From: Bdellovibrio sp.
Lineage (GTDB): Bacteria; Bdellovibrionota; Bdellovibrionia; Bdellovibrionales; Bdellovibrionaceae
Assembly: GCA_036676395.1 (NCBI GenBank)
Contig: JAKFCY010000002.1
Span: 1,792,001-1,856,000 of the forward strand
DNA: 64,000 nt
Direction of reading: 5' to 3'
The notes under the pieces were generated by a model that saw only the letters and a list, made by a program, of their open reading frames with translations, was not told the origin of the DNA and ran no database searches. How positions within the stretch are numbered: position 1 is the stretch's first letter; each line of letters starts with the position of its first letter. Below are positions 1 to 64,000 of the stretch, in pieces. The position numbers were made by a program, and so were the translations under genes.

Positions 1-1339
1 ATCCGCGCAGATTGATTTGCATATTTTCATCAAACAACCCCCACGCCAAAGTCATTGAACCGTTTAACTGTGAAATCACAACGCCATTTGTTTTTGCGAT
101 AATTTCTTCTAAGTTTTTACGAATAAGGTCGTACTCTTTGACCACATCAGAACCCAGAGCAGATTCATCAACTAATAATTCTAATTGCACGGCTAAAACT
201 TCAGATTCACTTAAATCAAGATTTACAGCTTTAAAGTTCAATTTATCAGCTAAATTTACCCGGCCAAATTTTTGAATAACATTTCCCAGCTCAGAACTAC
301 GTTCAACAGTCTCAAATGTACTGCATACATGTTGTGATAATAGATCGAATTCATCTTTTAAGGTGCTGTCAGTGATTGCCGGTTTTATTTCACGGCGCTG
401 AGCATAATCTTCAAGCTGTTGCATCAAGTGTTTTACTTTTTGAGAAGTAAATAAACCCATGAATGCGAGCAGCACCACCATAGCTGAAAATAGTACGCCC
501 ACAGCTTTAGAGAAATTAGATTTAATTAAGTAAACCGACTGCCATAAATAACCTTCAGAAGCTTCGCTTAGAACGTAGAAGCCGCCAGCACTACGAATAA
601 CTGTGGCGTAAAAATTTTCGGTCGTAAGTTTATCAAAATACTTATTTTGCAAAACGGCCTTATTACTTTTATTTAACTCGACCAGCACTGGATGCTCGTT
701 GATATCACCTAAAAATTCATTACCGCTTTGGGCGATCATGCCACCAACTGATTCAAACATAAACTGGTTATAGCCTGTTAAGGGTGTAAACAGAGCCTGA
801 AAACGCTGTAAATCTGCATAAACTACGACAACAGAATTATGATCTGCTAAGCGGCTAACCACAGCTAAAAGCTGGGTTTTTTTATCATTTGCTGTCAACT
901 TTTGAATAAAGTATTTATTAAACTGTAAACGCGAAAAATCTAAAGGATTAGCCCCTACTGTTTCTTTGATAAAATCACTAGATAAACCGCGGTTTGCGGT
1001 AAAATCTGTATTGGTAAAATTTGCCGAAACTTTATATTTGCCGTCTTTAAAAGTAAATAGATCTACAGCCACAAGGTCAGCATCCAAACCTTCTGAACCA
1101 AAACTTTCTCTTTTAACAGAAAGTTTTTTGACTATTTCTAATGAAGCCAATTGGTAATATTTAATTTTAGCTTCGATCTCATTAACTTTTGTAGCCGTTG
1201 TTGTATGTAACTGCGTCAGTGCTTGAGTCACAATGTAATCTTTTAAAATATCCTCGGTGCGTGACCAAGCGATTTTTGTAAAAACACCCACAATAAGAGC
1301 TAGGCCGATTAAGTATTTAAACATAAGCTTCATGGTCAT
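1..1339 (-). CDS. Membrane-anchored sensor protein with degenerate class III adenylate/guanylate cyclase-like domain (3' partial, runs off window)
   Basis: Not in the ORF track; translated by hand at both ends from ATG 1339 (ATGA overlap with the upstream stop). N-terminal TM MTMKLMFKYLIGLALIVGVF, second TM AVGVLFSAMVVLLAFMGFIYF, a HAMP-like linker, then EEIIAKTNGVVISQLNGSMTLAWG, which resembles the cyclase 'GGxxxKFxGDxxMAxFG' segment. Confidence 0.6.
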   Translation of the reverse strand, partial: MTMKLMFKYLIGLALIVGVFTKIAWSRTEDILKDYIVTQALTQLHTTTATKVNEIEAKIKYYQLASLEIVKKLSVKRESFGSEGLDADLVAVDLFTFKDGKYKVSANFTNTDFTANRGLSSDFIKETVGANPLDFSRLQFNKYFIQKLTANDKKTQLLAVVSRLADHNSVVVVYADLQRFQALFTPLTGYNQFMFESVGGMIAQSGNEFLGDINEHPVLVELNKSNKAVLQNKYFDKLTTENFYATVIRSAGGFYVLSEASEGYLWQSVYLIKSNFSKAVGVLFSAMVVLLAFMGLFTSQKVKHLMQQLEDYAQRREIKPAITDSTLKDEFDLLSQHVCSTFETVERSSELGNVIQKFGRVNLADKLNFKAVNLDLSESEVLAVQLELLVDESALGSDVVKEYDLIRKNLEEIIAKTNGVVISQLNGSMTLAWGLFDENMQINLRG

Positions 1340-3030
1340 AAAGCCTCCATAACATAGCCCACATTAATGTAGTGCCCTGAGTGTGAAACGGTATTTACGC
1401 TGGAGCTGTTTGAGCCTTTAAATTCATGCTCGCTATTTTTAAAAAGATAGCCAATTTCAAAACGATCATTACTGCCTGCACGGTTAAATAAAGCATTAAT
1501 TGAATAATCAATGCTTTCGCCTTTTTCTAAGGTTTGATCCTGAGACTTAGTCAGTTGATAAACTGGTTTTAAATAGCCCACGCGAAAATCGACCGCATAC
1601 TGGTCTAAATAATTATATTGCAAGCTTGCATTCAAAAAAACATTCAATAAATGCTGCGAATAGATATTTAACTGTGTCGCCGAAAGCGGATCAGTTGTTG
1701 CCTGAATAAGGCGATCTAACCCAAGGCCCCCATTTAATTTAATAATCTGTGGGTATGAATTATAGTATGAGTACTCTTGGCCAAAACGAAAGTCATAGAT
1801 CAATTCACCCTTATTCGGTAAATTAAAATAACCCAGATTTAATTTGTAATATTGATTTAAGCTATCGATAATGCCCGGATCATTTTTCGTATAAGAAAAA
1901 TTTAAAACCTGGCCACTGATATCTACGATCGAAGACTGTGACGGAAAATCTGATTTATAATCAATGCTTGAAGAAATTAAATTAAAATTGTGGTAATACT
2001 GGCGACTTTTGGCCTTTATAGTGTCACGGTAAAACTTGTTTTCTGCTACCAGCGTGCGATCACCTGCTTTAATCGAAAAATCAACACAAGCATCCGTCGA
2101 ATAAAGTTTGGCTTTAATATGGGATTTTACGCAAAAAGTGTATTCTCCACCCGCCCAAGATGACGGAACTCTAAAAGTTGTTGCATAAAAAGACGGAGCG
2201 CTAAATTTTTGCATTTCTAATGGATCAACGTTTTTTTGATACACGACAATAGCATATCTTTTAACATCCATCACTTTGTGCCAGCTGATTTCACGAACAA
2301 ACGTATTTGCCGGAGTAATTACGCGCGGACTAAATTTATCCTGTTCATAAACTTCTAGCGGCATAAGATTGGCCGCGATAATTTTATTTTGCGCATTGCG
2401 AGCCACAACTTTTAACATATAAGAACCAGACTCTAAGCCTTTAATTTCAGTTTCAGCGGTTTTAAGATCTGTTAAAACCTGCTCTGGTGCTTCACTGAAT
2501 ATTTTGCTTTTTTTGAAATCGCGTGTAGAGCTTAGTGGGTTTATCTCAAAACGTTCAGTCTGATAAACAGAAAGCACATAAGAAGCTGCATCACTGATCG
2601 GAGTCCATTGTAAGAAGGCTTTATTCTGGTTTTGTAAATCTTTGCTAATACCAGCCACATGGCCATCAAGATTTACTAAAGTGATTTTATAATCTTCAAT
2701 TACGAATGAACTAAATTCGCTCCAGTTAGACTCTGTCTCATCAGCAAAAGAAATTTTAAAACGAAAACGATAACGCCCTTTAGCAAGATATTCTTGCCAT
2801 TGAGGCGTAGCCTGTTCAAAACTCATTACAGCCCCACGAGCTGGATGGATTTCGACGATATATTTTTTGGCGTTAGGTTCAGCCTTAAAATTTAAAGCCA
2901 CCTTACGCTTCATCTCAACATCAACTCTTTCAGTCATATACTTAGAATTCGCCAGCGCCGGCAGCGATACAAATAGTCCTAAAATCAAAATAAATGTTTT
3001 TGCACTAATTTTTGATTTCAACATTTTCAA
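1336..3030 (-). CDS. Exported protein with FN3-like repeats and probable C-terminal beta-barrel
   Basis: Signal peptide (…VSLPALA). Repeated 'W..(V/I)..A..Y...(V/I)…G.Y…V' FN3-like units. Alternating aromatic beta-strand pattern at the C-terminus (…GHYINVGYVMEAL). Confidence 0.55.
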   Translation of the reverse strand: MKMLKSKISAKTFILILGLFVSLPALANSKYMTERVDVEMKRKVALNFKAEPNAKKYIVEIHPARGAVMSFEQATPQWQEYLAKGRYRFRFKISFADETESNWSEFSSFVIEDYKITLVNLDGHVAGISKDLQNQNKAFLQWTPISDAASYVLSVYQTERFEINPLSSTRDFKKSKIFSEAPEQVLTDLKTAETEIKGLESGSYMLKVVARNAQNKIIAANLMPLEVYEQDKFSPRVITPANTFVREISWHKVMDVKRYAIVVYQKNVDPLEMQKFSAPSFYATTFRVPSSWAGGEYTFCVKSHIKAKLYSTDACVDFSIKAGDRTLVAENKFYRDTIKAKSRQYYHNFNLISSSIDYKSDFPSQSSIVDISGQVLNFSYTKNDPGIIDSLNQYYKLNLGYFNLPNKGELIYDFRFGQEYSYYNSYPQIIKLNGGLGLDRLIQATTDPLSATQLNIYSQHLLNVFLNASLQYNYLDQYAVDFRVGYLKPVYQLTKSQDQTLEKGESIDYSINALFNRAGSNDRFEIGYLFKNSEHEFKGSNSSSVNTVSHSGHYINVGYVMEAL

Positions 3031-4783
3031 CCTGCGGCGTGATAATTCCCTCTTTAGTGACGTTGTAATCCGTCGGAGGAATCAGTTTAACAGAGACACC
3101 TTGTTCAATTTGCGCATTCTGACTTGCGGGCAAACGGCCTTTTGAAGAACTATTAGGCTGTAGATTTTGACTTTCAAAGTAATTAGTCAATTTTCTGTCT
3201 TCTACATGAAACTTCACCTGATAGTAATCAGTTGCCAGACCTTTTAGATTTAATTTATCACCTTTATTAAGAATACCTTTTTTAACAACTTTGTTATCTG
3301 TCGCAAGCACTTCAAAGTGATAATCATACAATGATGAAATTGATTTCGGATCAACATTTAAACTGTATTCGCGATCTGTGATAATTTCTTTCTTTTTAGT
3401 TTTTTCATGTTTTGCAAAAGTTAACAGTTGTTTAGGTGAACGTTTCGAAAGTTTAATTTCGTACTCTAAAGTTTTGCCTAAAATCTGCATTTTATTATTA
3501 AACGGCTCAATTTTTACTTTAACCGGCGTTGCCGTATCAATTTTTACATTTAGCTCTTCGCTATCAACGAAAATACTTTCTTTGACTTGTGAAAGTTCGC
3601 CTGATTTAGCTTCTTGTAAATAGATTAAAGTGACTTTGTATTTGCTGACTGGCCATCTCGAATTTTTCTGCCATTGTAAATGCAGTACCGGATCACGGTA
3701 ATAAAACTGTTCAACTTCCGTTGTTTCGTGCCAAGAAACAACATCAGAATCACTTTGGGCAATCGGGGCAAAATAAAATGCACGCGACTCACTATATATA
3801 GAATGATCTTCATTAAGCACGCGCCAGTAATAGAAACCAAATTCAGACGGCTTATAGGCCAGCTGATTCCTGTTGCCAGCAAACATCTCAGCGATCATTT
3901 GATTGTTTTTAAAAATTTGTACTTTAACTTTATCTACATTAGCCGCTTTTGACCATTTTAAGATAAAGTCGTCAGGGTTAATCACATTATTAATAACTTC
4001 TTTGTGCTCTGGATAAATTAAGTTAATTTTAGATTGAAATTCGTTTTTCCAAAAATTAATGGCGCCAGCTTCTAGAACTGCTTCATTTTCTTTAACAACG
4101 GCTTGCCAGAAAAATTGCGTCATTGTCCAGTCTTCTGAAAAGCCACCCGCTTCAAACGGGTAAGTTTTAACAAGTTGTAAATTGTTTTTTTCAGCACCTG
4201 CCCAAAATTCAACCCAGCGATTTTTTACTGTATCATCTGCTAACCATTTAACTTCAAGCTTAGAACCTTGCTCTTTCGCATTCAGAGCAACCCCATTTAA
4301 TTTAAAAATTGAATTTTGATCTGGTGACATCGGACCTTGCATCGCCATTTCACCAAATTGACCTGAGTCATTTTGTTCAAATAGATTTACAGCTGCTGCT
4401 GCCTTTGTTGTTAATGCGACAACAGAGCCTTTGCTGACGTAAAATTCGACTTTATCTGAATTCTTTTTAACGATCACATCGCTATAGGGTAAAATTCTAA
4501 ACTTATGTTTGCCGATCTCTAACACTGTCGATACTTCAAGTGTTTTGATGCTGTCATTAGCCAGAACGATTTGTCCATGCATGGCTAATGTGCCAGATAA
4601 TGATTGCGCTTTTTTAATAAGTACTGGTTCACCATCAGTGATCAAATAACCTACGACTTCTAACGCATGGTTTGTGGCTTGTTTACTTAGGTAAAAATTA
4701 GATAATTGAAAAGCGGCACCGCATACTGATGCAGTGGCCATAAAAATATATAAAAAGCTTTTCACGTTTTTGTAGAAGAACAC
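3005..4783 (-). CDS. FecR-like N-terminal domain plus FN3/Ig-like repeat protein
   Basis: N-terminal TM, FecR-like segment (NDSIKTLEVSTVLEIG…YVSKGSV), Trp-containing FN3-like repeats. The track starts it at TTG 4801; the in-frame GTG 4783 is preferred because of the promoter position. Confidence 0.5.
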   Translation of the reverse strand: MFFYKNVKSFLYIFMATASVCGAAFQLSNFYLSKQATNHALEVVGYLITDGEPVLIKKAQSLSGTLAMHGQIVLANDSIKTLEVSTVLEIGKHKFRILPYSDVIVKKNSDKVEFYVSKGSVVALTTKAAAAVNLFEQNDSGQFGEMAMQGPMSPDQNSIFKLNGVALNAKEQGSKLEVKWLADDTVKNRWVEFWAGAEKNNLQLVKTYPFEAGGFSEDWTMTQFFWQAVVKENEAVLEAGAINFWKNEFQSKINLIYPEHKEVINNVINPDDFILKWSKAANVDKVKVQIFKNNQMIAEMFAGNRNQLAYKPSEFGFYYWRVLNEDHSIYSESRAFYFAPIAQSDSDVVSWHETTEVEQFYYRDPVLHLQWQKNSRWPVSKYKVTLIYLQEAKSGELSQVKESIFVDSEELNVKIDTATPVKVKIEPFNNKMQILGKTLEYEIKLSKRSPKQLLTFAKHEKTKKKEIITDREYSLNVDPKSISSLYDYHFEVLATDNKVVKKGILNKGDKLNLKGLATDYYQVKFHVEDRKLTNYFESQNLQPNSSSKGRLPASQNAQIEQGVSVKLIPPTDYNVTKEGIITPQVENVEIKN

Positions 4784-4790
4784 AAAGGCT

Positions 4791-4817
4791 TCATCGGACA
4801 AACCTGTGTTATTTTAT
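4791..4817 (-). promoter_or_regulatory. Putative sigma28 (FliA) promoter
   Basis: ATAA-N15-TCCGATGA, 7 nt upstream of in-frame GTG 4783. Confidence 0.4.
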
Positions 4818-4913
4818 AGGGTTACACTCTTAATTTCAGCCTAAGGTATTGTTTAGTTTTGTTAAATGTTTGCAAGAATTATACTCGCGTAACCAAGTTG
4901 CTGGTCTATCGGC

Positions 4914-5477
4914 TTACGACCTAAGACTGCAATACTCGTCTCGATCAGTATTCAGACCATTAGCTGCTGATCGCAACCAAATATCCACGGTCTGCCCTCG
5001 TAAAAACGCAGAGTTGATATTTGTCGTTAATATCAGGCGCAAGTAATATCGGTCTCTGTAGACGTGAATTGTTGCTGTGCCTAATTCAGGAAAAGTAATA
5101 ACTCGGGTCTCGCGATCAAATGAATATCGCGCGCCAAATTGCTCTTCAAAATTCAATGTATGAAAAGTATATTCTCGGTAATTCGCTGTGTATGTGCCAT
5201 CGCGATTTAAATAAATATAAAACTGACCAGTTAAAATATCACTTTCACTCTGCGTTTGTGGCACATCCCACAAGATCGCCCCGCCGCCAACTAATACACG
5301 AAACGTTAAACTTCCGTCGTTGCAAGACCCTATGGTCTGATAGAACAGCTCGTCTGGAATTCCAGCAAATCTTTCTGCAACCCAACTACCACCAAAAACT
5401 TTTTCACCGTCGCACGCAGTAAGAAAAAGCCCACAGAGACCTGTAAAAATAGCCGTAAACAAATTTTTCATTGCCAT
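4914..5477 (-). CDS. Putative lipoprotein
   Basis: Lipobox FLTAC after a hydrophobic stretch; beta-rich mature part. Confidence 0.65.
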   Translation of the reverse strand: MAMKNLFTAIFTGLCGLFLTACDGEKVFGGSWVAERFAGIPDELFYQTIGSCNDGSLTFRVLVGGGAILWDVPQTQSESDILTGQFYIYLNRDGTYTANYREYTFHTLNFEEQFGARYSFDRETRVITFPELGTATIHVYRDRYYLRLILTTNINSAFLRGQTVDIWLRSAANGLNTDRDEYCSLRS

Positions 5478-5483
5478 AATACG

Positions 5484-6359
5484 TTACAAGTAGTTTTTAA
5501 TAACCGCAACTACCCACTCAGAAATTTCTTTAGGTGTAAATCCCAAAGAATGAGCACGATCGGTATTCATAAACCAGTCTTTTTCCAAACCGTAAGGGGA
5601 TTTTTCATCGGGTGTTAAAGCCTGCGAATGAATGCTAGCTTTTTTACCGACAGTTTTTTCAATCAAACTCACCAGATCTTTTAAGCGCATTGGATTTTTT
5701 GAAGCCATATTTATCGGCCCAGTAAAATCAATATTTCCAAGCAAAAACAAACCATCGGCTGCATCTTGCGCGTGCACAAAAGACATGCGCGCTTCAAGAT
5801 TTGGAAAATACACAGGTTCACCGTTTTTAATTTTATCGACGTAAAATTTTAAACGTTCGGTATAATCATCTGGCCCCATCACAATCGGAAAACGCACGGC
5901 TACAACAGCCATGGCATTTTGCGAAAAAAACACGGCTTCGCACTGGCGTTTTGCTTCGCCGTAATCTTGTTCGCGAGTTAAAATTTTGTCATAGGTATGT
6001 GTCTTGGGATCGAACACAGTTTCAGATAAGTTTGCACCAGACTGATAAACCGATTGAGTTGAGGTAAAAATATATTTTTTAGCTATGCCAGAAAAAATAT
6101 CGCAGGCAGCTTGCGCTTGATAAGCATCAAAACACACTTGATCATACACGATATCCCAATTTTTATGTTGCACGCTTGGTTTTAGTTTTTCGATGTCATC
6201 TCGGTCGCAAACAATGCGCGACACCCGCTCACCGAAGCCATCCTCTCAGTGGCCGCGGTTTACCACGGTCACTTGATCGCCATTCGCAAGTAATTTTTCA
6301 ACCAGACGTTTTCCAAAAAAACGATTGCCACCAATAACTAAAATTTGACGTGATTTCAT
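5484..6359 (-). pseudogene. NAD-dependent epimerase/dehydratase (extended SDR) interrupted by an in-frame TGA at 6246-6248
   Basis: From ATG 6359: MKSRQILVIGGNRFFGKRLVEKLLANGDQVTVVNRGH*EDGFGERVSRIVCDRDD…. The Rossmann motif lies upstream of the stop, and the frame continues into the 246-aa track ORF, which carries YGEAK (YxxxK). Confidence 0.85.
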
Positions 6360-6401
6360 AGAAAATCATTATGGCAAATAAAGTTAGCAGCGGCAAACAA
6401 G

Positions 6402-6911
6402 TTAGCGCGATCGGCGCTGAAGCCGGCTCGGATGCGGACGACTATGCGAAGCCGAATATCTTTCTTGCGAATGATCGTAGTCGTGCTCGGGACGACGTAG
6501 TGGGTATCCGCTATCGCGGGCAAACTTGCGATCGTAATCGCGTACAAATTCACGGTCATGGCTAGCTCGGCGATCACCTGTGCTGCGCATTCCAAGATCG
6601 CGATCTTCATGGTACGATGGTTGTCGCATAGACCCACGGCGGTCATCAGAATAATTCGCCGCTAATCCACGACCACCCATTCCTGATCTGCGGCCTTCGC
6701 TGTATCCGACTTCATCATCAGCAAAATCAGAATAGTCTGGGCCTGAATTACGCTGCTCACCCAATTCATAACCACGGCCCATTCCGCCGCGCCCGCCTGA
6801 ACGGCCATGTCCATCACGTTCGTAGTCGGCATCTTCAATGTCATCATAGTTACGATATCTGTCGTAGTCGGCATTTCTGCGATCTTGTTGCTGTTGTTGT
6901 GTGTAACGCAT
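6402..6911 (-). CDS. Low-complexity R/D/G/Y-rich, probably disordered protein
   Basis: AGGAG RBS before ATG 6911; 169 aa of highly charged repetitive sequence. Confidence 0.65.
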   Translation of the reverse strand: MRYTQQQQQDRRNADYDRYRNYDDIEDADYERDGHGRSGGRGGMGRGYELGEQRNSGPDYSDFADDEVGYSEGRRSGMGGRGLAANYSDDRRGSMRQPSYHEDRDLGMRSTGDRRASHDREFVRDYDRKFARDSGYPLRRPEHDYDHSQERYSASHSRPHPSRLQRRSR

Positions 6912-7296
6912 AAAATCTCCTTATAAAGTTACGAGTTATGTTTTAACCGTTCGACCTGACATGGCCGCGCTTATTTTCACGCTGCGCCTCATTGAATTCC
7001 ATTATGTGGTTCTTCGCACCGAGTAACCGTTTTGCTGCGTCAAAAAAAGCTTCATTTTTCACAGAGATATAAGCAGCAAGAAGTAGGCCTTACTGAAATA
7101 AAATTTTCATAACAGCTCAGAAAAGGAATATCAATTGCACACTGAAGTTCAGTATGGCTAAAACGCAGTTAGTTGCTGATCAAGATTATTTACCCGAGGT
7201 ATTACGCCTGATCGACAAAGCTAAAACTCACATAGATATAGTGTCGTATTTATTTACGATTGGCAGTTCTTCGAACATGAAAAATAGAGGTTTTAA

Positions 7297-7734
7297 TTGA
7301 AAAAATTTTTTCTTGCCGGCGAAAATGGCTTTTTAGCGACAATTCCCATGAGTATTGTCATGTTGACCTTTTTAAATAGAACCCCACCAAAACAAATAAC
7401 TAAAGAAACTTTACAGAGCGCCGACATTTACCCAAGTCGTCGCTCTTTAAAGCTCGCAAGTTTAATTGCTCATTTTAGCTTTGGCACTGTAGCTGCTCTT
7501 CCCTATGTTTTTGTAAATACTAAAAAGTCTAATAACGTTTTTATCAAAGGAAGCCTGTATGGATTAGTGGTTTGGGGCACAAATTATCTTTTGGCCTTAC
7601 CCGCTTTTAATTCTTCAGCTGGTGCGCCAAAGATGTCAGTGAAAAAAAACTTAACAATGATAGCTTCGCATATTGTTTGGGGAGTCGCTTTAGCGACCCT
7701 TTCACAATACGCTGATAAAAATAGAAGTCGTTAA
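7297..7734 (+). CDS. Small integral membrane protein
   Basis: GAGG RBS with TTG start; about 4 hydrophobic segments with AHFSFG and SHIVWG motifs. Confidence 0.65.
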   Translation: MKKFFLAGENGFLATIPMSIVMLTFLNRTPPKQITKETLQSADIYPSRRSLKLASLIAHFSFGTVAALPYVFVNTKKSNNVFIKGSLYGLVVWGTNYLLALPAFNSSAGAPKMSVKKNLTMIASHIVWGVALATLSQYADKNRSR

Positions 7735-7747
7735 TAAGACCAGTGGG

Positions 7748-8043
7748 CTACGAACTAGTCTGCATTTGAAAATTATTCTTAAGTTGTTCTAAAGTAATTT
7801 TTTTATCTGTATCTCTATTGCAAGCGATACAGTCTTTTGGCACAGAAACTTCGTATCCCCGCATATGCGCATCATAAGCTGTAAAAAGAACGCAAACATT
7901 ACCGGCAATGCCGGTAATAATTAATTTTTTAATTTTAAAATAGCTTTCGCTGCAATTAAGGCTTTGGGTCGAAGCTTATTTGCTTGCGGAAAATTAAAGA
8001 TATTCAGCATATCACAAATTAAAAGCGCCGTCTTTTTCTTCAT
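7748..8043 (-). pseudogene. Isochorismatase/cysteine hydrolase pseudogene with internal deletion and frameshift
   Basis: The N-part MKKKTALLICDMLNIFNFP…ILKLKN* (8043-7921) directly abuts, in another frame, IKKLIITGIAGNVCVLFTAYDAHMRGYEVSVPKDCIA… (7933-7748). The central part of the family fold is missing. Confidence 0.85.
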
Positions 8044-8345
8044 ACATGCACTTTACTTTTAAAATTCTGCCATTTTGTCAGAGTCCATAAAATTAACTTT
8101 CCGATCGGCTCTTGCAGAAATGGAACATCAAGTGCCAGCAGCAAAACACCTACAGGAATCATCCACACTCCAAACACTGGCAAAACTCCCAATACGCCTG
8201 CAATAATCAATGCTAAACCAATGGGTATGCGATAACGACGTGCCTTTGGATTTTGGACCCAACGCAAAAATTTAGCAATGCGAGGAGAACTATCTTCCAA
8301 TTTTTTTAAAGACTTTTGAAGCTTTTGGCCTTCGCTTTCATTCAT
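8040..8345 (-). CDS. Small membrane protein
   Basis: Hydrophobic hairpin IPIGLALIIAGVLGVLPVFGVWMIPVGVLLLALD; ATGA-coupled to the downstream pseudogene. Confidence 0.7.
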   Translation of the reverse strand: MNESEGQKLQKSLKKLEDSSPRIAKFLRWVQNPKARRYRIPIGLALIIAGVLGVLPVFGVWMIPVGVLLLALDVPFLQEPIGKLILWTLTKWQNFKSKVHV

Positions 8346-8426
8346 ATGTTAAAGTAGGAATGCAATAATACTTCCACTGTGTTGAGGGGCGAATACGGAC
8401 CAAAATGAGACATATTTTGACCTTCC

Positions 8427-8456
8427 TTGACATATGCATACAAATGCACATATTAT
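8427..8456 (+). promoter_or_regulatory. Sigma70 promoter with embedded palindromic operator
   Basis: TTGACA-N18-TATTAT; inverted repeat ATATGCAT-N4-ATGCACAT (8432-8451) in the spacer. Confidence 0.6.
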
Positions 8457-8461
8457 TAATC

Positions 8462-8797
8462 ATGGCGATTACACAAACGAAACAACAAGCTATGAAAGAC
8501 CTGGTCGAAGTATTCGACTCACAATTTTTTAAAGCTATGGCTGAACCTGTACGCATTGAAATTTTAAAATTTCTTATGATCAACGGAAAGTCAGACATAG
8601 CAACTGTCGCAAAAAGTATTCGCAAGGATCGCTCTGTTCTATCGCGCCATTTACACTTTTTGACTGAAGCTGGACTTCTCAAATACGAAAAGATTTCTCG
8701 CAACTCAATCTTCGAAATAGATGCCACCGGATTTCGCGTCAAAGTTTATGCCCTATTTCACAAAGTTGATCGTGCCATAAAAGACTGCTGTCCTTAG
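8462..8797 (+). CDS. ArsR/SmtB family transcriptional regulator
   Basis: FFKAMAEPVRIEILKFL…RSVLSRHLHFLTEAGLL winged HTH; C-terminal CCP. Start placed at ATG 8462, downstream of the promoter. Confidence 0.9.
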   Translation: MAITQTKQQAMKDLVEVFDSQFFKAMAEPVRIEILKFLMINGKSDIATVAKSIRKDRSVLSRHLHFLTEAGLLKYEKISRNSIFEIDATGFRVKVYALFHKVDRAIKDCCP

Positions 8798-8814
8798 GTT
8801 TTTTTTACATTATT

Positions 8815-8834
8815 GTGTGCATGTAAATGCACGC
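8815..8834 (+). promoter_or_regulatory. Second putative ArsR operator
   Basis: GTGTGCAT-N4-ATGCACGC, same 8-4-8 architecture as 8432-8451. Confidence 0.55.
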
Positions 8835-8850
8835 ATACATAGGAGTTAAT

Positions 8851-9432
8851 ATGAATAATGGTTTAATGCTAACAAGCTCAATAATTTTAATGCTGTTTCT
8901 GACATTGTCGGCCTTCGATGGAATTTACTTTCATCTTTGGAAGTTCAGACTGCAAGAGCGCGAGGATTCAAAAACTGAACACATTATTCACACAATTCGG
9001 GCGGTGCTTTTTATTCCAACGATCATATTCATTTACTGGATAGGACTGAAAGGCATTCTGCTTTGGGCGACAGTAGCTGTTCTTGCCATTGACATGATAA
9101 CAGAAGTTGCGGACGTACTTAATGAACGTGCTAGCAGGATGACCCTAGGAGGTTTACCTTCATCTGAATACCTGCTGCACATCGTGCTGACTACATTACG
9201 GGTCGCCGCTATTTCATTAGCTTTGGCAGCGCTTCCGTTAGAGGCTTGGAATATAAATGCTGAAGTTGAAATTGCACTGCCTGATCTGGCGAAGTTTATT
9301 GCCTTACAAGCTCTTCCAGGCGCTGTAGTAGTTGCGGCACTACATCTATATCTTATTTTTGATCCTACGCTGATTTCGCGAACGGAAATGTTTATTAAAG
9401 GTAAATGCTGTGTAGCTAGAGAGATTTTGTAA
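8851..9432 (+). CDS. Integral membrane protein with His motifs and C-terminal CC
   Basis: AGGAG RBS; about 5-6 TM segments; DGIYFHLW, EHIIH and EYLLH motifs; ends KGKCCVAREIL. Confidence 0.75.
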   Translation: MNNGLMLTSSIILMLFLTLSAFDGIYFHLWKFRLQEREDSKTEHIIHTIRAVLFIPTIIFIYWIGLKGILLWATVAVLAIDMITEVADVLNERASRMTLGGLPSSEYLLHIVLTTLRVAAISLALAALPLEAWNINAEVEIALPDLAKFIALQALPGAVVVAALHLYLIFDPTLISRTEMFIKGKCCVAREIL

Positions 9433-9442
9433 GAAAAAAAAT

Positions 9443-9519
9443 TGGGGCGACCAACGGGGCTTGAACCCGCGACAACCGGAATCACAATCCGGTGCTCTAC
9501 CAACTGAGCTATGGCCGCC
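9443..9519 (-). tRNA. tRNA-His (GUG)
   Basis: GGCGGCCATAGCTCAGTTGGTAGAGCACCGGATTGTGATTCCGGTTGTCGCGGGTTCAAGCCCCGTTGGTCGCCCCA: cloverleaf, GTG anticodon, G-1/C73, encoded CCA. Confidence 0.97.
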
Positions 9520-9700
9520 ACTGACGAAAGAGACTCAAATTTATAATTAATTTTGGGTCAAATGGCAAGAATTTGGATTTCAAAACTGTTAAAAGGCCAT
9601 ATCGTCTAACAAACGCGTGGCAATTTGGCTAAATTTTCAGCCTTTTTTGGACAATACGCCACTTTGACGACGGCTTTAGAAGTGTTAGGCTTTAAATCAT

Positions 9701-10327
9701 ATGAAAACTTTATTCTCTATACTTATCGCTACCCTAGTTTTATCAACGGCAAACGCCCAAACTAAAACGGCATCTGCGACCACAAATACTGCCAAGACAG
9801 CAAAAACGGAGACCAAAAAAGTGGAAAAATACAATCCAGAAACATGTGCATTTCCTAAAGATGACGATGCTTTAAAAAAATTATTAACTCCTGAACAGTA
9901 CGCAATCACGAAAAAAAATGGCACTGAACGCCCGTTTGATAATGCATACTGGAATAATCACCACCCCGGTATTTACGTAGATGTGATTTCAAAAGAACCG
10001 TTATTTTCTTCAAAAGATAAATTTGAATCTGGTTCTGGCTGGCCAAGTTTTACCAAACCTATCGATAAAGGTGTTGTTGTTGAAAAATCTGATTCTGCAC
10101 ATGGTATGGACCGCGTAGAAATTCGCTCAAAACGTGCCGATTCACATTTAGGCCACGTATTTACCGATGGACCAAAAGATAAAGGCGGCCTTCGTTACTG
10201 CATGAATTCAGCCTCATTAAGATTTGTGCCTTTAGAAAAACTAAAAGATGAAGGTTACGAAGATTATCTGAAGTTATTCACCACTAAAGAAATCACGGAT
10301 GCGAAAGCGCACCCGTTTAAGCCGTAA
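9701..10327 (+). CDS. msrB: Peptide-methionine (R)-S-oxide reductase with signal peptide
   Basis: [24 protein letters not shown] and RYCMNSASL motifs; N-terminal signal peptide (…STANA). Confidence 0.95.
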
Positions 10328-10332
10328 AAAGT

Positions 10333-13300
10333 TTATTCCCAATCAAGCAGAACTAAACGACCGTCTGGAGTTAAAGCCACCTGACGGGCTTCTTGCACCA
10401 AGGCTGTATCGCGATCAATAGCTTTAGCGCTCTGTAATGAGGTCACCCGTGTTTGATCATTCGAGCGTTTGGCGATCTCTGGCGCGATTTTAGTGAATTT
10501 ATCCCAGACCGCTTGTAATTCAGTGAGTTCTTTTTTCTGACTATCAGTAGGAGTCTTAGTCGCTTTTAAAGAGAACAACCGATCTTCGACTTCATTTAAA
10601 GTCATTTTAATCGGAACTCTTTCATTCACGATATATTCAAAGTTTTTACCATGATCAAAAACTTTGACGACATCTAATCCTGGAATGCCTACGTACTTAT
10701 CACGCGTCTGAACGTAAGTTTGAAAAAAGTCTTTTCCACTTTTTTGGCCAGATACCCCAGTTGTTAAAAACGGAAGTCTAACTACTTTGTTAGGATCTTT
10801 CATTGCATATAAATTTGAAGTATTACCCGCACCAATATAATCGCCCAACTCAAAACTTTCAACCTTACCACTTTGCGCAGAGGTGGCCTGAACGACATCA
10901 CCTTTTTTAAGGCCTGAAAGTACATTATCGTACTGTGATCGTTTAAAATTGATTTGTCTTTCAACTTGCCATGCATTTAATCTAGATGGCTCTAAAAGTT
11001 TTTGATCAGCTAAATTGACAATCACCGGGTCTTTGATTGCAGCTGGAGTACGCTCTAAATTTTTGTATTCTAATAATAATTTAGTGGCATTGCCTTTTAC
11101 ATCATAATGTACAGAATTGGTAACATCTTTGTTTTTTAACCAGCCCGCAAACGCTGGATCATTTTTATATCTTTTTAAAAATTCGACCACTTCAGGTGCT
11201 TCTGCTTTTTCGTTATCAGAACGTTTTGCAATATTAACTAACAAATAATCTAACGAAGCTTGTGAATGACGTTGATCTAATTTTGCGGCGTCAGCGGCAG
11301 CTAAAGTTGCAGTCCGGGGCGGTGCCAGTTTAAATTCTTTAAATGGATCGCCGTGCAGGCTTTCTTCATGGCGTAACATTTTCTCCATGGCACCAGCCAC
11401 ATCTTCTGCCGGTGAATCGTTAGTTAAAACGATTTTTTTATCCTGGTAACGTAAGGTCATTTTTTTTATTAAACCATTACTGTCTTTGGCGATAATTACA
11501 TTCTGTTGAATAAAATCATTTTGCTTTTGTAGGCGCACTATAGCCCCACCCACAAAATGACTAAGTTCTGTTTGCTGGGTTTTAGAAAATTGCGGGCTCG
11601 TCGCTGCATGCTGCTGTAAAGCTTCTAATTGGCTCATTGTTTTTTCAGGGTTTCCGATTAACATCTCATGCGGAAGCTGTAACCCTTTATTCGGGGGCAC
11701 GCCGATTTCACGAATTGCTGTTTTTGGATTGGCCGCCAGAGGAGCACCGCCCAATTCATAGAAAATTTTATCGATGCCACCACGAGTGCCCTGGCTTAAA
11801 CGATCAAATGTTGAATGCACAATTCCTGCCGGAGATTGCGGAGCTGGATATCTGGGAACTACAACTCCATTAATAACTTGATCAGTAGCAAAAACAGAAT
11901 CAGCAAAAAGCAATTTAGCTTTTGGATGTTTGGCATTACCTAATGAAGTTGGAACAATATTATTTGATAAAAAACTCCAATAGCCTTCATTCGGTCCATT
12001 ATGACCTAAATTTGCTAAGATGCGTTCGCGAAATTGATTTTGCGTAATATGACCGGCATTTAAATCGCGAATCGCTAACTGCATACCCGGTAATTCGTGC
12101 AAATAGCCCCGAAGCACCGGCACTTCAGCAATGATTTCTCTGACTTCTTGATTTGTTAAATTAGGATTCAACAAATTCGGGTGCGGAAAACCCAGATCTT
12201 TCAAAACCGTTTTTAATTCTTGCGCTGCCGGAGTTTTCACCGTTCCGCGAAGAGTATCAAATAATTCCTCTGATTCTTTGGTGTTTTTTAAAAGTAAGTT
12301 TTCTTGAAACTTTGCAAGTTTACCTACATCAGAATCAAGCATACCGAATTTTAAACCTTGATAATCTACTCGGGCTTTATCTAAAACCTTAGCCACTACT
12401 GGATTTCGAGTGGCGGCAATTAAATCTTCCTGATGTAAAATTGATTTTACTTCTTTAGGAGACAAATCTGCACCTCTTAAAGCCTCGACATAACGATCAA
12501 CTTGCGCTTCTAACTCGGGTGTTGATTTAGAGATACCTGAATGGACTGCCTTTAATTCAACGGGTAATGCCGCACTAGGCGCAGCCATAGCCGAAGGTGC
12601 TGAAGTGCTTGCTGGTATTCGCTGTGTTTTTTTGAACTTTTCAGGATCAATGATTTGTTTTGGATTTTGAATTAAATCATCCACTGTTAAATCAGCCTGA
12701 TCATCTATTTTTTGAAATCCCTCTTTGCCTATCACGGCTTCAATATCATTTTTTAATCCGTATTTTTGTACAATATGTTGTTGCTGTTTACGAATCACCA
12801 ATAGTTCTAATTCTTTATTTTTATTACCATAGCGTTTTACACCGTAAAGAATGCGGTCATACTCGTAACCTAAATTATGATATTGATCCAGAGCCACTTT
12901 TTTGACGTCTTCGGCTGCATTAGATTTTGTTTTAGCTAACACCGATTTTTGCGTCGCCATGTGCGCAAGCTCAGTGTTATCTGATATAAATCCAGCCTTA
13001 ATAGCCGCTTTTGTATTTACTTCGCTGGCCCAGAAACTTTTTGCCGTGCTTCCAAGATTATTTTCGATCGTTTCAGCAGTAAGACGGTAATAAGGCAGCG
13101 CTAAGTCGACATCACCTGATTTTAGAAAGTCATTGGCTACATTTGAAGAAATGCGCGCAAAGTTTTCTGGTTGAAATTCACGATCTGCGCGGCTTAACCG
13201 GTTAACAATCTGACGTTGCTTTTCAATAACCGGAGTTAAGGGGTGCCCAGAAGTTAATTCAGCAGTGCTACGAAGCCCCATTGAACGGCCTCTGATGCCG

Positions 13301-16300
13301 ATCACGCTATCAAGCTCTTCAACCAATGAATTTGTAGATGTATTTGATGAACTTAAAGCCTGCGCTTTCACGCGATCTGTTGCCGGATTTCTTGCTACAC
13401 CTTTAGCTTCAACAACTTGAAAAACACTTTCGCCGTTTAAAGGCGGCGCAGGTTTTGGTACCCCCACTTTAGTGCGAAGTTCTGTTAAATAAGCTTTATC
13501 GTAATCTAGACGACTTTGAGCATTTAATAATTTAATTTTTTCTTCTCGAGAAAATTCGCGCAATTGTCCCATCGCTTCGCTGCGTGACATATTTACGGGC
13601 GTTGAAAAAGATAAGTGCACAGGGCCATTTTTGCCTTCAACATTATTTAAAGTGATTTGCCAGACCGTAAAGTTTTTATCTCCAGAGCGGCCAACATCTT
13701 TCGCAACAATTGAACCCAGTGACTCATCAACTTGATCTAAGGCATCACGTGAATCATTAATAAATGCTTGTCTGCGATCAACGCTTGTTTGCATATTAGA
13801 AATATCGCGCTTAACAGCTCTATTGGGAATTCCGGGCTTACCCGCTTTGCTTTGCGCAATTACCGTTTGTTTATCGACTGCAAAATTAACTGTAGCGGCT
13901 TTGATTTCATCAAAACTAAAACCCTTACCATAACCTTGCGCTGATAATTCTTTACTGATTGATTGCACAGCTAAATCACCGCGCGCGCGATCTGTTTTAG
14001 TGTGCGACACTTCATGCAGTAGCGTTGAAAAGCGAGCATCCGTATCATAATCGATATTAATATAAACTGCGCCTTCAGGAGTTGTAACCCCAGCACTATT
14101 AGCCAGTAATGGGTTACTGGCATCGTCATAGATGACTTTAGTTTTACCTTCAACCTTAAGACGTGCTTTACGACGTAAATCTGCTAATTGCCCTTCATTG
14201 CGTGCATTTTTAAAATCCTCATCAATTTGCGAACGCAGTGCCAGTGGATCCTTACTTCGAGACGATTCAACTTTAACACCCACATAGGCAGAATTTGAAT
14301 CACCTAGTTCACGGTCAGTCATTTTTTTAAAGCTAGTGCTGCCATCTTTATTCACAACACCAACAGTGTAAATGATTTCGCCTTTGATTTTATCGCGACC
14401 TACAACTATGCCCTCTTTGACTTTATCACCAATACCTGCGGTCACGACATAATCACCGGTTTTTAGCTGCGCCAGCGGCTTCACAATAATCGGTGTCACT
14501 GGTAAATTAGTGACCGATGCTGGCGAACGAATAATATTTTGTGCCAAAGCTAAATTCTCTAAGCCTTTAATACCGCCCCGGCGATAGGCTTCAAACACTG
14601 CGTTTGAAGTTACGCCACTGCGGCGGGCTAATTCAGACAATGCAGAATGAGTTTCAGCATTTAAATCTGGCTTATCGACAGAGCGGCCTTTACCTACAGC
14701 ATCTTTAGCTGCACGATGGCCTTCATCTAAGATTTGTTGCAACTCTGAATTTGATTTACTTTGATAAGTTGCACTTCGTTCGCGATCAGCTTTTACTTTT
14801 TTCAAAGCTTCAGGAGTATTTGTGGCTAATAGTTGATCTTGGGTTAAATGAATTTGGTTAGAAATACCTGCTTCATCTAAGTATTCAACAACGTAAGTTT
14901 TAGCTAAACCAGGTTTTGCTTCAAGCTGTGATAACACACGACCCTGGCGCAATTCGCCATTTCCTAATGGAACCACGATATCTGGATTTTGTTTTTTATC
15001 TTTAGACACCAATAACGGAGAATCCGGAGTGGTATCAATACTAGGCGCCACTTCACGTTTTATAACAGGGGGTTTACTTCCCCATTCGCGCGTGATTTTG
15101 GCATTTGTTGTATCTTCTAAATCTGTCTTATAGATAATAGTTTCTTTGCCGTTAACTTCACGCAGTAAGTAGCCACCATTTTTTGCTGGTCCGGCGATAA
15201 CACCTTCAAGTTCACCCGTGCCGTTAAATTCGCTGATCAGAACTTTATCACCGACACGTGCATTGCTGACATCAACGGGAACAGCTTTTTTAGCCACGGC
15301 AGCAACAATTGGAGCGCGTTCTAACGAAAGCTCTTCAGCGTTGGCAATAAACCGGGCATTCGGGTTACGTGTGATTTGTGCATTAGTTAAATCATCTAAA
15401 TCATTTTTATAAATAATTGTTTCTGCGCCATTGGCTTCGCGTAAGATTAACCCACCATTATGAGCATCTCCTGCAATTGCACCACGCAACTCACCGGTTC
15501 CGTTAAACTCGTGAATCACGACTTGATCGCCAATACGTACTTCGCTTGGGGTGACTTTGATCAATTGTGAAATTTCTGACGAGTTATTACCAGTAATACC
15601 TTTGCGTAATAAAAGCGTAGCTTCCGAATTTGAAAAACCAGCTTTACGTAAAATTGCTGTTTTTTCTTTAAGTTCTTTAGCGGTGTAATCAAAATAGCCG
15701 CGCCCTTCGCCGCCCACATTATGTGAAGCTAAAACAGCATTTTTCTGTGCGTCGGTTAGCGGACGTTTTACGTAGTCGGCAGCAGCCTTAACCCGTGATG
15801 GATCATCTAAATCTCCATTCACTTTTAATTCAGCTGTTAAGCCGCGATAAAATTGCGATTCACTGGTCGCTTGCGCTCCCAAATTAATTTCTTTACCTTG
15901 CGAATCTTTAACTCGAATTGTGCCATCTTTGTTTCTACGAATAAACTTAGCATCTAAATCTGCGCCACCACCGCCGGCCAAGGCTTCAAAGTTTTTCACA
16001 GTGACTTGATCACCGGCGCGAGCCATCTCTGGTTTAATTTTAACTTGTGCGACCACTTCATCACCACGAGCAGCAAAGGCAGAAACCTTGTTGCTAATAA
16101 TACGCGGAGGCACAACTGCCTCTAAACTTTGACGATTAATAGTCTCTATAGTGGGGTTAACTTGACGTGCGTACAACGGCGCGCGGTCAGTGTATTTATT
16201 TAATAACCGACGCTCTGATAAAGATAATGTCGAACCATCAATATCTGCTTTTTGCACCGCTTTTACAAATTTTTCTGCATTAGAAAATTCGGCATTACCA

Positions 16301-19300
16301 ATATAACCGCCACGAGGGTTATAACTCATGCTTTGGCGTAACATTTCGGTATCGAAATCTTTTTTACCCGGAAACAACTTATCAAATAAGGCCGTAGATT
16401 CTTTTTTCGAACCGACAGAAGCATAATCAAGAGCAGCAGCTTTATTTTCGTTATAAATTCCCAGTTCGCGCGCCACGCTTTCACGTTGACGGGGATTTAA
16501 ACGTGAACTTTTAAGACGATCTTGTTCGGCTAAATAATCTAATTGATTTCTGGCATCACCAGCCACTTCAGCTGGATCAATAGCTCTTACGCTAATTGGC
16601 GCCGAATCCGCGCTAGCGGTTTTTCTGATGACTGCTGAATCTACTTCTAAGCTTTGACGCGGAAGTAACGCCACATCCGCATTAGTTTGACGTGCATACA
16701 ATGGCGCACGATCAGTAAATTTATTTAATAAGCGACGTTCAGCTAAGGATAAATTAGCGGCGTTAACATCTGCATTTCTTACCGCTGCAACGAATTTTTC
16801 GGCATTGGCAAATTCGCGGGCATTGATATATCCACCACGCGGATTAAAACTCATTGTCTGACGCAATAACGTGTCATCAAAGTCATTACCATTCGGAAAC
16901 AACTTCTTAAACAATTCACGAGTTTCTTTACGCGAAGCGACCGCCGGATAATCCATCGCTGCGATTTTATTTTCATCTGCAATACCTAATTCAAGTGCTG
17001 CATTTTGGCGTTGTTTTGGGTTTAAATTTAAAGTTTTTAAGCCATCTTGTTCTGCTAAATAATCTAGTTCATTACGAGCACCACCAGCTTGGGCCGAATT
17101 AAACACATCCGCTTGGCTTGCATCTGTGCTCTTGGCTCTGACCTGAACTTGCGGTTTAGCTTTACGTGCTAATTTAACTTCTTCATAAAGCTCATTTACT
17201 TCTTTATTTTGGCGTTTGGCTAATTCTTCTAAGGCTCGTTGACCTTCGATATCAATCTTTTTGCTTTTTAAAGCTTTATCAGGCTTACCTGAAACACCGT
17301 AATCGACATTATAAGCATCACGCCCGCCGCGAGAATCGGCTTGGCGAAGGCTATCATCTAAAATTTGTTCAAGCTCTGCTGATGAACGATCTGCAAAACT
17401 AGCACGTCTGGCTTCACGAATTTTTGCCTGACGCACAGCTTGTGGCGTATTGGCTTTTTTTAGTTCAACTTCATTCATGCGCACGACAGTTGCTGTTTTT
17501 CCCGGAGGATAAATCTCAACTTCGTATTGGCCTTTGCCATTTGGACCACTAATAACTTTACCTGGATAAGAAACATCTTTTCCAACCACAGGCACATTAA
17601 TTATTGGGTTGTCAATTTTACCTGGTAGTTTTACGTTCGCTGCCGTTAGTTCAGCTGCCGTTTTACGTGTGCGCCCGATACCTGCACCCTTTTGATAAAA
17701 TTCAACTTCATAATACCCGCGCGCATCCGGGCCACTCATCACCGCGCCTGGATTTGTGCGTCCGGTATTTCCCATCGGAACTTCAAGTTGTTTACCTTTG
17801 ACGATTTCAAATTTTGGAATTGCCGCTTGTTCTGCAACAATGCGCACATTATCTAAGCCGGGGCTTCCGGTTACACCTTTACGTAATAAAAGACTGGCTT
17901 CATCTTCACTTAGACCTGCATCGCGTAGTGCTTTAGCTTTTTGACGAAGTTCAGTTTTACTTAAAGCAAAAATCCCTTTGTCATCGGCGATCTTATGCGA
18001 TTTAAGAACTGCTTGTTGCTGGGCTGCAGTCAGTGGTCTTTGTAAATAACCCTCTGCCACCCTTACACGGGCTACATCATCAGCAATTTCTAAGTTTTGT
18101 TTAACTTCTGCAGTTAAACCACGCGAAAACTCAGCATCTTTGACTTCAGCTTTAACTAAATCAAATTCTTTACCGGCTTCATCCTTAATACGTACAGTGC
18201 CGTCAGTGTTTTTTCTGACTACACTGGCATTAAGATCTGATCCGCCCTCAAAGTTTTTAACGTTAACGGCATCACCAGGACGAATAAATTCTTCTTTTAA
18301 TTTTACTTTTTCAACGACTTCAGCTGAGTCCGCTTTCGTCAGCGACGGTGCTAAACGTTCTGCAGATTTAACTTCATCGCGAAGCAAATCAAACTCTTTA
18401 CCATTGCTATCACTAACGCGCAGTAAGCCATTTTCTAATTTTTTAACAATTTTAAATTCGGCATCTTTGCCGCCTTCAAAATTAGAAACTTTAATTTGCT
18501 CACCTTCGATGAACCGCACATTATCGCTCTTATCAACATAAGTCGTTGGCCTGTTATCGGCCTTCACATTTATTTGCGGAGTAGAGCCTGAGCCTGCGCC
18601 ACTGTTTGATTTAAAAATTGAAACTGGTTCAGGCTTAACTTTTGCAAAACTGGTTACAGGAGCAACAGCACCAGTGTTGTTATTAGAAGTTAAAGCTCTG
18701 ACTAATTCATCTTCAGCAGCCGTCGAGGGTACATTTTGTGTGAATGATTCAGATGCCGGAGAGCGGCCTGAGCCTTTTTGAATATTATTTACAGGTGCTG
18801 CATTGCCAAAATTTTGCATATCAACTTGTGCAACGACAGGCTGAGTACGTTGCATAACCGGTTGGGTTACAACCGCTTGCGCAGCTGCGACTGGACGGCT
18901 GGGTGCCGCGGCGACGGCCATTGCACTATTGTTCGTACTACCACTGCGCATATCAAGGGCCGCAGATTTTTGCAAATAATCTCCTGTTCCTGCAGCAGAA
19001 TTCATTGTTTTTGCAGGCTGCGGAATAACTAGTTTATTTTGTGCAACGGCTTGATCAGCTTTAAATTTGCCACTTAGAAATTCATAAAACTGATTATCGA
19101 GCTGAGATTTAATCTCTGGGTTTGTTTGATATAATTCTTGTGCCTGTATTCTTCTTGAACGCATGCTGCCATCACGGTGCTGATAGGCCACTTCAGCCAT
19201 TGCCCCCTGAGGAGTCTGATGCAATTTAGTTACAGTTCCTTGAATAACTTCGCCAGTTTCATCCGAAATTCTTACAGCAGCATCTTTACCAGCTACACTA

Positions 19301-21489
19301 TGCATTGCTGCAACCGTAGAGTTAGTCGCTGTTTTTCCTGAATTGCCGATTCGCCCTGCTGTTCCGTCTGTTTTAGCAATTGAAGAATCAACTACGGGTA
19401 CTTTTGGTCGTGCAGTTTGTACAGTATCAAAAAAAGCCATATTTGCATTTTCATTTGCAGTTAAGTCTTTATTAGGAACGACGACTGTATCGGTATTTGG
19501 CTTATCCGTAGTAGGTACTGGCTTATCAGCAACCACGGCAGGTGTAACCTCTGAATCCGCAGAAGTTGCCGGTGATTTATCGGCAGCCACAACTGGTTTA
19601 TCAGCATTAGGTTTCGTTGTATCAGGTTTTTCAGCATTAGTTTTTTCAGGAGGAGTTTTCGCGGCCGTATCGGTTGTAGTTGGCTTTTTAGTATTAGGGT
19701 TAGTTTTTGCCGTTGTAGTTGCAGGTTTATCTGCCGGTTTATCTTTTGGTTTTTCTTCTGGTTTTGTAGCCGCTTGCTGAGCTTTCTGCGCTGGTGTTGG
19801 CGTCGCAGGAGTTTGAACTGTTGGCGCTGCATTTGATGAAACTGTTGGAGGAGTTGGTGCACTCGGTGTTGCTTTCAAACCACGAGCTAACAACGGTGCT
19901 GCGGCACCAACAAATGGCAATACATCAACTCCAGCTAATAAGGCGTCAACCTTACATGAAGTATCAAGTTCACGGGCAATCGTTACTTGTGATTTTGCGT
20001 TATCACAGACCATATTTTTTTGTTTATCTTTTACAGATAAATTATCTAAAATAGCTGTGTTTTTATTTGTACATGATTTATAGGCCTGTTTCATACTGCC
20101 TTGAGCAAAGTAACCATCAACAGCTAGGGTTCCGGCAAAAGCCCCACGGCGTGTAGCGATTGCGGTTTTACTTAAACCACCGATAACTTTAGCACCTACA
20201 GCTATAGATCCTAATCCAGCTGTCAAAACAGTTAACCCAGCATCTAGTGCGGCATTATCAACAATATTTTTTGTACCGGCACGATCTTCACCGCGATCTA
20301 ACAAACAACTTTCGGCATCAAAATAAGTTTTAAATTCCATGTTGCTGCGACGGTCTGCTAATTGCGGCACTGCCGGCGAATCAAGTTTTGCTAATTCAGT
20401 TCTAACTTTGGCAAAATCACATTTTTCGCCTTTATCATCAGTGTCATAAATTAAACATCTTAAATTTTGTAAATTGTCTTTATAAGCTCCAGATAAAGCT
20501 GTGCGATTAGCTTTTAACTGTTCACGCAGGCCTTCTTTAATTTTTTCGCGACTTAAATATTTTCTTTCTGATGATCTTGGTCTTACTTTTTGACGTGCGA
20601 TTTTATCAAAGATTTCACCACGCACCCAAGGAACTTCATCTCGAAGAATTTCGATGGCTTTAGTGATGTTTTCACATTTTATAGCGGCTGTTTTTTGCGA
20701 AGTGTAAGTAAACCCGCCGCGCATAGGGCAGTCTTTTGTTGAACCCGCGCATTTAACCATTGAACCTGATCTACATTTTAGTTCGGCATCTTGAAGTGCA
20801 CTGATCTTACCCAGATTATCCATCGTCTTTTGCACTTGTTCTTCAAAACGATCTGCGGCTTGCCCTTTACACTGCCCGCCAGCATTACGTAAATTTTCAC
20901 AGTTGGTTTTTAAATCCGGAAGTAACGGATTACACTCGATGCCATTAAGCACAGGCGTACCTTCAGTCACAGAATCAATAAATGCAATTTCATCAATCGC
21001 TGATTTATTAAATTTTTCAATGCGCGTTGCTGCTGCATAGAAACGCGTTTGCGCAACTTTTGCTTGTTCTGGAGATAAATCAGCAGAAGTGTTACATCCG
21101 TTTAACGTGCGCGCCATGCTTGGAGAAATTGTTGAAGAAAATTGTTTGCTTAATTCTGCGCTTAACGCCTGTGGAGTTTGAAAATTAGTTTGAACGCCAT
21201 TGCCGCTCATGTAGTTTTGATAAGCTGTTACATATCCGTTACAAGTTTTTGCTTCAGAATCAAATTTAAAAACTATTAATGTCGATTTATCTTGGTAATC
21301 ATCTAACACTGATTCTTTAAGCGCTATCGGACATTTTCCTTTTTTTAATTGCACATCAGATTCAGCTGAAGACGTTTTTTTGTTTGAACTTGACGAAGTT
21401 TTTCCGCCGCCAGAAGTTTCAGGCCCGGCAAAAGAAAATTGAGAATTAAAAATCAGTGAAAATATGACTAAAAAATGTATAGCGCGCAT
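10333..21489 (-). CDS. Giant (3718 aa) exported multidomain repeat protein, candidate multi-effector toxin
   Basis: Uninterrupted 11.2-kb ORF. Signal peptide, Cys-rich N-terminus, Gly/Ala hydrophobic segments, P/T/K linker, internal repeats, HEVSH, HD-like and kinase-like C-terminal modules. The ORF is secure; the function is inferred. Confidence 0.85.
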   Translation of the reverse strand: MRAIHFLVIFSLIFNSQFSFAGPETSGGGKTSSSSNKKTSSAESDVQLKKGKCPIALKESVLDDYQDKSTLIVFKFDSEAKTCNGYVTAYQNYMSGNGVQTNFQTPQALSAELSKQFSSTISPSMARTLNGCNTSADLSPEQAKVAQTRFYAAATRIEKFNKSAIDEIAFIDSVTEGTPVLNGIECNPLLPDLKTNCENLRNAGGQCKGQAADRFEEQVQKTMDNLGKISALQDAELKCRSGSMVKCAGSTKDCPMRGGFTYTSQKTAAIKCENITKAIEILRDEVPWVRGEIFDKIARQKVRPRSSERKYLSREKIKEGLREQLKANRTALSGAYKDNLQNLRCLIYDTDDKGEKCDFAKVRTELAKLDSPAVPQLADRRSNMEFKTYFDAESCLLDRGEDRAGTKNIVDNAALDAGLTVLTAGLGSIAVGAKVIGGLSKTAIATRRGAFAGTLAVDGYFAQGSMKQAYKSCTNKNTAILDNLSVKDKQKNMVCDNAKSQVTIARELDTSCKVDALLAGVDVLPFVGAAAPLLARGLKATPSAPTPPTVSSNAAPTVQTPATPTPAQKAQQAATKPEEKPKDKPADKPATTTAKTNPNTKKPTTTDTAAKTPPEKTNAEKPDTTKPNADKPVVAADKSPATSADSEVTPAVVADKPVPTTDKPNTDTVVVPNKDLTANENANMAFFDTVQTARPKVPVVDSSIAKTDGTAGRIGNSGKTATNSTVAAMHSVAGKDAAVRISDETGEVIQGTVTKLHQTPQGAMAEVAYQHRDGSMRSRRIQAQELYQTNPEIKSQLDNQFYEFLSGKFKADQAVAQNKLVIPQPAKTMNSAAGTGDYLQKSAALDMRSGSTNNSAMAVAAAPSRPVAAAQAVVTQPVMQRTQPVVAQVDMQNFGNAAPVNNIQKGSGRSPASESFTQNVPSTAAEDELVRALTSNNNTGAVAPVTSFAKVKPEPVSIFKSNSGAGSGSTPQINVKADNRPTTYVDKSDNVRFIEGEQIKVSNFEGGKDAEFKIVKKLENGLLRVSDSNGKEFDLLRDEVKSAERLAPSLTKADSAEVVEKVKLKEEFIRPGDAVNVKNFEGGSDLNASVVRKNTDGTVRIKDEAGKEFDLVKAEVKDAEFSRGLTAEVKQNLEIADDVARVRVAEGYLQRPLTAAQQQAVLKSHKIADDKGIFALSKTELRQKAKALRDAGLSEDEASLLLRKGVTGSPGLDNVRIVAEQAAIPKFEIVKGKQLEVPMGNTGRTNPGAVMSGPDARGYYEVEFYQKGAGIGRTRKTAAELTAANVKLPGKIDNPIINVPVVGKDVSYPGKVISGPNGKGQYEVEIYPPGKTATVVRMNEVELKKANTPQAVRQAKIREARRASFADRSSAELEQILDDSLRQADSRGGRDAYNVDYGVSGKPDKALKSKKIDIEGQRALEELAKRQNKEVNELYEEVKLARKAKPQVQVRAKSTDASQADVFNSAQAGGARNELDYLAEQDGLKTLNLNPKQRQNAALELGIADENKIAAMDYPAVASRKETRELFKKLFPNGNDFDDTLLRQTMSFNPRGGYINAREFANAEKFVAAVRNADVNAANLSLAERRLLNKFTDRAPLYARQTNADVALLPRQSLEVDSAVIRKTASADSAPISVRAIDPAEVAGDARNQLDYLAEQDRLKSSRLNPRQRESVARELGIYNENKAAALDYASVGSKKESTALFDKLFPGKKDFDTEMLRQSMSYNPRGGYIGNAEFSNAEKFVKAVQKADIDGSTLSLSERRLLNKYTDRAPLYARQVNPTIETINRQSLEAVVPPRIISNKVSAFAARGDEVVAQVKIKPEMARAGDQVTVKNFEALAGGGGADLDAKFIRRNKDGTIRVKDSQGKEINLGAQATSESQFYRGLTAELKVNGDLDDPSRVKAAADYVKRPLTDAQKNAVLASHNVGGEGRGYFDYTAKELKEKTAILRKAGFSNSEATLLLRKGITGNNSSEISQLIKVTPSEVRIGDQVVIHEFNGTGELRGAIAGDAHNGGLILREANGAETIIYKNDLDDLTNAQITRNPNARFIANAEELSLERAPIVAAVAKKAVPVDVSNARVGDKVLISEFNGTGELEGVIAGPAKNGGYLLREVNGKETIIYKTDLEDTTNAKITREWGSKPPVIKREVAPSIDTTPDSPLLVSKDKKQNPDIVVPLGNGELRQGRVLSQLEAKPGLAKTYVVEYLDEAGISNQIHLTQDQLLATNTPEALKKVKADRERSATYQSKSNSELQQILDEGHRAAKDAVGKGRSVDKPDLNAETHSALSELARRSGVTSNAVFEAYRRGGIKGLENLALAQNIIRSPASVTNLPVTPIIVKPLAQLKTGDYVVTAGIGDKVKEGIVVGRDKIKGEIIYTVGVVNKDGSTSFKKMTDRELGDSNSAYVGVKVESSRSKDPLALRSQIDEDFKNARNEGQLADLRRKARLKVEGKTKVIYDDASNPLLANSAGVTTPEGAVYINIDYDTDARFSTLLHEVSHTKTDRARGDLAVQSISKELSAQGYGKGFSFDEIKAATVNFAVDKQTVIAQSKAGKPGIPNRAVKRDISNMQTSVDRRQAFINDSRDALDQVDESLGSIVAKDVGRSGDKNFTVWQITLNNVEGKNGPVHLSFSTPVNMSRSEAMGQLREFSREEKIKLLNAQSRLDYDKAYLTELRTKVGVPKPAPPLNGESVFQVVEAKGVARNPATDRVKAQALSSSNTSTNSLVEELDSVIGIRGRSMGLRSTAELTSGHPLTPVIEKQRQIVNRLSRADREFQPENFARISSNVANDFLKSGDVDLALPYYRLTAETIENNLGSTAKSFWASEVNTKAAIKAGFISDNTELAHMATQKSVLAKTKSNAAEDVKKVALDQYHNLGYEYDRILYGVKRYGNKNKELELLVIRKQQQHIVQKYGLKNDIEAVIGKEGFQKIDDQADLTVDDLIQNPKQIIDPEKFKKTQRIPASTSAPSAMAAPSAALPVELKAVHSGISKSTPELEAQVDRYVEALRGADLSPKEVKSILHQEDLIAATRNPVVAKVLDKARVDYQGLKFGMLDSDVGKLAKFQENLLLKNTKESEELFDTLRGTVKTPAAQELKTVLKDLGFPHPNLLNPNLTNQEVREIIAEVPVLRGYLHELPGMQLAIRDLNAGHITQNQFRERILANLGHNGPNEGYWSFLSNNIVPTSLGNAKHPKAKLLFADSVFATDQVINGVVVPRYPAPQSPAGIVHSTFDRLSQGTRGGIDKIFYELGGAPLAANPKTAIREIGVPPNKGLQLPHEMLIGNPEKTMSQLEALQQHAATSPQFSKTQQTELSHFVGGAIVRLQKQNDFIQQNVIIAKDSNGLIKKMTLRYQDKKIVLTNDSPAEDVAGAMEKMLRHEESLHGDPFKEFKLAPPRTATLAAADAAKLDQRHSQASLDYLLVNIAKRSDNEKAEAPEVVEFLKRYKNDPAFAGWLKNKDVTNSVHYDVKGNATKLLLEYKNLERTPAAIKDPVIVNLADQKLLEPSRLNAWQVERQINFKRSQYDNVLSGLKKGDVVQATSAQSGKVESFELGDYIGAGNTSNLYAMKDPNKVVRLPFLTTGVSGQKSGKDFFQTYVQTRDKYVGIPGLDVVKVFDHGKNFEYIVNERVPIKMTLNEVEDRLFSLKATKTPTDSQKKELTELQAVWDKFTKIAPEIAKRSNDQTRVTSLQSAKAIDRDTALVQEARQVALTPDGRLVLLDWE
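15088..15541 (-). repeat. Two tandem ~58-aa SH3/KOW-like repeats in the giant ORF
   Basis: RIGDQVVIHEFNGTGELRGAIAG…ETIIYKNDLDDLTNAQITR versus RVGDKVLISEFNGTGELEGVIAG…ETIIYKTDLEDTTNAKITR. Confidence 0.85.
15590..18081 (-). repeat. Two dispersed ~72-aa helical repeats (about 15590-15807 and 17867-18081) in the giant ORF
   Basis: RPLTAAQQQAVLKSH…ELRQKAKALRDAGLSEDEASLLLRKGVTG versus RPLTDAQKNAVLASH…ELKEKTAILRKAGFSNSEATLLLRKGITG; each is preceded by a 'GD.V.VKNFE' beta module. Confidence 0.85.
16163..17079 (-). repeat. Two tandem ~130-aa repeats (period about 525 nt) in the giant ORF
   Basis: ARN(E/Q)LDYLAEQD…MS(F/Y)NPRGGYI…NAEKFV.AV…LSL.ERRLLNK(F/Y)TDRAPLYARQ occurs twice. Confidence 0.9.
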
Positions 21490-21496
21490 AGGCTAT

Positions 21497-21523
21497 TTAT
21501 CGGCAAAATCCCTGAATTTATTA
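21497..21523 (-). promoter_or_regulatory. Putative sigma28 (FliA) promoter of the giant ORF
   Basis: TAAT-N15-GCCGATAA (perfect -10), 7 nt before the ATG, no SD. Confidence 0.65.
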
Positions 21524-21562
21524 AGGATTTGCGAGCTATAGAACAGTCTAGATTATTTGGAT

Positions 21563-22759
21563 TTAGCTAGCGATTTTTTCTTTAACGATTTGCATAGGCA
21601 GTTTCATGAACAAATCCATCGGCAGAGCCTTAGAATATAACCAACCCTGAGCAAAGTAAGCGCCTAATTGCAATAAAGCTTCGCGCTCTTCAAGCGTTTC
21701 AACACCTTCAGCAATAATATCCATACCTAAAGCTTGCGCCATAAAGACCATAGACTTTACAACAGCTAAAACTTTTGGATCAGCGTTTATTTTTGAGACA
21801 AATGACTTGTCGACTTTTAGATAACTGACTGGCATTTGTGATAAATACTGTAAACTTGAGTACCCAGTACCGAAATCATCGATTGAAATGTGAAAACCTT
21901 TGTTTTTACATTGATCTAAAATCTCGATGGCAACGACTCCGTTCATCATCACACGTTCAGTAACTTCTAATTTAATATTTTTTGGAGCGACTTTGTGCTT
22001 CCATGTCAGTTTTTCCAGATCCACTAAAAAATCCGGATGCGTAAACTGGCGACCGCTCACATTGATACTCATAATAAAGTCATCACCAAACGCCGTTTTG
22101 ATCTTTTGAAAGTCTTGAAAACAACGTTCAAAAATCCAATGACCGACAGAAACCATAAGTGATGAATTTTCTAAGAAATCGATAAATTTATCCGGCTGAA
22201 TATATCCAATAACTGGATCTTTCCAACGGATCAAAGCTTCAGCTCCGACCACTGCACTCGTCTGCATATTGACGATGGGCTGATAAAACATTTCAAACTC
22301 TTGGTTGTTCAAAGCTTCTTGCAGACGATTTTCAAATTTCAGGTTTTCAAAACCATCCATAATCGTATCATCTGGGCTGACGATATCTTCATTGCCCTGA
22401 GCAACATGAGTCAGTGATGAATTGTTTTTACGTACGCGATTCATCATCACTTTTAATAATAATTGAACTAACTGGTCAGACCCTTGAAAACGCTCGATCA
22501 ATTGATCTTTAGTCACAACATTTAAAACTGTATCTTCAACAGCTTTAACAGAAGCCGAACGTGGTAAAGAATCAATTAATGACATCTCTCCAAAAATTTC
22601 GCCTTTTTTAATTTGTGTAAGTGGAACTACTTTTGAATCGATTTCCAGGTAGACAAGGACTTTACCGCTTTCTACAACGTACGCACAATCACCAGCTTCA
22701 CCCTGTTTAAATAAAACAGTGTCTTTCGCAATTGTAATTTGTTTTTTTAACGTACTCAT
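21563..22759 (-). CDS. cNMP-binding/EAL c-di-GMP phosphodiesterase (Bd1971-like architecture)
   Basis: cNMP domain (GEIFGEMSLIDSLPRSASV) followed by EAL (YQPIV, EALIRW, EVTE, DDFGTGYSSL, AEGVET, QGW). Confidence 0.92.
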   Translation of the reverse strand: MSTLKKQITIAKDTVLFKQGEAGDCAYVVESGKVLVYLEIDSKVVPLTQIKKGEIFGEMSLIDSLPRSASVKAVEDTVLNVVTKDQLIERFQGSDQLVQLLLKVMMNRVRKNNSSLTHVAQGNEDIVSPDDTIMDGFENLKFENRLQEALNNQEFEMFYQPIVNMQTSAVVGAEALIRWKDPVIGYIQPDKFIDFLENSSLMVSVGHWIFERCFQDFQKIKTAFGDDFIMSINVSGRQFTHPDFLVDLEKLTWKHKVAPKNIKLEVTERVMMNGVVAIEILDQCKNKGFHISIDDFGTGYSSLQYLSQMPVSYLKVDKSFVSKINADPKVLAVVKSMVFMAQALGMDIIAEGVETLEEREALLQLGAYFAQGWLYSKALPMDLFMKLPMQIVKEKIAS

Positions 22760-22779
22760 TAAGCTTCCTCGCAAACAAC

Positions 22780-22807
22780 CTATCGACAGTGGTGACTGTG
22801 TTATTTA
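22780..22807 (-). promoter_or_regulatory. Putative sigma28 promoter
   Basis: TAAA-N16-GTCGATAG upstream of a GAGGA RBS. Confidence 0.4.
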
Positions 22808-22868
22808 CTGGACTCCGGTCTAGTTCTTGATGCGGCTTAGGGCTAAAACTCTACCAATTCGAGAATGT

Positions 22869-23723
22869 CTAAATATTATTAACCTTGTTTTTATTTAATC
22901 CCAGACTTTTACACATCAAATAATCGTAAATTCTCAATGGAATCAACTTTGGTAAATACCAATTTTGAAATTTTCGCGGCACCGGAGCGTATCTAAACTT
23001 TGGATTCGAATTTGTCAGCGCGTGATCGATATCTTTAACTACATCTTCTACATGCAAGGCATGATTGATTTCGCTACTAACAAACGCGATAAATTTTTGG
23101 AATGATTTTTTATATTCTGTAGAATCAAAAGCGTTGGCTACTGCATTAATTCCTTTATTCCAAATCGGTGTACTCACCGACCCAGGAGCAACGATTGAAA
23201 CCTTCATGCCATACAAATTTAATTCACGACGAAGTGTTTCTGAAAAACCTTCGATCGCATGTTTACTGGCACAGTACCCCCCTAAAAATGGGGTCCCGTT
23301 TTTGCCTGAGACAGAAGAAATATTAACAATTCGGCCCTGCTTAGCTTTTTTTAAAAAAGGCAGAATCACTTGAGTCATCTTAATCACCGCAACTACATTA
23401 ACTTGCAGCATGCTCTGAATTTCTGAAAACTTTTGATACTCGATTGGCCCAGCCAAAGCCACTCCGGCATTGTTAACTAAGGCATCAATGTGAGTGATAT
23501 TATTTTTTATCAAGAGGTCTGCAATTTGATCTACTTTTGCGAAATCGGTGACATCTAATTGCAGGCCCAAAAAATTCTGTGGATGCGTTTTTTGAAAATA
23601 TTCACCGTCTTTTTTGTTTCGGTAAGTCCCGATAACTTTACCCCCCTGTTTTAGGTAAAAATCAGCAGTTGAAAAACCTATTCCACTGCTGACTCCGGTA
23701 ATAAAGACGATTTTTTGATTCAT
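22869..23723 (-). CDS. Short-chain dehydrogenase/reductase
   Basis: TGVSSGIG, NNAG and YCASK motifs. Confidence 0.92.
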   Translation of the reverse strand: MNQKIVFITGVSSGIGFSTADFYLKQGGKVIGTYRNKKDGEYFQKTHPQNFLGLQLDVTDFAKVDQIADLLIKNNITHIDALVNNAGVALAGPIEYQKFSEIQSMLQVNVVAVIKMTQVILPFLKKAKQGRIVNISSVSGKNGTPFLGGYCASKHAIEGFSETLRRELNLYGMKVSIVAPGSVSTPIWNKGINAVANAFDSTEYKKSFQKFIAFVSSEINHALHVEDVVKDIDHALTNSNPKFRYAPVPRKFQNWYLPKLIPLRIYDYLMCKSLGLNKNKVNNI

Positions 23724-23734
23724 ACTTATTAAAA

Positions 23735-24598
23735 TTACTCTAAGAAAACTCTTCGAGGAGCTCTTGAATCACAACGACCTGAAAAATTATGCGCAACGAC
23801 GCGTTTTTTAGGTGAATTTTCTAAAAATCTGCGAAGGCCTGGCGTGTTTACATCGACCATGTTTTTAATTGCCGTAGTGTCTGGGTTATGTGAAAAACCT
23901 AATTCAAATAATAAAGACCAGATGCCATGCTTCCAATAAGCATAGTCCTCAAAAGTTCCGTCAGCGGCGTATAACACTTCTGTATTATTACCAGTTTGAT
24001 AGCGACTTTCTATAGTTGCATCAGCCACTAACTTTTTATAAGTGTCATCATACGGCGTTGATAAGTCAGTTGTTGAAATTCCCCAAGGGTAAACCACGGC
24101 TGGCCAGTAAGTATGAAGAGTTGCAGATATTTGAATATTTTTTTCTTCAACAAAGGCAGCTAAAGCACTTGTCGATTTTAAACGAAAAGCCTTATCTGTC
24201 TTACAAGGGCTGGTGTAATCGCGATTGGCATCGACAGAAGTTTGTAAATTTTGTTCATAACGGCTTCCGCGGTTATAGCCAGTTACGTTCAATACCGGCA
24301 CGATGTAAACAGTTTGTCCCTGAATCGGATTAGCCGCGATACTTGCTGCAAAACCTAAAGCTACGGCAGTTGAACCGTACTCATTACCATGATGAGTGGC
24401 CACAACTAAAGACGCTGTTTCACCGCTTCCAACTTTTAAAGCTTTAATCGGAGTTCCCTGATCATTCGTTCCGATCGTAACAACCACAGCTTGTGCCGGG
24501 TTAGTTGCAGCGATTTCATTTAATTTATTGACGGCATTATCATAGTTGTTCGCTGCAGGCGCTTGTAATAAGAATAGCGCCAGGATTGATTCTAACAT
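23735..24598 (-). CDS. Exported M14 zinc carboxypeptidase
   Basis: HGNE (HxxE), DANRDY, LHTY and FELG motifs; short signal-like N-terminus. Confidence 0.85.
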   Translation of the reverse strand: MLESILALFLLQAPAANNYDNAVNKLNEIAATNPAQAVVVTIGTNDQGTPIKALKVGSGETASLVVATHHGNEYGSTAVALGFAASIAANPIQGQTVYIVPVLNVTGYNRGSRYEQNLQTSVDANRDYTSPCKTDKAFRLKSTSALAAFVEEKNIQISATLHTYWPAVVYPWGISTTDLSTPYDDTYKKLVADATIESRYQTGNNTEVLYAADGTFEDYAYWKHGIWSLLFELGFSHNPDTTAIKNMVDVNTPGLRRFLENSPKKRVVAHNFSGRCDSRAPRRVFLE

Positions 24599-24613
24599 TG
24601 GGATCTCCGTTTC

Positions 24614-25606
24614 CTAATTGTTAAACGTAACTTTGGTCTTGTTTATAATCGTCTTTGGATTTCCGTTGTTTGTTAAGTAATTTTTAACAAGAAGTGATTG
24701 AATTTTTAAAATTTCAGCTTTCGGATAGTAATGCGTCAAAATATCCATGTAAGTTCGGCCCTTTTTAGCCATATATAAACTTCCCCACTGACACAACCCC
24801 ACACCATGGCCAAAACCACGGCCACTAAAGGTGACAAGTGCATCGCTGACTTCAACAGCTTCAGGATTCGAACGAATTTTAGAATACCCGAACACCTGAC
24901 GCAGCTTTTGGATGCCCCAGTCTTCGAAACGAACTATTTTGTTTTTAAAATATGCCGCTTCAAATACATCTTTGTTTTGAAATTCACCGACAGGCACTGA
25001 AAAGCTCCACTGGTTGCTGGCTTTCGTTTGGCACCACGGATCTTGAGTCGTTCCTAAATCGACCGCGCCTTTCCAAACTTTATCTGCGGGCAAGGTTTGT
25101 CCACCACAGTCTGAATGATAAAAAGTTTTAACGATCTTTTTATTCATCGACAGCACGATATCCTCAGTTGCCGCAACGACAAGATAGGCTTTGTCTGAAG
25201 TAGTCCATTGAAACACTTGATCCATTTGATCAGCATCGACATGAAATAATTTGTCGCGACGTTCATTCATGCGCGAAAATAAATACGAACGCGCCACTAC
25301 GGCTTGGGCTTTTAAAGCCTCAACGGGCCAAGCCAAGGGCATCTCTTTAGAAACTACTCCGGCTAAATAGTGCGTCAGCGGCACAACTTCGATCAGATCA
25401 TATTTATTATTTTCTTTATGAACCACTTCATAACGACGTGCTTGTGAACCAAAGCGCGCGCTTAAGTTTTTCGGATATTGAATCAAGTCTTTTTCGACAC
25501 GCACCCGAACATGCGAGAATTCTGATTGCGTCGCTTCAACCCCCAGTGGGGTAAATAACGAAGCCATTGCTAATGTAACAATAAAATAAGAGCGAACCCA
25601 AACCAT
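24614..25606 (-). CDS. SpoIID/LytB domain lytic transglycosylase
   Basis: YLAGVVSKEMP…EALKAQAVVARSY, YHSDCGG, GFGHGVGLCQWG, ILTHYYP. Confidence 0.92.
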   Translation of the reverse strand: MVWVRSYFIVTLAMASLFTPLGVEATQSEFSHVRVRVEKDLIQYPKNLSARFGSQARRYEVVHKENNKYDLIEVVPLTHYLAGVVSKEMPLAWPVEALKAQAVVARSYLFSRMNERRDKLFHVDADQMDQVFQWTTSDKAYLVVAATEDIVLSMNKKIVKTFYHSDCGGQTLPADKVWKGAVDLGTTQDPWCQTKASNQWSFSVPVGEFQNKDVFEAAYFKNKIVRFEDWGIQKLRQVFGYSKIRSNPEAVEVSDALVTFSGRGFGHGVGLCQWGSLYMAKKGRTYMDILTHYYPKAEILKIQSLLVKNYLTNNGNPKTIINKTKVTFNN

Positions 25607-25679
25607 GACTTATTTGACCGAGACTCTGTCTAAACGACTAGGAAATTTTATCCCTTAGGCCGCAGAGTTGGCCCTGTGT

Positions 25680-26066
25680 CTAGTTTAGTGATTTATACTT
25701 TTGCATGATCGTCTGTAAGAAAGTCCAGACTGTGCTTTTAAGATTTTTATTTGCGTGCAAAATTTGCGGAGAATAAGTCTGGTTTTCTGAAGTATCTGGA
25801 CTAAGTACTAAGTCAAAGTCGATTAACGACTGCCCTACGGTTTTAAGAGACAGATCATGCACCACCATATCACCATCAGGTATTTTCATTGCGGCTAACA
25901 TATTATTTAAAAGTGTATGGTCTTCTGTGGTGAATTGATTGTAGTTTTCAACCCACACAGAGATTTTATGAGCTCCTGTAGACGCGGCTTCAAAAGATAA
26001 GCTTTCATCCTTCAAAATCTGGCTTACGCCCAATACATTTTTTAAATATTTGATATATTCTTGCAT
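25680..26066 (-). CDS. Small protein resembling a degenerate uracil-DNA glycosylase family/HolD-like fold
   Basis: LLNNMLAAMKI and TYSPQILHANKNLKSTVW resemble family-4 UDG segments; the catalytic and Fe-S motifs are absent. Confidence 0.45.
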   Translation of the reverse strand: MQEYIKYLKNVLGVSQILKDESLSFEAASTGAHKISVWVENYNQFTTEDHTLLNNMLAAMKIPDGDMVVHDLSLKTVGQSLIDFDLVLSPDTSENQTYSPQILHANKNLKSTVWTFLQTIMQKYKSLN

Positions 26067-26269
26067 GTTGAGCCTTCAGGTATAAATCGCAATTGTCATT
26101 TTTTCAAAGACTCTTTTTGGCACTCAAATCAAATATACCAGCCAAAAGCGCCACAATAGCCTAAAGCGTCGACTCTTTTTACAGCTCCTTTTTACAGAGT
26201 CAAAAATCATAACATCTATTTAAATTAACACACCCAAGCTAAATTCTTTCAAAACAAGGAGTTCCCCCC

Positions 26270-27001
26270 ATGAAACTACACTCTCTATTAATAACATCAG
26301 CTTTAGTTATCTCAGTAATAACTTCGGCGACATCAGTGAACGCTATGTCTGCAGCAGAGTACGATACGCAAACTGAAATGTTCATGCCCGGTTATTTAGA
26401 AGAATTCGCTAATGCCGTTAATATGGATCAATTAAAACATAACGTCAGCTACCCGTTATCGACTACTGAGGTTGATGATAAATGCATAGCTCTGATGGAT
26501 GGCAAAATGATCGCCGGTGACGTGGGCAAAACTCTTTCGCAAATCTTTTTAGATAATCAACAAGGTTTAAGCAGTTTAGTTTCTGGTGGTTCTGTTAGGG
26601 CTAAATACTGCCCTCGTTACGGAAAAATGACAGCTAAAGAAAAATCTATCGTTTGGGTTTTTATCCTAACAGCGATGGCTCACTTTGAAAGCAACTGTAC
26701 ACGCACAGCTGCAGCAAAAGGACCAAATGGCACAGCTTATGGTTACTTCCAATTACACCGCGGTCATGAAGACAACTATGGTGGCGGTAACTTTTGTAAA
26801 AAAGGCGATGCCGCAAAACCAGTTGCAGCCAGCAAATGTACTTTAGGTATGTTAGAAAAACAGTTCGTAAATCGCCAAGGAGAATTATTCAGCAATAAAT
26901 CTTACTGGGATGTTTTACGCCCAACTGGCAGCTCTAAAAAATGGTCTGTAATTCGCAGAGCTTTAATGCGCTCTAGCCTTTGCAATCCGCAAACGATCTG
27001 A
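26270..27001 (+). CDS. Exported lysozyme-like/SLT transglycosylase
   Basis: Signal peptide; MAHFESNC (catalytic E-S) and AYGYFQL (G-x-x-Q) motifs; AGGAG RBS. Confidence 0.75.
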   Translation: MKLHSLLITSALVISVITSATSVNAMSAAEYDTQTEMFMPGYLEEFANAVNMDQLKHNVSYPLSTTEVDDKCIALMDGKMIAGDVGKTLSQIFLDNQQGLSSLVSGGSVRAKYCPRYGKMTAKEKSIVWVFILTAMAHFESNCTRTAAAKGPNGTAYGYFQLHRGHEDNYGGGNFCKKGDAAKPVAASKCTLGMLEKQFVNRQGELFSNKSYWDVLRPTGSSKKWSVIRRALMRSSLCNPQTI

Positions 27002-27009
27002 TTTTAAAT

Positions 27010-28935
27010 TTACTCTTCTGTTTTTTCTAAAGAGTCTGAGCCATCAAGCTCGGACTCTTCTGAATTTAAATGAATCAAAATTCTTTCAGCCAATACCCGA
27101 TTAAAAGTTTTCAAAGCCGCAATAGTTTCAACATCTGATTCTTTAATTGCCTCAACAGATGGAAACGCCTTAAGTAAAATCGCTTTTCTTTTTTCACCCA
27201 AACCACTGATCGCATCTAATTCACTTGAAAGACTGCGCTCTTCACGTCGTTTACGATGAAACGTGATCGCAAATCTATGGGCCTCATCACGAATACCCGT
27301 TAGAATATGCAAGGCTTCTGAGTTGGTTTTAAAGGTCACAGGGTTTGACCTGCCCGGAAGAAAAAATCGCTCTTCAGTCGATGAGACTTCTTCAGCCTGA
27401 AAATCCCGTTCAGTTCTGGCTTTGGCTAAACCGACCACCGGAATATCCGTTTTACCGATTTCTTGTAAAATGCGCACCGCTTGCGATAACTGCCCTTTAC
27501 CACCATCGACCACTAGTAAATCGGGGTCTTCATATTCGGTGTGTTTAAATCTGCGCGCTAAAACTTCATACATCGATTTAAAATCATCGATGCCTTCGAC
27601 CGTTTGGATAATGTATCTGCGGTAATGATCTTTACTAGGGCGCCCGTCTTCGAACACCACTTGGCTGGCTACGGTTTCAGTGCCTTGAAAGTGCGAAATA
27701 TCAAAACATTCAATTCTTTGCGGAATTTTAGTTAAGTGAAGTTTTGTTTTAATTTCAGCAAGGCCTTGTTGTTTTTCTTCTTCTTTAGAAACTAATTTTT
27801 CAAAATGGGCTTTCGCATTTTGATCAGCCATTTCTAAAAGTTTTTGCGCTTTCGAATCATGACCGAAACGCACGATCACATCTTTGCCTGAACGTTCTTT
27901 TAAAACATCATGTAATAACTTATTTAAATCCCCGCCAAGGTCTATGACCGTTAAGATTTCATCCGGAATAAAATTATCTTCGTAATACTGATTTAAAAAT
28001 GAGGTAAACCACTCTTGCGGCGATTCATCAGGTGAGGTGATATCTAAGCCCCCTAAGTAATGCGGCCTTGCCCCGATCACACGCCCTGCACGCACATGCA
28101 GTGTTTCAACCACTACACCCCGGGAGTCACCATGAAAACTTATAATATCCTGGTCAGTTTCAGAGGCATCGTTAATAACGGTTTGTTTTTCTAAAATGCT
28201 TTTAACTGACCACATTGAATTTCTTAATTTTGCCGCCACTTCAAATTTTTCTTCATCGGCTGCAGCCATCATCCGAACTTCGATGTCTTTAATAACTTTT
28301 TTACTGCGACCTTTTAAGAAATCTTTCGCACCTTCGACTTCGTCGCGGTAAGCATCACGCTCAATGTATTTCACACACGGCGCGGTACAACGGCCGATTT
28401 GATAGGTCATGCACGGCCGCGTGCGCGAACGAAACATATGATCCGTGCAATCGCGAATTTTAAATACGCGATTTAAAAAGCGAATCGTACCGAATACGGC
28501 TCCGCCTGAAGTAAACGGTCCAAAGTACATGGCCCCGTCTTTATGAACTTTACGGGCTAAGTATAACCTTGGGTAATCATCACCCCACGAAAGTTTAATA
28601 TAAGGATAAGATTTATCATCTTTAAGGCGAATATTATATTTGGGGCGATGTTTTTTAATTAATGAAGCTTCTAATAAAAAGGCTTCGACTTCTGTTTTTG
28701 TTAAGATGTAATCGATCTTATCAATGTTATGAACAAGGGCTTTAGTTTTTGCCGAATGATCGGCTGAATTTAATAAATAACTGCGCACACGATTACGAAG
28801 ATTTTTGGCTTTACCGACATAGATGATCTTGTCGATCGTGCTTTTCATTAAATAAACCCCCGACTGGGTTGGAAATTCTCTGACCAGTTCTTTTAGGGTT
28901 TCTATTTTTAAAAGGCCTTCTTCAAACTTGCTCAT
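27010..28935 (-). CDS. uvrC: Excinuclease ABC subunit C
   Basis: GIY-YIG (GVYLM…YVGKAKNLRNRV), RIECFDISH, DGGKGQL, RDEAHRFA, HhH. Confidence 0.98.
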   Translation of the reverse strand: MSKFEEGLLKIETLKELVREFPTQSGVYLMKSTIDKIIYVGKAKNLRNRVRSYLLNSADHSAKTKALVHNIDKIDYILTKTEVEAFLLEASLIKKHRPKYNIRLKDDKSYPYIKLSWGDDYPRLYLARKVHKDGAMYFGPFTSGGAVFGTIRFLNRVFKIRDCTDHMFRSRTRPCMTYQIGRCTAPCVKYIERDAYRDEVEGAKDFLKGRSKKVIKDIEVRMMAAADEEKFEVAAKLRNSMWSVKSILEKQTVINDASETDQDIISFHGDSRGVVVETLHVRAGRVIGARPHYLGGLDITSPDESPQEWFTSFLNQYYEDNFIPDEILTVIDLGGDLNKLLHDVLKERSGKDVIVRFGHDSKAQKLLEMADQNAKAHFEKLVSKEEEKQQGLAEIKTKLHLTKIPQRIECFDISHFQGTETVASQVVFEDGRPSKDHYRRYIIQTVEGIDDFKSMYEVLARRFKHTEYEDPDLLVVDGGKGQLSQAVRILQEIGKTDIPVVGLAKARTERDFQAEEVSSTEERFFLPGRSNPVTFKTNSEALHILTGIRDEAHRFAITFHRKRREERSLSSELDAISGLGEKRKAILLKAFPSVEAIKESDVETIAALKTFNRVLAERILIHLNSEESELDGSDSLEKTEE

Positions 28936-31010
28936 TACTTCTCGTCACTCGAATCCCCCAGATGGGCATCACGAATTTGTAATTCTAAAATCTGCAGTCG
29001 TTTGATTTCGTCACGCACTTTCGCTGCCTCTTCAAATTCAAGCTCAGCCGAAAGTTTTTTCATTTTTTCTTTTAATTTTTTAATTTCATCCTGAATTTTA
29101 TTTGGCTTAGCAGAAAACTTCTGCATTTTTTCAGCAGTTTTATCTTTTTCGCCTTTAAGTTTGTAAGCACTCACCGATCCGTCGAATAAATCGCCAAGTC
29201 CTTCTTTGATTCTTTTCTTAATCGTGGTTGGCGTAATGCCGTGCTCTTTATTATAAGCATCTTGAATTGCACGACGACGATAAGTTTCAGCAATCGCTTT
29301 TTTCATCGAATCAGTTTCACGGTCTGCATACAAGATCACTTGCCCGTTGGCATTACGAGCCGCACGACCGATAGTTTGGATTAACGAGCGCTCAGAACGT
29401 AAGAAACCTTCTTTATCAGCGTCAGTAATACCAACTAGTGACACTTCAGGAATATCCAAACCTTCACGCAGTAAATTAATACCAACTAAGACGTCGAATA
29501 CGCCTAAGCGTAAATCGCGAATAATCTCGGTACGTTCCAGAGTTTCAATTTCGCTATGCAAATATTTAATTTTAATGCCCAGCGATTCATAGTATTCGGT
29601 TAAATCTTCTGATGAACGTTTTGTTAATGTTGTAATCAACACGCGTTCTTGTTTGGCGATACGAATACGAATTTCTTTTAACAAATCATCAATTTGTGAT
29701 TTCACCGGACGAATTTCAATTGGCGGATCAATCAACCCTGTCGGGCGAATGATTTGTTCAATGATTAATCCTTCAGATTTTTCTAATTCATAAGCTGCAG
29801 GAGTTGCTGATACATAAACAACTTTATCCATTAACTTTTCAAACTCTTGAAAGTTTAACGGACGATTATCTAATGCCGAAGGTAAGCGAAAGCCATGCTC
29901 AACTAAAGTTGACTTACGCGCTCTATCACCGCGATACATTCCACCGATTTGCGGAACAGTAATATGTGATTCATCAATAATGGTGATAAATTCTTTCGGA
30001 AAATATTCAATTAAAGTTGGCGGTGGCTCGCCGGGCCCGCGGCCTGTTAAGTGGCGCGAGTAATTCTCGATGCCTGAACAAAATCCAATTTGCTCCATCA
30101 TTTCAATATCATAATATGTACGCTGCTCTAAGCGCTGCGCTTCTAAAAATTTAATGTTAGCTTTTAACTCATTAAGCCTGTGCCCTAGTTCATCTTGAAT
30201 AGTCACAATCGCTTTTTTTAACGAACCTTCACCTGTTGCATAATGCGATCCTGGGTAAATACCGATTTGATCCATCTCTTCAAAAACTTCACCGGTTAGT
30301 GGATCAATCCAAGAAATTTTTTCGACAAAATCGCCGAAAAATTCAATACGGATCACACGCTCTTCTTCGTACGGAGGAAAAACCTCAACGATATCACCGC
30401 GCACCCGAATCGTCCCGCGCGAAAAATCTATGTTATTGCGTGCATACTGAATACGAATTAATTCACGCAATAAATCATCACGTTTTAATTTTTGCTCAAC
30501 AACGACATGCACCATCATGCCCTCGTAAGCTTCAGGAGAACCAAGACCGTAAATGCACGATACACTCGATACAATAATCACATCACGACGATCAAATAAC
30601 GAGCGCGTGGCGCTGTGGCGCATACGATCGATTTGTTCATTGATCGCCGAATCTTTTTCAATAAAAGTGTCAGACGATGGCACATAAGCCTCAGGCTGGT
30701 AGTAATCGTAATAAGAAACAAAGTACTCAACCGCGTTCTCTGGAAAGAGTTCTTTCATTTCTGAATATAGCTGAGCTGCTAAGGTTTTATTTGGCGCTAA
30801 AATCAAAGCCGGCTGATTCAATTGCGCAATAGCGTGCGCCATCGTAAAGGTCTTACCAGATCCGGTAACCCCTAAAAGAGTCTGGTGTTTAACACCGTTT
30901 TTAAAATTTGATACCAGCGTTTCGATCGCTTTTGGTTGGTCACCTGCCGGTTGAAACGGAGATACCAATTTGAAGTTTTTCTTAAACGCTTTCTTTTTAG
31001 CCTCTGCCAT
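28935..31010 (-). CDS. uvrB: Excinuclease ABC subunit B
   Basis: [38 protein letters not shown]-terminal UVR domain. Confidence 0.98.
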
Positions 31011-31018
31011 AACTAAAT

Positions 31019-31047
31019 ATTTTAGGTCGTTATCAACGAGCTTTCAA
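31019..31047 (-). promoter_or_regulatory. Sigma70-type promoter of uvrB
   Basis: TTGAAA-N17-TAAAAT, 8 nt before the ATG. Confidence 0.55.
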
Positions 31048-31078
31048 CCAACAAACCGTTGACCACGAGCGCTACTCC

Positions 31079-31486
31079 TTATAAATGGCGAACCTCAGCA
31101 GGTTTATTCCACCAATTATTATTTAAACCATCAAAGTAAGTAATAGGTGCAGCGATTAATTCTTCTGGCTGAACATCTTCAAGACACGACAGAGCAATAG
31201 AAATGTAGGCCCCACCCAACTCTTCAAGGTGGCCTTTGCCGAATGGACGACAGCCACAGGTTTTACAAAATAGATGGTGGCCGCTGAATGTGCCAAACTG
31301 ATAGCCCGACAGGTTATCCTGCCCAGAGATAAGCTCAAAGGCCTCGGGTTTAATAATGACACTCCAATTACGAACTTTACGGCAATAAGTACAATTACAA
31401 CGGCCAGTGCCCTTGCTTAGATCAATATTCGCTTTAATTTTAACCGCTCCGCAATGACAACTTCCGTGATAAGTTTTTTCAGCCAT
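31079..31486 (-). CDS. GFA/CENP-V family zinc protein
   Basis: [14 protein letters not shown] and FCKTCG motifs. Confidence 0.92.
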
Positions 31487-31536
31487 AGTAAATTCCCTTC
31501 AAAAAATTAAACTCTTTATACTTTTCATTATCGGCG

Positions 31537-31563
31537 CAAATATGTCATAATGTGGCATATTTG
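31537..31563. promoter_or_regulatory. Inverted-repeat operator between the divergent GFA and WYL genes
   Basis: CAAATATGTCA-TAATG-TGGCATATTTG (11-bp arms, 1 mismatch). Confidence 0.65.
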
Positions 31564-31579
31564 TTTTTAAAGTGAGTTT

Positions 31580-32314
31580 ATGACAAAAAGCAGCTATCAG
31601 GAAAAAAAACTGCGGATGGATCGACTTTTGGGAATACTTAAGTCTGAAGACCACTCGACCGCCGCAGGGATTGCAAAAATATTGCGCGTCAGTCATCGCA
31701 CGCTGATGCGTGATATTGAAGAACTTCGAATTTCTGGAATACCTATTGAAGCTGACCGCGGGCGCGGTGGCGGCATTCGTCTGAATACGCAATGGGGCCT
31801 TGGACGCCTGCAACTGAATTATAAAGAATCATTGGATTTGATTCTTTCACTCGCCGTCATGGAGAAACTTAAATCGCCAATGCTTCTCACTCATGTCAGA
31901 TCGTTACGGGATAAAGTTTTTCAATCTTTTCCCGATGAACATCGTACAAAACTACAATTAATTCGCAAGAGAGTACTTATCACCGAAGTCGCTGAAACAG
32001 AAGCACTGGGAATGCCCGCAGAAATACCTACAAATGTGCGAAATGCACTTCAAGAAGCCTTCTTTGAAATGAAAGTTATTAAAATATTCTATCAGGATGG
32101 CAAAAAACAAATTACAGAAAGAAATATCGAACCGCACTATCTGCTTTTGAGTTGGCCTTTTTGGTACACTATCGCTTGGGATCACCTTCGTAATGATTTG
32201 CGCTCGTTTCGCCTTGATCGCATTTCAAAAGCACAAACTCAAAACCTAAGCTTTAACTTACACCATCAAGACCTATTCGCAAAAACGGTACAATCATTTT
32301 CAGAAAGTGTTTAA
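31580..32314 (+). CDS. YafY-like HTH-WYL transcriptional regulator
   Basis: HTH_11 (VSHRTLMRDIEELRISGIPIEADRGRGGG) plus WYL (ERNIEPHYL…WYTIAWDHLRNDLRSFRLDRI). Confidence 0.92.
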   Translation: MTKSSYQEKKLRMDRLLGILKSEDHSTAAGIAKILRVSHRTLMRDIEELRISGIPIEADRGRGGGIRLNTQWGLGRLQLNYKESLDLILSLAVMEKLKSPMLLTHVRSLRDKVFQSFPDEHRTKLQLIRKRVLITEVAETEALGMPAEIPTNVRNALQEAFFEMKVIKIFYQDGKKQITERNIEPHYLLLSWPFWYTIAWDHLRNDLRSFRLDRISKAQTQNLSFNLHHQDLFAKTVQSFSESV

Positions 32315-32321
32315 ATCAGGG

Positions 32322-33779
32322 CTATTTATTTACTTCCCAGAAGCTACCTTCTGGCGTATCGCTGACTAAAATATTCATTTCAGTCAATTTAGCGCGGATC
32401 TCGTCTGATTTTGCATAGTCTTTTGTTTGTCGGGCCAGCGAGCGCGCAAGTACTAATGCTTCGACAGCATGCTCATCAATTCCAGCTTTAGCTAAAAGTT
32501 TTTGGTCTAAAGAGCGTAAGAATTTTTCTGCAGGCATTTGAAATAGCGCAAGAAGCTTTCCAAATTGCATAATAAATTGTTTGAATTGTTTTGCCTTACC
32601 AGAAAGTATCGCATTAGTTTTTGCGCCACGCTTAAATTGACCGTTAAATTTACGAATCTGATCAAACATGACCGCAAAAGCCTGTGGGGTTGAGAAATCA
32701 TCATTGATGTGTTCCATGATTTTCTCCCAAGCTGCATCAAGCTCAACTTGGTATTTTGAATCCTCGTGAACCTCGTCAGTGATAAAACTATCTGCCAAGG
32801 CAAGAGATGAATACACACGCGCTAAACCAGAAACTGCTAAATCAATAGTGGTATCACCAAATTCACCCACACTGCGGTAATGAAGTGATAACATCATCCA
32901 TTTATAAATTTCTGGGTGATGCTCTTCTAAGAAAGTGCGCATATTGATGATGTTACCTAATGATTTAGACATTTTAGAGCCGCTGAAATTTAATAAATTC
33001 CAGTGCATCCAATAATTCACGTAATGTTTTCCGGTGCAGCCTTCAGATTGCGCGATTTCATTTTCATGATGCGGAAACACTAAATCTAAGCCACCGCCAT
33101 GAATATCAATTTGATCGCCGTATAAGCCATGTACCATCGCCGAACACTCGATATGCCAGCCTGGACGCCCATCACCCCAAGGTGATGCCCAGCTAGAGCC
33201 TTGTAGATTTTCATTCGGTTTTTTAGATTTCCATAGTGCGAAATCTAAGGGATGATTTTTTTTGTCGTTAGCTTCAATACGAACGCCGACTTGCATATCG
33301 TCTAATTTACGACCTGAAAGTTGCCCGTAATTAGCAAATTTATCGACAGCAAAGTTCACATCACCGTTTATGGCATAGGCTTTGTCATTTTCAATAAGTT
33401 TACCGATAAATTCGATGATCTGAGGCATGTATTCAGAAACTTTTGGATTATGTTCGTGTGGACGAAGTCCCAGATCAGAAAAATCTTTTTTATATTCTTT
33501 AATGAAGTGTTCAGAAATTTCTTTAGCAGATTTCCCTTCTTCAACCGCGCGAGTGATAATTTTATCATCCACATCGGTAAAGTTTAGCGCGTAGTCCACT
33601 TTATATCCTAAGTACTCTAACCAGTTTCTAACAAAGTTAAAAAACACAGGTCCACGAAAATTTCCCACATGTAAGTATGAATAAACAGTCGGTCCGCAAA
33701 CATAGATTTTTACTTGCCCTGGATTTATGGGTTTAAATTCTTCAGTGTTTTTTGTCAGAGTATTATAAATTTTCAACAT
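32322..33779 (-). CDS. cysS: Cysteine--tRNA ligase
   Basis: [44 protein letters not shown]. Confidence 0.98.
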
Positions 33780-33781
33780 AA

Positions 33782-35296
33782 CTATCCTAGCTTTGTTAGA
33801 ACCTTATTTACACGAGCTAATAAACTTTGTTTGCTCATCAATGGCACCAATAGTTTCACTTCTGTTCCATGTGGCTTACCAATAACGGCCACACGAATCG
33901 GCATAAATAGATTTTTTCCTTTAACATTCGCACCCGTTTTAACTGCGTTTTCCATCGCCACGAAATCCGTCTCAGAAAAAGTATCTGCTGCGTGATTTTC
34001 GATTTGCGTTTTCCAAACAGTCAATACGTTCTTAGTCGGCTCCCAACCAAGAGCTTCATTACTTTCATCACTGATTTCAAATTTAGAATCATCTAACGAT
34101 TGATATAACGCTACCGCGTCGGCCAAAATTTCTAATTTTGGTTTAAATGTTTCAACTGACTTCATTTGCCATTCAACTGATGTGGCCTCTTTTGGTAATT
34201 GAATTCCTGCAGCGACCAAAAATGGATTTACTTGCTTCCAAATAGTTTGGTTATCTTGGGCACGTAAGTATTGTGAATTCATCCATTTTAATTTTACACG
34301 GTCAAACACCGCACCCGATGCATTTACGCGATCAAGAGTAAAAAGCTTGATCATTTCATCCATCGAAAAAATTTCTTTACCTTCAGGATGCGACCAACCA
34401 AGCAAAGCCATAAAATTATTTAAAGCCTCTGGCAGATACCCATCTTTCATAAACTGGTCGCACGCTACAGCACCCTTACGTTTAGAAAGTTTTTGACGAT
34501 CATCATCTAACACTAAAGAAATATGACCAAACTGTGGCGTCGGCCAGCTCATTGCTTCATAGATCATTAACTGACGAAGTGTATTTGGTAAATGCTCCTC
34601 AGCACGTAACACGTGTGAGATCTTCATTTGATAGTCATCAACCACACAACAAAAGTTATAAACAGGCATGCCATCAGAACGAAGTAAGACAAAATCGCCG
34701 ACCATATCAGATGGAAAGCGAACTTCGCCGCGAATAAGATCTGGCAATAAATAATCTTTACGTAAATGTTTAGTTCTAAAACGCACAACGGCAGTTTTAC
34801 CAGTCGCTAGTTCTGCCTTAGCTTGATCTAGAGTCCAAGCTTCGTAAGGTGATTCAACGTGAGCGTTCTGATTAATCGCTTTTACGCGCGCACGCTCTGC
34901 ATCTAGCTCTTCATCAGTCATAAAGCAGTAATATGCCTTACCTGAAGTGATTAACTCGTCTGCGACCTTCTTATAGATGTCTAAGCGCTGTGATTGGCGA
35001 TACGGAGCGCAAACTCCCATATCTTTTAATGTTACAGGATCAACGCCTTCATCCCAGTTAAGACCAAGCCACACCATGTCTTGCACCATCATTTTTAAAG
35101 ACTCTTCAGTAGAGCGGGCCTGATCAGTGTCCTCGATACGTAAAATGAATTTACCGTTATTGTGTTTTGCAAATAGTAGATTAAATAAAGCAGATCTCGC
35201 ACCACCCACGTGAAGATATCCAGTTGGGCTTGGGGCAAAGCGCGTACGAACTTCAGTAAAACCAGGATTCAAAGTAACTGTTGCGGGGGTTGGCAT
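33782..35296 (-). CDS. gltX: Glutamate--tRNA ligase
   Basis: RTRFAPSPTGYLHVGG, LRIEDTD, KLSKR. Confidence 0.97.
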   Translation of the reverse strand: MPTPATVTLNPGFTEVRTRFAPSPTGYLHVGGARSALFNLLFAKHNNGKFILRIEDTDQARSTEESLKMMVQDMVWLGLNWDEGVDPVTLKDMGVCAPYRQSQRLDIYKKVADELITSGKAYYCFMTDEELDAERARVKAINQNAHVESPYEAWTLDQAKAELATGKTAVVRFRTKHLRKDYLLPDLIRGEVRFPSDMVGDFVLLRSDGMPVYNFCCVVDDYQMKISHVLRAEEHLPNTLRQLMIYEAMSWPTPQFGHISLVLDDDRQKLSKRKGAVACDQFMKDGYLPEALNNFMALLGWSHPEGKEIFSMDEMIKLFTLDRVNASGAVFDRVKLKWMNSQYLRAQDNQTIWKQVNPFLVAAGIQLPKEATSVEWQMKSVETFKPKLEILADAVALYQSLDDSKFEISDESNEALGWEPTKNVLTVWKTQIENHAADTFSETDFVAMENAVKTGANVKGKNLFMPIRVAVIGKPHGTEVKLLVPLMSKQSLLARVNKVLTKLG

Positions 35297-35308
35297 GTAG
35301 TAGTCTCC

Positions 35309-35340
35309 AAAATGAAAAAGCCTAGATTTCTCTAGGCTTT
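35309..35340 (-). terminator. Intrinsic terminator after carD
   Basis: AAAGCCTAGA-GAAA-TCTAGGCTTT followed by a U-rich tract on the minus strand. Confidence 0.65.
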
Positions 35341-35377
35341 CAATTCTGTCTTACTTTTTAAAACGAGTAAACTAATA

Positions 35378-35872
35378 CTACTTCGAGTCCAAAATAGTTC
35401 TTACTTCTTGGTCTTGGTTCATCACGTCTTTCACGTCAGCAGCTAAATTAAGCTCTTTTAGTAAGTAGCTCTTAGCTTTTTCTAACATTTTCTTTTCGCC
35501 AAAGCTTAATTCTTTGTCGACTTTTAAAAGATATAAATCACGCAATACGGCAGCGATCTCGAAAACTGATCCGGTATTGATTTTATCTGTGTATTCACGG
35601 TAACGACGATTCCAAGTTTGGGTATCGATTTTAACGTTTTTATCTTTTAAGATGCCTACCACTTTAATAGCTTCGTCTTTAGAGATAAGGGCTCTAAGAC
35701 CTACAGATTTGATATTAGCCGCAGGAATCATAACTTTCATACCGGTCTCTAAGATAATGACCGAGAAGAACTCGTGTTTTGACCCTAAGATCTCTTTAAT
35801 TTCGATCTTGTCGATGCGTCCAACGCCGTAACCTGGGTATACAGCATGATCTCCAACTTTAAACTGTGTCAT
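35378..35872 (-). CDS. carD: CarD/CdnL family transcription factor
   Basis: FKVGDHAVYPGYGVG, TWNRRYREY, LSFGEKKML; start placed at MTQFKVG. Confidence 0.93.
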   Translation of the reverse strand: MTQFKVGDHAVYPGYGVGRIDKIEIKEILGSKHEFFSVIILETGMKVMIPAANIKSVGLRALISKDEAIKVVGILKDKNVKIDTQTWNRRYREYTDKINTGSVFEIAAVLRDLYLLKVDKELSFGEKKMLEKAKSYLLKELNLAADVKDVMNQDQEVRTILDSK

Positions 35873-36105
35873 CGAACCACCTTCATCACCATAAGTTAAA
35901 AAAATCCCACTCATGACGTCTGGTTGTTGTAACACTGATGACGTGCTCCAGCAATTTTATTAAGCATTTTTGATTAAGTTTTTTTTAACTTGTAATTTCT
36001 ACCTGTGATTAATGACCATCACTTTGACACTGTGGCAATTAGCGGCTTGAGCACCCCTATAAACAACGCTAGCCTTTGAAGCAAACCTCCTTGAAAGGAC
36101 ACACT

Positions 36106-36801
36106 ATGAACTTCAAAAAATTAAGTGCAGAAATGATCGGAACAGCTTGGCTAGTGCTAGGTGGATGCGGCTCTGCCGTTATTGCCGCAGGATTTCCTAA
36201 CGTAGGAATTGGCCTACTGGGAGTTTCGTTTGCTTTTGGTCTGACTGTTTTAACGATGGCTTATTCTATTGGCGCTGTTTCTGGTTGCCACTTAAACCCC
36301 GCGGTCACAATTGGCCTTGCTGCAGCAGGCAAACATCCTAAATCTGAAGTTCTACCCTACATTGTTGCTCAACTCATTGGCGGTGTGATCGGCGCAGGCC
36401 TTTTATGTGTGATTGCATCAGGTAAACCTGGCTTTGACTTAGTGGCTTCGGGCTTTGCCGCAAATGGTTACGGCGAACATTCTCCGGGTGGATATTCGAT
36501 GCTGTCAGGCTTTGTAACTGAATTAGTTGCGACGGCGTTTTTTCTTTTTATTATTTTAAGTGCGACAGACAAAAAAGCTCCGGCTGGCTTTGCTCCGATT
36601 GCGATCGGTCTTGGTCTAACATTAATTCACTTAATCACGATTCCTGTAACAAACACTTCAGTGAATCCGGCGCGAAGCCTTGGGCCTGCGTTATTCGTTG
36701 GTGGTTGGGCATTACAACAAGTGTGGTTATTTTTTGTGGCGCCCATTTTAGGTGCTGTACTTGGCGCAATTGTATATTCTGTGACTGTGAAAGATAAATA
36801 A
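36106..36801 (+). CDS. aqpZ: Aquaporin Z
   Basis: Two NPA motifs ([14 protein letters not shown]), [22 protein letters not shown]. Confidence 0.96.
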
Positions 36802-36806
36802 GTACA

Positions 36807-36844
36807 AACAATTTCGCCCGCAATACTTTGTGGGCGAAATTGTT
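36807..36844. terminator. Bidirectional terminator-like hairpin between convergent genes
   Basis: AACAATTTCGCCCGCAA-TACT-TTGTGGGCGAAATTGTT. Confidence 0.7.
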
Positions 36845-36848
36845 ATTA

Positions 36849-37115
36849 TTAAAGATATTTATGATACGTGATAACCGCAAAATACGATCGAACACCCTCG
36901 TACTTAGCCTCTGTGCAAGTGCCTTTGACCATAATGGCTTTATTTCTGGTTTTCAACAATGCATTAGCTTTTGCAAGACTCTCTTCACAATTAGCCATTG
37001 AATATTCCAAGACACTAATTGTAGTTAAATCTGTATTTGCCGAGTCCCCATACAGAGTTCTCGCAAAAGTAGTCATAGGCGCAAACGCCAGCATTCCAAT
37101 AATAAGTAATTTCAT
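36849..37115 (-). CDS. Small secreted protein
   Basis: AGGAG RBS, signal peptide (…MTTFA), two Cys. Confidence 0.7.
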   Translation of the reverse strand: MKLLIIGMLAFAPMTTFARTLYGDSANTDLTTISVLEYSMANCEESLAKANALLKTRNKAIMVKGTCTEAKYEGVRSYFAVITYHKYL

Positions 37116-37159
37116 AGTAATCTCCTAAGTGATTTAAAACATACCACTGGCGCCATGTC

Positions 37160-37174
37160 GCAATAAGAATGCCT
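37160..37174 (-). promoter_or_regulatory. Possible sigma54 promoter
   Basis: AGGCATTCTTATTGC: GG-N10-GC with GGCA…TTGC. Confidence 0.35.
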
Positions 37175-37271
37175 CACTTAAACGGACTTAGATTTTATTA
37201 GGAGCAAAAACACTGTCAAATAACACAACAAAGTGCCGCAAACGATCGACGAACTTTTCGACGGTTTTTAT

Positions 37272-39359
37272 TTAACCAACGCCGGCTAAAGCCTGCGGGC
37301 CGTGACTTTTTAAAAGCTCTTCGCGGATCAATTTATTTTCTAAGGCCTTAAGCTTTGGATCTTTTTCTAACAGCTCGAAAGCCGCATCACGGGCTTGTTT
37401 TAAAATTGCAAAATCTCTGACCAGATTGGCCATTTTAAAACCTGGAAGCCCTGATTGTTTAGCTCCCATGAATTCACCGGGGCCACGGATTTCAAGATCG
37501 TATTCGGCAATTTTGAAACCATCGTTGGTTTTTTCCATAAAGGTCACGCGGTCTTTGGTTTCTTCGCTGACAGCGTAACCCATAATCATTACACAAAAAG
37601 ATTTATACTCACCACGACCAACGCGCCCGCGTAATTGATGTAACTGCGATAAACCAAAACGCTCAGCGTGCTCGATTATCATAAGATTCGCGTTCGCTAC
37701 ATCCACACCGACTTCGATCACGGTTGTTGAAACTAACACATCGATTTCATGCTTGCGAAACTGGGTCATGACTTCGTCTTTTTCTGCGGGTTTCATTTTA
37801 CCGTGTAGTAAACCGAAGCGGATTTTTGGGTATTGATGTTTTAATTTTTCAAATTCTTCGGTGGCATTTTTTAAATCGATTTTTTCGCTTTCTTCAACTA
37901 ACGGATACACCACATAACATTGACGGCCCTTAGCAATTTGTTCAGCCATAAAATCCATAGCGTTATTTCGTTTGGCTTCATTCACCACACGAGTTTGAAT
38001 GGGCGACCTGCCAGCTGGCATTTCATCAATGATCGAGACATCCAGATCACCGTACACGGTCATAGCTAATGTTCTGGGAATGGGTGTTGCCGTCATCACT
38101 AAAAAGTGCGGCGATTGGCCTTTAGATTTCAAATGCCCACGCTGAGCTACGCCAAAACGATGCTGTTCATCAATGATAACCAAAGCTAAACTTTTAAATT
38201 GCACCCAATCTTCGATCAGTGCGTGGGTACCGATTAAAAAATGAATTTCGCCGGCAATTAATTTTTCTAATAATTCTTTACGCTCTTTAGTTTTAGTTTT
38301 TCCGGTCAGTAACCCGATTTTCAAACCTAACGGCTCAAGACGCTTAACCGCATTTTGGTAATGCTGCTCTGCTAAGATTTCAGTGGGCGCCATCATACAA
38401 GTCTGAAAACCGCTCTCAAAAGCGTAAAGTGCGGCCATAAAACTCACCATGGTTTTACCGGCTCCCACATCCCCTTGCACTAAACGGTTCATGGGTTTTC
38501 CTGAAGTCATATCTTTTTTTACTTCGTCAAAAGCTTTTCTTTGTGCTCCCGTTAAAGTGAATGGCAATGATTCGATTAATTTTAAATTCAGAGTGTCTTT
38601 ATTAACAACAGTTACACCTTGTTCATTTTTAAGACCCGTTTTTTTACTCGCTAGGTATAATTCTAACCAAAAAAATTCTTCAAAAATGATTCTCTCGTGC
38701 GCTTTTGAAGTTAACGTTGTCATCGCTTCGGCATTTTCGATATCTGGAAAATGAATTTCTTTTAAGGCTTGCTTGCGCGGTATTAATTTATTTTTCTGCA
38801 TCAGACTTGGCGGTAAAGTTTCTACCGGCCACTCTTTAATATCCATGTAAGCTGCATGAATGAGCTTTTGCATTTTAGCCGAGCTAAAGCCTTCAATTTC
38901 GACATAGATCGGCAGCAACTGATCAGTCATTTCTTCTTCAGGCACCACATCTTTTAAATCGGGATGGTGAAATTCTAATTTACCGCGGTAGTTTGTAACC
39001 TTACCGATCACGCGAATTTCGGTGCCGGTTTTAAAACGTTCAAAATAACCTTTATATGGCGTGCGAAAAAATTTGCAGCGAATTTGTCCTGAACTATCGC
39101 GAACTAACACATCATAAATTTTTCGCGACGATCTTCCCATCGCGTAAGAGCTGACACTCATCACTGTCGCCTTAAGCGACACTAATTCATCACCCTTAAG
39201 GGATGCGATATTCCTAGCAGCCCGCCTGTCTTCAAATGCCCGGGGGTAATTTTCAAGCAAATCTTGTATATTTTTGATCCCATTTCGAGACATAAGGGCG
39301 CCAAGCTTTGGCCCGACCCCTTTTAAAAATTGAATATCTGTCTCTAAACTTATAGGCAT
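37272..39359 (-). CDS. recG: ATP-dependent DNA helicase RecG
   Basis: QGDVGAGKT, DEQHRFG, MTATPIPRTL, QLHQLRGRVGRG, DLEIRGPGE. Confidence 0.98.
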   Translation of the reverse strand: MPISLETDIQFLKGVGPKLGALMSRNGIKNIQDLLENYPRAFEDRRAARNIASLKGDELVSLKATVMSVSSYAMGRSSRKIYDVLVRDSSGQIRCKFFRTPYKGYFERFKTGTEIRVIGKVTNYRGKLEFHHPDLKDVVPEEEMTDQLLPIYVEIEGFSSAKMQKLIHAAYMDIKEWPVETLPPSLMQKNKLIPRKQALKEIHFPDIENAEAMTTLTSKAHERIIFEEFFWLELYLASKKTGLKNEQGVTVVNKDTLNLKLIESLPFTLTGAQRKAFDEVKKDMTSGKPMNRLVQGDVGAGKTMVSFMAALYAFESGFQTCMMAPTEILAEQHYQNAVKRLEPLGLKIGLLTGKTKTKERKELLEKLIAGEIHFLIGTHALIEDWVQFKSLALVIIDEQHRFGVAQRGHLKSKGQSPHFLVMTATPIPRTLAMTVYGDLDVSIIDEMPAGRSPIQTRVVNEAKRNNAMDFMAEQIAKGRQCYVVYPLVEESEKIDLKNATEEFEKLKHQYPKIRFGLLHGKMKPAEKDEVMTQFRKHEIDVLVSTTVIEVGVDVANANLMIIEHAERFGLSQLHQLRGRVGRGEYKSFCVMIMGYAVSEETKDRVTFMEKTNDGFKIAEYDLEIRGPGEFMGAKQSGLPGFKMANLVRDFAILKQARDAAFELLEKDPKLKALENKLIREELLKSHGPQALAGVG

Positions 39360-39365
39360 GCATAT

Positions 39366-39393
39366 ATCCTATTTAGGAATGAAGTTTTGTCAA
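39366..39393 (-). promoter_or_regulatory. Sigma70-type promoter of recG
   Basis: TTGACA-N16-TAGGAT, 6 nt before the ATG. Confidence 0.5.
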
Positions 39394-39418
39394 AGTTTAC
39401 CTGAATTTTTGCCGATAG
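39391..39418 (+). promoter_or_regulatory. Putative sigma28 promoter of HD-GYP gene
   Basis: CAAAGTTT-N12-GCCGATAG, 7 nt before the ATG, no SD. Confidence 0.6.
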
Positions 39419-39425
39419 GTTACCT

Positions 39426-40370
39426 ATGAGCACCAAAGAACATTTCAGAATTCGATTAAGCACGATCCGTCCATCGGAGGACATCCCTTTTGCTATTTTC
39501 ATTTACATCGACGGCAAAATGGTCGAATACGTTCGCTTAGGCGACAAATTAGCCGCTGCTAAAATTGCAAGCTTACACGGCAAAGACACCGGTGAATCAT
39601 TTTTCGTAGAAAATATTAATAAACCCCTTTACCGCGAATACGTTAAAGATTCGATGAACTCTTCATTAATCAGCAACGATCAAAAAGCCAATATCCTTCG
39701 TGAAAGTTCGATTGCGATCTTAGAAGATCTTTTTGAAACTCCTGATGTGGGCCAAGCCATCGAAGAAACTAAACCGATCATCAAAGATCTTTTAGAGTTT
39801 ATGCAAAATGCGCCCGAATCTGTGGGCGGTTTAATAAGTTTATCAGGTCATGACTTTTACACTTACAATCATTCGTTCGATGTCAGCATCTACTCGTTAG
39901 GATTAGGCGGCGCTTTGGGCTTTGATAAAAAGACGATGGAAGATTTAGGCTTAGGCAGCTTATTTCACGATGTCGGCAAACGCATGGTTTCGTTAGATGT
40001 ATTATGCAAACGCGGCCCCCTTGATGACGCCGAATGGGTGCAAATGAAAATGCATCCGCAGTTTGGTCTTAAAATTTTAAATGAATCTCCTAATATCTCT
40101 GATGGTATTAAAGCTGCTTGTTATGAACACCACGAATCGTGGAAAGGTGGCGGCTACCCGCAAGACCTGCACGGACAAGAAATTCACCCCTTTGCTCGCA
40201 TCATAGCCCTGACCGACACTTATGATGCAATGACCACACAACGCTCATACAACGTGCCTATGCGCCCAGTAGAGGCTTTAAACATGATGAAAGAAAAGGT
40301 CTCGCAAAAGTTTGATCCTGACATGTTAAAAGCGATGTATTCGGTACTTTTCAAGATGGACGCGGCTTAG
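39426..40370 (+). CDS. HD-GYP cyclic dinucleotide phosphodiesterase
   Basis: YTYNHS, FHDVGK, HPQFG, HHESWKGGGYP, DTYDAMTTQRSY; motifs intact. Confidence 0.92.
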   Translation: MSTKEHFRIRLSTIRPSEDIPFAIFIYIDGKMVEYVRLGDKLAAAKIASLHGKDTGESFFVENINKPLYREYVKDSMNSSLISNDQKANILRESSIAILEDLFETPDVGQAIEETKPIIKDLLEFMQNAPESVGGLISLSGHDFYTYNHSFDVSIYSLGLGGALGFDKKTMEDLGLGSLFHDVGKRMVSLDVLCKRGPLDDAEWVQMKMHPQFGLKILNESPNISDGIKAACYEHHESWKGGGYPQDLHGQEIHPFARIIALTDTYDAMTTQRSYNVPMRPVEALNMMKEKVSQKFDPDMLKAMYSVLFKMDAA

Positions 40371-40484
40371 GTAGGCCGTCCCTTTTTGGGGAGCAATGCG
40401 CCAAGAACTGCGCCCCGTCTTTACTCAAACAATTGACAGATTAGCCAAGCCTTCCTAGCGTGAGGACTCATAAGGAGTTCTTGT

Positions 40485-40955
40485 ATGAAAACTATTTTGA
40501 CTTACGCTTTTGCTTCTCTTTTATCATTGTCTGCTTTTGCATCTAATGATCACCGCCCGACACCACCGCCGAACAAACCAATGCCTTTAATCGTGGGTCA
40601 ATGGCGATCAGACAACCCAATTTATTCTGGTCATGTTTGGATTCACACGAATTTCAACTTCACTCAATACGATATGACTTTACATGCGACATGCGAATTC
40701 AGAGCACCTAATGTTCACTTAACTGTCGGAGTTAATTCTCGCACAGCTTACAACGGAAACTTAATTTACGTTTATGACCGTGCTGAAGCTGGCGTGAACG
40801 ATGGTTACCGCTACTGCAATGCCGCTTTATCTCCATCAACTTGGGAGTTCTACTTCACAGCAGGTGATATAAATCACGCCGTTATTTTCGCACCGGTTCC
40901 CTACCAAATGCGTTTCAATGTTTCGCGTATTTTAGAACCAATACCATTGAATTAA
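40485..40955 (+). CDS. Secreted beta-rich protein
   Basis: TAAGGAG RBS, signal peptide (…SAFA), IVGQW motif reminiscent of lipocalin-like folds. Confidence 0.7.
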   Translation: MKTILTYAFASLLSLSAFASNDHRPTPPPNKPMPLIVGQWRSDNPIYSGHVWIHTNFNFTQYDMTLHATCEFRAPNVHLTVGVNSRTAYNGNLIYVYDRAEAGVNDGYRYCNAALSPSTWEFYFTAGDINHAVIFAPVPYQMRFNVSRILEPIPLN

Positions 40956-41504
40956 TTAAAGACAAATCTTGTCGTTCCACTTAAGAAAGCACTTCGGTGC
41001 TTTTTTAAACACAAGATCTTTTTGAAAATCAGGGCTTGTTAATAACGGCCACGGCGTTTGCGGCTCTGCCTTCGCAAAACGATTGTTCTGACCTTTGATC
41101 GATTTTTTCAAATCATTCAGACTTTTAAGTTCGATATATTTAATTTCTAAATAACTTAAAAGCCATTTCCATTTTTTATTCTCAATAGAATCAGCTTTAT
41201 CATTTAATAACACGATCGTCTTATCGGGATGAATGCCTTTAGAAGCCAAACGTTCAACCGTCTGCTGAAGATCAGGGTCTAACATTCTGGTTTTCTTTTT
41301 CGGATTTGTTAAAACTAAAAAATCTTCTGACCAAAGGTTCTGCGAACCTTCGATGTGAAACGATTCGTATTGAAAAGGGTTACGCGTATCAATCAACACC
41401 GCTTTTTTAACAAACACGTTTGTTGTTTCGTCTAAGACTTTTGTGGGCTTTTGCTGACAAGCCCACACGAAAGATACTAATAAAACTAATAAAAGTTGTT
41501 TCAT
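40956..41504 (-). CDS. Rhodanese-like lipoprotein
   Basis: Lipobox VWAC; LIDTRNPFQYESFHIEGS; no active-site Cys apparent. Confidence 0.7.
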   Translation of the reverse strand: MKQLLLVLLVSFVWACQQKPTKVLDETTNVFVKKAVLIDTRNPFQYESFHIEGSQNLWSEDFLVLTNPKKKTRMLDPDLQQTVERLASKGIHPDKTIVLLNDKADSIENKKWKWLLSYLEIKYIELKSLNDLKKSIKGQNNRFAKAEPQTPWPLLTSPDFQKDLVFKKAPKCFLKWNDKICL

Positions 41505-41507
41505 CGC

Positions 41508-43004
41508 TTACTTATTTTGAATCTTCATTGTTGGAAAGAATAAAATATCACGAATCGATGCACAATTAGTCATAAGCATGACTACACGCTCAATACCGAT
41601 ACCTACACCACCTGTTGGCGGCATACCTGTTTCGATCGCGTGCAAGAAATCTTCATCCATCGGATGCGCTTCTTCATCGTGGCCACGGTTCGCTTCTTGG
41701 TCTTTAAGACGTGAACGCTGCTCTTCTGGATCGTTTAACTCTGAATAAGAATTTCCGATTTCCATGCAAGCTGCGAACGGCTCAAAACGCTCAACAAGCT
41801 TATTGTTATCGCGGTGAATTTTCGTTAACGGAGAAATCTCGACCGGATGATCCATTACAAATGTCGGCTGCCATAAGTGCGGTTCAGCCGCTACTTCGAA
41901 TACTTTCATTTGCAGTTCACCTAAAGATAACTTATCCATTTGCATTTTTTTAAGTTTTTGCGGCTCTTCGTTGGCTTTTAAGTACTCAACCAAAGCTTCG
42001 CGATCTTGCGGGTCGACTTTAGCATGAAGTTTTACACCATCAAGAACAGTGATTTTAGCCCATGGCGGAGTAAAATCGACTTCTTTATCTTGGTACATAA
42101 CTTTCATTGAACCAGTCACATCTTTACAAACGCTTGAAACTAATTCTTCGAACTGTTTCATTTGGTAATTGTAATCAGTGTAGGCTTCATAAAATTCAAG
42201 CATGGTAAATTCTGGATTATGAGTGCGGTCAATTCCTTCATTACGAAAGTTCTTACCGACTTCATAAACTTTTTCAAAACCACCTACGATAAGGCGTTTT
42301 AAATAAAGTTCTGGAGAAATTTTCATATAAAGCTTCATATCCAAAGCTTTGTGATGAGTTGTAAATGGCGTTGCCGCAGCACCACCGTATAACGGCTGAA
42401 GAGTTGGTGTTTCAACTTCCATAAAACCACGGTCATCTAAGAATTTTTTAATGGCTTTGATAATTTTAGAACGAGCCACGAAAACTTTTCTAGAATCTGG
42501 ATCAGAAATTAAATCTAAATGTCTGTGACGATATTTAATTTCAACATCTTGGATGCCGTGAAATTTTTCAGGAAGTGGTTCTAGTGTCTTAGTTAAAATT
42601 TGGAATTTTTTAACGTATAAAGATAACTCACCTTTTTGTGATTTGAAGATATAACCTTCAAGACCCACAATATCACCCAGATCAATCAAATCAAAACTAA
42701 TGCGATCAGCTTCAGATTGCTCTTCAACTTTAATATAGCACTGTAAAGATCCAGTTTGATCCTGGATATTAAAAAAGCTGGCTTTACCCATCGCACGTAA
42801 AGTCATTAAACGACCGGCAATGCGAAAAACTGTTTCTGTCTTTTTTTCTCCGGCAACCAGATTAGAATAATCCTTCACCAACTGTTCAATGTGAATATTC
42901 TTATCAAAAGAATAAGGAAACGGGTTAATACCCTTTTCTTTAAGCGCATGAAGTTTTTTTCTTTTCTCGGCCTTGACTGGATTATCGTGAACAGAATCAG
43001 ACAT
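41508..43004 (-). CDS. lysS: Lysine--tRNA ligase (class II)
   Basis: OB-fold (AGRLM..R.MGKASF), FRNEGIDRTHNPEFTMLE, GMPPTGGVGIGIER. Confidence 0.98.
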   Translation of the reverse strand: MSDSVHDNPVKAEKRKKLHALKEKGINPFPYSFDKNIHIEQLVKDYSNLVAGEKKTETVFRIAGRLMTLRAMGKASFFNIQDQTGSLQCYIKVEEQSEADRISFDLIDLGDIVGLEGYIFKSQKGELSLYVKKFQILTKTLEPLPEKFHGIQDVEIKYRHRHLDLISDPDSRKVFVARSKIIKAIKKFLDDRGFMEVETPTLQPLYGGAAATPFTTHHKALDMKLYMKISPELYLKRLIVGGFEKVYEVGKNFRNEGIDRTHNPEFTMLEFYEAYTDYNYQMKQFEELVSSVCKDVTGSMKVMYQDKEVDFTPPWAKITVLDGVKLHAKVDPQDREALVEYLKANEEPQKLKKMQMDKLSLGELQMKVFEVAAEPHLWQPTFVMDHPVEISPLTKIHRDNNKLVERFEPFAACMEIGNSYSELNDPEEQRSRLKDQEANRGHDEEAHPMDEDFLHAIETGMPPTGGVGIGIERVVMLMTNCASIRDILFFPTMKIQNK

Positions 43005-43013
43005 ATAACATCC

Positions 43014-43940
43014 TTATTTTAACGGTTTGCCGGCGAAAGTTTCCATCACGTTATGTAATAACTCGATAGATTCTTTTTTCGGGCGTTGAAAAGCATTACG
43101 GCCCATGATCGAACCAAACGCCCCACCTTGTGCTAATTCTTTAACTTCAGCTAATAACTCAGGAGTTCCTTTAGCTTCGCCGCCAGAGAAAATCACAACG
43201 CGTTTACCGTTGTAGCAAGATTGAACCACATGACGGATACGATCTGACATTGATCCAACTTTAACACCTTGAGCTTCATAAACTTTTTTAGCTTCAGCTT
43301 GCTCAATGTGAGCAGTCGGTGGTTTTACTTTAATGATATTGGCACCAAGTTGCGCTGCAATGTGAGCCGAGTAAGCGATAACATCAATTCCAGTTTCGCC
43401 TTCTTTAGAAATTTGTTCACCGCGAGCGTATGACCAAATCACCACTGCAAGACCTGCTTTTTTCGCTTGCGCAGAAGCTTCAGCAATTTCCTCGTACATT
43501 TGTTTTCTTTGCGCAGACCCCGGGTAAATTGTAAAACCAATACCCGCACAACCCAGGCGTAAAGCATCATCAACTGAAGATGTTAACGCAGAGATTGGAT
43601 TTTTTGATCCGTAAAGAACATCTGAATTATTAATTTTTAAAATCAATGGGATTTCACCAGCGTAATCACGCGCACATGCAGATAAAGCACCCAATGGAGC
43701 AGCATAAGCATTACAACCAGATTCAATCGCTAAATCAAAGTGGTAACTAGGATCATAAGCATCTGGGTTTTTTGCAAACGTGCGCGCAGGGCCATGTTCA
43801 AAACCTTGGTCAACCGGAAGGATTACCAATTTACCTGTTCCTGCAAGTTTACCATGATTCATCATACGAGCCATGTTTGTTAATACACCGATGTTTTCGT
43901 CGCCATACCAGCTTAAAATCTCACGTACACGTGGGGTCAT
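43014..43940 (-). CDS. fbaB: Class I fructose-bisphosphate aldolase (DhnA/FbaB family)
   Basis: ILPVDQGFEHGP, FTIYPGS, AAQLGANIIKVK (Schiff-base Lys), GSIMGRNAFQR. Confidence 0.93.
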   Translation of the reverse strand: MTPRVREILSWYGDENIGVLTNMARMMNHGKLAGTGKLVILPVDQGFEHGPARTFAKNPDAYDPSYHFDLAIESGCNAYAAPLGALSACARDYAGEIPLILKINNSDVLYGSKNPISALTSSVDDALRLGCAGIGFTIYPGSAQRKQMYEEIAEASAQAKKAGLAVVIWSYARGEQISKEGETGIDVIAYSAHIAAQLGANIIKVKPPTAHIEQAEAKKVYEAQGVKVGSMSDRIRHVVQSCYNGKRVVIFSGGEAKGTPELLAEVKELAQGGAFGSIMGRNAFQRPKKESIELLHNVMETFAGKPLK

Positions 43941-44096
43941 CTTTACTATCTCCTGTAAGCTATAACTTGCGTGCTTTCAGCACGACGGTTCATTTGTTTG
44001 TTTAGACGCATAAACCCTATCGAAAAAAACTATGGCAGGCAAAGAATTACCAGTAAAACTTTGTACTTTCGTAACACACCTGATAAACCTATAGGC

Positions 44097-44639
44097 ATGA
44101 AAGTCACATACGAAAACACGCCAAATCCATCGACACTTAAGTTTAACTTTGCAGCTAAGATTGCAGATTCAACTTCTGAGTACCCAAACGTTGAATCTAC
44201 CGACACTTCTCCTCTTGCTGCCAAAATATTCGGCTTTCCGTGGGTTTCTAGCGTATTTATTGGCCAAGATTTCATGACGATCACCAAGCAAGACTGGGTG
44301 GATTGGTCAGTTATCGCACAACCCCTCACAGGGCTATTATCCGAGCACATCACAAGTGGCCAGCCAGTGTTCGTGCAAAAGACTATTGATCCCGATGTGA
44401 ACGAGAACGATTCACCGATCGTTAAAAAAATTAAACAAGTTTTAAAAGATGAAATTCGTCCCGTTGTCGCAATGGATGGCGGCGATGTGGTGTTTAGTAA
44501 ATACGAAGATAATATTTTGTATATTCAAATGAAAGGCGCTTGTAACGGCTGCCCTTCATCACAAGCGACACTTAAAGATGGAATTCAAGTTCGTCTAATC
44601 GAAGCGATTCCTGAAATTAAATCTGTCGAAGCCATCTAG
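44097..44639 (+). CDS. NifU/Nfu family Fe-S cluster carrier
   Basis: Nfu_N (ENTPNPSTLKF, SPLAAKIF) plus IRPVVAMDGGD…GACNGCPSS. Confidence 0.93.
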   Translation: MKVTYENTPNPSTLKFNFAAKIADSTSEYPNVESTDTSPLAAKIFGFPWVSSVFIGQDFMTITKQDWVDWSVIAQPLTGLLSEHITSGQPVFVQKTIDPDVNENDSPIVKKIKQVLKDEIRPVVAMDGGDVVFSKYEDNILYIQMKGACNGCPSSQATLKDGIQVRLIEAIPEIKSVEAI

Positions 44640-44641
44640 TC

Positions 44642-45703
44642 TTAAAATTTGAATTCAATTGTGAAAAACGGACAGTAATCCTGTCTGTAATCTCCGGTGC
44701 CGTTGCCTCTACTACACTTTGCAACGCTAAATCCTGCGCGTCCGCTTTTTAACACCTGAGATCCAAATATTTTATTAATATATGGACGCAGTGTTTCAGC
44801 TGAATTTAATAAAAGTTTTGCGCCAAAGCCTAATTTTGTTGAACCTAAAACCTCGCCGTTGTTGGCTTCAACTTTCTGATACAACTGTAAGAACAATTCT
44901 CCGATTAATGATCCGATCACAGGTGTCGCCCATAAATCATTCCATGAAGGCGTTTCAAAAAGTGATTCCACGCCGTATTCCCAGAAAAATGTCGACATCA
45001 AAAAACTGTAACCAAATGACTGCATTTTCGAGTATCCAGAAATCCTGGCCGCTTGATAATAGATAGATCCAGAAATTGGGTGCAAAACGAAATTAACAAA
45101 TGGCCCATCTTTATCTCTGACTGGTCCGTTTTTCCAATGTTCAGTAACTTGGTGAACAGCACCATTATCTTTTAATCCCTGTATATCCCAACCTGAACTG
45201 TCTTGATCTTGTGAAGCAAAAGCGGCTACCACACCGCCACTTAATAAAGCGATGTTGCGCGTGCGCTCATAAAGAGCTTGGCGACGTTCACTTGGACCGT
45301 CATCATTAAATAGATTTGGATTATTTTGAAATATCTTTTGCTCTGGAGTTAATGAGTCTTTATTAACTTCTGTTCCTAATGTTACAGACACATAAGGATT
45401 ATTTACATCTAAACGACATAGACTTGGGTTTGCCGGCCAACCTTTAGCTACTAAATGAGTATACATTTTCTGACAACCGGCTTGATCACGGGTATCAACA
45501 ACAATCACCTGCTGCGCAAGCTTTTTACTAGTCACCTCTTGAACGATTTCGCGAAACTGTTCTTTCGTTACCCACTTATCTAATGGCGAGTATTCTGCAA
45601 TTATCTTTTTCACTTCAGGTGAAATCTCTTGCTGGTGCTGAGCCTGGGCGGCAAATGAAATTGATAAAACTACGGCGAATGTTTTTAAGATGTTTTTTTT
45701 CAT
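44642..45703 (-). CDS. Exported DUF3943-like protein
   Basis: Signal peptide; NFVLHPISGSIYYQAAR…WEYGVESLFETPSWNDL…PVIGSLIGE; C-terminal F. Confidence 0.75.
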   Translation of the reverse strand: MKKNILKTFAVVLSISFAAQAQHQQEISPEVKKIIAEYSPLDKWVTKEQFREIVQEVTSKKLAQQVIVVDTRDQAGCQKMYTHLVAKGWPANPSLCRLDVNNPYVSVTLGTEVNKDSLTPEQKIFQNNPNLFNDDGPSERRQALYERTRNIALLSGGVVAAFASQDQDSSGWDIQGLKDNGAVHQVTEHWKNGPVRDKDGPFVNFVLHPISGSIYYQAARISGYSKMQSFGYSFLMSTFFWEYGVESLFETPSWNDLWATPVIGSLIGELFLQLYQKVEANNGEVLGSTKLGFGAKLLLNSAETLRPYINKIFGSQVLKSGRAGFSVAKCSRGNGTGDYRQDYCPFFTIEFKF

Positions 45704-45881
45704 ACAATATATAGTTATGCGAATTTGCGACCACATTTTAAGTTAACCTACTGATTCTAGCGCCTCTTTTAACCCCTTGGTGTTTACCCTTAAACGGCCA
45801 TTGTAAAAACTTTTGACAGGAAAAATTTACCAACTTTAACCTGCGAGATTTGATTCGGCGTAGTTCTTGTAAAAGTGGTCC

Positions 45882-46400
45882 TTGAGGTATTGTTTGAAGT
45901 TAAATCAGATCGCTAACTATTTTGTTGTACTTATGCTGTCAGTGGCAGCTGCGGGCCTTTATTTTGCGCCTACCCAACAAACTAAGCCTGTGGATCAAGT
46001 TAGCTTACCTTCTTTAATTAGTCTCAATTTGAATCAACAGGTGTTTTTAACTAAAACTTTCGAAAAACCTGAATTTAACAGTATTGCTGAAAATTTAATT
46101 CGCGAACAACAGATCGACTTTAAAACTCGCCTATCACCCGTTTACTCTGGTCTTAATTCGTCTTATTTAATGACCTTTTTTGAAACCGCAAAATCAACAG
46201 CTCACTCACGTGATATTCAATTTGTAATTTTTAAGAAATTTCAGGAACACTACCGGATCGTAGCCACTTTAAAAGTGACTAGCCTTGAAGAGACAAGCAT
46301 TAAGCTGTCTTACGGCTCGATCGACTTCTTAGATCAAGAATCTTTTAACTTAAATACTTTAAAATTAGCACAAACTTTAGAATTAGAAGAAAACTTCTAG
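45882..46400 (+). CDS. Hypothetical membrane-anchored protein
   Basis: N-terminal hydrophobic segment; lies directly upstream of the PLD pair; start uncertain. Confidence 0.55.
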   Translation: MRYCLKLNQIANYFVVLMLSVAAAGLYFAPTQQTKPVDQVSLPSLISLNLNQQVFLTKTFEKPEFNSIAENLIREQQIDFKTRLSPVYSGLNSSYLMTFFETAKSTAHSRDIQFVIFKKFQEHYRIVATLKVTSLEETSIKLSYGSIDFLDQESFNLNTLKLAQTLELEENF

Positions 46401-46411
46401 GAGCAATAGCA

Positions 46412-47911
46412 ATGAAAAAACTAATCCTTGGCTTAATCGTAATGTTAGCAGTTCAGTCAGTATTTGCTGACAAAATCGTTTTACTAGAAGGCACTAAAGA
46501 ATCTATCGAAGCCCGCAAAGATTTAATCTCATCTGCGCAAACTGAAATCCGCGCTCAGTATTACACTATTGAAAACGACGAAGTGGCCAACGGCGGTTTA
46601 GCAATTTTACGTGATTTAGCGATTTCTAAACCCAATGTAAAGATCAGAATCATCGTCGATTCTATGCATAACTTAATGTTACGCGAAACAATGGCTGCCT
46701 TTTTATCTGATAATCAAGGCAATGCATTAACAAATATCGAAATCAGAGAATACAACACCTTTAAAATCTATGCACCTTGGCGCTACACAAAACGTATGCA
46801 CGACAAAGGTTTAATTATTGATAATGATGTTTTAATTTCTGGTGGCAGAAATATCGCAAACGGCTATTTCGGAAAAGCTGATAAAGAAAATCCAACTCAC
46901 GCCGTTCTTGAAGACACTGATATTTTAGTTATGGAAAGCCGTGCAATTGACGAAGCAGCAACTTATTTTGATAACTTGTGGGCCTCTAAATTCGTTAAAG
47001 CCGTTGCTTTAGGTAAAATGTCGATCAGCAAACTTAAACCAGGCTCTTGCGAAGCCGAGCGCACGACGGATGAGACTGATCAAAATGTAAGATCATGTGA
47101 ATACTTTCGTAAACGCAATGAAGCTTTGGTTGGTAAACAACGTGCTGAACTTATTCAGCTAGCGATTGCTCACAAATCGACTTTAAATAAATCACAAGCC
47201 CTTGAAAAATGGTTATCAAACAAAGACGCTCTTAACGTAGGAAACATTGATTATATCTATGATAATCCAGTAGGACAAAAAAGTTCTCTTAAAAAACCAG
47301 AAGCGTTAGAAAATAACATCGCTAAACAACTTTACGCAGCCATAAAAACAGCACAAAAATCAGTAGTGATCATAACGCCATACCTTATTGTGACTCCTGA
47401 GCAAGAAGCTTTATTTGCTGAGTTACGTGCGCGTAAAGTAAAAGTGCGTATTTTCACTAACGGTAAAAATTCTAATGATGTACCTGCAGCTCACGTAGGT
47501 TATGAAAAAACTCGTAAAATCGCTCTTAAACTTGGGGTACAAATCTGGGAGTACAATGGACCAGATACACTACATGCTAAAATGGTTTTAATTGATCGCA
47601 ACAAAATGTTTATTGGTTCATTTAACTGGGATTTTAGATCACAAAATTTAAACCGCGAAGTCGGCATCATTGCTCAGCTAGAAGAAGGCAACCAAGTAAA
47701 TATTGATGAAACTGACGTTTTCGCAAAAGTAGCACGCATCTACGAACGTTCAACTCGCTTAGGCAATACTCGTAAATCGAATACTGACATCGGTGATGAA
47801 GGTGAATTTGACGATGATGATATGTCTAAATTGTCGAAACAAATTAGAAGTGGTAACAGAAACACTTTGTTTTGGGAAATCATCTACCCGTTAATCAAAA
47901 AACAATTGTAA
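46412..47911 (+). CDS. Secreted phospholipase D family protein
   Basis: Signal peptide; two HKD motifs (HDKGLIID…GGRN and HAKMVLID…GSFNWD). Confidence 0.9.
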   Translation: MKKLILGLIVMLAVQSVFADKIVLLEGTKESIEARKDLISSAQTEIRAQYYTIENDEVANGGLAILRDLAISKPNVKIRIIVDSMHNLMLRETMAAFLSDNQGNALTNIEIREYNTFKIYAPWRYTKRMHDKGLIIDNDVLISGGRNIANGYFGKADKENPTHAVLEDTDILVMESRAIDEAATYFDNLWASKFVKAVALGKMSISKLKPGSCEAERTTDETDQNVRSCEYFRKRNEALVGKQRAELIQLAIAHKSTLNKSQALEKWLSNKDALNVGNIDYIYDNPVGQKSSLKKPEALENNIAKQLYAAIKTAQKSVVIITPYLIVTPEQEALFAELRARKVKVRIFTNGKNSNDVPAAHVGYEKTRKIALKLGVQIWEYNGPDTLHAKMVLIDRNKMFIGSFNWDFRSQNLNREVGIIAQLEEGNQVNIDETDVFAKVARIYERSTRLGNTRKSNTDIGDEGEFDDDDMSKLSKQIRSGNRNTLFWEIIYPLIKKQL

Positions 47912-47942
47912 TTAACACTTTTAAGATTTGCAGGAGTTGTCG

Positions 47943-49424
47943 ATGAAAAAACTAATCTTACTTCTTATTACAGTACTGGCGGCGCAAGCTGCTTTTGCGG
48001 ATAAGATCGTATTTTTAGATGATCCAGATGACTCGTTAAAAGCCCGCGCCGAATTTATTTTAACTGCAGAGCAAGAAATCCGCGCCCAGTACTTCACGAT
48101 CGAAGACGATGAGGTTTCAGCTTCAGGTTTAAGTTTATTAGGTTACGCTGCAGCTCGCGGTGTAAAAGTGCGCATCATCGTAGATGCCATGCACAACTTA
48201 ATGTCTGATGCTAAACAAGCTGCTTTATTACTTAATCCAAATGTAGAAATTCGCGAATACAACAATTTTAAAATTTACGCTCCATTTCGCTATTCAAAAC
48301 GTATGCATGACAAAGCCTTAATCGTCGATCGCCATGCACTTATCTCTGGCGGAAGAAACGTGGCGAATGGATATTTTGGCCGAGCTTCAGATGATGACGA
48401 TGCTCCAAAACCAGTTTTAGAAGACACCGATGCTTTAGTTTTAGAAAGTTCTGCTATTGATGAAGCAGCCAATTATTTCGATAACTTATGGAATTCAAAA
48501 TTTGTCAAACCCGTTGATCTTGATCGAAAAGCAAAAAAGCACTTAGCCGAAGACGCCTGTAAAGAAGAAATATGGGTTGGCGAAGACAACTATCGAACTC
48601 AATACGACAACTGCGAATACGCCAGAAAACGTAATGTTAAAAAAGTCCAAGAAGCGATGTTAAGCTTAAACGCCGCTTATCAAAAAACAATTGCCGAACA
48701 CGGAATCCCCGCTAACAAACAAGTCGTTCTAGATACTTGGGATAAATTGGCCGTTCGCACTGGTAATATCGATTATATCTTTGATAACCCTGTTGGCCAA
48801 AGATCAAGTTTAGAAAAACCAGAAGCGTATCAAAACAACATCGCAAAACAACTTTACGGTGCCATTGCCCGCGCGCAAAAGCACGTCGTGATAGTGACAC
48901 CTTATTTCGTAGTCACTCCTGAGCAAGTTGAATTATTCAAAACCCTGCGCGCCCGTGGTGTTAAAGTTGAAGTGTTCACTAACGGCGTTAATTCAAACGA
49001 CGTTCCGGCAGCGCATGTAGGCTTCAAACGCACAGTACATTTAGCTGAAGCGCAAGGTGTACAAGTATGGCTATACAACGGACCAGACACTTTGCATGCG
49101 AAAATGGTTTTGATTGATAATCGTGTTTTATTTGTTGGTTCATTCAATTGGGATTTTAGATCGCAAAATTTAAACCGCGAAGTTGGCATCATCGCTGATA
49201 TCACAGCAGTTGAACAAACCAACCACCTACAAGTTGATATTCAAGATAAATTAGCCCGTATCATGGCGCGCTCGATGCCTCGTGGTGATGACAAGAAAAT
49301 GAATGCAAGAATTGGCCGTTTAAACGAAAATCAAATCAGAAAACTTGCTAGTATGATTCGCAATGCTCACGCTAACACTTGGTTATGGGAATTGTTTTTT
49401 CCGTTAATCAAAGAACAGTTATAG
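47943..49424 (+). CDS. Secreted phospholipase D family protein (tandem paralog)
   Basis: AGGAG RBS, signal peptide; HDKALIVD and HAKMVLID motifs; long identical blocks shared with the upstream gene. Confidence 0.9.
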   Translation: MKKLILLLITVLAAQAAFADKIVFLDDPDDSLKARAEFILTAEQEIRAQYFTIEDDEVSASGLSLLGYAAARGVKVRIIVDAMHNLMSDAKQAALLLNPNVEIREYNNFKIYAPFRYSKRMHDKALIVDRHALISGGRNVANGYFGRASDDDDAPKPVLEDTDALVLESSAIDEAANYFDNLWNSKFVKPVDLDRKAKKHLAEDACKEEIWVGEDNYRTQYDNCEYARKRNVKKVQEAMLSLNAAYQKTIAEHGIPANKQVVLDTWDKLAVRTGNIDYIFDNPVGQRSSLEKPEAYQNNIAKQLYGAIARAQKHVVIVTPYFVVTPEQVELFKTLRARGVKVEVFTNGVNSNDVPAAHVGFKRTVHLAEAQGVQVWLYNGPDTLHAKMVLIDNRVLFVGSFNWDFRSQNLNREVGIIADITAVEQTNHLQVDIQDKLARIMARSMPRGDDKKMNARIGRLNENQIRKLASMIRNAHANTWLWELFFPLIKEQL

Positions 49425-49429
49425 TCGAG

Positions 49430-49912
49430 CTACGCATCCTGCACATTCGTGCGAGTTATAAACACAAACTCACTATCAACGGGCCATTCCCAGTCATCGC
49501 TGGACCGGTAGCCTCGAAGCCACAATACTCCCTCTAAATTTCTTATATAAAATCCGGTGGGATATTCTTCATCTTGCTTGGGCTTTGCTGACGCAATATG
49601 AAGATACGGCCCCTCTGCCTGATCTAAGCATTCTAATCTTAGAAAGGCTGCTAGATTTAACGGACAAAGTTTTAAGCCCTTTGCTTCTGCAATTGCGACA
49701 ATATCTTTATAGTAACTAGGCTTCGTTAAGCCGAGCTCTAACGAATTAACTTTGACTAAATTAACCGTTTCAATTTTTTCACTGACTAAAAACTCTGGGT
49801 CAGCAAACAAAGTCTTTGCATAAGCATTAAATTGAATGCCTTGCTTAATTAGCTGATCTAACAGCTCTTCTTTGGTAATTCCGCCGAGGGTGATTGTTTT
49901 AAATATTTTCAT
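49430..49912 (-). CDS. Hypothetical protein
   Basis: 160-aa ORF with globular-looking sequence (GLKLCP, LWLRGY); no function recognised. Confidence 0.6.
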   Translation of the reverse strand: MKIFKTITLGGITKEELLDQLIKQGIQFNAYAKTLFADPEFLVSEKIETVNLVKVNSLELGLTKPSYYKDIVAIAEAKGLKLCPLNLAAFLRLECLDQAEGPYLHIASAKPKQDEEYPTGFYIRNLEGVLWLRGYRSSDDWEWPVDSEFVFITRTNVQDA

Positions 49913-49949
49913 AAAAAAAAAGCCCACATCCCTTATTGAGATGTGGGCT
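49913..49949 (-). terminator. Intrinsic terminator after the DHS-like gene
   Basis: AGCCCACATC-loop-GATGTGGGCT followed by a poly-U run on the minus strand. Confidence 0.8.
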
Positions 49950-49966
49950 CGAATAATTCCTAAAAA

Positions 49967-50938
49967 TTACTGACCTAGTACGTACGCAAACATCAACGGC
50001 GCACAGATAGATGCATCAGATTCAACGATGAACTTAGGAGTTGAAACACCAAGTTTACCCCAAGTGATTTTCTCATTAGGAACCGCACCAGAGTATGAAC
50101 CGTATGAAGTTGTAGAATCACTGATTTGGCAGAAGTAACCCCATAGTGGAACGTTATCTTGCTCTAAATCTTGGTCTAACATTGGAACAACACAAATTGG
50201 GAAGTCGCCAGCGATGCCGCCACCGATTTGAAAGAAACCGACATTTTGTTTTTTAGCTGCTAAGCCCATGTACCACTCAGCCCAATAAGTCATGTACTGG
50301 ATTCCACCTTTTACAGTGTGAACATTTTTAATGTTACCCTTCATCACGTGACCCGCAAAGATGTTACCAGTTGTTGAATCTTCCCAACCAGGAACTACCA
50401 TCGGAAGATTTTTTTCTGCCGCTGCTAATAACCAAGAATTTTTTGGATCGATTTGGTAGTGCTCTTTTAATTTACCGCTCAATAAAATTTTGTACATGTA
50501 CTCATGTGGAAAATAAGACTTACCTTCTTTATCAGCTTTAGCCCACTCCTCGTAAACTACTTTTTCGATACGACGAATTGCTTCTTCTTCAGGAATACAA
50601 GTGTCAGTCACACGGTTTAAGTGACGATCTAATAATTCTTGTTCTTGCTCTGGAGTTAAATCACGGTAGTTCGGGATACGAACGTAGTGATCATGTGCTA
50701 CTAAGTTATAAATATCTTCTTCTAAGTTTGCGCCTGTGCAAGAAATCGCGTGAACTTTTCCCTGACGGATCATTTCAGCTAAAGATAAACCTAATTCTGC
50801 AGAACTCATTGCACCCGCAAGAGTTACTAACATTTGGCCACCTTGATTGATGTGCGTTTTGTATCCAACCGCTGCGTCTCTTAAAGCTGCGGCATTGAAA
50901 TGTCTGAAATGATGATCGATAAAATTTGTAATAGTCAT
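49967..50938 (-). CDS. Deoxyhypusine synthase-like protein (probable polyamine/homospermidine-type synthase)
   Basis: LAGAMS, TGANLEED, IGGGIAGDF, SYSGAVPNEKITWGK. Confidence 0.9.
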   Translation of the reverse strand: MTITNFIDHHFRHFNAAALRDAAVGYKTHINQGGQMLVTLAGAMSSAELGLSLAEMIRQGKVHAISCTGANLEEDIYNLVAHDHYVRIPNYRDLTPEQEQELLDRHLNRVTDTCIPEEEAIRRIEKVVYEEWAKADKEGKSYFPHEYMYKILLSGKLKEHYQIDPKNSWLLAAAEKNLPMVVPGWEDSTTGNIFAGHVMKGNIKNVHTVKGGIQYMTYWAEWYMGLAAKKQNVGFFQIGGGIAGDFPICVVPMLDQDLEQDNVPLWGYFCQISDSTTSYGSYSGAVPNEKITWGKLGVSTPKFIVESDASICAPLMFAYVLGQ

Positions 50939-51116
50939 TTTATAAGACTCCGTTTTTGTAATTTTTAAGAGGTTGAAATTTAGCCTAGATCTTTCCACGA
51001 AGGAAGGGCTTTTTTCTCTTTTTTAAGTTTATACCAATGGTAAAGCGTCACACTAATGACCGTAAGACCTGCTAAGAAAACCATAGATGCGAATCCAAAG
51101 AAGATCACTAAGCTCA

Positions 51117-51995
51117 TTAGTTCACCGTTTCAGTCGTAGCTGCAGTTTGAGCCGCTAAGTTTTGCGCCATAATATCGCGAACAACCCATGAAGCCATCAC
51201 AAGACCAAAAGCTCCGGTTACAAAACTTGCTGTTCCGTAGATGACACTTCTGTGTAAACAAGAATGCGGATCGTATTCGCCTTGCGGGCAAACACATTTA
51301 AAGCCTTGGCCATTATCATAGTTTAATTCAATCGAAGGCATTGGCAATTCATCTGAATAAACACATTGAATTCCGAAAGCGCCACGGCCGCGTGGAAAGT
51401 TATACTCTTGGCGTAAAATTTTACGCATAGCATGCGCTAAAGGATCCACTTCTGTTTTTGCAAGATCAGCAATCTTAACGCGTGTTGGATCCATCTTCGC
51501 AGAGGCTCCGCATGAAGTGATCACTTTTAAATTTTGCGTGCGGCATTCATTCAATAAAAAAGTTTTAGCCGTGATGTTATCAATACAATCAACGATGTAA
51601 TCAGGCTTTTCACCTAGAATTTCAGCTGATGTGTCTTTGTTGTAGAACATAGCTTTTGCTATTACTTCAGCTTGCGGATTAATTTTACGAAGACGTTCAG
51701 CCATGATCTCGGCTTTTTTCTTACCGACAAGACCCTGAAGTGCATGTAGCTGACGGTTTGCATTCGTGATACAAATTTCATCGTGATCGATCAAAGTGAT
51801 TTTACCAACACCAGAACGTGCTAAAGATTCTGCAGCCCATGAGCCTACGCCACCAAGACCTAAAATCATCACGTGAGTGTTGAAAAGAGTTTTCATATTT
51901 TTATCACCCACAAGTCTGCCCATGCGGTCAAATCTGCGGTGTAAAACGTAATTAGTTTCTTGAATTTCGAAAGGCTTAGTTGGCTGAATTTCCAT
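51117..51995 (-). CDS. tcdA: tRNA threonylcarbamoyladenosine dehydratase (ThiF family)
   Basis: GLGGVGSWAAESLARSG, TNANRQLHAL, DCIDN, DPLA, GTASFVTGAFG. Confidence 0.88.
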   Translation of the reverse strand: MEIQPTKPFEIQETNYVLHRRFDRMGRLVGDKNMKTLFNTHVMILGLGGVGSWAAESLARSGVGKITLIDHDEICITNANRQLHALQGLVGKKKAEIMAERLRKINPQAEVIAKAMFYNKDTSAEILGEKPDYIVDCIDNITAKTFLLNECRTQNLKVITSCGASAKMDPTRVKIADLAKTEVDPLAHAMRKILRQEYNFPRGRGAFGIQCVYSDELPMPSIELNYDNGQGFKCVCPQGEYDPHSCLHRSVIYGTASFVTGAFGLVMASWVVRDIMAQNLAAQTAATTETVN

Positions 51996-52035
51996 AGGCG
52001 TTAGGAGTACCAAAGATCAGCGTAAGTTTAAAGTC

Positions 52036-52818
52036 TTAAGTGAAAAGCTTTCTGAAGTTTTCAGAGGTCTTTTCTAACACGGATTCAACGCTCAGCTGTT
52101 TGATATCTGCCACTGTTTTAGCCACATTTAGCACAGATAATGGGCTATTTTGCTGTTCAGGCCAGCCATCAGGAGCTTGATCAGGGCAATCGCTCTCTAA
52201 AAGAAGCTTTTCCAAAGGAATGCTAGCTACGGCTTCACGTAGTTTTTTGTTTTTTTCAAAGGTCACTGCCCCGCCAACTGAGATCAAAAAGTTCATTTTC
52301 ATATATTGCTGCGCCATTTCGATAGACGAATTAAAGGCATGCACCATTCCGCCGACCGAATCAGCCTCCCAAAGGAGTAAAACTTTTAGCGCTTCGTTAT
52401 GCGCGCGCACCACATGTAAAACCAACGGTTTTGAAAAAACTTTCGCCATCTGAACTTGGTTTTCAAAAAAAACAATTTGTCGGTCTTCAGCCCCGTTTTG
52501 AATATACTGTTCGCGAAAATCTAATCCGGTTTCACCTAAGCCTGAAGCCTGCGATAAAATTTTAGAAAGCTCATTCATCGCTTCTTCGCAGATTTCGTTC
52601 TCATTTTCAGCTACAAAATACGGATGCAATCCAAAAGCATTTTTAAAATTTTGCGGATACTGTTTTTGTAAAAGAATCTGCCGCCGCCACCCTTCAGGAT
52701 TTACACCGGCTTCCATAAATAAATTTAAATTATTTTTCAAAGAATCATACATCCAAGTTTGACGCTGCTCTTCGGTGACACGCAAATCTGTCCAGTGACC
52801 ATGACAGTCGCAATACAT
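52036..52818 (-). CDS. TatD family hydrolase
   Basis: DCHGH, GLHP, GETGLD, LHV, HAF, LESDCPD. Confidence 0.92.
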   Translation of the reverse strand: MYCDCHGHWTDLRVTEEQRQTWMYDSLKNNLNLFMEAGVNPEGWRRQILLQKQYPQNFKNAFGLHPYFVAENENEICEEAMNELSKILSQASGLGETGLDFREQYIQNGAEDRQIVFFENQVQMAKVFSKPLVLHVVRAHNEALKVLLLWEADSVGGMVHAFNSSIEMAQQYMKMNFLISVGGAVTFEKNKKLREAVASIPLEKLLLESDCPDQAPDGWPEQQNSPLSVLNVAKTVADIKQLSVESVLEKTSENFRKLFT

Positions 52819-52821
52819 AGA

Positions 52822-53307
52822 TTAAAAGCCTAATTTTTTCATAAGGTCATCGATTTCAGATTGCGCCTGAATCGAGCTTTGTTTACTAAACTGTTCAGAA
52901 ACCCAACGAAGGCGCTCGATGAAATTAGGGCTAATGACCTGTTTTAACTGATCCATTGGTAGCTCAATTTTTTTAATTAAAACACTTAATGCTTCAACTG
53001 CATCTAACAAAAGCGCCACCGTTACATCATACAATTTAGCATTGGTTTCAATTTCGGCCGCCTTATAGGCCACAGCTTTACATAATGAGGTGTAATCGGT
53101 GACTAAATTCAAACCATGGTCTGGTTCTGCCATCATCGCGATACTAGCAGAAGCTCCCATGATGCGATCGATTTTATTTCCAAAGACCTTTAGGTTTTCT
53201 TTTTGCGAAAAATCGCCTTCCATAGATTCAAGAAGATCTATTGATTCGACAATGATGGTGTTGGATTCTTTATAAAAATCATTTAGAATATCTACATCTA
53301 GTGACAT
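52822..53307 (-). CDS. Hpt/CheA-P1-like helical protein lacking the phospho-acceptor His
   Basis: DILNDFYKES…LESME…FGNKIDRIMGASA parallels 'FRxxHTIKGxA'; CheZ-like tail QSEIDDLMKKLGF. Confidence 0.55.
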   Translation of the reverse strand: MSLDVDILNDFYKESNTIIVESIDLLESMEGDFSQKENLKVFGNKIDRIMGASASIAMMAEPDHGLNLVTDYTSLCKAVAYKAAEIETNAKLYDVTVALLLDAVEALSVLIKKIELPMDQLKQVISPNFIERLRWVSEQFSKQSSIQAQSEIDDLMKKLGF

Positions 53308-53336
53308 ACTCTAGAAGTCTACCAAAAGAGAAAAGA

Positions 53337-54269
53337 ATGGCAAAGGATTACGTATCAATTAGAGTTAGCACCCTGCGCGGCGATCAAAAAATCGACTTTG
53401 ATGCGTATTTGAAAATAGATGAGAAATGGATTTTATACCTTCGCCAAGGGGATTCATTCGAAGGTAGCCGCCTGGACCGTTTAAAAACTAAAAAATTAAA
53501 AAAAATGTATATCGCCACAGATGATGAATCTAAATACCGTGATTACATGCAAAAAAATATTGAAATGGCCTACGATGATAAGTCTGGCAAAGACATCAAA
53601 ACCCGATCTGAAATTATTCAAGGGGTCCAACAAAATAGTGCTGAAGATGTTTTCGAAAAACCAGAAAATGCTGAAGCCTACAACTCTGCCAAAGATGCTT
53701 CTGCAAAATACGTGGATTTTTTAATTAAAAATAATGATGCTGTAAAATCTATTGTTGCTCTGCCTAATCTTGATCAAAGCATTGCCCATCACGGCGTTAC
53801 GGTCTCAACATTAGGTGTAGCTTTAGCTGAACAGTTAAAACTTTTTGATCCCAAACAACGCCAGCTTTTAGCACTGGGTGGCCTGCTTCATGACTTTGGT
53901 CACTTTGATTCTACATTAAATATCGCCCGCCCGATGAAAGATTTTTCTAAAGAAGAATTAGAAATTTACAAACGACATCCCATCGAAGGCGCGCAAAAAG
54001 TAAAAGATAAAAATCACATGGATTTAGCAGTGACAACGATCATCCATCAACATGAAGAAAAATGTGATGGTTCAGGCCCATTAGGCTTTCTAGAACCACA
54101 AATCGATCCTATGGCTTTAGTGATTGGCGCCTGCAATGCGATTGATCGTTCGATGACTTACGAAGGCAGTAGCCGCGACCAAGTTGTTAAGAAAATGTTA
54201 GTCGATGAACTTGGAAAATTTCCTCTCCAATACATTCAAACCCTGGGAACAATTCTCAAGACGATCTAG
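53337..54269 (+). CDS. Degenerate HD-GYP domain protein
   Basis: LHDFGH and HPIEG are kept, but QHEEKCDGSGPLG replaces HHExxDGxGYP and ACNAID replaces ADxYD. Confidence 0.85.
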   Translation: MAKDYVSIRVSTLRGDQKIDFDAYLKIDEKWILYLRQGDSFEGSRLDRLKTKKLKKMYIATDDESKYRDYMQKNIEMAYDDKSGKDIKTRSEIIQGVQQNSAEDVFEKPENAEAYNSAKDASAKYVDFLIKNNDAVKSIVALPNLDQSIAHHGVTVSTLGVALAEQLKLFDPKQRQLLALGGLLHDFGHFDSTLNIARPMKDFSKEELEIYKRHPIEGAQKVKDKNHMDLAVTTIIHQHEEKCDGSGPLGFLEPQIDPMALVIGACNAIDRSMTYEGSSRDQVVKKMLVDELGKFPLQYIQTLGTILKTI

Positions 54270-54315
54270 TTATAAACACAGCTAAACACACCAAACCTAG
54301 ACCAAAGTTATATCA

Positions 54316-54340
54316 TAAACTCCTGGTTAATTGCCGATAA
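54316..54340 (+). promoter_or_regulatory. Putative sigma28 promoter
   Basis: Perfect GCCGATAA at 54333-54340 with TAAA 13 nt upstream. Confidence 0.45.
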
Positions 54341-54381
54341 CATCTTGTGATTTATTAATAATATTACGGGAGTATTTTCGC

Positions 54382-55425
54382 ATGAAACCTTCTTCATTTG
54401 TTATGGGTTTTGAAATTAAAACTGTTCGTGGCCCGGTGTTAAAACCAGTGAGCCTTGAAATCTGGGACCAGCAATCACGCTTTGCTGAATTCACTCCGCA
54501 CGCGCCATTAAAGTTTATGAACGACTCGTTAGTGGGGTTACAATTTCAAAAATTAACGAATTATTTAAACGCTCCAAAACAAACTGAATTTATCAACCAT
54601 GCGATTGAAGAACTGTGCCCGTACTCAACCCTATTTTATTCATGTGCTGATCGTTTATTTTCAATTCAAAACAAGCTTAAACCTGTTGATGAAAAAACTA
54701 TTCAGGCTTTTGAACAACAGTGGTTTGCCTACTGGGATGCACAAGATTTCTCTAAAGGAATCAACTTTAATAAACTTGATCAAGCCTTCGATATGCTTTC
54801 AGAATTTGAAACGAAAATGAAGGCGCCATTGATGTACAATTTTACTTTGCAGTTTTCTAAAAAATTCAATGATCACTTGCTTGCGATGTACTCTTTCTTA
54901 TTCCATTTACGCTCATTAATTGCCTTAGATCACAATATTCATATCGATGATTCATCGTTTGAATCAGTTAAATGCGATTCAATTTCTGACTATTTACCAC
55001 GTGCAGATTTTACGACAAATGATGCTTTAGTTTACTGGCAATTTAAAAAACTAGCGACGCCGTTCGTGGGCCACAAAGATAAAGATGTGCGCATCGAAAA
55101 GCTTTTCGTAGAACCTATGCAAAGAGCCTTTGATCAGTACAACCACAACGCCTGCGCCCTGGTCGACCAATTACCTCAAGAATTACTTTCACATCATGCC
55201 AATGCAGATCTTGAACAAAACCTACACCAAATCCAAATGGACTGGTTATTAGGTTCTTCTGCAGGATTATTATTTCGCGTGCGTGAAGAGTTATTTGGCT
55301 TGCACCACGGATATGACAAAGTTTTCTGGCCAGAGGCTTCGAACCAAAAATCTAAAAAACCAACGCAATTTAAAGTTTGTTTTGAACTAACAGAAGCACA
55401 TCTTGGCGCAAAAAAAGCTGCTTAA
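54382..55425 (+). CDS. Hypothetical cytoplasmic protein
   Basis: GGGAG RBS; 347-aa ORF ending in KKAA; no family recognised. Confidence 0.75.
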   Translation: MKPSSFVMGFEIKTVRGPVLKPVSLEIWDQQSRFAEFTPHAPLKFMNDSLVGLQFQKLTNYLNAPKQTEFINHAIEELCPYSTLFYSCADRLFSIQNKLKPVDEKTIQAFEQQWFAYWDAQDFSKGINFNKLDQAFDMLSEFETKMKAPLMYNFTLQFSKKFNDHLLAMYSFLFHLRSLIALDHNIHIDDSSFESVKCDSISDYLPRADFTTNDALVYWQFKKLATPFVGHKDKDVRIEKLFVEPMQRAFDQYNHNACALVDQLPQELLSHHANADLEQNLHQIQMDWLLGSSAGLLFRVREELFGLHHGYDKVFWPEASNQKSKKPTQFKVCFELTEAHLGAKKAA

Positions 55426-55439
55426 ACCGCAGCTTTTTT
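55411..55439. terminator. Bidirectional terminator overlapping both convergent stop codons
   Basis: AAAAAAGCTGC-TTAAACC-GCAGCTTTTTT. Confidence 0.6.
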
Positions 55440-56105
55440 CGACGAACGCCATTTTGTGTAGAAATACACAACCAAGGCGATCGCGCACAGCCCCAGCACG
55501 ACAAATTTAAATTTACGTAACCCGTCTAAGATATCTTCACCATAATGAGCTAAAATTAAAATTTGAGTTGGCACTGAAATCAGGGCCGCGACGCCATCGA
55601 CTAAGGCAAATTTCCAAGCAGGAAACTTCACCATCCCGCACGCCAAATGCCCCGGAAAACGAATCCCTGGAGTAAATCTAAAAATTCCACAAGCCCAAGA
55701 CCCATATTTATGAGTCCACTGCTCGATCCTCATTCGACCTTCGCTAGAAATAACTCGCTTAACTGGCCCCCACTCAAAAACCCGTGAACCAAAAAAGCGG
55801 CCTATTCCATAAATTAAAAAGTCAGAACAAAACACCGCTAAAAAAGCGACCATTGCAGCAGTGGTTGGATGCACAAACGGAGCCCCAGGAAACGGCGGCG
55901 GAAACTTATCAGGATTAGCCCCCATGTAAGCCAAAATTCCCACAGAGACTAACGTGACTTCTTCAGGAAGTGGCAAGCCCACCGCAGACAATAACATCAT
56001 CGTGACCAAGAAAAAATAAATCCACCCCGGCTCATAAGCATATGGGGCTAAGCAAATTAACTTGTCTGCATTATCAAACAGACACTGCATGGTTTCTTGA
56101 ATCAT
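55422..56105 (-). CDS. DedA family membrane protein
   Basis: GLPLPEEVTL, SDFLIYGIGR, RFTPGIRF. Confidence 0.92.
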   Translation of the reverse strand: MIQETMQCLFDNADKLICLAPYAYEPGWIYFFLVTMMLLSAVGLPLPEEVTLVSVGILAYMGANPDKFPPPFPGAPFVHPTTAAMVAFLAVFCSDFLIYGIGRFFGSRVFEWGPVKRVISSEGRMRIEQWTHKYGSWACGIFRFTPGIRFPGHLACGMVKFPAWKFALVDGVAALISVPTQILILAHYGEDILDGLRKFKFVVLGLCAIALVVYFYTKWRSSKKAAV

Positions 56106-56181
56106 CCAACTATCATGAATCTAAAAGCATTAGTTGTTAAGGTCTTGAGTTAAATAGGTACAGTGTGCTATCTGAAAGGCC

Positions 56182-57063
56182 ATGCTTAAAAATCCTACGC
56201 ACCTACAAACGCCCGTCCATTCTCAAGGCTTCGAATACGGCGTGAAGCATTTTAATAGTCCAAAGTCTGGCGATTTAGGCGAAATCATTTCAGAAGTGCT
56301 AACTCTTCCAACAGATGAAGTGAATTTTTTAATTCAATTAGGAAGTGTTTATGTAAGCGGCAAACGCGCACAAAACAACGATCAGGTCACAGAAAATACG
56401 CAAATTCGCGTACACACGAAACCACGCAGATACAATGTCGACTACGACTGGAAATCAAGAATCGTGTTCGAACACCAAGATTTTGTAGTGTTAAATAAAC
56501 CAAACAATATTCCCAGTCACCCATCAGTTGATAATCAAATCGAAAACTCACTCACTCAATTATCGCTGGCGATCGGCAAAAAACTATTAATCACTCACCG
56601 CTTAGACACCTTAACCGAAGGCCTCATCGTCTATGCAAAAAACGCAGAATTCGTAAACGGTTTCAATACCCAGTTACAGAAAAAACTAATCACAAAAAAA
56701 TACGTAGCTTTAGTTGAAACCACTGAAAAGTTACCAACTCATTTAGTGCACTACATGGAGCCTTCACCACGCGCACCAAAAAAAGTTTCACAAATTGCCA
56801 ACAAAGACTGGGATTTTTGCGAGCTAAAAATCGAACAACAAAAAATATTTGAACGTTACAGCTGGATTAAAATTAACTTGCTGACAGGCAGAACCCACCA
56901 AATCAGGTCACAAGTTTCTGAAGTCGGCGCACCCATTGTCGGTGATAAATTGTATGGAAGTCAGATTATTGAAGATGAAAATAAAATCGCCTTAAGAGCG
57001 CAAGAGATAGAATTCCAGTGGCTTGGATCAAGCCACCAGATTAAGATCGAAGAGAATTTCTAG
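56182..57063 (+). CDS. RluA family pseudouridine synthase
   Basis: VLNKP, HRLDTLTEG, TGRTHQIR, PIVGDKLYG. Confidence 0.93.
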   Translation: MLKNPTHLQTPVHSQGFEYGVKHFNSPKSGDLGEIISEVLTLPTDEVNFLIQLGSVYVSGKRAQNNDQVTENTQIRVHTKPRRYNVDYDWKSRIVFEHQDFVVLNKPNNIPSHPSVDNQIENSLTQLSLAIGKKLLITHRLDTLTEGLIVYAKNAEFVNGFNTQLQKKLITKKYVALVETTEKLPTHLVHYMEPSPRAPKKVSQIANKDWDFCELKIEQQKIFERYSWIKINLLTGRTHQIRSQVSEVGAPIVGDKLYGSQIIEDENKIALRAQEIEFQWLGSSHQIKIEENF

Positions 57064-57081
57064 AAAGAATTGCGAAGCAAT

Positions 57082-57993
57082 CTAGAATAAAGTTCCGCCA
57101 GTAAGCAAAGAATAAGATATTTCATCATCTTGCTTAGCTAACAAATCCTGCTCACGCTGAATACCGATAGTAAAGCTCAACGCTTTCATCGCACGTACTT
57201 CTAAACCTAAACGGTAATCAACAGCACTGCTTCTAAAAGTAGGCTGATTATTAGCCGCCGAAGCATTTGACCAGCTTTCAATAAAGTTCAATGCCGGTTT
57301 AACAGAAAACATTTTATTTAAGTCATAAGATAACTCTACACCGTGCTCAGAATCAGCCATTCTCGAAGTACGCACTCGCCCTGCAGAAGTTAAAAAAGTT
57401 GTAGAACGTTGAAAGTAATAACTAGGCTTAGCATAAATAGAAACTTCTAAATAACGATCTAAGTTCCAACGCAGCGATTGTTCTAAACGAAGACGCGCAA
57501 TCATGCCTTCTTCTTTAGAGCCATCAGATGTTGGTAAATACAAACGCGGGGCAAGTCTGTAACTTATTGCTGCCGGCAAAGATTCTTGAAATAGGTTTGA
57601 AAAAGCGGCTACAAACGAAAAATCGCGAATACGCGCTCTGTCGTTTGTTTCACGTCCTGAGTTCGTCGTCCCTTGAAGGGCATAACCAAAAGCAGGGCGC
57701 GCAGCAATACGAAAATCATTCGAAATTTTATAGTTAAACGATAAATAAGAATCGAAGATATCAAAAGAAGAAAGCTCTTGAGTGTCATTATTTACGGTTT
57801 GGCCGCCAATAAAATACCAAGTTATACCAAAGTTACCTTTAGTTGGTTTATCACTGTCTACATTAACAGTGCTAGTTCCTGCGGCTTCTACAGCTGCTGC
57901 TGGCGCCGTTGTATTTTTCTTAGTAGAGCTTTGAGCTTGCGCAAAACCTGCAACAAAAACCGCAGCTATGATAAATAGGCCTTTTAATTTCAT
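57082..57993 (-). CDS. Probable outer-membrane beta-barrel protein
   Basis: Signal peptide (…FAQA), amphipathic strands, terminal Phe. Confidence 0.65.
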   Translation of the reverse strand: MKLKGLFIIAAVFVAGFAQAQSSTKKNTTAPAAAVEAAGTSTVNVDSDKPTKGNFGITWYFIGGQTVNNDTQELSSFDIFDSYLSFNYKISNDFRIAARPAFGYALQGTTNSGRETNDRARIRDFSFVAAFSNLFQESLPAAISYRLAPRLYLPTSDGSKEEGMIARLRLEQSLRWNLDRYLEVSIYAKPSYYFQRSTTFLTSAGRVRTSRMADSEHGVELSYDLNKMFSVKPALNFIESWSNASAANNQPTFRSSAVDYRLGLEVRAMKALSFTIGIQREQDLLAKQDDEISYSLLTGGTLF

Positions 57994-58097
57994 ATTTCCC
58001 CCGAAGTCTTCCTAGAAAGAGTTTGCGCAGGTATATCACACTGCACTAAAAATTGTCTAAACTACCTTTAAATTCACGGGTCGATTAATGTCATAAC

Positions 58098-59255
58098 ATG
58101 GAAAAAATACAAACTCTTTTTAAGATTCAATTAAGACCAACTATTATCGTTTTTATGTCGCTTTTAGCGCTAGCTCCGATCGGCTGTAAAAATAAAGACA
58201 TTAAATCTAACGACAGTCTGCAGACCAATGCCGACATTATAGCCCCCGAGCGCCTAGCAAAAGCAGCTGATGAAATCTCGGTGATGACCTTTAATGTAGA
58301 AAACATGTTCGACAATATTCACGATAAAGGCACAGAAGATTACGCCTACCTTCCACGCGCCCAGAAAGGTTCTGCTGAAGTCGGCGACTTTTGCCAGACG
58401 GTAAGGTCTAAATTTTACCGTGAAGAGTGCAACTTTAAAGATTGGAATGACGACATCGTTCAGTTCAAACTTTCACAAGTCGGAAACACCATTAAGTACA
58501 TCGACCAAGGCACTGGCCCTGACATTATCTTAATGGCTGAAGTTGAAAATTTAAATATCTTAAATCAATTAGCTGATACCGAACTTAAAGGCATGGGTTA
58601 TCAAACACGGGTTCTTATCGAAGGCCCCGATCTTCGCGGTATTGACCCAGCCATTCTTTCTAAATTTCCATTAAAAGGAAAACCAATTCTTCACATTATC
58701 CCCTACAAAGACGAAGACCCTCAAGCCTTAAAATACGCTCAACGTTCTCGTGGCGTGATTGAAGCCATTGTACTTTTGCCGAATAAAAAAGAATTAACCT
58801 TGATGGCTGTTCATTTTCCGTCACAAGCAAATCCAACAGCCTGGAGACAACAAGCGGTTGAGTTCTTAAAAAGTAAAATCACTGAATACGAGAAAAAAGG
58901 GCGCGCTGTGATTGCCGGCGGCGACATGAATATCACTGCAACCGAAGAAGGCCGTAATGGTTATTTCTCTAAAATTCTAAGCCAAGCAGGCCCTGTTTCT
59001 CACTTAGTGGGCTGTGATCACTGCAAAGGAAGCCATAACTACAAAGGTGAATGGTCATTCTTAGATGTAATCGTTTACGGGAATGCGATCTCAAAAGTGG
59101 GTTTAACTTTGATTCCAGAATCTATTCAGGTCGTGAAAACTCCTGCGAACAGCATTCACGGATCGCCACTTCGCTTTGATGACGAAAAAAAAGAGGGAGT
59201 TGCTGATCACTTCCCTCTTTATTCAAGACTTAAAATTTCAAGTAAGAAAAAATAA
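58098..59255 (+). CDS. Endonuclease/exonuclease/phosphatase family lipoprotein (extracellular nuclease-like)
   Basis: Lipobox-like PIGC; TFNVENMFD, AEVEN, HFPS, GGDMN, ADHFP. Confidence 0.88.
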   Translation: MEKIQTLFKIQLRPTIIVFMSLLALAPIGCKNKDIKSNDSLQTNADIIAPERLAKAADEISVMTFNVENMFDNIHDKGTEDYAYLPRAQKGSAEVGDFCQTVRSKFYREECNFKDWNDDIVQFKLSQVGNTIKYIDQGTGPDIILMAEVENLNILNQLADTELKGMGYQTRVLIEGPDLRGIDPAILSKFPLKGKPILHIIPYKDEDPQALKYAQRSRGVIEAIVLLPNKKELTLMAVHFPSQANPTAWRQQAVEFLKSKITEYEKKGRAVIAGGDMNITATEEGRNGYFSKILSQAGPVSHLVGCDHCKGSHNYKGEWSFLDVIVYGNAISKVGLTLIPESIQVVKTPANSIHGSPLRFDDEKKEGVADHFPLYSRLKISSKKK

Positions 59256-60197
59256 TTATCTAGCGTATCTCGTTAAATCTACACGAGGGCGCATGCTACA
59301 TGCTTGCGCTTTCGAAGTTACCGCATCAATAGTTACTGATGAATCATCAATTTTCACTAAAGTTTCAGGCAATACTGTTGGCTTTTCGCCGATTTGAGTT
59401 TTAGCATCTTTTACGATTTTTAACTCTCCGCTAGCACTGATACATTGTGAATCTAATTTCACTTCTAAAACAGGTGCCGCATCCTTAAGAACCAAAGCCC
59501 CTGATCTAGCACCATGCATACGTGCGTTGATTCTTAAAGCCGTGATTTTAACAGCTTCATTTAACATTTCACTAGAACCATCCCAAGCAAATTCAAGTTT
59601 GATTTGCGTATTTGCAAAAGCTGTCGTGTTTTTTGATAAGCTTAATTCTTCAGTTTTTTCGATAGTTAAAACGTATGATCTTTCACGAACGCCTTTTGCA
59701 ATCACAAGACGGTCATTCATATTATTTGAAGATACAAAAGATCCCTTACCCGAAGACTGAATAAAGTGCTTTGTTTCTAGCTTTGTATTTTCAGACTTTA
59801 AAACTAAAAGAGTAATTTTACCTTCTTGGTCTTTATCTAATTTTTCGATCACATAGTTAATACGACCTGAAAATTGGCCCGATTGTGCACCTTCAAGGTA
59901 AAAACCAGTTGTTACATCAAGAATGTCAGTTTCAAATTTATCCGCAACTACAGAGGTTTTTTGCGAAACTGCGTATTCAGGATTCAAAACAGCTTTAACT
60001 AAAGATAGACCTTCAAAAGCGCGATCTAAGCTAACAGCTAAAAATCTTGCCGATTCAAGTTTATTACTTTCGATATTTACTGATTGAGTAGTGACTAAAC
60101 CACCCGCAGCTTGCAGTTTATCGTCTTTCGGCGCGCACGAAAATAACGACGTGGTCATAATAACAGTTGAAAGAGCTAAAACAAATTGGTTTTTCAT
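59256..60197 (-). CDS. Putative lipoprotein
   Basis: Lipobox LFSC; beta-rich. Confidence 0.7.
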   Translation of the reverse strand: MKNQFVLALSTVIMTTSLFSCAPKDDKLQAAGGLVTTQSVNIESNKLESARFLAVSLDRAFEGLSLVKAVLNPEYAVSQKTSVVADKFETDILDVTTGFYLEGAQSGQFSGRINYVIEKLDKDQEGKITLLVLKSENTKLETKHFIQSSGKGSFVSSNNMNDRLVIAKGVRERSYVLTIEKTEELSLSKNTTAFANTQIKLEFAWDGSSEMLNEAVKITALRINARMHGARSGALVLKDAAPVLEVKLDSQCISASGELKIVKDAKTQIGEKPTVLPETLVKIDDSSVTIDAVTSKAQACSMRPRVDLTRYAR

Positions 60198-60317
60198 AAG
60201 CCTAATCCCCCAAAAACGATTGCCCCAAAGCTATACCGCAGTTCGAAAAAAAGGTCATAAGAAAGTGCATGTTAACGGTTTCTTAAAGAAATCTTGAAAA
60301 AAGTACCTGTTAAAAAG

Positions 60318-60809
60318 CTAAGAATGAAGCTCTAAACTTGTGCGAATTTCGTTCCAGAACCAATTTAAGTGGGGGTCTTGGGATATAAACTCGTTTAGTG
60401 GCTTTGAGTTTAATTTTAGGCGCAAACGCAAAAAACTTTCTAAATCATCAAATCCAGGCCCAATTGTTACGACGTTCAAAGTGTCGATCGTTGATAATTT
60501 TTGGAACACTTGTGTTAACTCATTAAAGTGTGAGTAGTCTTTTCTTTTTAAAATAAGATCAGGCTCAACGCCATTCTTCATCCAACGACGAAAAAGCGCA
60601 TTTTGTAAGATGGATTTTAAATGAGTTTTTTGATGGTAGTTTAACGCGCGATAAGCGGAAGTTTCGTTCATAACCATAAATAAATCACAACCGATAAATT
60701 CATCATGTGATTTTCTTAATGACTCAATAACCTCAGGGATTCGAAGAAGTGATCTTCGAATCAAACAATCGTCAATGAGTGCTCCGTCCGTGAAGTAGAT
60801 GACCGTCAT
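60318..60809 (-). CDS. Small protein resembling a degenerate malonyl-CoA:ACP acyltransferase fold
   Basis: LQNALFRRWMKNGVEPDLIL and VVTIGPG resemble FabD/PKS-AT segments; GHSxG is absent. Confidence 0.5.
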   Translation of the reverse strand: MTVIYFTDGALIDDCLIRRSLLRIPEVIESLRKSHDEFIGCDLFMVMNETSAYRALNYHQKTHLKSILQNALFRRWMKNGVEPDLILKRKDYSHFNELTQVFQKLSTIDTLNVVTIGPGFDDLESFLRLRLKLNSKPLNEFISQDPHLNWFWNEIRTSLELHS

Positions 60810-60977
60810 AGTCCTCGCTCTTTGCTAGATCTAAGGTTAGAGTACTAAAGTCTAAAATGCTAGCCCTTCATCGCACATCACTATCAAATCACCACCTTGG
60901 TCCAGAGTTGAACTCAAGCTGTTTAATCACTTACGTCGAGAGTTCTCTGTTGCTATGCTGAACACTGGAAATTGACT

Positions 60978-61898
60978 ATGAAAAAATTGAATGCGCAACA
61001 ACGATCTGTCATCCAAAAATGGGCTCTTTACGGGCTATTGCTTTTCATTGGCTTTACCGCAGCCGATCTTGGAATTATCTATGTGCGTGAATATTTTATT
61101 CCACAATCTGCGCCTCCGAAAAAAGCGCCAAAACAACAAACCTCTGGTTACGTCGATCGCAGTCAATATTCAACAATTACGAATAGAAATTTATTTTCGT
61201 CTTCGGGCACAATCCCCGATGCACTCGCCGCCGTAAACGCTGCGCAGGAAGAGCAAGCAGAAGATATTCCGGTGCAATCAAGCTTACCTTTAAATTTAAT
61301 CGGCACCCTGGTTCATACTGATCCATCAAAATCAGTTGCAGCTATTGAAGTAAAATCAAAAAATATGTCTGGCTCATATATGGTGGGCGCAGAAATTGAA
61401 AACATGGCTAAAATTGAAAAAGTCGAACGCGGCATCGTGTATTTCAGAAATCTAAACAATGGCGCCTTAGAATATATTGAAATCAGCCGCGGCAATTCAA
61501 AAGTAAATTTTGATTCAGGTAAAGCGGCTGCTCCTGTAAAAGCTGGTGGCAAAGAAATTCAAGCTATTGGCAACAACACATTTCGCGTAAAGCGTGCTGA
61601 CTTAAATAAATATTTAAACGATTTATCTGGTTTACTAATGCAAGCACGCGCGCTTCCGAATCGCGATCCAAATACGGGTGAAATCAATGGCTATCGTTTA
61701 GTTGATTACCAACCAGGGTCAATCTTTGAACAAATGGGCTTACCTCGCGGCACTTTAATTAAGTCGGCTGGTGGAGAGCCTGTGAACAGCATTCAAAGCG
61801 CTATGGAAATGTTTAATAAATTAAAAAAAGAAAGCAAAGTTAAACTTGGGGTTGAGGTCAATGGATCTGAGCAAGATTTTAACTATGAAATTCAGTAA
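60978..61898 (+). CDS. gspC: Type II secretion system protein C
   Basis: N-terminal TM, HR domain (LPLNLIGTLV), C-terminal PDZ (GYRL…PGSIFEQMGL); directly upstream of the secretin. Confidence 0.9.
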   Translation: MKKLNAQQRSVIQKWALYGLLLFIGFTAADLGIIYVREYFIPQSAPPKKAPKQQTSGYVDRSQYSTITNRNLFSSSGTIPDALAAVNAAQEEQAEDIPVQSSLPLNLIGTLVHTDPSKSVAAIEVKSKNMSGSYMVGAEIENMAKIEKVERGIVYFRNLNNGALEYIEISRGNSKVNFDSGKAAAPVKAGGKEIQAIGNNTFRVKRADLNKYLNDLSGLLMQARALPNRDPNTGEINGYRLVDYQPGSIFEQMGLPRGTLIKSAGGEPVNSIQSAMEMFNKLKKESKVKLGVEVNGSEQDFNYEIQ

Positions 61899-61906
61899 AG
61901 AGGTAT

Positions 61907-64000
61907 ATGATGGCCTTTAAAAGAAGTCTAATTACAACAGCTGTAATTACTAGTTTTTTAGCTTCACAATTAACAGGAAGTTATTGTTTTGCTCAGTTTG
62001 AGGATTTTCCCCCTCCACCACCTATTGATGATTTTGCGGCACCTTCGGTAGGAGAAGTTCCTCCTCCTCCGCCACCCGTTCCCAACATAGGTGGCAACCG
62101 CGTCGGAACAGCGCCAATAGGATCTGGCCCGGCAAAAGTGATTTCTGCTAAAGGAACTAAATCTACGGTTTTATCTGACAAACAGCGTGATAAGTTTGCC
62201 AAAGCCGGCCCAGAAGATATCACTTCTGAAAACTTTCCAGAAACTATTGAATCTTTCGATTTTCCGAACGTAGATATCACAGATATTATCAAAGCCATTT
62301 CTGAATTAACCGGAAAAAACTTTATTATCGACTCTACTGTTCGTGGAAAAATCACGATCATTGCTCCAAGTAAAATTACTGTAGCTGAAGCTTACAAAGC
62401 GTTCTTATCATCTTTGGCGATCAACGGTTTTACGATTGTTCCTTCTGGTGGTTTCTTAAAAATTAGAAATGCAAGATCGGCGCAACGTGACGGTATTGAT
62501 ATCTATTCTGGATCGTATTATCCGAATGCCGATCAAATGATTACTAAAGTTGTGCACTTAAAGCATATCTCGGCTGAAACTTTAAAACAGCAATTAGGTC
62601 GTCTACTAAATTCTTCTTACGGTGAAATCGAAGCCTACCCGCAGACGAACTCGATGATTATTTCTGATTTCGGTTCTTCGATTGATCGTATTATGAAAAT
62701 CATCAACCAATTAGATGTTCCGGGATTTGAAGAGCAATTAGAAGTTGTTGGCATCAAATACGCTAAGTCTAAAGATATCGCTGATCTTATCGATAAAATC
62801 GTTAATAAAGGCCAAAAACCTGCAAGCACAGGTGGTTTTAATGCCGGCGTTCCTCGTTTCAGCGGCGGTGGTGCAAGCACTGGCGGCAAATCTGGTGGAG
62901 CAGCATCGTTTCTGGTATTTCCGGATGATCGTACGAACTCTTTAATCATCGTAGGTAACCGCCCAGGTATCGCGCGTGTTAAAAGATTAGTGGCACAATT
63001 AGATTTTAAAGTTCGCGCTGAAGATCAAGGTGGCGTTTATGTTTATTACGTTAAACATGGTAATGCCGAAGATATCGCAAAAACTTTAAGTGAAGTGGCG
63101 AAAGAATCTGCTCCGAAAGCTGCTCCTACTGGTGGTTTTGGTTTTCAGGCGCAAGGACAAGCTGCAGTTCGTGAAGGTTTATTTGGCGGCGAAGTTTCAA
63201 TTAAGTCTGATAAAAATACGAATGCTTTAGTTGTTTCTGCAAGCAAGCAAGATTACGAAAAAGTTTTATCTATCTTAAACAAATTAGATATTCCACGCGA
63301 TCAGGTGTTTGTTGAAGCAATCATTATGGAAATGAACATGTCTGATGGTATCGAATCAGGCGGTGGTTTAGTGCAATTTGGTAAAGACGGCGGTAAAGCC
63401 GGATTTGCTTCAAGTGATACCGATTTAGCTGCAGTTTTAAATCCATTGTCGGGCGCAGGCTCTGCGATCTTAGGATTCTCTTCTGGCCGGGTGACTGTTC
63501 CTAAAGACATCACTAACCCTGCTGGTGGCAGCATCGAAATTCCATCATTGTTAGGCTACCTAAAATTCGTAAAACAATTTGGTAAAACAAATATCTTATC
63601 AACGCCACAAATTATTGCGACCGATGCCCAAACAGCAACGATCGAAGTGGGTGATAAAGTTGTAACTCGTAATATCGTAACTCCTGGAGTAAATGGCGCA
63701 CCGTCGCAGTCTTCTCCTGAGTTTGGTGATGCGACGATCAAAATGGAAATCAAACCGTTTATTTCTCCGACATCGAATTCAATTCGTATGGAATTCAAAC
63801 AAACAATCAATCAGCTATCAAGCGTGCAGGTGCCGACAAGTTTTCAAGGGCAAGTGCAACCTTTAGCAACGCGCTCTATCAATACCAATGTTGTTCTAAA
63901 CAATGGAGACACTGCCGTCATCGGTGGATTGATGAAGGATGAAGACTCTGAAACAATCGCAAAAGTTCCTATTTTAGGGGACTTACCGATTTTAGGATGG
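61907..64000 (+). CDS. gspD: Type II secretion system secretin (3' partial)
   Basis: Not in the track (runs off window). From ATG 61907 with GAGGT RBS: signal peptide, Pro-rich linker, SFDFPNVDITDIIKAISELTGKNFIID…VRGKITII, N-domains, QVFVEAIIME, NILSTPQI, KVPILGDLPILGW. Confidence 0.95.
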   Translation, partial: MMAFKRSLITTAVITSFLASQLTGSYCFAQFEDFPPPPPIDDFAAPSVGEVPPPPPPVPNIGGNRVGTAPIGSGPAKVISAKGTKSTVLSDKQRDKFAKAGPEDITSENFPETIESFDFPNVDITDIIKAISELTGKNFIIDSTVRGKITIIAPSKITVAEAYKAFLSSLAINGFTIVPSGGFLKIRNARSAQRDGIDIYSGSYYPNADQMITKVVHLKHISAETLKQQLGRLLNSSYGEIEAYPQTNSMIISDFGSSIDRIMKIINQLDVPGFEEQLEVVGIKYAKSKDIADLIDKIVNKGQKPASTGGFNAGVPRFSGGGASTGGKSGGAASFLVFPDDRTNSLIIVGNRPGIARVKRLVAQLDFKVRAEDQGGVYVYYVKHGNAEDIAKTLSEVAKESAPKAAPTGGFGFQAQGQAAVREGLFGGEVSIKSDKNTNALVVSASKQDYEKVLSILNKLDIPRDQVFVEAIIMEMNMSDGIESGGGLVQFGKDGGKAGFASSDTDLAAVLNPLSGAGSAILGFSSGRVTVPKDITNPAGGSIEIPSLLGYLKFVKQFGKTNILSTPQIIATDAQTATIEVGDKVVTRNIVTPGVNGAPSQSSPEFGDATIKMEIKPFISPTSNSIRMEFKQTINQLSSVQVPTSFQGQVQPLATRSINTNVVLNNGDTAVIGGLMKDEDSETIAKVPILGDLPILGW

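Follow-up and report, generated by a model that had tools for sequence, protein, structure and literature searches.

The 64-kb window, by which we mean the whole 64,000-nucleotide stretch of Bdellovibrio sp. DNA that was analysed, contains a genuine gene of a predatory bacterium at 10333..21489. This gene is uninterrupted in nine near-full-length homologs and, as the earlier note had read it, is a minus-strand open frame for an exported protein of 3718 residues with a signal-peptide-like start (Table 1). It sits in a housekeeping neighbourhood that is syntenic among close relatives, with genes for SpoIID, an M14 peptidase, an SDR, a cNMP-EAL protein, msrB, uvrBC, tRNA synthetases and recG around it. 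The next gene downstream is msrB, convergent on the opposite strand and 6 bases away, and the same arrangement is found in qaytius, where msrB is 93% identical. The SpoIID and M14 carboxypeptidase genes, which we take to encode cell-wall enzymes, lie upstream in the same orientation as the giant gene and are conserved in qaytius, and a cNMP-binding EAL phosphodiesterase is another conserved neighbour. No transporter, activator, immunity gene or export/delivery machinery adjoins the giant gene, so the neighbourhood agrees with what the earlier note had said of it. A genome search places the gene in single copy, with no paralogs of the head or of the last two domains elsewhere in its own genome.

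Databases recognise almost nothing in the product. A Pfam search of the whole protein at E values up to 1 lists DUF7454 and a sub-threshold MreC and nothing else, the MreC barrel matching the protein's own small beta modules weakly (E 0.0014). No match was returned by NCBIfam or PADLOC, and no adhesin, anchor or cell-wall-binding family was found with Pfam and NCBIfam. No Pfam or NCBIfam model recognises the protein, whose architecture the earlier note had not recognised as a described system. Full-text searches of the literature, with passages of individual papers, returned no mention of either the protein or the family that it founds.

Table 1. Features of the giant gene and its product; residues are those of the protein and positions those of the window.
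Feature	Residues	Positions	Strand	Remarks or basis
Whole gene		10333..21489	-	ATG start, 3718 codons plus stop (3718 aa)
Signal-peptide-like N-terminus	1-21	21427..21489	-	Sequence and family alignment
Conserved ETSGG-type motif	22-29	21403-21426	-	Family alignment
Head	22-537	19879..21426	-	All-helical, 16 Cys, family-defining; AF2 model
Hydrophobic segment 1	414-440	20170..20250	-	Gly/Ala-rich; T423/G425 conserved
Hydrophobic segment 2	516-537	19879..19944	-	ALLxxxDxLPFVG type, then R/K
Low-complexity linker	538-975	18565..19878	-	A/T/P/K-rich, ~440 aa
Repeated modules	976-2400	14290..18564	-	Self-comparison
Small beta modules	~985-1045, 1063-1122, 1819-1880, 1978-2041, 2071-2134		-	Self-comparison
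Helical module B	1123-1211, 1882-1968		-	Self-comparison
Other repeat pairs	1235-1286/1297-1348, 1291-1436/2165-2305, 1468-1615/1643-1790		-	Self-comparison
HExxH region	2405-2690	13420..14277	-	Motif HEVSH at 2492-2496 (14002-14016)
Conserved region of no recognised fold	2691-2960	12610..13419	-	Homolog comparison
Domain X	2985-3400	11290..12537	-	Conserved His/Asp-rich, enzyme-like; PDE/HD-like fold lead
C-terminal domain	3420-3718	10336..11232	-	YKNDP, LGxFLGAGN, V(I/V)R(L/I)PF and ARQ motifs; LVLLDWE end

The protein begins with MRAIHFLVIFSLIFNSQFSFA, followed by GPETSGGG at residues 22-29. Of 33 aligned family members, 32 start with a hydrophobic stretch, and the other one is cut. Behind it lies the head, whose cysteine pattern is conserved across the family alignment. 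The structure prediction and fold search proposed in the earlier note gave an all-helical model from the 33-sequence alignment (pLDDT 72, pTM 0.71), confident at residues 50-410 and 464-528, with the latter packed onto the N-terminal part; Foldseek against the PDB found no significant fold match for it (none at E ≤0.001). Comparison with a library of viral folds met nothing but helical noise, at TM ~0.1.

Both Gly/Ala hydrophobic segments reported earlier are present, starting at residues 414 and 516, and the first falls in a low-confidence excursion of the head model (412-463). Their Kyte-Doolittle means are 1.89 and 1.63. By a crudely applied insertion-energy scale they sum to +4.1 and +6.0. 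Nine other open reading frames of the 64-kb stretch have any window at or below 3.0, and their lowest windows lie between -2.0 and +2.8, with the six of an aquaporin at 0.2 to 2.2. Arg or Lys follows segment 2 in most family members, and the segment-2 equivalent is not hydrophobic (sum 7 or more) in 11 of the 33, including L014 of the J-domain subgroup. Residues 400-560 had no BLAST match in the hydrophobic regions of P0124 and P0090, and when the head was compared by hhalign with the N-terminal parts of domain X proteins the probability was 0.3%.

A P/T/K linker and a chain of repeated modules had been noticed from the sequence, and both are borne out. The linker's 438 residues include 66 A, 51 T, 42 P, 39 V and 34 K, and within the repeats 1468-1615 and 1643-1790 are 63% identical (E 5e-49). 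Module B ends in a TG motif, is matched by no model and is common to 12 of 28 shorter family members. Related SH3-like modules of relatives pass the Pfam model KIF2A-like_1st at 31-48 bits, and module copy number differs among orthologs.

The three enzyme-like domains that the earlier note had described fared unequally: the HExxH motif proved to be conserved and domain X yielded a phosphodiesterase/HD-like lead, while the kinase-like lead at the C-terminus is weak. Of 17 near homologs, 15 retain the HExxH motif, as does P0020. No Pfam peptidase family matches the region, whose leads (phrog_13670 at E 6.6e-4 and LPD23 in the Atlas at a score of 0.85) lie below any reliable threshold; it is a possible zinc peptidase. 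Zincin metallopeptidases combine such a motif with a third zinc ligand in a characteristic fold. Together with the region that follows, it occurs in orthologs only, in 2 of 301 genomes with its own included.

Domain X has about 100 stand-alone homologs, and its conserved His/Asp set looks catalytic. Class I phosphodiesterase catalytic domains made up 13 of 50 rows in an unbiased fold search and 48 of 50 in a second look, which offers a phosphodiesterase/HD-like fold as a lead that rests on a low-confidence model of the tail (12-sequence alignment). At the sequence level domain X matched neither PDEase_I nor HD models, no HD dipeptide is evident (HN stands at 3163-3164), hhalign against an HD protein encoded in the window gave 1.2%, and a split domain X protein brought up nothing usable in the Atlas. 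By a simple rule, 46 of 59 examined stand-alone homologs have a signal-peptide-like start, about 30 of them directly ahead of the domain.

In the C-terminal domain the LGxFLGAGN loop, the R/K in V(I/V)R(L/I)PF and the terminal DWE are conserved. Protein kinases are marked by a Gly-rich loop, a strand-3 Lys, a catalytic loop and a metal-binding Asp; in this domain an HRD-like loop is not apparent, its Foldseek hits (RIO, PknB and others) lie at E 0.18-0.5, and it is only weakly kinase-like. Signal-peptide-like starts are found in 12 of 16 stand-alone homologs of this domain, against 18 of 46 open reading frames of the window. Outside this protein, then, both domains are found immediately after a signal peptide or a lipobox-like signal. 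Neither structure model had a Foldseek match in the PDB at E ≤0.001, profiles of the two domains found nothing among PDB sequences, and Pfam on 38 and then 61 of their homologs gave only noise. A whole-family profile against PDB sequences reached at best E 0.0094, with a lectin over ~50 residues, which is not meaningful.

The head is a family in its own right, restricted to the Bdellovibrionota and previously undescribed, with the 3718-aa protein as its founding example and among its largest known members. Among 301 genomes of the class, 37 have it; the open frames that contain it run from 110 to 3790 residues and the tails from ~100 to 3200. Some tails bear GGDEF, J-domain-like or SH3-like modules: GGDEF in two members at E 1e-18 to 1e-19 with the motif intact, and J-domain-like ends with HPD in two or three. 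GGDEF and J-domain-like parts depend on a cytoplasm, in keeping with the cytoplasm-acting cargo that the earlier note had proposed. P0018 and P0019 share 69-73% identity in the head and carry an unrelated 300-aa tail.

The homolog search that had been suggested, for a conserved head with variable tails, therefore gives a divided answer: tails vary across the 37 genomes, while close relatives are colinear. The 16 near relatives, all of the Pseudobdellovibrio / "Bdellovibrio qaytius" group, are 55-93% identical, and ten keep the same C-terminal end. In the qaytius lineage (P0156-P0159) the gene is split just after the 2691-2960 region and the last domain is absent; P0013 also lacks it, and this absence is the sole C-terminal variation among close relatives. 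Full-length colinearity, named beforehand as evidence against a toxin, is seen among close relatives and broken by one lineage and by the family as a whole. Tails differ between old paralogous subfamilies and not between close strains, and the sequences support a conserved head module joined to variable tails.

The distribution of cysteines bears on where the tail resides. As had been counted from the sequence, all 16 lie early (53, 83, 132, 186, 197, 207, 239, 247, 254, 272, 345, 357, 395, 473, 495 and 512) and none follows. At the background of the 45 other open reading frames of at least 150 aa in the window (121 Cys in 15252 aa, 0.79%), the remaining 3206 residues should hold ~25 and hold 0 (P ~8e-12), and there is none beyond the head in 16 of 16 near homologs. 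In all 33 aligned heads the loop between the hydrophobic segments holds three Cys, and in 27 of 33 the N-terminal part holds an odd number; a disulfide is thus expected to span segment 1, which could then not be a single-pass anchor. Among the longer stand-alone domain X proteins, the Cys count before the domain is odd in 23 of 27 and exactly one Cys follows it in 25 of 27, a parity that places both sides of their hydrophobic segment in one oxidising compartment. Two columns of the module B alignment both hold Cys in 5 of its 15 rows and both lack it in the remaining 10, a pattern that a disulfide would give. The five rows are related to one another and may reflect one evolutionary event.

Cysteine parity, the module B pair and the low hydrophobicity of the segments speak against ordinary membrane anchors and imply export of the tail. 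Together with the Cys-free tail and the signal peptides of the stand-alone homologs, they make a tail outside the producer's cytoplasm the most likely arrangement. We propose, with a probability of about one half, that the giant gene product is a Sec-exported, prey-directed multi-module protein. A predator of the Pseudobdellovibrio / 'B. qaytius' group would export it through the Sec pathway; behind the signal peptide, a predicted all-helical head of ~500 residues, locked by about eight disulfides, would bear a hydrophobic hairpin rich in Gly and Ala and, further on, a helix of marginal hydrophobicity, and would be the membrane-interacting or anchoring part. A flexible linker, small beta-barrel and helical modules, the HExxH region, a phosphodiesterase/HD-like domain and a kinase-like domain would follow in that order, the entire tail lying outside the producer's cytoplasm and acting on the prey side, either where predator and prey meet or within the prey. 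As such it may be a weapon against prey. The analysis shows the architecture, the family pattern, the cysteine statistics and the signal-peptide-like starts of the stand-alone relatives of the last two domains; we infer from them the export of the tail, its enzymatic activities, any membrane insertion and any prey entry.

How far the tail would travel is a separate matter, and its delivery into the prey cytoplasm is a tentative proposal that we consider less likely than not. The corresponding view of the head, held with the same reserve, is of a self-contained delivery device, whose hairpin would enter the prey membrane and through which the Cys-free tail would be threaded without a dedicated secretion system. 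As cytoplasm-acting cargo this protein would carry a peptidase, a phosphodiesterase and a kinase-like enzyme, and its relatives a diguanylate cyclase or J domain. The proposal bears on the means by which Bdellovibrio-like predators, above all the epibiotic ones, which do not enter their prey, bring enzymes to the prey interior. It counts against export of the tail that a 400-kDa protein would have to cross the outer membrane, with no export or delivery machinery encoded nearby.

The main rival, which the earlier note had offered as its alternative and which is the default for the GGDEF-bearing relatives, is a receptor-like protein: the signal peptide would be cleaved off, the head would be a sensor or anchor in the predator's periplasm, segment 2 would span the inner membrane and the 3200-residue tail would be a cytoplasmic scaffold or signalling hub. 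A signal peptide, an outer domain, a hydrophobic segment and GGDEF are usually read as a receptor with a cytoplasmic tail. A GGDEF domain needs GTP and a J domain needs Hsp70, and the kinase-like domain would need ATP; the GGDEF and HPD-bearing J-domain-like tails, which stand behind the same head and segments, speak against export. The Arg/Lys after segment 2 is as expected beneath a membrane anchor, the Kyte-Doolittle means fall in a range often taken for membrane helices, and the conserved EAL neighbour counts in favour of a receptor. A single-pass protein would be expected to keep an apolar stop-transfer helix throughout the family. A cytoplasmic location does not, however, account for the Cys-free tail, nor for the covarying Cys pair in module B, the 11 of 33 members whose segment-2 equivalent is not hydrophobic, the parity in longer domain X proteins or the occurrence of the last two domains directly behind export signals. 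We consider a receptor unlikely, though more probable than any other alternative.

Less probable again is a protein that is exported and not delivered, a periplasmic or surface scaffold or adhesin, for example at the attachment pole, whose modules would bind the cell wall or prey surface and whose enzyme-like regions would act on the envelope or on released material, so that nothing reaches the prey cytoplasm. The many small SH3-like beta modules, their variable copy number and the long flexible linker would suit such a role, as would the SpoIID and M14 carboxypeptidase genes upstream and orthologs that are colinear and syntenic like those of a structural gene. GGDEF, J-domain-like and kinase-like modules, however, have no obvious extracytoplasmic role, Pfam and NCBIfam detect no known adhesin, anchor or cell-wall-binding family, and the His/Asp set of domain X looks catalytic. 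The MARTX or classical polymorphic-toxin build (CdiA, Rhs or MafB type) to which the protein had been likened can be set aside as very improbable: the likeness is general (size, a conserved N-terminal part, hydrophobic segments before enzyme-like C-terminal regions), whereas Pfam, searched to an E value of 1, detects no glycine-rich RTX repeat, internal cysteine protease domain (CPD), TPS, FHA, Rhs, PAAR, LXG or pre-toxin domain (PT-TG, PT-VENN), NCBIfam and PADLOC are silent, the signal is of the Sec type and not a C-terminal type I signal, and a single-copy gene with housekeeping surroundings and a convergent msrB downstream has no type I secretion genes, activating acyltransferase or immunity gene nearby.

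Set beside known systems, the proposed Sec-exported, prey-directed protein shares parts with several. MARTX toxins are marked by RTX-type repeats, a CPD, type I secretion genes and an activating acyltransferase; the protein resembles them as one giant polypeptide with several enzyme-like regions in a row, and differs in its N-terminal Sec signal, where they use type I secretion, and in having no rtx transport genes. Polymorphic toxin systems (CdiA, Rhs, MafB) were reportedly described by Zhang, Aravind and co-workers in 2012. The family is like them in its conserved N-terminal part with variable C-terminal modules, its great length and its hydrophobic and linker elements before enzyme-like C-terminal domains, but it has no known trafficking, repeat or pre-toxin domain and no immunity gene, and its orthologs are colinear at a housekeeping locus.

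Type VI effectors of the Tse6 type are reported to carry N-terminal Gly-rich transmembrane regions (Quentin 2018, Ahmad 2020). Marginally hydrophobic Gly-rich helices ahead of a payload that acts in the cytoplasm of another cell are our working analogy for segments 1 and 2. Unlike Tse6, this protein has no PAAR or prePAAR and no chaperone gene, and it starts with a signal peptide and a sizeable head rich in disulfides, features that type VI substrates are not known to have. Large polyvalent proteins of phages and conjugative elements, reportedly the subject of work by Iyer et al. in 2017, are similar in their strings of small unrelated domains and zincin-like peptidases, with the sub-threshold HExxH leads pointing to LPD23 and phrog_13670, yet here the gene is in a chromosomal core region, its product bears a signal peptide and no LPD family comes up with HMMER.

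Two family members show the exact order of parts of receptor-type diguanylate cyclases, with the GGDEF motif intact. They differ from such receptors in that the 'membrane helix' is marginal and its hydrophobicity is not conserved, the 3718-aa protein has no GGDEF, and the Cys evidence places the tails outside. Likewise, domain X is set apart from class I cyclic-nucleotide phosphodiesterases and the HD superfamily, which are marked by a helical fold around a His/Asp metal site, by the missing PDEase_I/HD sequence match and HD dipeptide, the likeness itself coming from a low-confidence model.

If delivery is true, the family would represent a new predator-specific class of modular toxins, a first handle on access to the prey cytoplasm and a new route of protein transfer between bacteria. 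Even on a cautious reading, four new domain families can be named. Through the family with one disulfide-rich head, domain X, the DWE-ending domain and module B, three more families without annotation, come together in one picture, and two of the three are common in the phylum in the form of small exported proteins.

All 16 cysteines of the giant protein lie within residues 53-512. The other 3206 residues have none, against about 25 predicted from the Cys frequency of the other 45 window ORFs of at least 150 aa (0.79%); P(0) is ~8e-12. The earlier note had described Cys confined to the first ~520 aa, an exported-type start, two hydrophobic segments, a linker and a chain of repeated modules, and each of these is borne out. 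The frame opens with ATG, and its N-terminus reads as a Sec signal peptide, with a single Arg, then 12 apolar residues, then SFA ahead of GPETSGGG. Both Gly/Ala-rich segments are present (Table), followed by a 438-residue A/T/P/K-rich stretch, true internal repeats up to 63% identical, and about 1400 unique residues. Pfam returned only two sub-threshold matches, both to small beta-barrel families, and NCBIfam none. A (G/S)E(T/L)(S/A)(S/T)GG-type motif directly behind the predicted signal-peptide cleavage site recurs in about 12 of 17 rows of the closer half of the aligned head family, and might serve in processing or sorting.

Table. Positions of the giant gene, its parts and adjoining features
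Feature	Window position	Strand	Residues of giant	Copies or size
Giant gene	10333..21489	-		3718 aa
Post-signal motif	21403-21426	-	22-29	
Head			22-537	
Segment 1			414-440	
Segment 2			516-537	
Repeat region: small beta modules				5 copies
Repeat region: helical module B				2 copies
Repeat region: further duplicated modules				3 kinds
HExxH region			2405-2690	
Domain X			about 2985-3400	
C-terminal domain			about 3420-3718	
Cyclic-nucleotide-binding EAL gene	21563-22774	-		
msrB	9701-10327	+		
Three successive large ORFs	2-4741	-		446, 562, 578 aa

Judged by its sequence relatives, the head forms a separate family. It was matched (query residues 1-560) in 37 of 301 genomes of the class, in open frames of about 110 to 3790 aa, mostly 750-1150 aa. 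Across 33 aligned heads, 17-93% identical, eleven Cys positions are kept in at least 90% and a T-x-G motif in segment 1 is conserved. An AlphaFold2 model from this alignment is all-helical (pLDDT 72, pTM 0.71), confident over 50-410 and 464-528 and not over 412-463, which takes in segment 1 and the helix behind it, or from 529 onward; Foldseek and an unbiased aligner found generic helical bundles at most for this fold. The tails differ. Two members, P0018 and P0019, carry heads 69-73% identical to that of the giant protein and an unrelated 300-aa tail, and a third, P0020 (2010 aa), combines head, Pro-rich linker and an HExxH region with intact motif with other beta modules and a different end. 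In a Pfam scan of the tails of 28 family ORFs, GGDEF was found in two (E 1e-18 to 1e-19, motif intact), DnaJ in three below the curated cut-off (HPD in two of these), KIF2A-like_1st SH3-like modules above cut-off in three, and no match in 19; module B lies directly behind segment 2 in 12. In both GGDEF-bearing loci, L026 (G150:C11) and L027 (G275:C6), a further GGDEF-like region, degenerate in sequence (NGADF / NGSDF), lies close to the C-terminal end.

The rear of the giant protein also has relatives that stand alone. Residues 2519-3718, used as query in a full HMMER search, matched 139 proteins, about 100 of them stand-alone relatives of domain X (420-760 aa, 26-43% identical) and about 18 of the C-terminal domain (250-490 aa), without a Pfam family in either set. 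In a phylum sample of 401 genomes, domain X occurs in 14 and the C-terminal domain in 48; the HExxH region was matched in orthologs only. Its motif is intact in 15 of 17 near relatives, and its other leads, all weak, are LPD23 clusters and a functionally uncharacterised phage family. Domain X has the invariant residues D, K, H, H, D, R, K and Q (61 sequences). Features of the C-terminal domain are a Gly-rich loop, an R/K strand motif and a terminal DWE, nearly all its stand-alone relatives ending, like the giant protein, in (L/V)DWE; its Foldseek matches to RIO, PknB and other kinases are weak (E 0.18-0.5). Two of its relatives, P0124 and P0090, lack a signal peptide and carry Gly/Ala-rich hydrophobic segments in the style of the head (D.P..L..IPYVG) ahead of the domain, with no similarity to the head by BLAST.

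Where the tail resides decides the mechanism, and we put its export at about two thirds, favoured by several features. The first is the Cys-free tail itself. The loop between the segments holds three Cys in all 33 heads and the count in the N-terminal part is odd in 27, so that a disulfide should cross segment 1, in agreement with the head model, which packs 464-528 onto the N-terminal part. Crude insertion-energy sums are +4.1 and +6.0 for the two segments, compared with 0.2-2.2 for the aquaporin encoded in the window; in the eight further ORFs listed, the lowest-scoring windows give -2.0 to +2.8. Module B has Cys at two columns jointly in five interrelated rows and at neither in the other ten. 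Finally, a simple rule finds signal-peptide-like starts in 46 of 59 domain X and 12 of 16 C-terminal-domain stand-alones, compared with 18 of 46 window ORFs. About 30 of the domain X proteins have this signal immediately ahead of the domain, in some cases in a lipobox-like form. Among 27 longer domain X proteins, 23 have an odd Cys count ahead of their own hydrophobic segment and 25 exactly one Cys behind the domain; in each of the four with even counts, a Cys falls within the apolar stretch at the N-terminus.

It is generally accepted that these predators use signal-peptide-bearing enzymes to act on the contents of their prey. We hypothesize, at even odds (about 0.5), that the giant protein is exported and acts on the prey side. 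Were the tails exported, modules of the GGDEF, J-domain-like and kinase-like kinds would be sensible only in another cell's cytoplasm, in line with the earlier proposal of cargo carried into a prey or competitor cytoplasm. That the head brings the tail into the prey cytoplasm is a bolder, separate step, which we consider less likely than not. A receptor-like protein with a cytoplasmic tail, somewhat less probable again, would accommodate the GGDEF and J-domain-like modules of relatives, the Arg/Lys right after segment 2 and the Kyte-Doolittle means of the segments (1.63 and 1.89), and is opposed by the features favouring export; segment 2 is non-hydrophobic in 11 of 33 members, one of them from the J-domain subgroup. 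A purely structural or adhesive role is slightly less probable still.

The conserved front and variable enzymatic rear most resemble polymorphic or multi-effector toxins, and Tse6-type effectors likewise have marginally hydrophobic helices before the payload. The giant protein lacks the hallmarks of MARTX toxins and of classical polymorphic toxins that were tested, which places it outside both classes. Large polyvalent phage proteins share the style of many small domains, with no more than weak leads to kinship. No mention of the protein was found in the part of the literature reached by full-text searches.

A whole-length search found 16 relatives at 55-93% identity. Two of them carry names, each annotated 'hypothetical protein', one from Pseudobdellovibrio sp. 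HCB154 and the other from Bdellovibrio sp. qaytius. All are colinear and keep the head Cys pattern, none has tail Cys, and repeated-module copy number varies (e.g. in the relatives P0009, P0011 and P0014). The qaytius gene is divided at a point just behind the counterpart of residue 2962, giving ORFs of 2870 aa and 450 aa; the stop of one and the start of the other share the sequence ATGA (L001, the qaytius record, 16595-16625), and the last domain is absent; another relative, P0013, also stops short of it. This looks like a coupled two-gene form and not a sequencing error, since the same short second ORF was found in four other assemblies (P0157-P0160).

The gene is single-copy in its genome, and, as noted earlier, it converges on msrB with no transporter or immunity gene, nor a chaperone, in its neighbourhood. 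Upstream lie genes for SpoIID, an M14 carboxypeptidase, a short-chain dehydrogenase and a cNMP-binding EAL protein, conserved with msrB at 81-93% identity in qaytius; the wider surroundings are housekeeping (uvrB, uvrC, cysS, gltX, carD, recG, lysS). The EAL gene, on the same strand across a 73-base gap, is 92% identical in qaytius with its position conserved, and its architecture, a cyclic-nucleotide-binding domain plus an EAL domain, is the one reported for Bd1971 (PMC6717892). Together with the GGDEF tails of relatives and the PDE-like domain X, it hints at a link to nucleotide signalling. The msrB product begins signal-peptide-like and has 60 extra residues ahead of its SelR domain, and is therefore probably an exported methionine sulfoxide reductase; in qaytius, too, msrB adjoins the giant gene (93% identity). 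Of the three successive large ORFs elsewhere in the window, all without a Pfam match at E <=1e-4, at least two begin signal-peptide-like by the simple rule.
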